Both the position numbers and the translations under genes were made by a program. Below, one piece after another: positions 1 to 64,000 of a DNA stretch of 64,000 nucleotides (its first letter is position 1; each line of letters opens with the position of its first letter). Source of the stretch: Rhizophagus irregularis. Taxonomy: Eukaryota. The DNA lies in contig NC_089434.1 in the NCBI RefSeq assembly GCF_026210795.1, forward strand, positions 5,580,001 to 5,644,000, given 5' to 3'. The notes beneath the pieces were generated by a model, which was not told the DNA's origin, searched no databases, and saw nothing but the letters and a program-made list of their open reading frames with translations.

Positions 1-158
1 TATCGAATAATTATGCTAAAGAATGAAGAATTTTGGCCAGGGCCCCGGCTAAAATTTCATCGCAAGGATCGCATTCTTGTTTTTAAGATCAAAATTCTCC
101 ATCACGAAGGTACCATTCTTAGAATCAAGTTTTCCTCTTGCAGAGTAACGCGTCCTCT

Positions 159-254
159 TCATGTTTTTTCAAATTCGGCATTCTCAGCCTCAAGCTCAGT
201 GGTACGCTGTCTCAATACTTCAAGCTCGGGTGGGTTCGCTTTGTTAACTAACAT
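159..254 (-). pseudogene. Relic of a coiled-coil gene (ELEVLRQRTTELEAENAE)
   Basis: Minus strand from ATG at 254 reads MLVNKANPPELEVLRQRTTELEAENAEFEKT*. It resembles the N-terminus of a repetitive Glomeromycotina family as I recall it; early stop. Confidence 0.4.
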
Positions 255-962
255 TGTGAAAATTTATGAAGGGAATTGTTCAATGTTATGTGACAAATGA
301 AAAGACTTGCTTTATTAATATACTATACATGCTTATTTTTTCTTTATCTTTTCTACACGGCGTTTCTTATTTGCGGTTCCTCACTATCCTTTAACAAGCA
401 TAACCCCTAAAATCATCTTCACGTTCTTGTACAAGTGTGTTGGGATAAAAATTTATTTCCGAGAAAGTAGTGATCGTTAATACGTTTTTATATCGCACAG
501 AAATTGCATCATTTCACGTGACCCGCTTTCTCGACTCTCCTACCTCTCGAACAGGAAATTTGCAATTATTTATTCTTTTACGATAGTATTCGATCAAGAA
601 AGGAAATTGGAAGATTCAGTATAGCAACCCGATGAAAAAGAAACGATCAGAAGAGCCACATTTCCCGTGATCTCAGATCCTTCGTGAAAGAATGCGGACA
701 TGCAAATCAATTAAAGAATTGGAATTTGACTAAGAAAAGAGTTATAAACAAGATATATAAATGTATGTATACCGATACAGTGTATTTCTGCAAATTCAAC
801 CATTTTAACTTACATAATTATTAGATTATTCGAATGAGATATGAGATTTGTAAAATCATCCAAACTTAAAAAGTTATTTATTTGTTGTACTGACTGCCAT
901 TGTGTAGCTACAATTTTTAATAGAAAAGAACATGTACAGTACGCTATCTCTTTTGAATAAAG

Positions 963-1877
963 ATGAAAAAGTCATACTTGTTATTGTGTCTTTTACTCAT
1001 AACCAATTTTTCAATAACGGTTTACGCACAGCAAGTAGAATTATATGATGCCACCAGCGATGCCATCGATTTTTTCATCACGGTCATGGTCCCACTGTTG
1101 GCAATATCACTCTTTGAAACAAAGAGACGAACAAAAAGAAATATATTCACTTTTCTCGACGATTTCATAATCTATTCCAGCTTCCTCATACCCGTCATAT
1201 ATTTCTATTTCTACAGTATCAGGACCGGTACAACCCACACACTGAATTTTGCAGTAGCTTGTGCCCTATTTTTTGCTCTTATTTTGATACTGTTTGAATT
1301 CTTACTTTTCATGAGGGAAGATTATTTTAGAAGATACAAGAGATTTTGTAGTATAATCTATGCATTCATTCTTTCTGTAAATGTATTTGAGCTAGGAATT
1401 ATTTTTAAGACCAACACAGTAGTGAAAAAATTAGATCCTTATGTTATGACTGCCATTTGTGATGGAGGTCGTGTCAGATGTAATCTTGCTACTGCTTTGC
1501 TCATAATAGCCGTCATTTCTTCGCTTCTACTTTTGCTTCTGCCAATATCCAAAGCGATCGGGCGTTGCTACCTCACTTCATTCTATGTAAAACTTTCTTC
1601 AACTTTATGTCATGCAGTGATAATAAGCATGGTAACACTAGTGACGGGGTGGACACTAAGTAATAGTGAATATGTGACGAAGATTGTATTGGCTATTGGT
1701 ACATTATCTATCACACGAATTATTAATCGTTTCAGGGATTTTGATACTAGCAAAGTAATAAACGTCCAAGGACAAGAAGAAATACCCAAAAGAATTTTGT
1801 TGTCGCATTTTTTGTTCGATTTTGATGACTTATCTAATGGGATCAAAGAAACAAAAGAACTCAAGCAAACGGTTTAA
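963..1877 (+). CDS. Intronless multi-pass membrane protein with predicted signal peptide (304 aa)
   Basis: Open 304-aa ORF. N-terminus MKKSYLLLCLLLITNFSITVYA is signal-like, followed by about 7 hydrophobic segments. No family recognised. Confidence 0.7.
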   Translation: MKKSYLLLCLLLITNFSITVYAQQVELYDATSDAIDFFITVMVPLLAISLFETKRRTKRNIFTFLDDFIIYSSFLIPVIYFYFYSIRTGTTHTLNFAVACALFFALILILFEFLLFMREDYFRRYKRFCSIIYAFILSVNVFELGIIFKTNTVVKKLDPYVMTAICDGGRVRCNLATALLIIAVISSLLLLLLPISKAIGRCYLTSFYVKLSSTLCHAVIISMVTLVTGWTLSNSEYVTKIVLAIGTLSITRIINRFRDFDTSKVINVQGQEEIPKRILLSHFLFDFDDLSNGIKETKELKQTV

Positions 1878-4393
1878 AAACTCTATTATTCTAATATGGA
1901 TTTGTAAATATTTTATCCCAATGAAAATAAATTATTTTGATTCTCTTATTATTTTTATAATTTTAATATGCCGAAATTATTTGCATAAAATTCTATCAGG
2001 TTCGCATAGTGAATTATCTATTCAAAGATGAGTTCATGGTCCTCACTCCTCAGCATTAAATTTTCATCCAATTCGTTTCCATATCGTAGAGTTGCTAAAA
2101 ATAGGATCTGTCTATGTTTCTAAACTTCAGTGATGATACCAAGCTTAACATGAAGATTGATCAAATGACGCCAAAGATTCTAAATCACTATCCAATAAAG
2201 AGTGAGGCGAAATAACATCTGAAACTCATTTAAGGCCATATATCACGCGATATCATTCGCATTTTAGCTCTAGGTCTTTATTCATAATATCATATTTGTC
2301 GCATCATTTGCAAAAATCCAGTCTTTTAATGATCAATCTCCCAATTTATTCATCTATTGCTAACTGAATTTTGAATTTGTGACGAATGGCCTCTATATTA
2401 CGAGTTCTCAAATAAAAAGGTCCTAATATCACTTGATTGCCAAAAGAATTAATCAACAGCATTCATTCTGGCACTGTTTGATAGCTATAAACTTTCACGA
2501 TCACGAGTGGGAACGCGTTCAGAAAGTATAAAAACTCGATCATCCTCTTTTCCTATCTTTCTCAATAAATTAATTTTCACAAATCTCTTATTATCCTTTT
2601 GACTCATTTGATTATGATTATGGGTTCATAAGCACCCGTTTCTGTATCCGTCAGACATTAAACATTCTTAATCGATTCCGGATACGTGGCATATTTGTCA
2701 ATAACCTATCAAAAACCAGTTGCGATTTTAGAATATGTTCATACATTACTATTGTTCCATTTGGACTTTCGCGACTTATAATACAATTACCTGCCCTGCT
2801 GGAAATCAAAACAAGGAACTGTTGAACAAAGAAATCAGCGAACTTAAGTCTTTAAACCCGGGAATACACCTAGAGTTAAAGCTTTACTTCGAGAAATTTC
2901 TATGAAATGATCACACAAAGACACTAGAAAATATAATTCCAAGGTAAGAAATGAAACTCACTCGTTTGAGGTGTTACTAATAATGTAAAAAGGCATAATG
3001 GCATATAATCCCTCCTTTGTAAAATGAAGAACAGAACCTCTCAATACATAAATACATAACTAACTATTTTGACCAGGACACAACTTTAAACTTTGAGGCA
3101 AATGTATCGTTCTTATCAATCTTATGAGACTAACTCCGAAAACATCTCGCAACGCGTAACTTATTTTTAGATCATCACAGGTGACACACTCACACTCCAC
3201 AATTTTAACCATATGACTTTGTCAGAAAATTACATACTGTACATATTTTCTTCGGAATCCTGCGCTAGTCTGAAATGGTGCGATTTGCAACTAGATGCAA
3301 ACCTTTGTATAGATGCAGGTAAGATCAGTAAAGTATTAGTGTAAAGAATTCTATTATCAGATAATTGTAATACTGATAATAGTGGTATTAAAGTTGCTTG
3401 TTTAAATTCCTTTAAAATCTTATGATTAATTTTGCAAAATAGTTTTAATATAGAATTTCTCTAGTTATACCATTATTAATATAATTTGATAGTTTTAGCA
3501 TTCAATTAATTTGATAACTTGTTAAACCCTCCTAGTTTTTTAGCAATCTTACTGGTAATAGTAAATAAAAAAGTAATAAAAATAGTTTTAAAATTCAAAA
3601 AACTATATATAATAGTTTTTTTTTTTTAATATTAAATCATGTACTTAAATATTATATTACAAATAAAATTAAAAATATAAGTAAACCAAAATAAAATACT
3701 ATAAACTAGAAATAAAATAAAAATAAAATAAAAAATAAAGATAATAATAATTTAAATAAAATTATAAATAAAAAATAAAATTTAAATAAAAATATAGAAT
3801 TTCAGATTTTGATAAAATATAGCTTTACTATAAAAATTAATTTCAAAACCATCTATATTAAATACCTATTATGGGTCACGTTTAACTCACTGACAATTAC
3901 TTCACCGACAATCATTTCACCGACAAACGTTTCACCGACAGGGTTATTTCATCAACAAACGTTTCACTGACATATATATATAATTTTTTTTTTTTTTTTT
4001 AATAACACGAAATACTGTATATATAAAATTAAATATAAAATTTTATAAAATATTTACATATATCTTTATAACTTTTGTATGAAATAGGGGGAATTTTTTT
4101 TTGTTAGTAACATGTGTTTCTTTGTTAGATTTAATACAAAAAAGCTACTATTAATAACCTGAACAAAGAAAACTTTTTAATATTATCTTTATTTAGTAAT
4201 TATTAATATGTACATAGTCACAATTTTTTATTACCGTAGACTTTTATCCAATATTGATAAACTTTTTATCCATCTTTTTAAATAAAAATCATCCGTGAGA
4301 ATATCAAAAAAAATTATTATTGTTATTAGGAAGTATAATATAAAATTAACCTTTTTTTTTATTCTCACTAAATTTTCTTCTTTTATTAAAGAA

Positions 4394-6940
4394 ATGGATA
4401 TTTGCGAGATTATTCCTTCTATTCGTAATAAACATAAAATTAATGTTCCATGGCAGGTTATGGTCAAAGACAAAAACAGAAATTATATGTACTATTGGTA
4501 TTGTGAAAAGCGAGATATGTTAAACTGCAAAGGACGAGTAACAACAATTTTAACTGAAGATCAGCATCATCTTGTAAAAGCTACTGACCATAATCATGCC
4601 GCTAAAGCCAACTAAGTTAAAGTTATAAAAGCTATCAAATTATTAAAAGAGAGGTTTCAACAATCAAATGACAATCCCGTATAGGTTATCCAATCTATTG
4701 TAGCTGGCACTTCGCAAGATGTCTACCCGTATCTTCTATCACGTGATGCTTTTCGTCAGACGGTTAAACAAATTCGACATATTAATTATCCAATAGAACC
4801 ACAATCATTAGATCAACTTATCATACCCAAAAATATGCGAAAAACCTTAAATGGTTCAGATTTCTTAATTAAGGATTTAACCGTATGTGAAGAAAAAGTA
4901 TTGATTTTTACTACTACTTCTAATATTAAATATTTAGCACAATTAAACTTTTGGCTCGCAGATAGAACTTTCAAAACGGTTTCAACAATTTTTAGACAAT
5001 TATATACAATACATGGAAGTATTAGAAGCAATGAAAATTCACAAATAATGCCGCTGGTATATGCTTTAATGTTAAATAAATCTGAAGTAGCTTATAGAGC
5101 TTTATTTCAAGAATTAATTGACTTCAGCTATGAACATGATGTTGATCTACAGCTTCAGTTTATTATAACCGATTTTGAAATTATTGCGATTAATGCCATA
5201 CGTGCTGAATTTCAAGGAGTTCAAAATAAAGGTTACCACTTTCATTTATCGCAGAATATTTATCGCAAAGTGCAAGAACTTGGCCTTACAGTTCAGTATG
5301 GAACTGACAAAACTTTCAGTTTACTCATTCACCACATTCCTGCTTTGGCTTTTTTACCTCATAACAATATACCTTCAGCATTTGATGAACTAAGAGCCAT
5401 CATGCCAGAAGAAGCCAATAGTATCATGGAATTGTTCGAAATCTATTACATCCATGGTAGTAGTGCCTCGACCCGTATCCGGATCAATCCGGATTGATCC
5501 GGATTTTTTTTTTTTTCGGATATCCGGATTTTCACGGTTTTCATCCGGATTATAAACCGGATGAAAAATATCCGGTTTGACCCGGAATCCGGATGAAATT
5601 TTTATTATTTTTTTTTTTATTAATAATAATTTTGCTGATCCATAAAGATCTATATCTAAATGATATTATGGCTAATTATTTTTGCGCCTAATACCAATTT
5701 TTTTATTAAAATTTATTAAATTTATATTTGTCATATTAAACTTTTTAATACAGTAAGTTTAAGAAGATTTTTCAATTATAATTTATTTATTGAAGTTTGT
5801 ATCAGATTTGTTTATTTAAATTTATACATTAACAAATAACAAATAATTTTAGATTTCACATTCAAACATTCAAAAGAAAAAAAACTTTATATTATTTTTG
5901 TTACAACAAAATAATAATTATTGTTTTAAATGAAAAATTGTTCAATATTATAAATTTATATAATTATAACAACTTTTTTTAAAAATTAAAACTAGTGTTA
6001 TATAATTTGATTCAAATGATTCTTTAATTTTGAAAGAAGAAACAAATCCTTAAAAAATTGCCTTACTAACCCAACACATCTATTTATAGTAATCTTTAGC
6101 TGTATATAAAAATATCTTGTTTAAAATTTCATAATTAGTTAATTTACAAAGAAATGTTAAACAATAGTCTGAGACAATGCTGAAATAATATGAAATTGGT
6201 TTGAAGAAAAGTATTTAATGAAATTGGAATTATGTAAATTTCGTGGTCTTGGATAATTTTGGCCAAATTTGTAATTCTGGCCGAAATTAACATCACGTGA
6301 TACCGAAAAAATAGTTTAGCCACCGGGCAAAAAATTTTTTATCGGCTGGCATGAAAATTTAATGTTACACAATTTGTAATTCTGGCCGGCGTTATGAATT
6401 CTGGCCAGAATTATTGCCGATCATTTGTAAATCCAATCCGGTTTCCGGTTTCTATCCGGATTATCTGATCCGGATTCAAAATCCGGGTCAATCCGGATAT
6501 AATCCGGATTTTTTTTTTGTGTAATCCGGATGACGGTTTTCATCCGGGTCGAAGCACTACATGGTAGGATATGACGAACAACAAGAAGTGGGAATATAAT
6601 CTGCTTTGATCCATTATTCCCACCCTCAATCTGGTCAGTCACAAACAATATTGAGTACACTTTTCCTAGAATCCAGAATGTCGCCGAAGCATGGCATAGG
6701 AGATGGAATACATTGGTAGGTCATGCACATATAGGTATCTTCAAAATAATAAAAGAAATACAGTATGAACAAAATCAAGTTGAAAATAATATCGAGGTAA
6801 TTTTGCAAGGAGTCCCATGCCCTTTACAAAAGAAAAAGGATCAGGAATGAGAAATTTGAATTCAAACAGTTTATAATGACCGGGATAATAGAGAAGTTAT
6901 TGATTTCCTTAGGGGAATAGCACATAATTTATCATTTTAG
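4394..6940 (+). pseudogene. FLYWCH + MULE transposase, with stops and an inserted element
   Basis: YYWYCEKR..CKGRVTT..HNH (FLYWCH); WLADRTFK, QLYTIHG, ITDFE, YHFHLSQ (MULE core). After removing 5461-6567 the frame continues YIHGRI*..LFPPSIWSV..PRIQNVAEAWHRRW..LRGIAHNLSF*. Confidence 0.9.
5461..6559. mobile_element. Non-autonomous hAT-type element nested in the MULE transposase
   Basis: TIRs TAGTGCCTCGACCCG / CGGGTCGAAGCACTA, exact 8-bp TSD CATGGTAG (5453-5460, 6560-6567), dense subterminal ATCCGG motifs at both ends, non-coding interior. Confidence 0.9.
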
Positions 6941-7289
6941 CTTGATTTTAATTGTTTTAAATAAATGTATTAAATGTATTAATGTAATAAGTAACAGCAA
7001 CTATACTAAATTACAAGGGAAATGTAAAAAATATACAATAAAATGGTACCCAATAAAACACAATACGAATCCATTTGAAATGTTTATAAAATAAATAGCT
7101 TTATCAGTGAAATGATTGTTGGTGAAACGTTTGTCAGTGAGATAACCCTGTCGGTGAAACGTTTGTCAGTGAAATGTTTGTCGGCAAAATGATTGTTGGC
7201 GAAATGAACCAGGCCCCCTATTATATATAATTTTATAGTACCTTATTTCATTTTTAAAAATTGGCTATCAATTACTATTCAATTTCTAA

Positions 7290-8462
7290 TTTTAAAAAAA
7301 ATTATATATTTGAAATATCTTAATATTTCTAACTAAACTAAAAGGATACATAACAATTACTTTTATGAAATAGAAAATTTTTTGTCCATATAACAGATTC
7401 TAATCAAGAGTTATCTATTCCCTTCATATATTTAATATTAAAGAATTTTTTTCTAAAAAAAAGATATAGAGAACTCAAGTTTATTGTTAAGTCAGAAAAA
7501 ACTATACTAACAATTAATACTCTCTTTTTAAAAATATTTGTTAATGAATTTTATAGAATTATTTGGCAATTACGTTGCAATTTAGTAATAAAATGAAAAT
7601 GCACAAAAGGAATTAAGAAGCAAGATTTAAGAAAGAAGATACCAGCACATCAATATATTGCATATGAATAAATTCTAATTCAACAAATAGAAGGTGATAC
7701 ATATGATTTAAAGAGAAGAAAAATTCTTAAACATAATAAACAATAGTCAATTGCTTTTGGAAAAACAAGACAATATATAAATCAGTTTATTAGAGAAAAA
7801 AATAGGATGATTTGGAAGATATATAATGATATTAAAATGTATAAATACAAAAATAATTTTTTTTTGTTTAGAAGGTAGTAAAAGCATATACTGAAGCCAT
7901 ATAAAATAATAATTCTATATAATTTGATAGCTACTATAGGAAGATATAGATGAATTTTATATTGGTGATAGTAGATTTAAATACAATACAAAAATTGTTA
8001 AAACAGATAATTAGAAAAATTATTTTAGATTTTAAAATATTGATTTAGGAATATAGAAATGAATTACAGTTAAGAAAAGAAAAAAGATATAATATTAGTA
8101 ATACAGACAAAAAAATGAAGTCGAATAGTAAAAAGTGTAATAGAAAGTACATTATAATAGAACACTTTAGTAAAACTAATTAAAACAAATGAAATAATTT
8201 AGCATTTTATTGGAAAGGTTATTGGGCAAATTTTTAAGTAGATCTTGATAGTTATCTAAATTTTGATTGTATTATTATTTATAATAGTAATATAATATCT
8301 AGGTAATAAGTTAACTTTTTCTTTGAAAAAGTAGTCTTTTTTCATAATGCTTAATTTTTATATGTATTATGTTTTTCTTATTTTTATAAATTTAGTATAT
8401 GTAAGTAAATATAGTTATATTAAGATAAAATCGCATCTATATAAATTAATAAAAAAAAAAAA
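7290..8462 (+). mobile_element. Degraded 3' fragments of non-LTR retrotransposons (probably two)
   Basis: Decayed frames FVNEFYRIIWQLRCN..GIKKQDLRKK and KIILDFKILI*EYRNELQLRKEK resemble LINE ORF2 C-termini; T-rich 3'UTR-like stretch ending in an A-run at about 8451-8462. Confidence 0.45.
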
Positions 8463-9299
8463 TCAAAATCTGAAATCCAAAATTATCTTCTATATTAATA
8501 AACAACTTAATTTATTCAATAACTAAAATTATATTTGAAATTATTTAAATCATTTAACCTAAAATATATTAAAAATTGTATATAATAATTATTTTTTTTT
8601 TATATAAAAAATATTTCAAATCTAAAATTCTTACTAAAATTATATTTTTTTAAAATCCAATTTAAGAGCCATTTATGTATAGTATTTAAATTATATATGG
8701 GCCAGTGCAAAAAGATTCGTACCTCACTAAAAATAGATAAGATTTACATTAAGGTCAAATATTGCACAATAAAATATAACAGTCTGAAATTCATATATTT
8801 GATAAATAATACTTGATTTTAAATTTTTTTTCTTATACCATCCTTTTTTCTTTTTTAAAATAAAATAGAATACTTTTAAAATATAAAAAAAAATAGTAAT
8901 AATTAATGATTGCAATTACATTTTTTAAATTAATTTTATAAAGATAAGCCATCTGATGTTCTCATATTCATATTATACAAGTAAACTGCTGAAGTATTGG
9001 AAATTACTAAAAGTACAATTAAAATTATGATATCAAATTAAAATAAGGTATAGCAGCAATATATTTATGTTAAAACTTTACATATAAAATGTAAATAAAT
9101 AATAAACTGCCTAATATTTTTGCTGAAACTTGGAGTTTACAATCGATATTGATTAGATATTGCAATGATATCATTATGATATCATTACGATATTTTGATA
9201 AAAAATAGATTCGACATCGTTAAGTTAGTCGTAACTGTATTTATTCGATATTGATTAGTTCGATATCTCTGCGATATCGCTGCGATCATTATGCGATGT

Positions 9300-10250
9300 A
9301 AATATTATCACGTAACCACATCGTAGTGATGTCGTATTAACATTGAATTAATATTACAAAAATATTTGACATTTATTTGATATCGTAACCACATCGTAAT
9401 GATGTCATATTAATATTGAATTAATATTACAAAATATTTGACATTTTATTTGATATCGTAACCATGTCGTAGTGATATTGTATTAACATTGAATTAATAT
9501 TACAAAATATTTGACATTTTATTTGATATTGTAACCACATCGTAGTAGGACCCCGGATATCTCCAAAACAGGTCATAAGTCACACTTTCGGCAGATTGGC
9601 CCATTTTTCAGGGGCTCAAAAAATCGTTTTTTGTAAATATCTCGGCATCCAGTGGTCCAATTTTGATGAACTTTTTTTTAAATTGTAGAGCTAAATGAGG
9701 GCTACAAAATAAAAAAAAGTTCATTAAAATTGAATTACTGGATGCTGAGATATTTACAAAAAACGATTTTTTGAGTTTCAGCAAAAAGGGGTGTTTTTGG
9801 CCAAAAGTCCATTATGACCTTTATATTAGATATCCGGGGTCCTATCGTAGTGATATCATATTAACATCAAATTAATATTGCAAAAATATTTTACATCTAT
9901 TTTATATCGTAACCACATCATAGTGATGTCGTATTAACATTGAATTAATATTACAAAATATTTGACATTTTATTTGATATCGTAACCACATCGTAGTGAT
10001 ATCATATTAACATCGAATTAATATTGCAAAAATATTTTACATCTGTTTGATATCGTAGCCACATCGTAGTGATGTCGTATTAACATTGAATTAATATTAC
10101 AATTTTATTTGATATCGTAACTACATCATAATAATATCATATTAATATCGAATTAATATTACAAAAAATGTTTTACATTTATTTAATATCGTAACTACAT
10201 CGTAATGATATTATATCAACACTGAATTAACATCACAAAAATATTTTTAT
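9300..10250. repeat. Left subterminal tandem array, ~73-bp unit, ~9 copies
   Basis: GATATCGTAACCACATCGTAGTGATGTCGTATTAACATTGAATTAATATTACAAAATATTTGACATTTTATTT recurs at 9379, 9452, 9525 and onward; split by a MITE. Confidence 0.9.
9547..9843. mobile_element. 297-bp MITE with internal hairpin
   Basis: TIR AGGACCCCGGATATCT / AGATATCCGGGGTCCT; TSD ATCGTAGT (9539-9546, 9844-9851), or 6 bp if the ends are TAGG..CCTA; internal ~65-bp-arm palindrome at about 9615-9775. Confidence 0.9.
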
Positions 10251-10774
10251 TGTAATATATGTTTATTATTTATTATACATTAATAATAATAATTTTTTAT
10301 TAGTGGATTATTATAGGTGAGTGGAGTACGTTTCTTTTCTTCCTTTTTTTTTATTCTTTTCTTCTCTTTTTTATTCTTTTCTTTTCGTATGTGAGTGGAT
10401 GGATACGTTATTTTCAATTTTAAAATATATATATATATATAAAAAAAACAATCATGATTAATAAAATGTATTCTTTGTAAAATATATTTAAAATTTAATA
10501 CATAATCTTGGGATAATAGTTAGAGCAGGTAATTCTGGGATTTTGTAAAGAATAATAAAAATGATAATATTTTTAAGTTAGTTCTTTCTTTAAATTTTTT
10601 TGAGAGTGTTTTGTTTCTTAAAATCATAATATTGTAAAAAAATGCTGGTTGCTACGACTGACGGACAACGACAAATTGTCAGGCTACCCCCGGACAAAGT
10701 AATTGGAAGGCAGAAAATGCCATAAATATCCAGCCCTATTTTACAACATTTTCTTCCAGGCTAAAGCAAATATT

Positions 10775-10950
10775 ACAAAAGAAATTGCAAATATATTTAA
10801 CAAGCAATAGATACATGGCCATTGAAAAATATATTCACACTTCATATTGTAATACCACAGTCTAACAAAGAAATTGCAAATATATTTAACAAGCAATAGA
10901 TACATGGCCATTGAAAAATATATTCACATTTATACCACAGTCTAACAAAA
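10775..10950. repeat. Direct duplication, ~90-bp period, 2 copies
   Basis: AAAGAAATTGCAAATATATTTAACAAGCAATAGATACATGGCCATTGAAAAATATATTCACA occurs twice. Confidence 0.85.
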
Positions 10951-11537
10951 AAATACTCAAACCACAACATATTGTAAAAAAAATATGAAAAATACGCGTA
11001 TATCCTATTTTCATACCTTGCTTAACAGCTCCACTATTTATTTAAAAAATGGCTTTTTTCTCTTTTGTATGTGGTTAAGTGGGTACATTTTTCCTTTCTT
11101 TTATTCTTTTCTTTCGTATGTGAGTGGTGGGTACATTTTCTTTTCTTTATTCTTTTTTTATTCTTGCTTTTCGTATGTGGGTGTTTTACTATGTTGAATA
11201 TATAAACTAAAGTGTCCCAAAGTATTGTTAATATTGTAAAAAGATAATTAAAGTATACTTTAAAAAGAGAAAAGAAGAGATGAACAAAATACCGTAAAGT
11301 GTTAATATAAAAGACAAAAGAAAAGTGTATTTTTGAAAATAAACAAAAAAAATCTCATTAATAAACGCGAATTTTAGCTATTTTTAGATATCACATGCAT
11401 GTAATTAAAGTGATTTTAATTGGTTAATTTTAATTTATTATTACATCATGCATATGATTTTATTGGTTAATTTTAACCAAAATTTTATACGATACAAATT
11501 AAATAATTATTTTATTATATTTATATAATTAATATAA

Positions 11538-14500
11538 TTATATGGCTGTAAAATAAAAATTATTTTTTATCCAAATTCTATTTGTAGTATCATGATTTGG
11601 TAGTTGGCACCTTTCTGAATTACAATTATGAATAAAGTGTACTTTTTGAACATTATCTATTACAGTAATTGGAAAAATACGTCTCCATTTATCTCCTGTT
11701 GCTTGAAGACGGTAAAGTGGACATTTTAATACTGAATGTTCAACCATAGTATCTTCAAACCAATCTACAACAATAAATGCATAATATTTGTTATTATTAC
11801 CCTTATGTTGAAAGATACCTTTAATTATTGCATAAGATTCTTCATGATCTTCTTCATAAATTATGATAAAATCATTGAGATGTAGGTGAACTTTTGAAAG
11901 GATACCATTTTCTTCTTCAATCATATATGATGCAAATTTGTACCAACTAATTGAAGAATTTATAAGTGCCGCCTCAAACTTCATATCCACATAAGATAAA
12001 AACAATTCAATTTTAAAATTATGCAAAGTCAAGAGAAGTTTATCATGTTCCTGCTTTGACATTCTTTTTTTTAAGGAAATATTGGAAATAAAATTTACTG
12101 GTGAAGTAACTAAATTAAAAGATTAGTAAATATTATGCATATGTGAAAAAATAAATATGAAGTACTATAATATTTTGCTATCTTACCTTTTACGTCATCA
12201 TTTTGAATTTGTTCCTCAATTAAATATTTATCTTCTGTAACATACCAATTCGAAAATAATTGATCAAAATTTGAACTTGTGAACCCAGTACAAGATCTAT
12301 TTAATCTTGGATCTATACCTCCATCTGCTAAATGTCGAATTGCAAATAAAGTATTGTAACATTTTAATAAATCCAGGTCTATAGTTTTGCAATTAGTTTT
12401 TGGTATCATTCCTTTAAAGATACGATGAACCATCTCTTTTATACCAACCTGAGAGTTGACAAGTGTACCAAAAGTTTTAGCATGCATCAAAAGATGCATA
12501 TTAATATGTATATTTAGTAAGTTAACAAAACTTGCAAAAACCTATAAAAAAACAAAATATTGTTAATTATTGAATTATTCCATGTTCTGAATTTCAAATT
12601 TATAATTATACCTTTGGAAGAATTAAAAACTCTTCTTTAAGACATAGCTGTAATTTTTCATAGCTATCTAACGTAAATTCCTTATTAAAAACTGCTTTCA
12701 TAGTCTTTGCAACTTGTACCCAACAAGATATAATAGCTTTTAGCACTAAGCTAATTCGAGCCACATCAATCCTTTGTCGAATAGTGGCTGCTTCATTATT
12801 TTTGAGGCTTGATTCCTTTAAAAATCGATTTAATAAAAATGGCATAATCATAGCTAGTTTAAGAAGATCAGACATCATAAAGCTATTGTAATGACTAATT
12901 GGATTTGGTAGACGAGACCACTTTTTTGGAATTTCAAAATTTTTCCAAATTTTAACAAAATCATCCTCTCCTTCTTGTGAAAATAATTCACAGGTTAGTT
13001 TTAGTAACCGCCCAATCTTTCCTGCGGTGGCATGATAAATATCCTGTGGCGTCTGTAAATGTCTCTCACGTTTTAATTTATCCAAAATACTAGGTAATGA
13101 TCTTAAACCATATTCTATACAAAGTTGTCCTCTTTTTGAACTTACAGATTCTTGAGAAATTTTTGAAATTTCTTCATCTGTGATATGATGATAACGTAAT
13201 GTTGCACACTATCCTGATTATAGGTACTCAATGATTCCTTTTTAGTTGTACAAGTACGGCAACCTTTATTTGCATTATGTCTAAATTGATTTTTAAATTT
13301 AAATCATTTTAATAGTTGTTACGAAAATATATTATTAAGATTAATAATTAAATTGAAAAATACCTCAGTACTCCTGCCATATCATTACCTTGAGGTAGAT
13401 CTGCTGTAACAAGGCCCAACCCAGCAATAACCCATGCATCTTGTCCTTGAACAGTCATAATCTTTCCTTTCTCAAATTTTTTTATTTCTGAAACAAATGG
13501 TACCATAAACTCGTTAAAATTTCCACCAAAAGGAATAAATCCAAGAACAAAATGGTTCTTGATTAGCTTTCTCTGATGCGTTGGCATGTTACCAAACTGT
13601 ATATAGACGCCACCTAAGGAATGGTATACATTTCTAAATGTACCAAAATCATCATAGTAAAGATCTAAAAACAGCTTATAAACTGGCATAGACGACAGTG
13701 GATTTCTGACAGAAATGTAATCTGAAGGATGTTGGTATGAAAGCTTTGCATCACGAACGTGCCAACGGTCATTACATTTATAAATTATTTCAGTAATTCG
13801 TAATGAACCTTCTGGAATAATTTGGTGTTTATACGTCATCATTATAGTTACTTTCTCTAAAATTTGAGAGGTAATTATGGTTATAAATGGTTCATCCTGA
13901 AACCATACTTCCCCAGTTAGAGAACGACGTCATCTTGATAGCCCTTTTATATTTCCAGGTAAATCATCATAATTTAAAATTAGTTGAACTCGTAACTCAT
14001 AGTTTCCATTTTCATCTTTTAAAATTGCTCTCAACCTTCCAAGTTTTTTAAGACCATTATCATGATAGTAGACAAAATCACCAGATTGATATATTACTAT
14101 TTTATTAAAATAAATATTTTAATGTTAACAAATCATAATTATACCAAAGTATATTGTTCTATTACCTTCTGATATTATTATTTCATGTTGTCCAAAAAGT
14201 GGTGATTCTCCCCATAAAGTTTCATGCCAATATTCTGACTTTGTTTCAAAATTAACACCAGGTCCGAAATACATATGCTTCATCAGCATTGGATTGTTGA
14301 GAACACGCCATATAATATCACTAATTGAGAGTTGATATAAAAGCTTCGAATCTCGCGAAGTTGACGTAGTTTTTTTTGGTAAAATTTGAATAGGCTTTGT
14401 TATTATTGGTAGGAGAGGAAGACGTTTTCTCCATGATTGGAATCTATGGATATTTTTTACTACATGAGTAGGTTCGAATTGAGGATTGTGAATGATATCA

Positions 14501-15119
14501 ACAAGGTCTTCATATGCTTTTGTAGAAACATTATGCTTCTGAAGCCAACAAAATAGTGCCGTAGTTGTATAATTATCAAAGTACGGTGCAAATTCACCAT
14601 TGCAGGACGGTATCTTGTCTTCATCCAAAGCTTCAACAATTTGATGTATTTCTTCCTCTTTGTTGTCATTACGTTCCTCTTCGTCATTGTTACGTTCCTC
14701 TTCCTCTTCATTATTACCTTCCTCTTCCTCTTCTTCATTATTGTCTCCATTATCATCATCTTCCTCCTCATCCCTATTGTATTCATTGTCATTTTTCTCT
14801 TCCTCTTCACTATTGTATTCATTGTCAGTTTCTTCTTCCTCTTCATTATCAAATGATTGATCATCATCTTCCATCTCATCATTGTAATACTGAGGACCAA
14901 TTGATCCATATTCATTATCATCATCATTAATGTCCTGAAAACTTAAATCATTATCTTCGTGATTATACTGAAAGTCCATGTTATCGTCATCATTATCAGG
15001 TGAACGTACAGGTGAACGTCTCTCACCGGAAGTAGTTATCTCACCAAGATTGCTGTAAGAAAACTGATTTTGAATTCGAATTGGTTTTATTGGTTTGGCG
15101 TGACTATTCGTCTCCTCAT
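11538..15119 (-). pseudogene. CMC/EnSpm (Plavaka-like) DDE transposase, about 5 exons, lightly degenerate
   Basis: Acidic N-terminus, then EYWHETLWGESPLFG; LDLYYDDFG (D1), GGVYIQFGNMP, TADLPQG (D2), CRTC, DIYH, HINMH, GIKEMVH (E). GT-AG introns link the ORFs. In-frame TGA at about 13931. Confidence 0.85.
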
Positions 15120-15369
15120 CTTTATAACAATTACAATTTAAATTAATTTAAATTTAACTAGAATTTTATTAATTCAATTAGAACTTTAAATTTATTAAGC
15201 GTGTTAGCAAAAAAAAAAAAAAAATGCAATTGCCAATTAAGTAATCACTTCGGTTAAATTAATGCCGATTTGGCTATTAATGGATACACAAAATTTAGGG
15301 TCAATTATACTGTATATGGTTAATGACAATTGGTATGACAAATAATATTATCGAATAATGTCATTTATT

Positions 15370-15650
15370 GAATAAAATAATAAGTATATAATAAAATAAA
15401 ATAAAACATAATAATAAAATAAAATATAACATAATAATAAAATAAAATAAAATATAATAATAAAATAAAATAAAACATAATAATAAAATAAAATAAAACA
15501 TAATAATAAAATAAAATAAAACATAATAATAAAATAAAATAAAACATAATAATAAAATACAATAAAACATAATAATAAAATAAAATAAAACATAATAATA
15601 AAATAAAATAAAACATATAATAAAATAAAATAAAAAATAAAATGAAATAA
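15370..15650. repeat. 23-bp AT-rich minisatellite, ~10 copies
   Basis: CATAATAATAAAATAAAATAAAA in tandem; explains the spurious F/I/L/Y-rich ORFs here. Confidence 0.9.
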
Positions 15651-15655
15651 AAATA

Positions 15656-16270
15656 TTAATGACGTCGGTGACGATAAGATCGAGAATGAGAGCGCTCGCG
15701 CTCTCGGTAGTAGGGAGATCGAGAACGAGAGCGCCCGCGCTCTCGGTGGTGGTAGAGGGATCGGGAGCGAGAGCACCTAGAGCGCCTGTGCTCTCTATAC
15801 TCGTATGTCCTACGATCTACCCTATTTCTCCGGGAGGACCGGACTAATGCTTAAAACAAAGCAATTATTAATATAAATGCAATGAATTAATGAAAAAATC
15901 AGTTAAATAATAAATACTTACACTCAACTCTCCAGAACTCGTCCGAGAGTTCTTGGTGGAACCTCTCGTCGTGCAAAGACGGGGTACGAGTAGGGTAATC
16001 ATCAGGATTTCTATTGATTAGCCTCTCTAGATTCTCGTACCCCGCCTTTAGTGAATTCCACTTCTCTCTGCATTGTTTTCTAGTTGGCCTGAATGTGTGG
16101 TTATTTCGTATATTACGAGCAATTCCACGCCATAATTGTTTTTGATCATGTAACCTCATTGTGGTGAATAAGGGCTGATAGGCCCGACGACGCTGAATTA
16201 AGGTCAAAGCAGCGTCATCGGGCCATTGAATGTATACTGAAAGATTTGCGTTTAAGTTTAATGCTGCCAT
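15656..16270 (-). CDS. Myb/SANT-like (trihelix-type) DNA-binding protein with RS-rich tail, transposon-borne
   Basis: WPDDAALTLI..LWRGIA..TRKQCREKWNSLKAGY; donor GTAAGT at 15921; downstream frame RRSRCSRSRS..RSRSRSP..RHRRH* ends 15656. Joining the two needs a one-base indel. Confidence 0.7.
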
Positions 16271-16338
16271 TATTAAATATTATTAGTTTGATGGGGAAAA
16301 TGTCAAGAAAAGGCTCTATATTTATAATAAATTTATTA

Positions 16339-16745
16339 TGATTTCTTTGAGTTTATTTTTACGATCTTGTCTAAATTTTTTAGTTCTAATGCAATCCTTA
16401 ATTAATTTATTTAACATTGAATACACACATAATTTTTTTTTGATTTCTTTGAGTTTATTTTTACGATCTTGTCTAAATTTTTTAGTTCTAATGCAATCAT
16501 CCTTAATTAATTTATTTAACATTGAATACACACATAATTTTTTTTTGATTTCTTTGAGTTTATTTTTACGATCTTGTCTAGTTCTAATGCAATCATCTTT
16601 AATTAATTTATTTAACATTGAATACACACATATTTTTTTTTGATTTCTTTGAGTTTATTTTTATGATCTTGTCTAAATTTTTTAGTTCTAATGCAATCAT
16701 CTTTAATTAATTTATTTAACATTGAATACACACATAATTTTTTGA
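16339..16745. repeat. ~102-bp tandem repeat, 4 copies, upstream of the Myb/SANT gene
   Basis: TGATTTCTTTGAGTTTATTTTTACGATCTTGTCTA.. starts at 16339, 16441, 16546, 16641. Confidence 0.9.
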
Positions 16746-18046
16746 TTTATTAATTTATTTTAAAAATATAGTTACAGTAATACTGCATCACGGCGTTAAT
16801 TAATATATATAAATAAAAATAAATAAACAAATTCTATTAATAAAAAGTGAGTTAAAAATGTTATTTATAATTATACATTAAAAAAAGCAATAAAGAAGAC
16901 GAAAGTAATCTGCAAATTATATTTAAGGTAAAAGAAAATGTAATATTTTAAACCACGCATGTCCTTCCTTGATTATATTTCATATTACACTGCGATGATA
17001 TATTACAATTATACTGAATTTTAAGCTAACCTTAATCTACACCATAAGGAACTTAATTCGATCTTAATTTACTCCGTTTTAGAATATTACCGAACAATTA
17101 GACAAATGATTAGTTGCACATGACTTGCATTATTTGTATAGTTGATACTTTATATACCGATATTTGATTACACCAATATGTATTAAAACTCTTTCCTACA
17201 GTATAAAATATCAATATATCGGTATTTTTCAAATATCGTTGTAAGTTGACTACTGTAGATCCCATCTATCTATTTAAAAAATTCTTTTATGTAATCAATC
17301 CAGGGGCTTACACTAAATAAGGCTTAGATATGGCTTAGTTAGATAGGATCATCACATGGTTCAGTTTAAAAATAATCGACCTTTTTTATTGATTGGTTTT
17401 TTTCTGATCATATTTTATATTTTATCGTCAAGAGTATAATTATTTAAAAATTTAATTTTTCTTGCATGTCATCGTATCACACATAAAAATGGAAATTCAA
17501 AACGTAATATTCCATTAATTTCTTCTCACTCCTTTTTCTTCTACCGATCATTTTTCTTCTCACCCCTTTCCATTATTTTTCTTCTCATTCCACGTATAGC
17601 CTGAAAATATAATAAAATTTGGAACCGTAAAATCGATTTGAGGTAATCTTCCATATAAAAAAAAATGTCACTGAATGAAATTCGATATTGTAATAATTTA
17701 TTTATATAAACTAAATTTAATTTCTGATCCTCTAGAAATCATAGTTTTTTTCCATCTTTCAACATTTTCAACTGATCCCGCATTCCCCTCAATTTATACG
17801 GTACACAACGATATTGAGATCCTGCATACTTTCCAATTACGTTCTATAATTAAAATTACAGTAACCAAGATCTCATTTATATCGTGACAACCTCGTTTTA
17901 TATCCCATATTTGATCAAGGGGTTATATCGACAATCTCGCTCTTTTCGATCAAGAGATCTCATTTATATCATGACAATCTTGCGAGAAGTTTACTTCACT
18001 TTTTTTCTCGTTCTCTCATTTTCTCTTGTTCTCTCATTACGATATT

Positions 18047-19246
18047 ATGACTAAACGTAATAATAAAGAAATAGAAATCAAAACAGGTATATATGTAACT
18101 CTTCCGTAAAAGTTTTGCTTATATGTAAGAATAATAACCGAAATATGTATAATAGGATCGAAAAAAAATCAAAGGACCTTACCGAGAAAGAGGAGAGAAA
18201 TAAATATTGAAGAAACTAATCAATTATTATTAGGTAAATATTAATTTATATAGGCTTTAGCTCTTTAATATTATTCTATTAATTTTTAATTGAAATAATT
18301 GAAATAATATATTACATACAGATATGAATACCAGGCAAAAACATAACGAAAGTGAAAAGGAAGTAATAGTAGAAGAGGATGTAAGGGATAAAAGTGAAGA
18401 AGAAGAGGAGGAAGAAGAAGAAGAAGATGATGATGATAACGACAAGTTAGGCGCGGCTAAAACAATTCCAGATCCGTTTCAGTTTTGTACCAAATTAGAC
18501 ATATGTAACTGGCTTGTAAAAAATCCAGAAATCTTACGATTAGCGAATGAGATGAACGAATCATCTTATGTTGTTAGTTCAAAGAATACTGAAGTTAGTA
18601 TTAATACAATATGATAATATTTATTATGTCTAAATCTCAAATAACGTATCTCAATATTTTAGGATAAAATACGACTATGGGATGAGTCGGTAAAGTGCTT
18701 ATTTTTACGAGTGAGGAATCCGAGTAGTGAAGCACTCGACAATTTGGTTGTGAAAATTTTTCGGTTTAAAATTTACACTAGCGAAGCTAGAGGATATCTA
18801 GATAAAACTCGTAAGTCTTTAACAGACTTCAGGAATAAATTCAACCAAAATATTCTAAATTTAGTGAGGGAATACAAAGAAATCAGAAAGAGCAGGTATT
18901 TGTTTATTTTATTGTTTTATAGTCAACAAAATAGTGCTATTTGTATAATTATTAATTAATTAATTATAGGGGTACGACTGGAAATCTTTCCCAAAAAGAA
19001 ATTAAAGATTACGTTGACAAAAACGTGGTGCAGAAACTTCTAAACCGTCAACTCGCAGCTGTCAATATTTTGGAATTGACAAATAATGGAGGCATGGATA
19101 CGTTAGTTGAGTTTGTTAAGGAAGCCGTCTGCGTTTCTTGAGACGGTAAAAACTTACCTGGTATAAAGGAGTTGGATACCATGACTAAAAATATAATTAT
19201 CCCTTCCCGAAGTGGAAGTGATATAGTAAATACCCTAAACAAGTAA
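18047..19246 (+). pseudogene. Multi-exon gene of unknown function with acidic tract, inside the CMC element
   Basis: ATG at 18047, at least 5 GT-AG exons (MTKRNNKEIEIK.., E/D tract, TKLDICNWLVKNPEIL, LWDESVKCLFLRVRNPS, ..IIIPSRSG); one in-frame TGA at about 19139; 3' end uncertain. Confidence 0.7.
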
Positions 19247-21199
19247 GTTATTTTATTTATTTCGCACATCACGCCTTTGATAATAATATATTAATAAAAT
19301 TAAATTATAGATTTAGGTGCGTTCTTATAAAATTATATGACGAAGAAGAATCATTAATAAATGATTTTATAAAATTTTAATAAAAAAATAAAATTGAGTT
19401 TTATTGAGTATTTCTTTTTAGTTTATTTAATTATATTCTTTTAATGGTATAGACTTTAATAATAATTAGCTTCAATCGAAAAATCACAAAAAGTTTTAAA
19501 AGTTTTGAATATCTGTTGAGATTCAATCATATTTGAATTTCTTTAACTTGTTGTGTTATTACCATTAAATAATCAATTATCTATATAAACTGTGTAAAGT
19601 TAATTTGGCTCTATTTTGATAATATCCACCTATAAAGAACTCATCCGTGCATTACCTAAACAATTATTGGTTGATCAAGTTCGTATAATACCAAATTTAT
19701 AAAATTGTCTGATTAAATGATCGCGTAATTAAATGATTGCGTATATTAAATGATCACGTATAAGACCTATTAATTCCTAAAAAGTCAATTCAACCACCAT
19801 TTTATTTAACCGCTATTTATTTGTACGTTTTTTTTTTTGAAAAAAAAAAAACTTTCTTTCTGAAAAGTAGAGTCTTCCTCCTATACCGTTTGCCGTCGTG
19901 CATAGTGTGTTATAGGAAAAGGCGGACTTGTTTGATTGATTATATGGGCATAAGCTTATGTTATATAGGCGTAAAACTTATATAATCAGTTTGATAACGC
20001 AACGAAAATCCTTTAATCAAGGGTTAAAATAGGCATGATGGGATATTCTCATATATCATGAGCTCTGTCTGTTCGAAGTGTCGTTTTATATATAATTAAG
20101 TAGGCTTAAGTCGTAAGTAACTTTTTTATAACATTGATTATTGGAGAATTAAGTGGCAAAAATAATTTTTAGTTTGTAAAACTTTAACTCCATACCAACT
20201 TGTGTGTGTTTGGGCGTTAATTTATTCCCTAACCCTTAGACCCACTCGTGGGTTAGGTAGGTTGCTTTGCACTTCTTGCAGCCTATCTTCTAATGGGTTT
20301 TAGGCCCACGTTTGCCCATTTAAAATTTATTAAACAGGATATCATCCGTCTAAACACATTGCAACGTTTGTTGATGAAGCTATGGTTGTCTAATAAAAGT
20401 TCGCTTTGCCTGGCAATTTATAGTGGATTCAATGGATCAAATTACAAACAACAATAATTTAGTCATATGAGAATTTCAGGCCAAAGAATAAGGGTGCATT
20501 GTCAAAGTTGAGAATATATTTGTATTTTTTTTTTTAAAGCCGTCATTCTCATGAACTTTTTCATTGTATCCCTAAGTTCAATGATTTTGGTAATGATGAA
20601 ACTGCAGTTGTTTATAGGGGTTTCCCGCCAAACTTCTGGGGTGAATTTATGTCTGGTATTTTCGAATATACTTATCCTTTTTGCAATAGAGTCGTAGCGA
20701 GTCTTCTTAAAGCGTACCTGTGACTATACTTCTCCGCTAATTAATTATGTCATATTTCGGCGAACGGACCAATTCACTATTTATTATAAAATTACTATGA
20801 ATTAATTACGTCTGTCAAAATAAATTTAATTAGTATTTTGTCATTTTGACGAAAAGTATACCTGTGACACCCCATCCAACTTGGGCAGTGTCGCTGAATC
20901 TAAAGCAAGGTACCCAGTTAATCCTCAACTTTGGGTTGATGAGTTATGATTCTGGAGTATTAAGGCATAATGTTTTGACTTACATCACCAATTTAACTCA
21001 TAATTCTAATTTATTGAATTAGTTTATTATAGATTTATTGATATTTTTTTTATCTGTTATATAATATTTAAACTAATGTATACTTTATCTGTAATTAAAA
21101 TTGTTATTGTAATAAATAACCGGTAACTTAAATCTATTGAAATTAACTTTTAAATTAGATTACAAATTATTAAAATATTATAAAATTGAATTTAACGAT

Positions 21200-22150
21200 A
21201 TTTGATTGATTTGATATTTTTATAGATAATATCATTTTGATATTATTTTGATACTGAATTAATATTAAAATAATATTATATTGATATTGCATTTATTAAA
21301 AAAAAATCATTATTGTTATAACAATATCAAAATGATATCGTTTCGTTATTTGTCAATATCGATTAGATAATTATAAAGTGATATCTTTACAATATCATAT
21401 TGATATTGAATTAATGTTAGAACGATATCATATTAATATCGTATTTACTTTCTATTTTTCATTATTGTTATAACAATATCGAAATGATATCGATTTGATG
21501 TTTCGTCAATATCGTTATGATGTCGATTAGATAATTATAAAGTGATATCTTTACGATATCATATTGATATTGAATTAATGTTGGAATGATATCATATTAA
21601 TATCGTATTAACTTTCTATTTTTCATTATTGTTATAACAATATCGAAATGATATCGATTTGATGTTTCGTCAATATCGTTATGATGTCGATTAGATAATT
21701 ATAAAGTGATATCTTTACGATATCATATTGACATTAAATTAATGTTGGAACGATATCATATTAATATCGTATTTACTTTCTATTTTTCATTATTGTTATA
21801 ACAATATCGAAATATCGATATGATATCGATTTGATGTTTCGTCAATATCGTTATGATGTCGATTAGATAATTATAAAGTGATATCTTTACGATATCATAT
21901 TGATATTGAATTAATGTTGGAACGATATCATATTAATATCGTATTTACTTCCCATTTTTCAAAAAATTCATTATTGTTATAACAATATCGAAATGATATC
22001 GATCTGATATTTTTTCAAACAAATATCTTTACGATATCATTTCGATATATTGAATTAATATTGAAATGATATCATTGCGATATCATAATGATATCATTTG
22101 CAAATCGATATCGCCACGATATTTATTTAACATCATTATTATATCAATTC
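21200..22150. repeat. Right subterminal tandem array, ~164-bp unit, 4-5 copies
   Basis: TCATTATTGTTATAACAATATC starts at 21307, 21459, 21623, 21787, 21968; built from GATATC-like motifs shared with the left array. Confidence 0.9.
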
Positions 22151-22513
22151 GGTATTGTTTAAAAATTCAAGGTTTCTGTAAAGAATTTACAATATTGCCT
22201 TTTTAATAAATGGAAAATATCAGAATTTTTAAAATTAATTTAAATAAACAAAGAAAAAGCATTTATTTTCTTGTTCTAAAATAGCAAAATACTATAATTA
22301 TCAAAAAAAATTTTATCTCTACTTATTACCATAAACTTTAACTAATTGAAGGTTTTTAAATAGTTGTAAAGTGTAAAATTGTAAGTTTAAGTTCTCATTC
22401 AAAATCTTTATCCATTCATGATACATTATTAAATTCATTTAAAAAAAAAATTCCATAAGTTTTAATTAAATTTTAGATAACAGCACTTAAATATATTAAA
22501 GAATACTTTAAAT

Positions 22514-24012
22514 AGCATAGCAGGCTTTCTCATATATCACATTAATTTACCGATTATTTTCCGATTTTATCACATGATATAAAATGCCGTTACAAGACAT
22601 TGCATAAAATTCTACATATTAATATGACCTCAAATATTGCAAATAAATTTATTGCACTTTAAATTTTAATCATACAAAATTTTATTCAAATTGAATTATT
22701 ATTGACCGATTTTTGCAAGTAGTAACTTTTAATTTAATGCATTTTATGTAATTTTTTAATATAAGTGACTGGCAGATTTAAAAACTCACATAATAATCAT
22801 ACTTTAAATTTTGCAAACTAATAAATATTAATAAAATATATTTGCAAAAAAAATTTTATTAGAATCTGAAATAAATTCAAGAATTTTAATATGTACCTTC
22901 CATATAAATTAAAAATCCATTATAATTCCTGTTGCAAAATCATAAATAACTCAACATATATGCATACTAGAAAAATGAATTTATATTTATTTGAAAGGAG
23001 AGAATGAGATCTATCTAAAAAGTTAAAAATCACATTGATTGAATCATTAGTTCCTTAATAAATACGCTCAACACATTTACTATCAATTTGACATAAATTC
23101 TTGCATTTGAACGTAAATATCTCCTTATCTAATAATTCAATTTGCATGATTTTTGATTCCAAAATTAGAGCCCATTTACACCTTTCAAAGAAATATAAAA
23201 TTATTCATTTAGCATATGTGTATGTTGATAAATTAACAATAACGTCATTACAATCAAAACCTGACACAAAATTTAAATTATATTTCTTACCAATAATTGT
23301 AGCCATAAAACTCCTTTCACTTTATTTAAAGGATATTGTTTAAGCTTTTAATAGAATATACTGATGAAATTCATAAGTCAACTCCTAAAAAAGAGAAAGA
23401 AATAATTAGTTTATTAATAAAGAAAAAAAAATTTCTAAAAATCTATCTGATCCTTTAAATGGTAAGGAGTTCTATCAATAAAGAATTTTTTTGACACTAA
23501 ACTTATTTAAAACTTTATAACTTACACTTAAGAAGAATCTGGAGAGTCAAAATATAACTTTATTTGATTCCAACTATTTTTTGTCAAAAATTCTTTGTAA
23601 AGCTAAATAATATAAACGTACTATACTTATTTTCGTTTTATAAGAAGGTTTCAAGTGTTTATAACTTCTGGATTCCTCCTCCAATAGCCAGATTTCTGTA
23701 ATACGTTTAAACAAGACCTGAAGAATCAATTTTTTTTATCATCCTTTGCTATTAAATTTTTTGTGGCATAATTAAAATAAATTAGTACAGCTATCATATG
23801 CATGTGTGATATATATAATATCCAGCTAATAAAATACATATCTATATACAAACAATTATGTCAGTATTACGTCATTTAAAAATTACTAGAAAATATGAAT
23901 TTTAGTTATTTATTATGGCGCCATAACAGATAATTTATTAAATAAAAAACTAAAAATAATATATATGCCGATCATCATGTGATTATTCAAAAATCGGAAA
24001 GCCTGCTATGTT
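22514..24012. mobile_element. MULE-type non-autonomous element carrying a decayed intron-containing gene
   Basis: TIR AGCATAGCAGGCTTTC / GAAAGCCTGCTATGTT; exact 9-bp TSD ACTTTAAAT (22505-22513, 24013-24021); minus-strand coding-like relic at about 22800-23769. Confidence 0.85.
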
Positions 24013-24419
24013 ACTTTAAATATAATATAAAAAATGTACAATTAATCAATAAAAATTTAGTAATTATAGTAATTTTAATTGATAATACACAATTTAATCT
24101 TACACTTATGTTTTTATATTTTCCAAACATATATCAATTCAAATTAAATAAATAAATAAACATTTATATAATAAAAAATTTTTTTATTGGCATTTTGTTG
24201 AGGTACGAATTTTTTTGCACTGGTCCATAATTTTAAAAATAATATCAGATATATAATTATTTATTTATTATAATATTTTATACTATAAATTTAATTACAG
24301 CATATATTAATAAAAAACTATACTAAAAATATATATACTAAATATTTATTTGTATTAGGAAGAAACCTAATGTATTTGAACAAAAGAATTATATTAAAAT
24401 ATATCAAAAAAAAAAATTA

Positions 24420-25050
24420 TTATTTTTCTTTTTTATCCTTAGATAAGGATTTTTTTACCCATCTATCTAATTTTTTTTTATGGATATTCCACAAATTTTT
24501 AATATCATTTTGCGCACGAAGTTTTCCAAAATCTTCCAAGATTTTAGTTTGTAAAGTTTTCCAAGGTACTTTTTTATTACTGGTTTTTAAATGTTGCTTT
24601 ACCCATTTAAAGATGAATTCCTTCTCATCATTGCTAAATGGTATGTTTTTGTTCAAACAAACTACAATAAAAAAGGTATTCAGTTTTTTATTTTTTATTT
24701 TTAACTGATGTAATTTACTTACGTCTAGGATTCAGTTTATTAGCCCAACTAAGTTTTTAAATGTAAAATTAAAATCATGATTTTTTTTTTTAAAAAAAAA
24801 AGATTATTTAATGAACTTACTAATGACTAATTTGTTTAGGAGTGTAAGGAATTCTTGTGCTTAATATTGCAAAAGGTTTTCTATTAGGTTTTCCACTATC
24901 AATCCATTCATTCATATATTTGAGAATAGTATCTTCACTCTAAAATAATGATAATAATAAGTCAAATTTAAAAGGAAATTCAAATTAAAAACCATTTGTT
25001 TAACATACTTCTTTATCAAATCTATTTAATTTTTTGGGTTGACAATCCAT
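24420..25050 (-). CDS. Small two-repeat Myb-like protein, 4 exons
   Basis: Spliced: MDCQPKKLNRFDKE|SEDTILKYMNEW..TPKQISHY|WANKLNPR|LCLNKNIPFSNDEKEFIFKWV..VPWKTL..RAQNDIKNLWN..; canonical GT-AG introns, open frame. Confidence 0.85.
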
Positions 25051-26075
25051 AATTTCTAGTAGGAAAGGTGAAGAAATTTTATTTTAAAAAATTTTTTGAA
25101 TTTAATATAGGTTAAATTCCCTAGACGGTTCATTTTCACCCTTTTTTATATCTAAAATTTGTTACCATATTAAGACTACGTATAATGATTTTTTTGTAAC
25201 AAATAACCATAAGAAGTCATATCTCTTATTTGTTAAAAAGACACCGGTTTTCTTTGTATTTCATGAAACACTCGTTAATGGAACCTATAGATTCATTAAA
25301 CTTTTTCATTATATGAATATATATATGCTAAAGAATAAATATCATACGGTCATGCGTTACATCATATTACCAGATTTAAGAAAAAAGTTTTATTAAGTAC
25401 GTGCATAAGGGAGTCGAATTTGAAATTTAATCTTTTCTCGGTAATACATGATTATTTGTTTAAATCAGAGATAAATAAGCAAGTATTTGAACTATCGATT
25501 CAAAGCACAGATCTTCAATTTTTTTGGGGTGGGAAAAAGTTCTTTCAGCAAAAATTTATTATGATGAAAGTTGCTTTCTTATGCAACTCATGTAATTTTT
25601 CTAATTTTATACAAATCATAAACGAAACGCCCAAATTTTCTTATGAAATTATTTTATTGATTGTTTAAAATAAATAAATATTTATAATGCAATATTTTCT
25701 GGCGGTTTAATTTATTTTTTCCGTTTTTTATGTTTACATTGACGTTTAATTAAATGGAATAATTCCTGTTATTGTTGGAACGAAATCCTGTTATTGTTCA
25801 CCGAATGGATCTATACTTCCGCTATCATAGTAGCTAATCCATTTTTGTTTAAGTCCCGTTTAGAGATGAAAGTGAAAGGGAAATGAAAAATTACCGAAAC
25901 TACGAATACGTACCGGAAGTTGTCGTTATATGCTTCTCGCCATTCTTTTCTTGCGCTAATTTGTGGCTTTTTTTTTATTAATTTATTTCACGACAGAGAA
26001 ACAAAAAAACTCATCCAAGGTATTGGGGTAATTATTTTATTTGCCTACTGTATCGTAATTTCCCGATTTAAATCT

Positions 26076-26189
26076 CATCGGTTTACTTACATGCATCGGT
26101 TTACTTACATACATCGGTTTACTTACATACATCGGTTTACTTACATACATCGTGTTACCTTACATACATCGGTTTCCTTACATGCATCG
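26076..26189. repeat. 18-bp minisatellite, 6 copies
   Basis: CATCGGTTTACTTACATA in tandem. Confidence 0.9.
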
Positions 26190-28583
26190 TCTCTCACGAT
26201 CACGTTATCTCAAAATTTTTCGTTTTTTTGGAATTATCTTTATTTATAGAACCTTGATTTATCATGTGCAATCTAAATTAGGGACGTTGATTTACTAACC
26301 AATTAAAATAAATGCGCGTATTTCTAACTCTCATGAGTAAGCATTTTTGAAATCATGACTAATCATGAATAGAAGATATATAAATATATCATCTATGACA
26401 CGAATCAAAATAAAATTGACAAGAGGCAGAATTTTTAATTTTTTTAAAAGAAGTGAAATAAAGATTTATAGAATTATATATGTCACTTATAATGATTAAA
26501 AATTTTTCAAAACTTTAAAAAAATTAAAAGTTTACAACTCTAATCTGTAACTATATTAAACTACTAATTAGATTTTTAAGAAAGATTAAAATAAAAAGAT
26601 TATTAGTTGTGATTGCTGTGATTAACCTCAATTTAAACCATATAAATGCAATTTTATTAGTCAAAATTTTCATTCCTAAAAGATCTTTTGTGCAAGAAGA
26701 ACTTCAAATCATTCCTTTTGACACAGAATTACCACCTTAATGGGTACTTACGAGTTAAAATAGTCTTCTGCCTCCTCATCTAATTGTTCTTCCTGACTTT
26801 GGCTAATTTATAGTATAACTTGTATAGATCCATGATCGCATTAAGAATTCTTATAATTCTTTAATGCCAATCCAAGTTATTGTTAAATCATTAAAATTTA
26901 TTATATATATGTAAGAATAATATTAGTTAAAATAGCCAAATTGTACTTTTTTTTTATTAAATATATTTAATTAAATTCACAATACTTTTACATACTATTC
27001 TATATGTAATATAATTAAATCTTAATTTTATTGGGTTTCAAAAAATTTGAAATATAGATTTTTAGTACTATAGTATTTTTTTAATAATTATCTTTATACT
27101 ACTATTTTATATTTTATATTAAATTTTTTTAGCAAGAAATTGGATTTGAAAATTTAATTAATATTTTTCTATAAATAATAGCTGATAATAAAATAATTTA
27201 TTATTTTAAATAAAACTATCATAGTAAAATTATAAAAATAAATACCTTTTTTTGCAATCATATAATTAATAAAATTGATAGAAGTACTATTTATTTTTAT
27301 AACCTTTATAATAATCTTTTTTTTATGTATCTAAAAAATATACTTTATTTTTTTAAAAAATAGTTACACTAAAAAAAAATATTTCTATAAAAATAAGTGT
27401 AAAATTACCATTTCTTTAAATAAATGCAAAAGTTTTTCTTTTGTACTTTTGTTTTAAAGCTAAAGTCTAAAGTTTATTTTCTATAAAACCGTTTATTATA
27501 AAATAAATATTATAATAAAAAATATGGTATTGGTAATGGTAATACTAATAAGAAACTTTGTATATAAATTATAATAAATGATAAATAGTCTTTTATTTTA
27601 ACTTAGAAGTATTTGTACTTATTTATATTTGTAATTTTTTTTTACTTTTGTTAATAAATGTGCAGTATATTCAAAAAAAAAATACTAATAAGAAATATAA
27701 TTTTTATATTTTTACTATTTTTGATTTTTAGAAGTACTTATAAAATATTTATAAGGTACTTATTTTTAATTTTTATAAATACTATTGCAAATCAACAAAA
27801 ATACTTATTTTCAAAGGATGCTTATTTTTACAATTTTATGATAATTAACTAGTAAATTTAGGTATTACTTTAGATTTTCAGGTTTAATATTTTAAATTAA
27901 TTAGTAATTTCCATTTTAAATTAATTAAATAAGAATTTTTAAATTTTTTCTTAATATTACTCTTAAGTAAATAATAATAATATATGACAGTTTATAAAAG
28001 AATATAAAAGTTAGAAAATATAATTCAACCCAGTTTAATTACTTTGATATTTACTTTTAAAATGGATAGAATTTAATTTATTACTTTTAATAAAATTTAC
28101 CAGAATTATAAGGTAAAATTTATATAAGAAAATTTTAAAAATCCTACTATATATAAATCACTGGTCAAAAACCAATATATCAGGTAGCAGATATGTATCA
28201 GATATGTACCCGATATGTGTAGTATTAATGCAGAAAATCGGGTACCTGATATGTAGACATATGTGTAAATATATATATCATATACATATCGGGTACCGAT
28301 ACGTATATTTATATATATAAACATGTATACGATATATATATTTACACATATCTTACACATATCGGGTACCCGATTTTCTGCATTAATACTACACATATTG
28401 GGTACATATCTGATACATATCTGCTACCCGATATATTGGTTTTTGACTAGTAGTAGCAACTCTCTCCTGAATTTTTCAAAAACGAAATTTTCACTAAAAA
28501 TATTTTTTATTATTTTTAAAAAATAATACAAACTACTAATAAAATTTTATATTTTATATATTCCCAACTCGAAGCCCTCTACT

Positions 28584-30703
28584 ATGTCTGGTAACTATGC
28601 CAAGAGAGGCCGTGGAGGTCATAACCCTAACAGTAGGAAAGCTTCCCGTCAAGAACGAAAAAATAATAACTCCGATAACTCAAGCTCCGATGGTGAAAAC
28701 ACTGTCCAGCAGAAACGTAATCGTACGATTACCGAAAATTCTATGGAAGAAGACTACGTTGCCGATGACCAGACGGCTGACGTTGGAGTAGATGGATTTT
28801 CCTCTTCTCCTCAACAAAATATCTCTGGCGAAAATACTTTGACCTCCTCCCCGAAAAAATCTGCTGCGCCAACTGCGCCCAGTCACGTCCGCGTCTTCTG
28901 GAAACGTGGACGCGTCCATGCATGCACCTTTAAACAAAGACTTGCAACAACCCCCTAACGCGTCGCCCAATCTGGATACCAATGGCGCTCCAGATGACGA
29001 TCATACTTCAGATCCAGCGCGACCCTCGCCATAACCAGAGAAGATTTTCAGGCTGCGGCTGCACAGATGCTGCCCCCTGAATCTCTTAAGAAATTCCCTA
29101 CCAACAAAGCCCTTGTGAGGTGTTAATAATCTTTTTAGAAACTGCAGTCGTTTACTGGAAAAGCACGTATGACTGGTTCAGTGAAGCCAAACGCTCCGTT
29201 ATCAGCCATACAGCTGAAGACGCGATCTGCGTTGGTTCCACCCTCCTGAGACGGCTTAATCTTTCGTGCACGTGACCCTCGCCAACTCCGATCAATGAAG
29301 ATCTCCGGGCTATCCAAGTTACCGATATCCCTTTCTTCATTAAAAAAGACAACCTCATGGCTTATTTTAAGAAATTTGGTAATATCACCTCTTGCCGCCT
29401 TTTCTCCAGGCCTAATGCCAAAGTTCAGCAAGCCCGCATTGTTTATGATCACGCCGATTCTATTGCTCGTTTTACCGACCAATGGGCTGTGTACTGTTTC
29501 TCCACCTGCTCCAGTTACTCATGTGTTCAATATTCTGTGGATCAAAAGGCTGCGCGCCGTCAATACGTTGCCACCCTCACCCAACTTCCCCCAATGTTAA
29601 GGATATCAATTTGGCTCCCTTACCCTTTTCTCGTAGCCTTGGCGCTAAAGCTGTCCCAATGTGCCGCTTTCTCTAAACTCTTCTGAGCCCAAAGATGGGG
29701 GCTTTATGTCACCTTGATTCCCAAGAAACCATGGATGCTGCTATGGAACAGACTGTCAGCTTCCAAGGCAAAGTGCTTTTCTGGTCCTCCCCAGATAATT
29801 ACTAACAAACTTTGTCACAGATGTGGCAAATTAGGTTGTGCTCCAAATTTTTGCCCACTCAAACAAACCAGAGGTGAAGTCGCACTCGCGGCGCCCCGTT
29901 GCAAAACTTAAAGAACGATTTAATGTTAATCAACCTCATCGCTCCAATTCTAGCGTCGCCAATCGCACGTTCTCGCTCTCGATCTCGCTCCAAATCTAAA
30001 GATCGATCCGCTTCCAATTCTGGACGAGCCAATAACGATTTTGCCCACGACCACTTACTTAATAATGATAATAATCATAACAAACCCCCTCCCAGTACCT
30101 CTCATCGTGCCCGCCATAATAGCAAAGAACGATCGGTCTCCTTTTCTTCCTCCTCTCGTTCTAAAGCACGTCCCTTACCTCGACAAACTCCTAACTCTGC
30201 ATTATCTCCTGATGACGCTAATAACATTTTAAACCTTTTGCGAGAATTACAATGTGAAGTTGCCGAACTTTCACAAACGCATCTCCGCTCTTGAACTTGC
30301 TGACCAACGGATGACTCGTATTGAATCGCACCTTGGCCTCGATCCACTTCCTGTGCCCAATGAACCCTGAACCGGACCTCATGCAAGAAGATGCCCCTGT
30401 AACTCATGTTCCGCTTAATATTCAGTCTTCCGCTAAATCTTCACGCCCCCCAAAAGCATTTTAACGCGACCTTCGCCTACATTCACTATTATTCCTGACA
30501 CATCACTTCCTTCTTCTCACCTTTCTCCAAATGCTCCTCCTTTTACCCCTATCTCCTCCACGCAAGAAGAAATTAATGATCTCAAAAATAGTAGAGTCGT
30601 TATTGAAAGTAAATTGGACCAACTTACTGGTCATATCAAACAATTCATTAGCTCCATTGGTGGTGCTCCCCTAGAACAAGCTGATTCAGCTTCTTCTATT
30701 TAA
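28584..30703 (+). pseudogene. LINE ORF1 (RRM-like, Zn-knuckle-like, RS-rich, coiled coil), multiply frameshifted
   Basis: Pieces YFKKFGNITSCRLF..QQARIVYD (RRM-like), CHRCGKLGCAPNFC, RSRSRSRSKS, ILNLLRELQCEVAEL; TAA at 30701-30703. Confidence 0.8.
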
Positions 30704-30753
30704 TTTTCTTCTTCAAATCTTATCTTCCCGACTGTTTTTATCATTGTGTTTTA

Positions 30754-33700
30754 ATGTCGAACAATAATTTTAATTATGACACCTTTGTACGAAACCCTCC
30801 CAACCCCAATAATGTTACTGAACTTTTTTCACATGAATCATTATTTTCTTCTCCTAGTAACACTTCTCCTATCCCCAATTCATTTAATATCTCCTCTTTT
30901 AATGTCAATGGCCTTAAAATGCATGGTCAGACTAAATTAGAAGAGATTTCTACCTTCTTTTCTCTAAAACATATTTCCTTTGGTGGTATTGTTGATACTC
31001 ATATCCACCCTAAACAAATGAAGTTTTTATCCAAACGACTTTCTAATTATACTGTGTTTTCTTCGAATTTGGATACTTCTAAACAAATTCTCTCTTCTGG
31101 TGGTGTTTCCCTATTTATAGAAAATTCTCTTGCATCACATGTACAAGACTTTAAATCCCATTCTTCACGACTGCTTTCTGTTGATTTATATTTCAAAGGC
31201 AATGTTAAATTGCGTATATTTGTTATTTATATCCCTCCCCCTGCTGAAAGTGTTCTGCGCACCGACACTATTGATTTGCTTATTCAACAACTTATCCTTA
31301 CTAAACAAGCTGGTTTTTATCATGCTGTTTGTGGCGATTTTAATATGCATTTAGATAAATATTATCCTATTTATTTTAATCAACCTCAAATTGCTTCAAA
31401 ACATATACACCGATTACTTTTTCATCTCCTTTCCCATGGATATGAAGATTTTACACCCATTAATCTTTCCGATTCTTTAGGTACCTTTCAACGCAATGAC
31501 CACATTACTCGTGTTGATTATGTATGGTCCTGCCCTCTTCTCAAAGGATTTGCTCTTACTGCTTGTATTTTTAATGCTCAAGACATCTGCACATCTGATC
31601 ACAACCCTGTCATCACATATTATGATATGTCTTTACTTTTTGCCTCTACCAAATTGGCTCGCGCTCGTCAACTTAAGCGCCAAACCCGTCGCATTTTCAA
31701 ATTTGATTCTGTAACTGATACTCAATGGACGGAATTTGCTGACAAAGCTGATGCCTTATGTGATGTTTCACCATCAACCTTTTCCTCCTGGCATATCAAT
31801 CAGATGTGCGAATACCTTCAATCGCGAATCCTTAAATCCGCCAACGCTACTTTACCTTCTTCTACTGTTGGCAATAATTATACTCCTAAGGTTCCTAAAG
31901 ATCTGGAAATTTTAACTCAAAATTATCGGTTTTTAAATCGCCTAATGCATTCGATACGTCTATTGCGCAAATATCCTTTAACTTATTCTGCTGCTCATGA
32001 ACATAAGTGGTCTATACATTTGCATCGACTTCAGAACATTCTTCAATTATATAAGAAAATTTTTACTTTCATTCCTACTCTGCCCTTTTCTCTTTCATCA
32101 TGTCGACAAGATAATTTCAAGTCACTTCTTGATGATTTATCCAATATTTCAAAATCCTTACGGGGATTTCATTTACTACAAGAAAAAGAATTCCAAGACT
32201 CCTCCATCCGTGCTCACTTGGACGATAGGAATAATAATTTTGAAACTGACCTTTCCTCCTTTATTGATTCAGCGCTTTCTCGCACCCGTCGCCGTATCAC
32301 TTTGGACCGTGTCTTCATCGACCATCCTTCTCAACCTCAGTTGTTGACTGCTCCTAAGGACATAGATGATGCTGTTGTTAACCATTTCCAAAACTTTGTA
32401 CCTATAAAGTCCACTCCTCCTGTATCTATCGATACACTACCCGATAGATGGTCTTCTGCCTATCAACCTATGGATGATGTGTCCTCCTCCATCTATGATT
32501 CTTTAATGAATCCCCCCTACCCTTGATGAATGGTTATCCACCGTTTCTTCCACTCCTAACGGTAAAGCCTCTGGTCCTTCCATGATTACTTATGAAATGC
32601 TCAAACATCTCGGATCTCGTACCTCGGCTTTACTTCTCATTTTGATTCAAGCATGTCTTTCCAAAGCTGATATTCCTGATTTATGGCGACAAGCAATGGT
32701 TTTTCCTATCCCCAAACCTCACGAATGGAAGTGTCAATTAAAAAATACTCGCCCTATTACCCTACTTGAAGTGATTAGGAAATCTCTTGTCAAACTTTTT
32801 TATAATCGCCTTTCTACCATTATGGCTTCACATGATGTTCTTAAAGGTGGTAACTTCGCTGGTCTTCCTGGAGGTTCTTGCCGCGACCCTATTATTACTT
32901 TAGAATCTATTATCCATGATGCTGATATCAACAAAAACCCACTTTGGATTCTTTCCCAAGATATTTCTAAAGCTTTTGATTCTGTTGATTTAACGATGTT
33001 ACGTTTCGCTTTAGAACGTATACGTCTTCCAGCCTCCGCTGTTATGTTTATTCTTTCACTTTTTATGAAACGCACTAATCGCGTTTTCACTGCTCATGGA
33101 TCTACGCCTGCCTATAGGGTTCGCATTGGTATTGACCAAGGCGAAGTTATTTCTCCTCTTTTATGGGTCATTTATATTGATCCCTTACTTACTATTCTGA
33201 AGAATGAGATGATGGACCCTTATGTTCTTTCTACACCGTCTTTAATTGATTCTTCAAGTCCTTCTCTTGATTTGAAGATTAATAATTTAGTATTTATGGA
33301 TGACTCTACTCTTATTTCCTCGTCAAAAGCTGGCATGGAATTTATGTTATCCATTACTGAAGAATTTTATCAGATCAATAACACTTCTGCCAATCATAAC
33401 AAATATGTGTTAATCACTAATTCGTTGCCTTTGACTCCGAATTCCACTTTATCCCCTATCACTTTTAATTTGGATTTATCCTTTTTAAATAGTGTTCCTT
33501 CCATTACTATTACCCCAATTTCCATGACAACTTCTTTTCGTTTTTTAGGTGTTTGGTTTAACATTAAGAGCTCCCGTGATTTTGTCAAGAAGCAACTCAA
33601 ACGCGAATGCTGCTCCTTTGCTGCGACCATCCGACCTGCAAAGCTCTCTTCCAAACAAGTTGTGTATTTACATAATGCCGTCCTTATACCGAAACTTGAT

Positions 33701-36382
33701 TATCGGATGCAAGTTACTCACTTATCTGAATCTGATTGTCACCTAATAACGAGAAGTATACGATCTGTCGTAAAGCATAAAGCAAACTTTTCTCGTTCTT
33801 TACCTAATTCCATTTTATTTTTGTCTCATGCCTTGGGCTTGATTAATTTGTTTGCTCATCAACGACAATGTCATATTACTAATTTATTTTTAATGGCTAA
33901 CTCTTCTTCTGTTTTTATTCAATCTCTTTTTATTTATAGATTGAGTTTAATTCAATATAATTTTTTGATTCCTATTTCTCCCCTTTTAATTAAAGATTGG
34001 TCTATATGGTCTTCTCTATTTTCTTTCAAAAAAGATTATATCGCATGCACTATTGCTCTCTTGTCTTCTACTCCTTTTCGGTTGCTTCACACTCAATTAT
34101 CGAAGCTTCCAAATTTATCCTTGATAGATGGATGCGTTCCTTTATTTGAATGCATGACGCCTATAGCCTTTAAAGCTTATTTTCCCATCCTGCGTAAACG
34201 ACAACTGTTTTATTTATCTCAGCTTGTTACTCCTCAAGGAACTCATTTAATTTCCTGGAAGGCTTACTATGATAATTTGGTTGGACGACGTGGCCCTCGG
34301 CCGTATCCCTTATTGGTATAAAGATATCCAACAAGCTACCACTGTTCGACTCCAATAATCGTTTGCTGGATCAGTTTATTACTCTGCATACGAATGCTTC
34401 TTCATTTTATGAATTGGAACCTTGTCTATCCTCTCCTCCCACTACAAAAAATTGGATTGTCACGTTAGACGATCTTGGTTCTCCCATCTTCGGCAAACAA
34501 CTTTTGGTCCAAACAAGTCGTGGTACTTGTTCCATTGTCCATTGGGTCTCTCCTGATTGTGAATCTTCGCCTGGAGATCTTATTCGACTTTCTCTTCGCC
34601 CCTGGCTGCGCTGCCCATATTCCCCTACCTCCTTCCAAAAAACGGAATGCTGATTTAACCCTATGTACAACTACGGTCTCTCTACGCCATTCGCTTATTT
34701 TGCCCACTACCAATGAACGAATTAGACGTACTACCTCTGAAGTGACTTCACCTTTTACCTGGGCTGATATAGAAGATGGTGTCCGTCTTTATTATAGTAG
34801 ATTGGATTTTGATTCCGATTCTTATTCTGCAGATACCGCTATAGCCCCTAATACTCCTGTCGCTATTGAATCCTCGGCTGCTGCTGTCTTTGCAAATTCC
34901 CCGCTGGTCGTTTATCGGATTCGCGTTATACCTTTTTCGCTGATGGGTCTCTTATTAATTTAGGCACTCCCGATGTCTCTATGGGCTGGTCTTGGATGCA
35001 AATAGTCCCTGATGCAGGTTTTCCTAACTCTATCGCCACTTACGCTCACGGCCTCATACGTGATAATCCCTCTTCTTCTCGTGCTGAGGCTGCTGCTATT
35101 TATGCAGTTTTAACTATTTCTCCACGTGACTCAGAAGTTACTATTTATACTGACTCGCAAACTGCCATTGATGGTCTCCGAAGTTGTTTTTCCTCTATTT
35201 ATTCAAATAGTCGTTTGTACTATAAAACTACAAATTTTGAACTTTGGGCTATTATCGAGCGAACCATCCTCTCAAAAAATTTGACTGTCCTTCCCGTCAA
35301 AGTTAAAGCTCATTCTGGCAATTACTTAAACGATTTTGCTGACTCCTTGGCCAATACTGCTCATACCGCGTCAACCAGTATTTTGATCTCTGGAATGGAC
35401 CTGGCCTCTGCCCATGATTTTGTCTTAATTTATGACAATGATGTTGTTTGTGAATTTAATCCACGACACCTCCTAAAACAATATTATCAAACGCAGTTAA
35501 TGCGCGATTTGTTAAATTTAACGCGATTTCACTTTATTACTTTATTATCAATTAATATAGATTATATTGTTGACTGGGAACTTACTTGGTTCACCTTAAA
35601 TTTTAAGCCCTCTCATGATGCATCTTTTACTCCTGAGCACGCTTCAAGACACCTAACCTTTAAATTCAAACTTTTCTTGGATGATTTGCCTACACTGGAA
35701 AAGCTTAAACGGACCCGACCAGACTTATACATGGACGAATTAACTTGCCGTTCTTGTATCGACCGCATGGAAGACCTGATGCACCTTTTTATGTGCAAAA
35801 GACGACGTCTGCCTATGCAGCAAATTCTCCAATCTTATCAAAATCATTTGATTTCCAAACTTCTGGAAGCGAGTAATTTGGTTGATACTGATCCTACTCC
35901 ATTTATAGCTAAACTTACTTCTCTTTCATGCTGGTCCTTTTCTTCTACAAATTGGTCCTCCTTCGCCCTTATCCGTGGTTGCTTACCCAAACTTTTCATC
36001 GACTTATTTGTTGATTTATCCATTCCGAGAACTTCTGCGATTAAAGTTATCGCTGCTATTCATAACAATTTTGTCCAGAAATTCAGAAGACGAATCTGGA
36101 ATCCGCGTTCTTTATGAGAAAAGTAGATGGGAAAATGCGATGAACATTACCTATAAGTTGAAAACTACTCCGAAGCCATCCAATCTGCCTTTGTCGATGT
36201 ACATACCTTACTCATCTTTACCACCTCCGACCCTACACGATTCACGTGACTCCGGAACCGATTGGTTGAAGAACTCGATGAAATATGGTTTGCCTTGGTT
36301 TAATCACTTTTCGGGTTTTATGGGTCGTCTAACGGTGCTACTTAATAACAGCTTTTGCAGGATGGAGTGTCGATTTTTATAG
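30754..36382 (+). pseudogene. LINE ORF2: AP endonuclease, reverse transcriptase, RNase H, CCHC; several frameshifts
   Basis: APE: SFNVNGL, GDFN, RVDYVW, SDHNPV. RT: RPITLLE, QDISKAFDSV, GIDQGEVISPLL, FMDD, FLGVW. RNase H: ADGS, RAEAAA, YTDSQ, KVKAHSG..NDFAD. Zn finger CRSC..HLFMC. Confidence 0.95.
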
Positions 36383-36653
36383 TGGGCGCGCTATTCGTTA
36401 TTTTGTTAGCATAGTTGCTTCTACTTTGGTTGGAATATATCAAGGGGGAAGATCTGGGGAAATTTAGTGTAATGCGATTTTTCTTTTTTTAGATTAATTT
36501 TTTACTTTATTTTTTCTTAGGAGACTATATAGCTTTGTTTTTAGTTAGTTTTATTTTTATATCTTTCTTTTTATTTTTGTAAATTGTTAAAGTTCGAATA
36601 AATTTAATAAAGATAAAGGCTACTATGCCACGTTTGCCTGGTTTTTGACTAGT

Positions 36654-37810
36654 TTATCAAACGCAGTTAATGTGTGATTTGTTAAATTTAACGCGATTTC
36701 ACTTTACTTCTTTATTGTCATCTAATATAGATTATATTGTTGACTGAGAACTTACTTGGTTTACTTTAAATTTCAAGCCCTCTCATGATGCATCCTTTAC
36801 TCCTGACCACGCATCAAGACACTTAACCTTTAAATTCAAATTTTTCTTGGATGATTTGCCTACATTGGAAAAGCTTAAACGGACTCGACCAGATTTATAC
36901 ATGGACGAATTAACTTGCCGTTCTTGTATCGACCGCATGGAAGACCTGATGCACCTTTTTATGTGCAAAAATCGTCGTCTGCCTATGCAACAGATTCTTC
37001 AATTTTATCAACATCATTTGATTTCTAAACTTCTGGAAGCCAGAAACATGGCTGACATTGACCCTACTTTACTTATTGCTAAACTTACTTCTCTTTCATG
37101 CTGGTCCTTTTCTTCTACAAATTGGTCCTCCTACGCACTTGTCCGTAGTTGTTTGCCTAAACTCTTTATTGACTTATTTGTCGATTTATCCATCCCAAGG
37201 AACTCTACGATTAAGGTTATTGCTGCTATTCACAACAATTTTGTTCAAAAATTCAGATGACGAATTTGGAATCCGTGTTCTTATGATAAAAGTAGATGGG
37301 AAAATGCGATGAATATTACCTACAAGTTGAAAACTACTCCGATGCCTTCTAATTTGCCTTTGTCAACGTACATACCTTACTCATCTTTACCACCTCCGAC
37401 CCTACACGATTCACGTGACTCCAGAACCGATTGGTTGAAGAACTTGATGAAATATGGTTTGCCTTGGTTTAATCACTTTTCGGGTTTTATGGATCATCTA
37501 ACGGTGCTACTTAATAACAGCTTTTGCAGGATGGAGTGTCAATTTTTATAGTGGGCGCGCTATTCGTTATTTTGTTAGCATAGTTGCTTCTACTTTGGTT
37601 GGAATATACTGGCAAGGGGGAAGATTCAAGGGGAAATTTATTGTAATGCGATTTTTCTTTTTTAGATTAATTTTTTACTTTATTTTTTCTTAGGAGACTA
37701 TATAGCTTTGTTTTTAGTTAGTTTTATTTTTATATTTTTCTTTTTATTCTTGTAAATTGTAAAGTTCGAATAAATTTAATAAAGATAAAGGCTACTATGC
37801 CATGTTTGCC
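36654..37810 (+). mobile_element. Second, 5'-truncated copy of the same LINE family
   Basis: Homologous to 35484-36638 with many substitutions (about 8 in the first 90 nt) and in-frame TGA stops (~36745, 37258); flanked by the same 15-mer at 36639-36653 and 37811-37825. Confidence 0.93.
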
Positions 37811-38160
37811 TGGTTTTTGACTAGTGAATAAATTACATATAAAAAAGGAAATATTACAGATTTTTTTCTTTTTCAATCAATTAATCAATAGAATTGCTAG
37901 TAAAATTACTAATAAATTTTAATAATTATTAAATTTATATTTAAAGGAAATATTATATTATAAAGAATAAAAATTCTAGTTTTAAAATTGTTATTTTAAC
38001 ATAAAATAAATTAATTTTATTTTATTATAAAAATATATTATTTTTTCAATTAATATAACAATATTATATTGGTATTCATATTGAAATATTTTTTGTTATT
38101 TTTTATTCTTTAAAAGATTATTATTAATTATAATTTTATATATATAATTTTTAAAATATA

Positions 38161-38571
38161 TTTATCGCAATTTTCAAATTACTGAAAATAGTTTAAATAG
38201 GAAAATAAAATAAAAAAAAATGATTTTTTTCAAAAACCCATAAAAACAGTAAATTTTATTGTATTTTCGGAAGGAAAAGGTGCGATTATAACATGAAAAT
38301 CTTAATTTTAGGATGAAAAATCTAACTCTTAGGTAAGTTTACTTATAGAGAACTTTTTAGGTTACATACAATCTCAAAAGTCACTTATATGCAAACTTGC
38401 TGAAAATTTAAGTTTTCTGCTCTAAAATTAACATTTTCAGGTTATAATCGCACCTCCTCTATCTAAAAATGCAATAAAATTTACTGTTTTCGTGAGTTTT
38501 TGAAAAAAATCATTTTTTTTATTTTATTTTCCTATTCAAACTGTTTTCGGTAATTCAAAAATTGCAATAAA
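38161..38571. mobile_element. ~410-bp foldback (palindromic) element
   Basis: Arms of about 200 bp are imperfect reverse complements (AGGTGCGATTATAAC / GTTATAATCGCACCT; AAAACAGTAAATTTTATTG / CAATAAAATTTACTGTTTT); centre near 38365. Confidence 0.8.
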
Positions 38572-39242
38572 ATAAAAAATAATTTATAATATTAATATAT
38601 AATAATTTATATTTTTTTATTTAACTTTAATTTAAATTTATATTATATATGTTAGTATTAAAAAGTTGTATTATTATATTTACAAAAATATATATGTATA
38701 TATATAGTAAAATATAGTAAATAATAATTAGTAAAATTTTTTTTTTAGAAAATTTTATAAGTTTTTTTATTATTTTACTATTTTATTTATCTATAATATT
38801 AAGAGATTATATATATTTCATTAGAAAAAAATACTAAAAATATTGGAAGGCTGTAAAAACTAAGATTAAAAAATTAAATATATAATATAATTTATATTAA
38901 AAATTTTTCAATAAAAAAGTAAAAGTTTATTTTGTATATTTTTGAATAAGAAATTAATAAATAAGATAAAATTAATTTGAAAGAGTTTAGAAATAGTATT
39001 TATGATATTAAAATTCAAATTATATTTGAAATTAACTATTTTTTTTATTAAAAAATATTAATATTATTGAAAATAATATATTATCAAATAGTAAATTAAA
39101 TATAAATTTTACATATGGGCCGATTTGGCTCACTTCGGTTATGTCATCTATAAAATGATCAACTGCCGATCATTTACTAATTTATTAAATATCACATTTA
39201 TTTACATTATTTCTTTTTGAATAACTACGCGAAACTTCTAAA

Positions 39243-40075
39243 ATGACACAGTGTAATTTTCCTTGCTTTTTATGTTCTAAAATTTTTAATACAAGGAAAA
39301 AATTGCAAAATCATGAACGAAATGTACATAAAAATAATAAACTTATTTCACACCGTCATATACTTCATCAACCTTCTAATGAAACAATGTCATTTTATCG
39401 AGACGCAATAATAATTCGTTTAAAAAATAGTCTTGGATTTAACAGACATTCAGTTAGAAAAAAACATATAACAATTGACGCGTTTCCAGAGGATGTATTT
39501 GTGTCTTTATTTGAAAATGAAGATAATTTCAAATATATACCAAGCCAGCGAAAATATCAATGTATTTTGGAAGGAACAGTAGGTGAGGAACAATTGAAGA
39601 AAATATTTAAATATGACCAAATAATATTTCGTGAAAATATTAATACTTCAACTCGAGGGTATATATTATTTGAGAATAATGATGGTCAATATAAAGCAAT
39701 ATTTAATTGGAAACAAAAAGAATTAAAAGAAAATACAAGACATTTTTTGTCTGGAATTTTGACAATTAACTTTATTGCTGACTCTGGTGAATTCATAAAT
39801 GAGTAAGATTTATGAAAATTCTGTGTTATTAAAAGATATTTTTGTGTTAACTTTATTTTATTAATTTTAGTCAAGAAAATTATGTAGCGCCACTTCAACC
39901 ACTTCAACCGCCATCATCTAATGATGATCATATTTTACATATAATATATTCCAATCCACCTTATAACGCATCTAACAATAAACTTTCATCAAATAATAAA
40001 TCAACAACCTTTACCAAACCACAATATAGATATATTTTACCACGTCCCCCTTTATCAAATACAAATAATTCTTAA
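39243..40075 (+). CDS. C2H2 zinc-finger protein, 2 exons, transposon-borne
   Basis: CFLCSKIFNTRKKLQNHERNVH; intron GTAAG (39803) to TTTTAG (39870) gives an open exon 2 ending YRYILPRPPLSNTNNS*. Confidence 0.8.
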
Positions 40076-40213
40076 CAATTTCAATGTAATAAAATTATTG
40101 TTTTTGGTAATCAAATTTATTATTATTAATAACTTAACCTCATACATCACTTTCGCATCAATTATTAATAAAAACGTAATGGATTTTTAATAATAATAAA
40201 ATATAATTATTAA

Positions 40214-42851
40214 TTAGCTTTCCTTATTATTGACATCAATGTTTCTAGCGATAATCTTTTTAGGAGTATTGTTAATTAGGTAAAATAATTGGTGATTTTC
40301 AAAAGACATTATATTGTATACTACTGATTTTCCATCAGTTCCCCCACCCATAGTAGTACCTCCAAAAAATAAACAGACCTAGATTAAGAATATATATTAG
40401 TAATAAACATAAATTTTTTCAAATAAAAAAAATAATTATAATTTTTTAATACATGATTGTGATTTTTTTTTTCTATACTTGAAGTAGAAAAAGTTTGTAA
40501 AGAAAGGCCAATTTCTTTTAATTGACGCATAAATTGGGGTACATGTTTTGCAAAAACATGCATATATGGAGTAACATCATCTTTTCGATATAAATCAGGA
40601 ATTTGTGTACCACTATTCATGTGACCTTGAGTTGGACGATAAAACGTGCAGATCCAATTTTGAGTATCGATTTCAAATTGATCAATTTCTTGATCTGAAA
40701 GATATTCTTTGTGTAAAATTGTATATAATCGATAAAACTCTCGCCATAATTTTTCTATATCTTCTCCATGAATATCTGAAATAAATTGTGATACTGGAAA
40801 CTCTTTTAACGTTTTTTTTTATCTGGTCCCATTAGAGAAGTCCAATTCCAATTTTTTCCAGATTGAAAAAATTTAAAATGAACTTTAATATTTTTAAATG
40901 CTAATTCAACTGCTGGCTTAATTTGCTTTTGAAATTCCTTTTTTTTAATTAGATCAGCAAATAAGCACTCCATTAAGACATCTGAAATTCTTAAAAAAAG
41001 ATGTAATTCATCTGGTATATAATTTTTCTGATTAATTGCAGGAAATAAAGGAGATTTCCTTTCACCTAAATATTAAGTGTAGTAAATTAAGTTTAAAGTA
41101 TTGTAATTTAATTAATAAAAATAAATTAATATATCAAGTAAACTTACATCTTGTATTTTCTGTATTATTCCATATTTTATCCATATCCCATCGCAATGAT
41201 GCTTCACAATTGCAATACAAATAAAAATACTTTGAGTTTGGCGCATTTGTACCCATAATTATGTACATAAATTTCCAATCTCCACAGAAAAAGAGCTCAA
41301 CTGGCCAATTAACACCATCCTGATCGATAATTCCACTATTTTTCAAATCAAATAATTGATCTTGAAATAATTGGTCAACTTTTGCTAAATCTTTATAATT
41401 TTCATGACCAATATAAAGGCAAATACTGTAATTATATAAGAAACTAAATTAGTTAAAAAATTTATAGTAAAATCAATAGTAAGAATAGTTAAATTTTACC
41501 AATATTGATGATCAGGTTTTAAAACCTCTTTTTTTCGTTTAATAAACAGAATGTGATCATTACATGATTCTGACGTCTTCCCGCATTTCTGCCATCACCA
41601 CCTATTTTGATATAAAGAGTATCTCCTGGAAATATTACAGGATTTTGTCCTGCTTTCCAAATGGGTATTAATATTTTAAGTATATCTAAAATAGAACGAA
41701 ATGCACCATTTTCTATTTCATGATCATCTACTAAAATATCATTAACATTATTATTAATATTATTATCAATATTAGATTGATTATTAATTTCGTTATCTAT
41801 ATTAAAAATTCCTATATGAATTTGCATATTCATAAGTTCGTTCATTTCATTTCGACGATTAGCAACCAAATATTCACGAAAAAGAGTTGGAACAACTGCA
41901 GCTAAATTTCTATATCCATCACGACCTAAGACTGCTTCATCACAAACACGTACAATAGCATCAACTCTTGTTTGAATTGCAGAAGAATTATTTGGATTTT
42001 TGAATTTAATATAAGCCTGCTGGTCTTCTTTATAATCAAGTTCAATATAACATAAATGGACAATTGGTTCTCCAGATAAGTTTGTCAATTTATGTTTGAT
42101 AATTAGTTACATCAATGCTTTCTGCACATCTCTTCCGAAGCTATTCAGTCTTTTGTTTTGTTGTGATCGTGAAGAAATCTTTTCAAGTGGCCTTTTACGC
42201 CTATTATTGTCCTTTATTACAGGTTGTAAACCAATTTGTAAACGAAAATTATATAATGGTTCAATATCAAAACCAAATAAACAAGGACCAGAAAGTTTAG
42301 TTGATCGATTCTGATTGATTTTCTAATAAAATAATATAAAATTAATTTGTGTATAAAATAAAAATCATTATATTTCTTTTAATGTAAATATGAATTACAT
42401 ACCTGTAAAAACAAATTAGTAACTGCCGTAGAGGATTTTGTGCTACTAATATTCCAATCTACACGTCCTTCCTTCCAATTTATAGTATAGCATACTTTTG
42501 AATCTGTGATATATTTGGTTTCACACTTAAGACTCCATTCGAACAACTCTGTTTCAACAATGTAATCATTTGGTATCGGATATTGAAAAGTACTATTTTG
42601 GAATTTTTGAGTCAGTCTTAGTATGGAAGGATAATTCCCCACTGCAATAATATTGTAATATGAAATGTATAATCGACCATTTGATATATAACGCGCTTCA
42701 ATTCTTGAATTGTTTGGGTAGTCATGTATAAAAACGCGACTAGAAAAAGAGTCTAATAATTAAAAAAAAAAATTTTTAGTATTTTTATTTTTGCTAAAAA
42801 ATATATCTTAGAAAGCATATTACTTTCGTTTTCTGGTGCTATTTCTACCAT
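40214..42851 (-). pseudogene. RAG1-core/Transib-like (CMC-Transib group) DDE transposase, about 6 exons, with frameshifts
   Basis: KIGGDG (D1), FCGDWKF (D2), SKYFYLYC (decayed CxxC), PDELHLFLRI, WTSLMGPD, TPYMHVFAKHVP, FSTSSIEKKN (E), in the same order as RAG1 motifs; GT-AG introns; indels near 41520 and 40820-40870. Confidence 0.8.
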
Positions 42852-43395
42852 TTTGTTTGTAATTTAAAACTAAACAGTTTCGATATTGAACATTTCTAAA
42901 TATAATACTCACTGCCCAAACCCTTAAAACCAATTCCAAGACAATTCCCAACAGGTTTCGAAGTTGCAAAATCCAGTTTCGAAAGCATGCGTAGCTGGTG
43001 CGTAACCTTTAACAATTGGCTTAAATATGAAATCGGCATTAACGTCATTATGCATTATTCAAATTTGTCACAAATTTGATGTTTATTTTGATCTCATGTC
43101 GATCAAAAATTCATATTGTCACCAAAATTTATTTAGTGGTATGAGCCAAATCGGCCCATATGATAAATAATATATTAATATTATTTTTTGTAAAATAGTA
43201 AATTTTAATTTAAGTAAAAACTTTTAAGAATTGAATCTTTAATAATAACATAAATTAATTGTAATATATTTAAATGGATTTTAAATTAATTAGTTAAGTA
43301 TTATATACATCCAAATTAAATATCTTTAAAAATAAGCACTCTAGTTAAAATTATGAAAATTTTGGCTTATATTATATTATTTTTGGCTAATATTA

Positions 43396-43620
43396 CAGGA
43401 TCTCGCTTACTTATAATAAAAGTTACCATAGAATTAGCTTTTTACTAATGATTTTTACCTTATTTTTTTCTTAAATTCTATTGGTTAATTAGCTAAAAAG
43501 GAAAAAAATTTAATAATATAATATAAAATTTCCTTTTATAGTAGGATCTGCAAAGAATTTTATATATGATTTTTACTTTAAGCCTAAAGGTGACCTATCT
43601 TATAAGTAAGTAGGATCCTA
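43396..43620. mobile_element. 225-bp MITE
   Basis: Imperfect TIRs CAGGATCTCGCTTACTTATAA / TTATAAGTAAGTAGGATCCTA; direct repeat AATATTA at 43389-43395 and 43621-43627. Confidence 0.75.
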
Positions 43621-44868
43621 AATATTACAGTTAAAAAAAAAGTATTTAATTTCAAATATATATAATAATATATAAAATATTAAAAATAAATATTTAAACT
43701 AAATTTATATTAATTTTATATAAAGTTTCTTTTTATTGGTTTTTATTCTTTAATTAGTTATATTTTATAATTTTTTATTTTATTTTTAAATTAAAAAAAA
43801 ATTTTATGATGTATTAATAAAAAAATTGATTCTTATAATTACTAACTTAGTTTTAAGAAAATTTACAGGAAAAATTTTAATATTAACAATTAGCAGGTTA
43901 TTTAAAGAAAAAACAAAAATTTTAAAATCTGAGATTATCATTTTTGCTATAAAATTTTTAAATAAAATACTGATTATTAATTTCAAAATTTTAAATCTAT
44001 AAACGAGAACCAATTTTTTAATATTATATTACCTTATATATATATGAAAAATTTTTTTGTATACATTTAAAAAATTTAAAAAAAAAATTATATATAACTT
44101 AAAAATTTTTTTGTATACAATAATACATATTTTAAAAATTTTTAAAATTATATATATTAAAAAAGTTTTTTACTTCAATGATTATTACTATTTACTGGAA
44201 TTATCAATTTTTACTGGCATATTTTTTAATGCTGTTAATTATCATAATTTCAGTTATTGGTGATTATCACCCTCCGGTGATAGAAAATTTTTTTAAAAAA
44301 ATGTACTTATATATAAATTTTATATACTATAAAAATTTATAATTTGATTTTTTTTTAATATATCAGATTTATGTTGTAATATAAATTAATTTTAAAAAAA
44401 ATTCTATAAATCTATATATTTTATTTATTTAATATATATAATTTATATTATAGTGCTAATAAAGAAATATATTGCTAAAAAAAAAATATATTAAAATTGC
44501 ACATAATAGATAATATATATATTATTTATACAGAATACTCTAAATATGATAATGATCAAACATTAATAATTTTAAATATAAGATTATATAAAAATATATA
44601 TTTAATTAAAATTTAATAAATTTATAAAATTAATAAAATTAAAAATTTTTCAAAAAAATCAAATAACTTTTTTTAAAAAATATTTTTAATATTATAAAAT
44701 CTTATTTACAATTTAAATAAGAAATTATTTTTTTTCTTTATATTTAATATTTTTAATTTTGTAACTAATAATAACATTTTTTTTTAGGAATTATTTATAT
44801 ATAACTGTTACAACTTACAAGTTTAAAAAATATTAAAGTTTAATTTCAAAGTAAAATTGTGATGAAAA

Positions 44869-45012
44869 CTACTAAACATCGCCTGGATGATCATTACTTT
44901 TACCAGAATTAGGATGGAACTTGGGGCAGAATTGAGAATATGAATGTAACTCCGCCCAAAATGCCATCCTAATTCTAGTAAAGGCGATCATCGCCCAGGC
45001 GATGTTTAGCAG
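44869..45012. mobile_element. 144-bp hairpin MITE
   Basis: CTAAACATCGCCTGGATGATC..AGAATTAGGATGG pairs with CCATCCTAATTCT..GATCATCGCCCAGGCGATGTTTAG. Confidence 0.75.
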
Positions 45013-45049
45013 TACCCAAAAAATATTATATTTAATATATTTTGTTACT

Positions 45050-45230
45050 AATAAAAGGTTATAAAGTTTATTTATTTAAAAAAAAGCCACAAATTATATT
45101 AAATAAAAAATCTATTAATATTTTATTAAAACAAAGCCATGGAATTTTATTAAATAAAGGTTATATTAAAAAAAGCCACGAATCTTATTAAATAAAAAGC
45201 CATAAAGTTTATTAAAAGCCATGAATTTTA
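45050..45230. repeat. Degenerate ~21-bp tandem repeat
   Basis: AAAAGCCAY..TTATTAAATAA recurs about 7 times. Confidence 0.6.
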
Positions 45231-48200
45231 CATCGGGAAAAAGCCCATGTCTTAGCCTAATTTTTGTCGATCATCCAGGTGGTTCCACTATCATTCGTTT
45301 TCTAAGAATAATGTTTGATTAGAAAATTTTTTATAGGAAGACTAACGTCCTATTTATCTGAACGTTCTATTCTTATCCAGAATAAATATAAAATTTATAA
45401 GTAAAAAAATTAAAATATAAAAAATTAAATAAAATAAACCAATTATAAATATAGATTAAAAGAAGTTCCGATCGTTCTTAAAAATGTAACACTTAAAATA
45501 TCGTAATGTCAAAATTTTAATTATGGAAAGAACATATGATTTGTTTCACGTAACACTAATAATGTAATTTTCGATGAATGCGAAATTATACATAATATAT
45601 AATTTACATTGTTGTTTTTTATTTATGCAAAATAAACTGTTTGAACTGTTTGAACCCTACTCCTACTGGATTTCTCGATTTTAATCATGTCATATGTTTA
45701 AAACTTGCATCATATGCATAATGATGTTTCAAAGCATTAATGACTTATTCATGTCCTTTGTTAAAGTGTATAATCAAGAAATTGTTTATAAACCAAATAT
45801 GATATAGGATCGCTGATTGACATATTTTCAAAAAGATATATCAATAGATCTTTTTTTTAACATTTTGATGCACAGAACGGCAGAACGCCCTCATGATACA
45901 GTAAATAAATATCAAGTGAGAAATTTGGTACTCAAATCGGAAAAATTTTATTATGATTTGCAAAGAATCTCAATGCAAAATAGTTTAGTAAGTAAGAACT
46001 AAAAAAAGTCTTTTTGTTGTATTCCGTGGTACACAATAAGTATATATTCGGACAATATAATTACGGAAGTTTTGAAAGGAATTCCGATGTATACTTCCAT
46101 CCACTAGAAATTTTTTTTTTTTTTAAAAAATAAATTTAAATATCTAATAAATCGCAAATTATTTCTATTTTGCTTTATTTCATTCAATTGGTCATCCCTT
46201 ATCTATACGCAAATATTTCTAAATATGATTAAATCTTTTAACAACAATGAAGCTTCTAATTCTTTACTCCGTGTCGCATTATTTGTTTTATCTTTATTCA
46301 ATTGAATCATTGTATACGCCTAGTCATAATATCATATATTTTATTGAATCTATTGAACTAACTATTTTGATTTAAAGAGTATATCCGATTGTTCTATGCA
46401 TATGATTTTATTTACGCCAAGATATTGAAATGAACGCGTTGTTCTTATAATTAAAATTTTTAAATTCTCTAATATGATTTCGTGATACAATCCGTTGACT
46501 CGCATGTATTCCCCTTATTGCGTTTCATACGTCTTTGATGCTGCGTAAGGTTCAAATATCAAATATAAAAGCGACTATGATTTAATCTTGAGAAAAATAA
46601 CTATGAAAAATTTTCTATGAAAAAAAAAATTAAGATATTAAATTAAGCTTTATGAACTTTAAGATTCAAAATAATATTATGATTTTTTTCTAAAAATTGG
46701 TTAGTAATACTGATACAAATTAATTGAATTATAACTCGTAAAAAATATTAATTATTAATCTCTTTTTTACATTTCTAAAGGCAATCGTGTTCGAAAAGTG
46801 TCATGTGAAACGAATACTCTAATTATAATTCATCATCGTTAATTTATTTACAGAATGATTTTATCAATTTTTGTTTATACAAAAAAATTATTATTTTTTT
46901 TATTTTTCGATTCGCTATTATAAATATTTCTTTTTATCTAGATAAAATAGACTTTTATTTTTTCGTTTATTTTTTTTTTATTTTATTATTTTTTGTTTTT
47001 TCTTAGTATTTCTATATATATATACATATATATATGTATTTTTTTTTTTCATTAGATTTATTAGATTTCTATATATATGTGTATATGTATATAAAAATAT
47101 ATATATATATTTGATGAGTTGAATAAACATAAATTATTGGATTAACAATACACATTTATGGTTTCACGTGGAATTTAATGTTTAGTGCCGATTAAAAGAT
47201 CGTGTGAAAAGCTGCACACGATCAGTGATCATAATTAATTGAGAATCTTCAGAATTAATCGAGTGTTTAGTACCGATCCATTTTAGACCGGTTTCGTTAC
47301 TGGATTAAATCTTCTATGTAACCCGCCTTATCTATTATGGCTTATTGTTTGGTCTCACATTGTGTCTTGATCGCCATCTGGCACTGCCCAAGGATATTCT
47401 CCTGTGCAAAGTCGAAGAAACAATAAAATTTGTGAAAACGGGGCGGCTATACAATGGCTATACCGGGCTTTTTGAAGGGCTTTTGAGGCTGATTTTGAGA
47501 TGAATTTTAATATTTCGCTCCTGTAAAGTTTCATTTAAATTTACTACAATTTTCATTGGAACTTTTCTTAACAATGCAGCGTGTAATAAGCCTCCTTTTC
47601 ACAAGGATTTCCTAAATAATACTTTATAAAACATGATTTTCCTCCTTTTCAAAAATTAGTTTATGTATCACCAAAGCGCTGACCTTACTCCTATATAATA
47701 TGCACCTAATTCTTCAATTCTTTTACAAGCTCTTCATTCGTGAGTTTCCTCTGGTAAGAAACTGTATAAGGATGTTATTGGTGATTAATTAAGAATTCTA
47801 ATCATTTTAATACGTATTTTTTTTTTATTATTTTTATGTTTACAGACTCAGGTCAGAGTATCAAATAATCGCACTTGAATGACTTTTTTTTCGAAATGCA
47901 ACTGTAAACCTTTATCTTCTATCTTCTTTCTTTTCTCTTTTTAACTTGCTCACAATTCTGTTCTAATATTCCAACACATTATTATTTATACTAGACAATC
48001 ATCATTGTAGAAGTTATTTCTCACCTTTCCTCTCCTCAAATATCATCACCATCCGAATACAATTGAAAAAAACTGGATTTTTTTCTCACCAATCAACCAA
48101 ACCGCATTAAAGTTTTTCTTTTTTTAATTGAACATCTAAAAGATGTTTGATGAATTTTTAATTTGGACAAAAAAAAAGCAGTCCACTCAGATTTTTAGAA

Positions 48201-51200
48201 CTAAAAAAAAAAATATTCGACATTCAGCAGAAAATGTCAATCACTGCTCAAATAATTAAGGTCATTAGGCTCACTTGTGAGCCTTACTAAGAAAAAAAAA
48301 TTCTATTTCCTCGTTTTATTTTTATTCTTCGCTTTCCCCTTTATTCGTCGTAAAAAAAATTATTTTTTTCGTATATTCCTTTAAAATTACCCGCGATTTG
48401 TACTTTTTCTTTAAGCTTACCCAAAATAAAATATGATTGAAAATAATTTAAATTTGTCAGTGACATTATTTAAAAGTGTATGTGATGTGTGAATATTTGC
48501 TGATTATTCTATGTAAATCCTATTTGTCGTCTATTATTTTCCAAGTCCCCACGAATTATATGTTTTGATTAGCCTCTCCCTTAATGGATTATTGTTAAAT
48601 GTATTTTAACTAAAAAAAGGTGTGATCACATGGACTCGGTGGTTGGTTAATCTTAATTCCGAGTGCATATTAAGCAATTTCATACCAATCCTAAAAACAT
48701 CAATACGACCAAAAACAAGTTTCTAATTTGGGACGAACCTGTCGTACAAAATATTTGTCTTATATTCATTTCAATTTTTGCTTCAAATTCTTCTGGTAAG
48801 AAAAAAGACGGAATTCATGTTGACTGTATCTAAATACTTTTAATAATTCGACTATTATATACTATTATGAGATTCAAGATAGACTCACATATATGCAAAA
48901 TTTATTATAAAAGGAAGTTAAATTATGGGAAATCATTTTAATTGAACCTTGTCTACGATTTTTTGTGCTGGAATGAAAACAAGTATTTGTTTTATAGGTA
49001 AAGTGTAATTTTTTCATTGTCACTTTTAATTAATGGACCATTTTGAGCTCATTATATTAATATATTATGGTTAACCTTTAGGTATATTAAAATTATTAAG
49101 TTTCGTTTAACTGACATCTAGGAGTTATGTGATGTACCTTTTAAACTTTGATGATGAATCCTTTTTTTCTCATCAATTTTTGAGAATTATGAATAATCTT
49201 TTTTTTCTTCTTCTTTACAATGTAAAGCTGGTATGTATACTTTTTTTTATAATTTCTTATAAATTTTTTAAAAAGATTTTTTGCGAATCATGGATTAACA
49301 TTTAAAGTTCACTTATTTCTTATTTCTTTTTTTTTTTTATAGTAAACACCATAACAACATTGGTGTTTGACCATTTGTTTACAGGTTCGTTTATTTTTAT
49401 TTAAAACAACTTCCTTTGTAAAGATTAACTTAATAACCTTAGCACAAAATTCTGATGAAATAGAAATTGGACATCTCGTTCGAAGCGTATTTTGAGATTA
49501 CGAGAAGACAACGAACGCAAGCTCTTAAGGACTTTCTTAAATTTCTCCGGTAAGAAAAAAAGATAGTCATTGCTAATTATAAGTTTATACTTCTAATAGT
49601 TTCGACTAACATTTTTTTTTTTTCCTTAATATTACAAGCTCGATCCAGAGCACAAATATTATCCAAATCAATTGAAGTCGAACAACCCGGACAGCCTGAA
49701 CCAAATTCGGATTAAATGAAAGGGAAAAGGAAAAAATTTCAATTGGACATCTGAAAATAATGATGTTTGATTCCAACTGGATAACGAATGTTTCGTTGAG
49801 AATTGGTCGTGAAAATACGAATTAAAGAAACCTTGTAATTATATGTGTTAACTATTTTTATCATTTGTGCCTATTGTTATTTAAAACTAATATTTTTAAT
49901 TTTTTCTTTTCTTTTCTTTTTTTTTTTGTAACATAACATATAGGAACTTTACTTTTTTTTAATAATTGATGGTAGAAGCAGTTCAGAATAAGAAGATAAT
50001 GATGATGAGGGGTTAGATAAATTGTTAAAAGAAGGACTAGATGAAATAATGACGATAAAATTCTAAAGTCAAATGGAAAGAACCCATCTATTTTAACGGT
50101 TATTTTTTTTTCTTAATAAAAAAAAAAGAAGAAAAAATTTTGAGATTTACAAAAAATCAAAATATTGAAACATTCGGAACTACTTTGGTAAGAATTAAAT
50201 TTACATGTATCGTCATACGCTACTCAACTATTGTACTGAATATAAATTATTTTTTTCCCTTTATTCGCGTTGACTATGGATTTAGTATTCGGATCTTTCA
50301 TATTTTCTTTAGGAATAGTTGCTACAAGATCATTTATGAAACTCGACAACGCTTCAAATTTTTTTGAAAAAATAATTTTTTAGATAAAAAATAAATTAGG
50401 TTACTACTCATATACTCATAGTATACACAAGAAATTATTGGTGTTGTTATATCATTGAAAGAAACCATTATAATAATTAATATATTTTCTTTTTTAGTCG
50501 GTATATATTGTAGCATTATTCTTCGGCAAGCAAAATTTATAATAACACTGGAACTTTTATTTTAGGATTTATAAGTATATTGAACTAAATGTCCTTTATT
50601 AATTTTTATTAATCTATAATTTATATCTAATATAAATATAGAAAACGAGTAGACGAGAATAAGGATAAGATGAAAATGAAGAAAGACGTACGATGAAAAA
50701 GAATTAGAGATTAATTATTAAGAAAAATTCTGAAAATTGAATAATTTTTTCCTAGTATTTTTACTTGATAAGAATTAAAATTTTTTGTTTTTTTTTTAAA
50801 AAAAATAACAAATTACTTAATGAATTTGGTATCTGATCTTTTGTATTTTTCTTCAAATTTTTAGCGCGAGTTACTAATTTTTGGGGTATGTCATAAGTTA
50901 TTTCGTTCTTTTCTCGATGATTTCGAATTATATTTTAAAATTTTTTTTTTTAATTTTCTTCAATAGAATATTTATTCGTGTTATATATAGGATATTGTAC
51001 ACCAACTTGGATTGTGAAATATTCAATCAAGGAAGAAATTAAAGGTTCTTCATTTTTATTTTTATCTTGATTTTTTCTTTGTGAATTAGAAATGATAATA
51101 ATTTCATCAATAAAGAGTTTAAACAATCAAAGATTTTAACAAATTAATATTTTACCACTAGATCCATATTAATATATTCATAAAAAAAAATCAGTGATAT

Positions 51201-51464
51201 TACTTTACTGTATTTTCTCGTATTTTTCTCGTATGAAAGACCGTTAAAAATTATACCTTTTTATTATTTTCATCGGAAATATCGATAGTGTTGTTTCTAA
51301 ATTTGTTATCGATATTTTAGATAAATTCTTGTAAGAACTTAGGCATTTAGCCGGCAATTACTCATAATGAATAAATCAGTATGGAAGGCATAGGAAAAAG
51401 ATTATGGTGCAATAAAAATATGAAATTTTTGTACCGTATTTATTATATTTGATTGGAAATCGCA

Positions 51465-53684
51465 CTAATCATGTGAACATGTGATGACTTCACTTAACCA
51501 TTCATGTCTTAATGCCATTTCCGCGGTGAAATTATCATCTTTTGCAGATTCAAGTAATAGATTTTTAAATTGAATAAAACTTTTAGAATAATTATTAAAA
51601 TATTGATCTGTACCTTTTAATTCATCCATAAGAGTTCCAACTTGATAAATATCATAACAAGCGAGATATGGTTTACCAATAACAGCTTGTTCAGGCCATC
51701 TATTCCAAAGAGAAAATTGTAAAATTTCATTAACAGGACCTCCTAATTCTAAATCAATTATTAACCAATCACCATTATCTTGTCTTAAAATATTTCCCCA
51801 ATAAATATCTCTATGAGTCCAATTAACTTGATGCATTTCTTTAAGAACTTGTAAAATAGTTTTAATCATTGATTTAACTTCCAATTCATTCTTTGGATAA
51901 TAATAATATCCTACAGGATGTAAAAAAATTTTACAAGAACCATCTTTAGTTAAAATTGGATAACTAAGATTACCTTCTAAATCAATACAATGAATTAAAT
52001 TTTTAATATGAGAAGTTTCCAAATAAATTTTTCTTATAGTATCATAATTAAAATTTTCTTTCATTTTTTGTGTTGATAAAGATTTTTTTACCAAATTTCC
52101 CATAAATTCTATAGTCGTTCCACCATCACGATTTATTGTTAAATATAAAGGATGAGTGGATTTATTTATCTTAAATTGTACCCAATTACGTTTTATTGAA
52201 TCCAAAACATTATAAATATTAATAACAGTACGAATCATTCTTAATCTATCCAAGATCCTATCCAAATCAAAATCTTGAGATATTGATATAATCTGGTATT
52301 TTAATGGATCAAAAACATACCATCTTAAAATTGGACCTTTTGATATATAAACAAATTTAAAAGGTAAATTTGAATAATAAATATCTTTCCAATGAGTTTT
52401 ATCAATAATATTTTGAATACCAACATTCCATTCAACATTTTCGGGTAATTCAATACCATGAATTATTAAATGATCATTAATCCAACACATCCAATCAGGT
52501 CTTAAAAGATCTTCCTTTGATTGAATAAAATTACGTGCCATATAAATCCATTGTGATTTTTGAGATTGTAAACAACTTAAAGTTCCTTGAATTAATGCAT
52601 CAATAATTAAATTATAACAAATTAAATTATTTTCTTGACAAGGTGAATTGGAATTATATGGATATGTCAAAGCATTAATAAATGGCAATGAAATAGGTGA
52701 AGATGGAATAATATTTCCAAATTCTCTAAAACATTGTTCTTGAGGTATGACATATGAATATATATTGGAATTTTCTTGATTATTTAAAAGACAAAATGAT
52801 GGAACAAATACTCTCATTGGTAATGGAGTCAAAAGGAATCTTTTTAATTCATATATGGAAGGAACTTTAAGTAATTTTCTTGTAATAAGTTGTTGAAATA
52901 AATCCTTTTTGTTGAAGAAATTTTCCTAATTATAATATATAATTAATTATTACATATGGAATTTATGTATATATATATAATTTATGTATAATTTTTATAT
53001 AATTTTTTAACTTACTTTTGGTATATTATTATTTCTTAATTCAAAACTATTAAATTTTAATAATAATTCTAAAAAAAAAAATTATTTAAAACAATTATAT
53101 TATAATTATTATGGATTAAGTAATTTAATTACCTTCAGGTTCATAATAATTCTCATTTTTATAATATCCTAAAAATATCTCAAAGTTTGTAAATAAAAAA
53201 TTTCAATTTTAAATTTTTTTGTAAATTTTTCTTACCATGTAAACGTAAAATTTCGGCTTCTAAATGTAAAATTAATAATCCTGAAATACCCATTTTAAAG
53301 AAATCATTTCTTGTCATTTTCAAAAAAGTTTTCCCATCAATTTGTTTTAATCTAAATTTATATTCGGATTCTTTATTAAATAAATCTTTTCGACAATAAC
53401 CTTCAACGCTAAACATAACTTTTAAATGATAAATGAGTTTTTGAACATCCCATTTTTTAATTATATCAAGATTAATTGTTGGAAAATTTAAAATATTCCA
53501 ATATTCACGTTTTACTTGAGAAATTGATTTATTATTTTCAACTTTTTTTTTTAACAAAAAATAATTTTTTATGATTAAAAATTTTTATTTTAATATTATC
53601 GTTTATAAAAAATAAAATATTTTATTATTTTAACTTACGTAATTTTTTGTTCAAGTTTCTTTTTTTATTATTATTTCTTGTCAT
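51465..53684 (-). CDS. SAM-like domain + Crinkler-type (REase-like + kinase-like) protein, multi-exon
   Basis: ATG at 53684; WDVQKLIYHL..QIDGKTFLKMTRNDFFKMGI (SAM-like); short internal exons; last exon with LRPDW, LKEMHQVNWTHRDIYWGNIL, LIIDLELG, DIYQVG, FTAEMALRHEWL. Confidence 0.8.
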
Positions 53685-54188
53685 GATATTTATTATTTTA
53701 CCAAAGAATTTTTTAGATAAAAATTTGGTTTTTTTTATTATTTAGAAAGTTTTGTTTTTTAGATAAATTTGTAAATAATAAAAAAACCACATTTTGTGTA
53801 CTTATTTATATATTCTTAAATCGTCATAAACATTTGAAAATTTCGTATTAATTTCGTAAGAAAAAAAAAAATTTAATATACCGCAAATTTTTATATTCAG
53901 TATTTTAACAATAAATGCCGCGTGATTCATTGTAAATTGTGCGTTGTTGTTACCTTTGCCAAGCAACCAAGCAATATGGCTTGAAAAAAATAAAATAAAA
54001 TAAATCCAAGCGCGGATTAAAAAATTTGCGCATTGCGCAGCAAATCGTAAAGAGAAGAAGTTTTTAAATGATTCAATATACCTCGATAGTCTTGAAAGGT
54101 GGAAAGGTTCTTTAATTGCCATTTTAATTGTTACTTCGCGTAACTTGCGATTATAAGTTAGAAAAAAAAATTTATCATTTTACGCTTT

Positions 54189-54309
54189 TATTAAATTTTC
54201 GGGTAGGTCGATTGGCTGCGCCACCGCATTAATTTTGATTTTTTACTCTGTTTGGTATTAAATTTTCGGATAGGTCGATCGGCTGCGCCACTGCATTAAT
54301 TTTGATTTT
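54189..54309. repeat. Direct duplication, ~53-bp unit, 2 copies
   Basis: TATTAAATTTTCGGRTAGGTCGATYGGCTGCGCCACYGCATTAATTTTGATTT twice, upstream of the kinase gene. Confidence 0.85.
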
Positions 54310-55988
54310 ACAATTAAAACATTTGCTTGCAAAAAAAAATCAACATATGAAGAGAGTAGAAAATTTATGAGGCTAAGAAAAAAAAAATGGTACAAAAAAT
54401 TTGCAACAATTTGATTTGAGAATTTTTAAATAGAAAAAAAGATAAGAAAATAGATGAACAAGCAGGAAAAAAAAGATGACAAATATAGTTTCTAAATATT
54501 TAGTAATTGATGAAATTGAATTAATTAATTATTAATTTATTTTATTTGTTTTATGTTATTATCTATTTTTTTTTATTATTATTATTTTGAAATAAAAAAG
54601 TTAATAAACAAATAAGCCATAAAAATTGACGAATCAGATATTGTGCACGCTAACAAGAAAAATCAGGTGATTTTTTTTAAAAAATGAGATCACAAGTATG
54701 AAGCTTATACGGCTGACGAGTAATGTACTGCTATCTATCTATGGTTTTTTTTTGCTTCCAAAATATGCCAGCATCTTTTAAAAAAGTTTGAATGCTCATT
54801 TTTGGTTATTTTGTACTTATTTTTTTCGTAAAACCTACTTCCATATTTAACGAATTAAGAGATATACCTTTACACGACGAGCTCATATACTGCAATTTAA
54901 TTGGGTTTCTCTTAAAAAAGATTCTAACACAGCGGGCATAAGCAGTACATGAACCCAGTCCCCCTTTTCCACAAATATTAAAAAAATGGCTTATCATTTT
55001 ATATGCTATATAAACAGGTTGGCTTACACCCTAAATATTAAAAGATTCGAAAAATAAAATTAAAAAAATTTGTATTTCCTATTAACATATTCTAATCTTT
55101 TTGTAAATCCTTCTTTTCCTGGTAAGATTTATGTTGTTTATAATTAATTTTGATTTATTATTTGATTATTGGTTGAAATCAAAATAAATATTATAAGTAT
55201 TATTATACGATAGAATATTATAATAGAAATTAATAGTGTCCCGGACATGTCCGCGCTCTGTCCGTACTCTTCTGTAACTTAAAAAACTCTAAAAACTCTA
55301 CAAAAATTATATATATTTATGCATAATTGGATGCTAAACATTTTTGCTAAGTATCGAACAAGGTTATCATAGTAAAATTTTGAGGGGTTATCATTTCGGA
55401 CATTGTCCCGTGACAACACTTCCAGGTATAGTGATCGTAAATCTTTATTCTAAATAGTCACTTTTTAATTTCATTTTAAGCTCTTTTTTTTTTACTTTTA
55501 TTTAAGTTAGGACAAAATGTGTTAAGACCGAAGACAGAATTAAGAAAGGAAAGGAATTAGAAAGAAAAGATTAGTCTCGTGTCCTATTATCGTCAAATGC
55601 AAGATATGGATTCTACAGAATACGGATCACAATAAAAGATGATTTCAAAAGTGATCCGTAACATATTTAATTTTAATATTTTAAATTGTTTTATTATATT
55701 ATTTATTTAGAGTCCATTCTTCTTTACCGAGAAGTGGACTCATATTTTAACGATATCCAATATAGCAAAATTTAAAAGAATTCCATGTCAAAGGAATAAA
55801 TTTAGATCTCTGGATTCTCCGCCCAAATCTTATTAAGCTGGTGCAGAAACATTAAATTAATTCTTGATAGTTGTCATTATCTAGAGAATATTAAAATTTT
55901 TTATGAAAATCAATTAATACGAAAAACCATTTCTATTCACCATTTCACCATATTATGTTTCTATTCACGAAAAAATTTTAAAATAAAG

Positions 55989-56122
55989 TATTGCCTTAGT
56001 AATAAACACCCCAAAAATAAGCACCCTGGCCAGAATTATGGCGATTTTGGCCAGAATTATGAGGAACTTGGCCGGCATTAAGTGCAAAAAATGGGGTGCT
56101 TATATACCGCAAAAATACGGTA
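55989..56122. mobile_element. Possible small TA-flanked MITE relic
   Basis: ATAAGCACCC / GGGGTGCTTAT inverted motifs around TGGCCAGAATTATG repeats; right end ..AAAATACGGTA. The TGGCC motif also occurs at 6260-6410 and 63765-63805. Confidence 0.4.
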
Positions 56123-56628
56123 ATTAAATTCGCAAAACAAGTACGTAACATAAATGGGAAAAAGTATCTCATATGGTATTAACCGGATGGCGCAAAATTC
56201 AAAAAAAAAATTCAAAAAATTTTATAACTTCAGCAAAATTTTTCATTAATTCTCGAAATGGGGCATGTACATAGTATGATAAGTAGAGGACAAGAATACT
56301 TTACGTTTATTATATTGATTATACAAGTTTATATCGAGATATACGAATTATAATTTTATCCCAATTGCATTAGTATCAATATTTTAATGCTATCCGGAAT
56401 TAAATTTGTCATAAAAAATTTTTATTTACATGGTAATTTAAAAAAAAATCTTAATCATATAAATTTTAAACATAGAAATCTTAAATTTTAAATACATTAA
56501 ATACATAAATAAAAAAAACTTTTTTTAAAAAATACCGAGATATTTCCTTTTTTTTTAATTCTACAATTAAGCAGAATTGTTTCATTACTTCCAGTAGCGC
56601 TCTCTTTGATTATTAACCAAAAAAGCTT

Positions 56629-56811
56629 TTGTTGCAAAAAATATTATACCATCAAACATCATTCTTTCAGATGCCTGATTTATTGCAGGATGATCCTTCA
56701 TTCATGTCCCTTAGTTGTCTTTTAGTTAATAGAGCTTGGTGCTACCTAATCAGTGAAAATTCAATCAATGATTTAATAATTTGTTTAGGAGCAATTGAGC
56801 AAAGTAACTGA
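56629..56811 (+). pseudogene. F-box gene fragment
   Basis: LQDD..SLSCLLVNRAWC matches the SCLLVNRxWC signature of the expanded Glomeromycotina F-box family; truncated. Confidence 0.55.
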
Positions 56812-58868
56812 TTATAAGATTCCTAACATTACCTTTAACAGTTAAATATAACTGATCTCACTTGCTCAGCTCATTGGCTCTATAGAAATTATTGGGTTCA
56901 GGAAATCTAATAAGATAGAAATAATCATGTGAATAAGACTTTTAATTTGCTGAGCCACTAATTTAATTTTCACGAACCTTTCTACGTATTCACATAGTTT
57001 CCCTCCCTATTATGACCCATAAAAAATCGATTCAAGGCGCAATACCAAGAGATTCATTACGACTATAAGAAAAAGAATAGACTTGAATAATAAATATTCA
57101 TGAATTATACTATCACATTGTTGATGAGAAGCAGAAAAAACGTACTTACGTGTTAGTTGCATCCACGAAAGAATAAAAACCATCTCCTTCTATAACAATG
57201 TGTACTCCAGCTCAACCGTCGAACCTGTAATTATAATTAAAAAAAAGTTCAGTACGTTAGTCGAATATTAGAAATATAAATTTATGGTACATATGTTTTT
57301 TAGTTTTTCTTACCAGAGGAAGCTCTCAAGAGCTTGTGGAAAAATTAAGGAATTCGGAGTTCATTTTATCTAAAAAAAAATCATCTTTTTTTTTTCGTAG
57401 GACAACGCCGGCTTTCGGTAGTAAGCCTCCAAAAGAATACATATTAATTTTTGAAACTTGTTTTTAACGATAAGCTAAGAAGAAACAAATAAGGCCGTTT
57501 ATGACCGATGATATTGTAGTGCCAAAGGTAGAAATAATGACATTTTTTCGCGGATCCTAAGCTGCATAATTTCTTTAGATATCAATCCAATCATTATCTA
57601 AAAATAGATAACAATAAAAAAACTCTCCAACCCAAATTATATCATTAATAGCAATTTTATTCTTTTGTTCGCTGGCGATCTGTTTTCACATGATTAATGT
57701 CATTGAAAATTATTAACTGCGGTTATAATGATTTTCGCGTAATTTACCATTTATAATGTTGCTATTTATTCTATATTGTTTCACACGTTGTATTTTAAAT
57801 ATAAGTTTGAAATTTATATTCTGAATTAAGTAATCAGCCGAATGAAATCTATAGATATTTATTTAATATCGGTTTAAAAAATTTCTCTATTTATTTCTCT
57901 TTAAACCAGAATTATTTTTTTCCTCCATACGATTCGCAAAAAATTGAGAGATTATTAATAAGAAATTCTGAAACATAAAAAAGAAAGTAGCCTAAGTTTT
58001 ACTGTATCATCAATTAATATAAATATATTATCTAAAAGAGTTGCATATAACATTGCTTTATAAAATCGTATTTATGAATCGAAAAACAGCCACTAGACTT
58101 TAAGATCTGCCAATGTCAATTCTTAATTAAATATTGCTATTGTTCAGTCGATTAGGAATATGCGGGATTTTAACTGACCGATATTTTTATGAGACATCCA
58201 ATATTGAAATCAGTATTAGTAGCATTAATTCCTATTGGTCACCGCAGTATTCCTAATGACCGAACTATAACTCAATTTTTGGATAGGGGATATCGGTCTT
58301 CGACCGATATCTCTATCCCCCCAATCCAATAACTATTTAATATTGAATACTATAGATTATTTGAATATGACTGGAGAAATTGGCGTTTGGAAATACTGAA
58401 ACATGCATGCATGCATCTTTCGACACTTCATGATAAAATAAATTTAATCAACCCATTTGTAAAATTCTTACCAGCTTCTTTTGTTTTACTTTTTTAAGTC
58501 TTTACTTAAATTATTTGATAAATAATACAATAACACAATCATGTAATATAATTTGTTGGCGTAGTAAAAATCCTAAGTCCTAACCCTATTATTACATATG
58601 TATTTAACTTATTAAATAAAAATTATACAACCACCATTGTTTGCGGGAATCGATCACCAAAAAACTACCACCCTTATTTTTTCTTTGATTTTTTTTTTGT
58701 ACGTATTTTTTTGTCCATTATTGATAAATAAATTTATAAATTAGTTAAATTCTATGCGCATAAGTACTAATGAGATAAAATAACTAATACAAAAATATAC
58801 TATACAAACTGATTTGTGAGTCCAAGCTTTACTTCGCGCTTGGTTAATAATTTCAATTAAATGTCTTA

Positions 58869-60852
58869 TTAATGATTTATGCTATTGCCATCAATCGCAT
58901 CATTTCCAATCGCTTTATTTCCAACATCTTTCCAACACCAAATCGAAGCGTCATCACAAACTGCTACAATCCATTGTCTATCTTTTGAAAAATCAACTTG
59001 TCGAATTATGCTCTCACATGATAATGATTCAAGGATAATAGGTTTCTTAATATCTGCACTTTCACTTACATGAGAACTACTTCCACTTACTAATGTATCA
59101 GTTTTATCACTAGTCTTTTTATTAGCAACGGAAGTACTGCCTTTCTTTTTTGTAGCTTTTTCCTTTTTCGTTCCCGAATACTCTGCTTTTTTCTTTTCGA
59201 TATAATAATCAATATAATGTGGAATATCCTGAAAATCCCATATATAAATTTGCCCTGCTTGATTCCCTGTCGCAAGCATTCGATAGTCATATGAAATTCC
59301 AAAGCGAAGAAACCAAATATCACAATGTTCAAATTCCATTTCACAAATTATATCAAAATTTGATTGTATCTAGAAAGTTAAACACATGAATATTAGAAAA
59401 TAAAAAAAAACCAAAAAAACAATTTTAATTTATCGGATGAAATTTATACATGTTCTTACTTTACTAGGGACAGCTGGTCCACCTACGACTACCGATGTGA
59501 CGGTAGACTTATCGAACGCCATTAATTCTACGTCAGGCTTCCACAATACAATCTTCGCATCAGCAGCACATCTCGACATTAATAAATCACCATACCATCT
59601 TACACAGTCAACAAAGTTATTGTGCAATTGTGCTGTTGAAAATATTGGATAATGCACAATTACTGGAAAAGGTGTTGTACCATGCGATGAACAACAATTT
59701 TTTTTTTTCTGGCAGTGGTGAGATGGCGACGATCTTGAATTATATGATGATTCTATTGTATTTTTAATTATTGGAGTACATAACGTCCATATTTTCACTG
59801 CGTTATCCATTCCAGAAGAAACCAAGAAATCACCAGTTAAATGCACATCCTAAAGAATTAAACTTTCATAAGCATTCATCAATAAAGAAGAATTTCTCAA
59901 TGACATATTTGGGAACATTACAATGCTTAAAACTGGTTCACGATGGCCACGATCTCCACCAAAGACCACAACAGGTTGCATAGTCTTTAAATTCCATAAG
60001 CGTATAGAAAAATCTTTACTTGCGGAGAAAAGTAGTGAAGGATCTCTTGGATGAAATTTAATTTCATTAACTTCCTGTATTAAAAAAAATTTAAATTTAA
60101 ATTTAATTATAAAAATTCATTATAAAGTTAATCATATAAATTGAATTATATCAAACTTACACCACCGTGCCCTGTAAGAGCCTATGAATATGAAATATTT
60201 AGTCATAAAACAACTAAATCAATTTGCAATATAATTTTGTTATTATACCTTTATAGCCGATCCTACACTAGTGTTTAGAATTTTAATAATTCCTGTAGCT
60301 CCAGCAACAGCAAGTAATGGCGCTCCCACGTTCGGATCAATAGACCAAGCGCAACAATAATAATTTTCTCCTTCCTACGATATAAACAAAAAAAAACTAA
60401 TAATTAATATATCAAAACCATAAAAAAAAATACACATGTAAATTCGATTTAAACAACTTACATTTTCGTCCACATAAGTTTGGAGTATGCTAAGTGCCAC
60501 TTTGTTATCGTCAAAACGGGCAATTATAATCTAAGAAATAAAAAATTATATAATAAAAAGTTAATAACGTAATTATTATAGGGTGATAAAAATGGCGCGT
60601 TTAATACATTAAACCAATATACTTACATTACGTCCACCAACAACAGCGAAAACAATGTTATTTTGTGGGTCATGGTGATTAAAACTCACGCCAAAGTAAG
60701 AAGCTTTTGCCGGATCCTTTCTTTTGCAAATGTAATTGTAACAGTATATGCGTTTGAATTGTTTTAATAAATAACAAATTTTAAATCATTTAAAAGTACT
60801 TTGTCTATACCGTCAAAGTATGTTTCAAACAGTATTTCTCTAGTTTCGACAT
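58869..60852 (-). CDS. EED: Polycomb PRC2 WD40 subunit EED/ESC/FIE, 8 exons
   Basis: Spliced [35 protein letters not shown]|..[32 protein letters not shown]..|[76 protein letters not shown]..|..[29 protein letters not shown]. Confidence 0.95.
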
Positions 60853-61633
60853 GTGAATATTCGAAGTAAAACTACTTTTTATTTATTACTAGGGAAAAGT
60901 TCGAAATGCTAAACGACTGTAAAAATTACATTCTATACGTATGCAGTATGCACTATGCAGTAACACAAAGCATTTCTTTTTTTTAGAAGTCACGTGGTGA
61001 ATTAAATATCTTACATTTTTTTTTTCTTACTTTAGAAAGACAAAAAGTGTGCACCCCTACGGGACCCACCCTTTGATATAGTTCTATGCTTACATTTTAT
61101 TTTATTTTATTTTTATTTCAAGAACAGATTGCTAACCCTTAAAAAAGGGCAGCTGAATATTCAAGAATATAAGATACCAGCAATCGGAGAGATAAATAAA
61201 CGGTTTCACTTATAAACGAAAATTATGAAAATTATGAAGCATTTATTTCATGAGAAGGATACTAACAGGCGATTGATATCACAGTTTCTATTTTTATCAA
61301 ATTATGAAAATAATACTTTATTAATAATATAAATAAATACAATAATGTGCTTGATTTAATAATATTAGATAATAAAATAAATAATTATATCAAAATTTCA
61401 AATTGCGATAATTTTCCCATATTAATAACCTTTAATTCCATTAAATTACTTAATGTGGCAATTTTTCATTATAAGAAAAATGCTAAAAGAGTCAAATTAT
61501 TATTATTAAGATGAATTGTAATACTTAACCATTTTCAAAATTCGTAAAATTAAGATTGTTATTTGGGAAAGTCATATTATCCTTGGAATTTATATTTGTT
61601 TTTGTTACACTAAAATTATAATCTCCTTGTGGA

Positions 61634-62264
61634 AACAGGGCGGACATCCCCATATTATCATGATATTGCCGATCATTTTGCTGATCACTTGTCCAATATT
61701 ATCACATAAAAAAATACGTTGAATTAATTTTTTCACAAATTCTACATAATAATGTATAAAATTTCGATTTTATTTACTTTATTTTATTTATTGTTAATAA
61801 ATTAGTTCTTAAATAATTCATAAAGATTTTGTCAAATATCAGACATATATTAATTTTACAATAATTGTAAACATTTATTTAATGATAACTTTCGGGTTAT
61901 CAAAAATTATTCAGGTTTATTTTAGCCACTAATTCTTGAATACCTAAATAGCATACTGTGAAAGTTTCAAGTTTGGCCCGAAGTTCTGTGGCTTGGCCCG
62001 AAGCTTCAAAGTCAAATTAGCAGATGATCAGCATATATATGAATTATTGAAAATTTCAACCTAAGGCTAAATTTGGAACCATATTTTATTTTGCTACAAT
62101 ACTTTTATATTTAACTATTGATAACCTAAATTATTAAACAAGGCAGTTAAATATAATTTTTAGAACATTTATAGCTTGAGATAAGGCTTCAAAGTTAATG
62201 TGATATCACATTTATTATGATCGGCAAATGATCAACATGTGATATAGGGTATGTCCGCCCTGTT
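61634..62264. mobile_element. 631-bp MULE-type MITE
   Basis: TIR AACAGGGCGGACAT / ATGTCCGCCCTGTT; exact 9-bp TSD CCTTGTGGA (61625-61633, 62265-62273). Confidence 0.9.
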
Positions 62265-62274
62265 CCTTGTGGAT

Positions 62275-63134
62275 AGCATAGCGAACATCTCTATTTTATC
62301 ACAAATTTGCCAATCATTTGCCGATCATTTATTTGATCTTATCACATAATACATATGTCGTGACAAATCAATTTTACACAATAATAAATATAATAAGTGT
62401 TTAAAATTTACAAATAACTTCACAGAATTTTAATTTTAATTAAAAATTTATATAAAACATAAAAATTAATACAAATACTAATAATTATATTAATAATTTA
62501 ACCATGTTTAGTATAATATTTCAAACAGGTTATCTATATTACTTTCTATTATTTCTAAATTATTTTCAATATTCTCATCATTATTATCTTCACTTAAACT
62601 ATTATCATCTTCATCTTCAACTAGAAGTTTTTCATTATCTTTAATGATGTAAATAATCTTTTTTATTAGAAATATATTAATAACAAATAATTGGCTAATT
62701 TCTCTATAAGCAAAGAACTTGCATTATGGGTCAAAACCTTGCATTATTTTTTTTACAGATTATATATAATAAAAGGAATGTTCATGCAAAATTTCAAGTT
62801 TCAGCTTTGCGTATTTGGCTTCGGCCTTCAATTTTTATCCTGAAACTTCAAATTATCACATATTAATAATTTTGCATATAAAAATTAAAAATTATATAAA
62901 TTATTTAATTTAAAGTTATACAACAATAAAAGGTGGCATATTTTATTTTTTTCTTATTTAGGCATTTACTTTGCCTTGCACTTTTTCATAATTTAATCAT
63001 TTTTTAATAAAATAAAACTTGTGATCGGCAAATGATCGTCAAAGTGATATAAAGCATGTTAAAATAGCAGTATGTAAGCAGTTAGTATTTTTGTCAATAT
63101 AATTATTTTTTAACTACGTGAAATTTGCTATGCT
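62275..63134. mobile_element. 860-bp MULE-type element with AGCATAGC termini
   Basis: AGCATAGCGAA / TTTGCTATGCT; 9-bp TSD CTTGTGGAT (62266-62274) vs CTTATGGAT (63135-63143), 1 mismatch; same terminal 8-mer as 22514-24012. Confidence 0.75.
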
Positions 63135-63666
63135 CTTATGGATACTGTATAATACTTTAAAATCAAAAATTCCCACAAATATTATTTTTATACTTCTCAG
63201 TAGAATTAAAAAGTCAATGTCAAAATATTATGGCATAGCCAAAAACAATTACGTTAGTACAAATGTTTACTAATAAAACATATAATTACGGCAAATTACG
63301 GCATTTTAATTACGTCTGTCATAATTCAAAAATTCAATTTCGCTGATAAGTATAATTATTTCTACAAATTATTTTGTATCTCTAAAATATTTCCACAAAT
63401 TAAAAATCTTTGTTTTCTTTTATCCATAATGATTATACTTGCCACCCATATTAAATGAGATGGGAGAATCTCCTATCTTATCCCATTCCATTTGCCAAAA
63501 TCCCATCCCAAATTCCAAATTCCAATCCCACCCATATCACATATCCCATATTCCATCCCATATCCCAAATAATTTCATTGGTCAATTATCACATGATGTT
63601 ACACAAATTTCCAAAAAAAGGAAATTTTGCTTTCCACAAAATTGGGAGATTTTGATTTCACAAGTA

Positions 63667-64000
63667 CAGTCAACTCTCTTTATAGTCACACATTTGGGAC
63701 AGTCCATATTTGGTGATTATAAAGAGATGTGACTATATAAAAAATTTCTTATATTAGTATATCATAATTCCGGCCAAAAATTGACATAATTTTGGCCAAA
63801 ATTATACTTAAAACTTTATTGTATCGTAACTCAGCCAATATTAATCGTAGAGGAATGATCTTACCGCCATTCGATTCGTCTCGATGAGACTGTTCTAATG
63901 GTATATAATACATTAAAATCTAATCACTAGATTAATTTCCGAAGTTAAAAAAATATTAATGGTTTTTGTGTAATAACTCTGCCAATATTGATCCTAGAGA
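63667..64000. mobile_element. Left end of a Tc1/pogo-like element, cut by the window edge
   Basis: TA|CAGTCAACTCTCTTTATAGTCAC followed by an inverted internal copy (GTGATTATAAAGAG); the other end is not in the window. Confidence 0.5.

Follow-up and report, generated by a model that had tools for sequence, protein, structure and literature searches.

LINEs that target DNA transposons are already known, Tx1 and Tx1-Mar being the examples in the available text of PMC4494074. The crocodilian elements Tx1-Mar, Tx1-9_AMi and SINEU-3 are, like the family described here, APE-type non-LTR retrotransposons with a preference for a DNA transposon and, as here, their tandem copies flank a duplication, of 16 nt in their case, the independence of the insertions having been argued from truncated copies (PMC4494074, portions available). 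Their sites are internal, at about positions 240 and 830 of Mariner-N4 and about 300 bp into Harbingers according to the same portions of PMC4494074, whereas here the terminal repeat itself is occupied. The Xenopus element Tx1L is likewise an APE LINE with sequence specificity, and it resides in a non-autonomous DNA transposon, Tx1D, which is of piggyBac type, in contrast to the CACTA-type MITE considered here (excerpts of PMC4494074, PMC1950540 and PMC6719617). The present locus lies in Rhizophagus irregularis, in a window of 64,000 nucleotides (the whole stretch of DNA that was analysed). Sequence-specific APE LINEs are known chiefly from animals, and where their target is a DNA transposon the known sites are internal; that of Tx1L lies in internal repeats of Tx1D.

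Results

The target element is a non-coding foldback MITE at 28159..28451 (+ strand), which has a CACTG left end and a right terminal inverted repeat (TIR) lacking only its last G; together with the G at 37826 it totals 294 bp, with CACTR..YAGTG ends. Of the 98 terminal bases, 92 match between its arms, and the foldback z-score is -24. The left TIR (28159..28174, +) is free of LINE sequence, and 3-bp target duplications, AAT, border the whole unit on the left (28156..28158, +) and on the right (37827..37829, +). CACTA/CMC elements are recognized by CACTA/CACTG termini and a 3-bp duplication. The MITE has both, and no other CACTR..YAGTG pair in the window combines matching ends of 14 nt with a 3-bp duplication; taken only from these ends and this duplication, the CACTA label is putative. 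No autonomous partner combining the same TIR with a CMC transposase was found in the window and, as expected, TIR scans of prokaryote and viral collections gave zero matches. The MITE is multicopy from its first base: in two runs, the contigs of the unique left flank end some 30 nt into the element, at 28187 and 28188. These flank contig ends together with gene model P0150 (see below) place the boundary of the repeated sequence at the TIR.

The 15-mer TGGTTTTTGACTAGT occurs exactly at 28437, 36639 and 37811 of the 64-kb window. An inverted copy with one mismatch (CCAGT for CTAGT, read inward), which is the left TIR at 28160-28174, brings the number of matches to 4, whereas 100 shuffles averaged 0.17 and did not once reach 4. 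The first target copy (28437..28451, +, exact match) forms the 5' junction of a full-length LINE, the second (36639..36653, +, exact match; gene model P0144) lies between the two LINE copies, and the third, extended by a G (37811..37826, +), reconstitutes the full 16-bp right TIR at the outer end. The exact matches and the shuffle control confirm the order proposed in the sequence-only reading, namely target, full LINE, target, truncated LINE, target, and the mapping of the MITE ends and duplication upholds its view that the 15-mer is the right TIR minus its last G, with G and AAT reappearing at 37826-37829. One refinement concerns the length of the duplication: both LINE copies sit at the same 15 bases, but the duplication measures 14-16 bp, not strictly 15, as the first T possibly belongs to the LINE end and the G is retained in one contig joint. 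The middle junction (WFLTS-LSNAVN) is also present in two publicly available gene models of R. irregularis, P0144 and P0195, and is therefore unlikely to be peculiar to the assembly of the window; an assembly artefact at this junction was rejected for the same reason.

Copy 1 (28452..36638, +) is a full-length LINE of a young lineage and has no poly(A) tail. Its ORF1 (28584..30703, +; gene models P0131 and P0202 included) encodes an RRM domain, RRM_1 being the only Pfam match, and a Cys knuckle. ORF2 (30754..36382, +) encodes an APE endonuclease (about 30868-31650, +), a reverse transcriptase (RT; about 32708-33556, +), an RNase H (about 34924-35361, +) and a C-terminal CCHC finger. Both reading frames carry 1-nt frameshifts in the window, and at the frameshift places of ORF1 many contigs carry the other state. 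Two AATAAA hexamers (36597..36611, +), which start 42 and 33 nt before the target, may act as a 3' end signal. Copy 2 (36654..37810, +) is a 5'-truncated LINE of another lineage; it begins at the equivalent of 35484 in copy 1 and contains in-frame stops. The family thus combines an ORF1 with an ORF2 bearing an APE endonuclease and a non-LTR RT, and displays 5'-truncated copies, a fixed 3' end and a target duplication, all features of APE-type LINEs.

The endonuclease is predicted from an alignment to fold as an APE/ExoIII domain (pLDDT 82.8; motifs GDFN, RVD and SDH), the single-sequence fold reaching a pLDDT of 31 only. L1-EN and cellular ExoIII were not separable by Foldseek on the endonuclease fold, and the ESM Atlas matches were generic APE and RT clusters only. 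At the position that I take to be the metal-binding Glu site of the endonuclease, nearly all close Rhizophagus models scanned have Asp (VDTH). The APE domain is nevertheless retained across the lineage. The RNase H has the catalytic set D-E-D-H-D and not the archaeal-type R (criterion from the accessible part of PMC4640811). The anticipated fungal, RNase H-bearing APE LINE is thereby borne out by the R. irregularis host and the APE, RT and RNase H domains found.

Of 1152 aligned bases, 86 differ between the copies, and their proteins are 90.6% identical over 235 aa. In its C-terminal part, copy 1 shows 98-100% protein identity to 8 distinct gene-model sequences on several other contigs, while copy 2 clusters with P0012, P0121, P0154 and the upstream copy of P0001 (SH-like 95). 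These differences and the grouping with different genomic lineages support the earlier proposal that the copies are independent insertions and not products of a local duplication. Copy 2 is likely the older insertion.

The same target recurs at other loci. Among 460 proteins, 6 gene models read through the LINE 3' end, and 5 of these 6, representing two of three loci, continue with WFLTS, which is the 15-mer in frame. One WFLTS locus is the middle junction of the window; the other, P0001/P0124/P0125, runs into an RT-truncated copy. Such models show tandem junctions only and are spliced predictions, a biased sample that can mislead. At least three further target-to-LINE joints were found among the 12 joints listed in run X3, entering the LINE at positions 28454, 33076 and about 34290, and one X3 joint has a partial extra copy of the target ahead of the LINE 5' start. 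Across loci, the truncation points beside the target are thus 35484, about 32741, 33076 and about 34290, in addition to full length, and independent insertions at the same base are represented by the two lineages of the window and by these other loci. The model P0150, from another contig and a third lineage, has a first exon derived from the same MITE family and spliced to a truncated LINE copy; at the DNA level, MITE sequence directly upstream of a 5' junction was seen in the one case of the window. The unique right-flank contigs of runs X15 and X3 start at 37797 and 37798, not near 37781, which by 31-mer graph logic suggests that a 30-mer made of LINE end, target and G is likely common to other copies. 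Contig depth was not taken as copy number. None of the 18 loose ends listed for runs X1, X3 and X5 lies at the LINE 3' end, a weak result, and no empty allele of the window locus was present among the joints listed. Members of the family often lie in tandem (P0001, P0019, P0097, P0094, P0085, P0090).

Not all 3' ends lead into the target. In run X15, at least 7 contigs pass at 37811 from the LINE end into other sequence, with a consensus agreement of 0.6; they may represent sister subfamilies sharing the 3' end, or off-target copies. Close subfamilies, with 66-80% protein identity, have the same 3' end in two species. In the R. clarus sister model P0171, this end is followed by a five-codon spacer that reads LNLNS, not WFLTS. 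Two copies of a sister subfamily, cut at about aa 420 and aa 1296 and located on different contigs, both follow the repeat-derived peptide ANNPITYSS. The repeat gene ahead of this peptide is presumably F-box-like; its model P0291 matched no Pfam family. WFLTS, LNLNS and ITYSS share a final Ser, which a ..YAGT/G end would also give in that frame. The claim that the LINE is specialised on CACTA ends therefore has to be narrowed. It holds best for this subfamily and this TIR, where the same target is found at other loci with different truncations; against a wider validity, some 3' ends run into other sequence, and the sister subfamilies, with apparently other targets, likely have their own in other repeats.

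Wider searches added no relatives. A metagenome scan with a 16-nt pattern, which was too short, gave 119 loci in 21 of 64 parts, all attributable to chance and with no BLAST match to the LINE or the MITE. Long-pattern scans for the LINE 3' end and the TIR gave 0 matches in viral and prokaryote collections, and protein-based locus scans of viral contigs revealed no relative. Protein searches with the translated LINE 3' end returned no short protein, only 4 long ones that were already known.

Discussion

Two independently derived APE-RT-RNase H LINE copies occupy the same 15 bases of the right TIR of a CACTA-type MITE, and it is probable that the family inserts there by sequence-specific target-primed reverse transcription. 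What was directly seen is the insertion geometry, the duplicated 15-mer, the missing poly(A) tail, the separate origin of the copies and the recurrence of the target at other loci. In the mechanism envisaged, ORF2p would nick the bottom strand at a point 16 nt in from the transposon end (5'-CACTAGTCAAAAACCA^) and prime on the resulting 3'-OH. Since the LINE has no A-tail, a few target bases carried on its RNA by read-through probably assist priming. The top strand would then be cut after ACTAGT, and sometimes after the G. Because every insertion would duplicate the target, later copies would stack in tandem. At this locus the truncated copy likely came first, and the young full-length copy would then have used the upstream duplicate, which retained the MITE context. 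In the finished unit of 9.7 kb, the 16-bp TIR at the outer end and the AAT duplication would be rebuilt, whereas the inner MITE is left short of its terminal G.

An unlikely alternative, though one to be weighed, is that the LINE has a loose preference, for a T-N7-GACT-like motif or for the ends of foldback stems, and uses many sites, the TIR being a hot spot that receives a minority of the copies. The consensus of the X15 loose ends retains T and GACT in register with the target and differs elsewhere (a post hoc observation), sister elements have other spacers, and the MITE can form a long hairpin whose base holds the site. However, the exact 15-mer is present in all five 3' read-through models of this subfamily (2 loci), and the left TIR, which differs by one base and lies at the same stem end, is empty (n = 1). 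It seems very unlikely that the 15-mer is a transduced 3' tail of the LINE RNA, such that the element inserts into its own tails and the MITE was merely the founder site. The lack of a poly(A) tail, the AATAAA signals just upstream of the target, the frequency of tandem arrangements in the family and the X3 joint with its partial extra target copy are what such a tail would give, but the outer junction of the window restores the G and AAT of the MITE exactly, the young copy occupies the MITE-side duplicate, and MITE sequence lies upstream of the third-lineage copy elsewhere (P0150).

Little credence can be given to the idea that a staggered cut, made by a DNA transposase at its own transposon end, supplies the break on which the LINE primes without using its own endonuclease. 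The top-strand cut does fall at, or one base inside, the transposon end, with one joint retaining the G; the endonuclease has Asp for Glu; and P elements, with their 16-17-nt stagger, provide a precedent. We know of no such stagger for CACTA transposases, however, the APE domain has been kept throughout the lineage, and no matching transposase was identified. Finally, one chance insertion followed by local tandem duplication, or by amplification of a MITE-LINE composite through DNA transposition, is scarcely credible: a duplication of 35484-36653 would produce the observed arrangement, and the composite has intact TIRs at both outer ends, but the window copies belong to different lineages, on which ground local tandem duplication was rejected and this explanation is largely refuted at the locus, and the truncation points beside the target differ among loci.

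With site-specific insertion at the TIR as the preferred reading, a broader scheme may be put forward, tentatively, as a possibility with the odds against it: the Rhizophagus LINEs would have radiated into subfamilies, every one adapted to the terminal repeat of a CACTA family of its own, the target being re-specified by the read-through bases of the RNA and each insertion rebuilding the outer TIR. If so, the LINE would either disable a transposon end or ride inside a cut-and-paste unit. A fungal, RNase H-bearing, non-Tx1 lineage acting at the functional tip of a CACTA element would represent a further origin of target specificity, and also a direct contest of two transposon classes, in which the terminal G of the MITE is removed and yet a full outer end is rebuilt. 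Close subfamilies with apparently different targets provide a natural series for comparing the endonuclease loop with RNA-target pairing as the determinant of specificity, and the answer would also matter for retrotransposon-based gene insertion. The young lineage, with its 98-100% identical copies, could supply insertion markers for R. irregularis strains.

No published description of a terminal-repeat target in a fungal LINE lineage with RNase H was found. The Tx1 clade is described as found in animals in the available sections of PMC4494074, and is not among the RNase H-bearing clades in those of PMC4640811; here the host is a fungus and RNase H is present. The hairpin loop of the endonuclease has about 7 residues (by eye), compared with 11 in Tx1L and 9 in L1 (PMC1950540, available part; chain lengths). 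R1, SART and TRAS are sequence-specific APE elements too, and the R1 clade is listed with RNase H in the part of PMC4640811 at hand; their targets, rDNA and telomere repeats, are unlike the MITE TIR. The 60 best-scoring PDB chains found with the family profile include none named as the R1Bm or TRAS1 endonuclease; in this search human L1-EN scores 38-45 bits and two L1-EN loop-swap variants 41-52 bits. For both RT and endonuclease, the best solved-structure match is human L1. The RT tree, a quick version, covers family members and relatives only, with 45 rows from 146 distinct RT regions, ten rows having been dropped as duplicates or short RT matches. The APE-RT-RNase H-CCHC layout is shared with Proto1 and the RNase H-bearing part of the L1 group; I know of no target specificity for Proto1. 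Outside the eukaryotes, the bacterial elements IS4321 and IS5075 reportedly target the terminal inverted repeat of another transposon, a finding credited to Partridge and Hall in 2003 (title as cited in PMC11187229). These belong to another domain of life, and as RNA-guided DEDD recombinases of the IS1111 family they arrive at a transposon tip by a chemistry unrelated to that of the present LINE.

Results

In searches of the window, the 15-mer TGGTTTTTGACTAGT was found at 28437, 36639 and 37811, and an inverted copy with one mismatch at 28160-28174; shuffled sequence averaged 0.17 matches over 100 trials and never reached four. The first direct copy lies at the right end of a CACTA-type foldback element (MITE, 28159-28451), which starts with CACTG directly after AAT and whose terminal arms are identical at 92 of 98 bases (fold z = -24). 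This right end is one base short; the absent G turns up at 37826-37829 together with a second AAT. The sequence-only reading had placed the 15-mer at these three positions and equated it with the right terminal inverted repeat (TIR) minus its last G, and both statements hold. The targets are separated by LINE material, namely an 8.2-kb element (copy 1, 28452-36638) and 1.16 kb that repeat its 3' portion (copy 2, 36654-37810). When the window was scanned for CACTR..YAGTG pairs whose ends match and which carry a 3-bp duplication, this MITE was the only one returned. Unique left-flank contigs reach about 30 nt into the MITE, to 28187 and 28188, in the runs X3 and X5, so that, as far as 31-mer graphs tell, the MITE would be multicopy from its first base.

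The window carries other elements. A second foldback element (38203-38530, 161-nt arms, 78% complementary) lies some 400 bp to the right of the locus. At 3873-7216, inverted ends of about 100 nt (79% complementary) flank the transposase domain of a MULE-type DNA transposon. The 73-bp and 164-bp repeat arrays of 9135-22155, whose inverted outer ends are about 12.8 kb apart, enclose several minus-strand ORFs without Pfam matches and are possibly a single large DNA transposon with subterminal repeats. Finally, a 4-kb element at 39117-43157, with inverted ends GGGCCGATTTGGCTCA and an ATAT duplication, contains an ORF with a C2H2 finger and, on the minus strand, a spliced gene; its ends and duplication resemble those of Sola2.

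The LINE encodes an RRM in ORF1 and, in ORF2, an APE endonuclease, a reverse transcriptase (RT), RNase H and, by eye, a C-terminal CCHC finger. By protein identity it is closest to gene models of R. irregularis (up to 99%), followed by R. clarus (57-78%); the proposal of a fungal RNase H-bearing LINE holds. Its 1-nt frameshifts are likely errors or private changes, since many contigs from four runs have the other state. Among solved structures, human L1 gave the family profile its highest score (109 bits) and R2 came next (90-102); the endonuclease matched L1-EN and its loop-swap variants, and neither R1Bm nor TRAS1 endonuclease was named among the best 60 matches. The aligned endonuclease model is predicted to adopt an APE/ExoIII fold. 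At the place where distant relatives read SETK, the endonuclease has VDTH, a point against targeting. Of 1.84 billion representatives searched with the RT, 283 matched below 1e-30, and RNase H accompanied RT in 16 of 23 long matches scanned. The LINE thus belongs to a broad lineage combining an L1-like endonuclease with RNase H. In a quick tree, R. irregularis has four or more close subfamilies; R. clarus forms a group, and there is one more distant clade.

Local tandem duplication would produce the same layout of targets and copies. The two copies differ at 86 of 1152 bases, and their C-terminal translations, 90.6% identical, were compared with 38 distinct gene-model sequences. Eight of these, on several contigs, share 98-100% identity with copy 1; four others cluster with copy 2 (SH-like 95). 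This separation speaks against duplication and shows that the source elements differed and that the insertions were independent, as initially proposed. Copy 2 has in-frame stops and copy 1 falls in the youngest group; copy 1 therefore likely inserted last, at the duplicate still having upstream MITE DNA.

Evidence beyond the window came from gene models, which are spliced predictions and reveal tandem junctions only, and from contig tables. Six of 460 proteins read through the LINE 3' end, and in five WFLTS, the target translated in frame, follows. Two (P0144, P0195) represent the window junction; the other three (P0001, P0124, P0125) represent another locus, where WFLTS precedes a copy truncated in RT. 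One of the 460, P0150, lies on another contig: its first exon derives from this MITE family and is spliced to a truncated LINE copy belonging to a third lineage. Among 12 joints listed, three from X3 pass from the target into the LINE, at 28454, 33076 and about 34290. Unique right-flank contigs from runs X15 and X3 begin at 37797 and 37798, not at about 37781 as expected of unrelated flanks, which in 31-mer graphs suggests that other copies of the variant share the target. The window's MITE-to-LINE 5' junction is the only one seen as DNA, and no empty allele of the locus is among the joints listed. Strict targeting is opposed by the one LINE 3' end among 24 loose ends listed, seven X15 contigs that leave at 37811 into other, mixed sequence; with 85% likeness, they may be sister subfamilies or off-target copies. 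The suggested specialisation on CACTA ends thus stands in part: the same target at other loci makes it fairly probable that this subfamily targets this TIR, but the seven contigs enter other sequence.

Sister elements have other spacers. In the sixth read-through model, R. clarus P0171, LNLNS follows the LINE 3' end; because LRDE normally precedes TIDLL, these five codons are not LINE-derived. P0290 and P0224, from a 75%-identical sister subfamily, lie on different contigs with truncations about 880 residues apart, each preceded by one and the same multicopy gene and by the peptide ANNPITYSS; they are a second case of two insertions at a single site within a repeat. The last residue of each of the three spacers is Ser, which makes up about 7% of translated window DNA downstream of the locus; as a lead from peptides rather than codons, this fits ..YAGT|G CACTA ends in the sisters too. 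Short-repeat DNA, translated as RVGFRR.. and PQFRN.. units, precedes the truncated sister LINEs of P0025 and P0084, which suggests a position behind repeat-rich elements for these as well.

Discussion

From the geometry, the bottom strand would be nicked 16 nt inside the transposon end and the top strand cut one base from that end. The LINE lacks a poly(A) tail and has AATAAA signals 33-42 nt upstream of the target; read-through target bases on the RNA therefore likely pair with the primer. Each insertion would duplicate the target, rebuilding a complete outer TIR and AAT and depriving the inner MITE of its terminal G. Such duplication would give tandem stacks, as seen in six groups of gene models besides the window junction. 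In the read-through RNA, the last LINE base and the target (36638-36651) can fold into a 6-bp wobble hairpin (z = -2.3 for the 3' region as a whole). The full-length 5' junction (28452-28465) reads AGT AGT AGC, and in one X3 joint part of an additional target stands ahead of the same LINE 5' start; this suggests microhomology or a 5' RNA end that carries upstream target bases.

No paper on a TIR-targeting LINE was among those listed by the literature search, and the motifs were absent from the supplements and full texts searched; Repbase, a curated GitHub library or subscription papers may hold the family. Three transposon papers on Rhizophagus or Glomeromycotina catalogue LINE and CMC families, with no mention of LINE-to-TIR targeting in the portions available (PMC11075540, PMC8647823, PMC11952901). 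Pairing of read-through target bases with the primer is reported for R2 and R1-type elements in an excerpt of PMC4494074. LINEs targeting DNA transposons are already known, according to excerpts: Tx1 in Tx1D, Tx1-Mar and SINEU-3 in Mariner-N4, and Tx1-9 in Harbingers, the crocodilian cases among these lying at internal transposon sites (PMC4494074, PMC6719617, PMC1950540). In bacteria, TIRs are targeted by IS4321 and IS5075, according to a reference title in PMC11187229.
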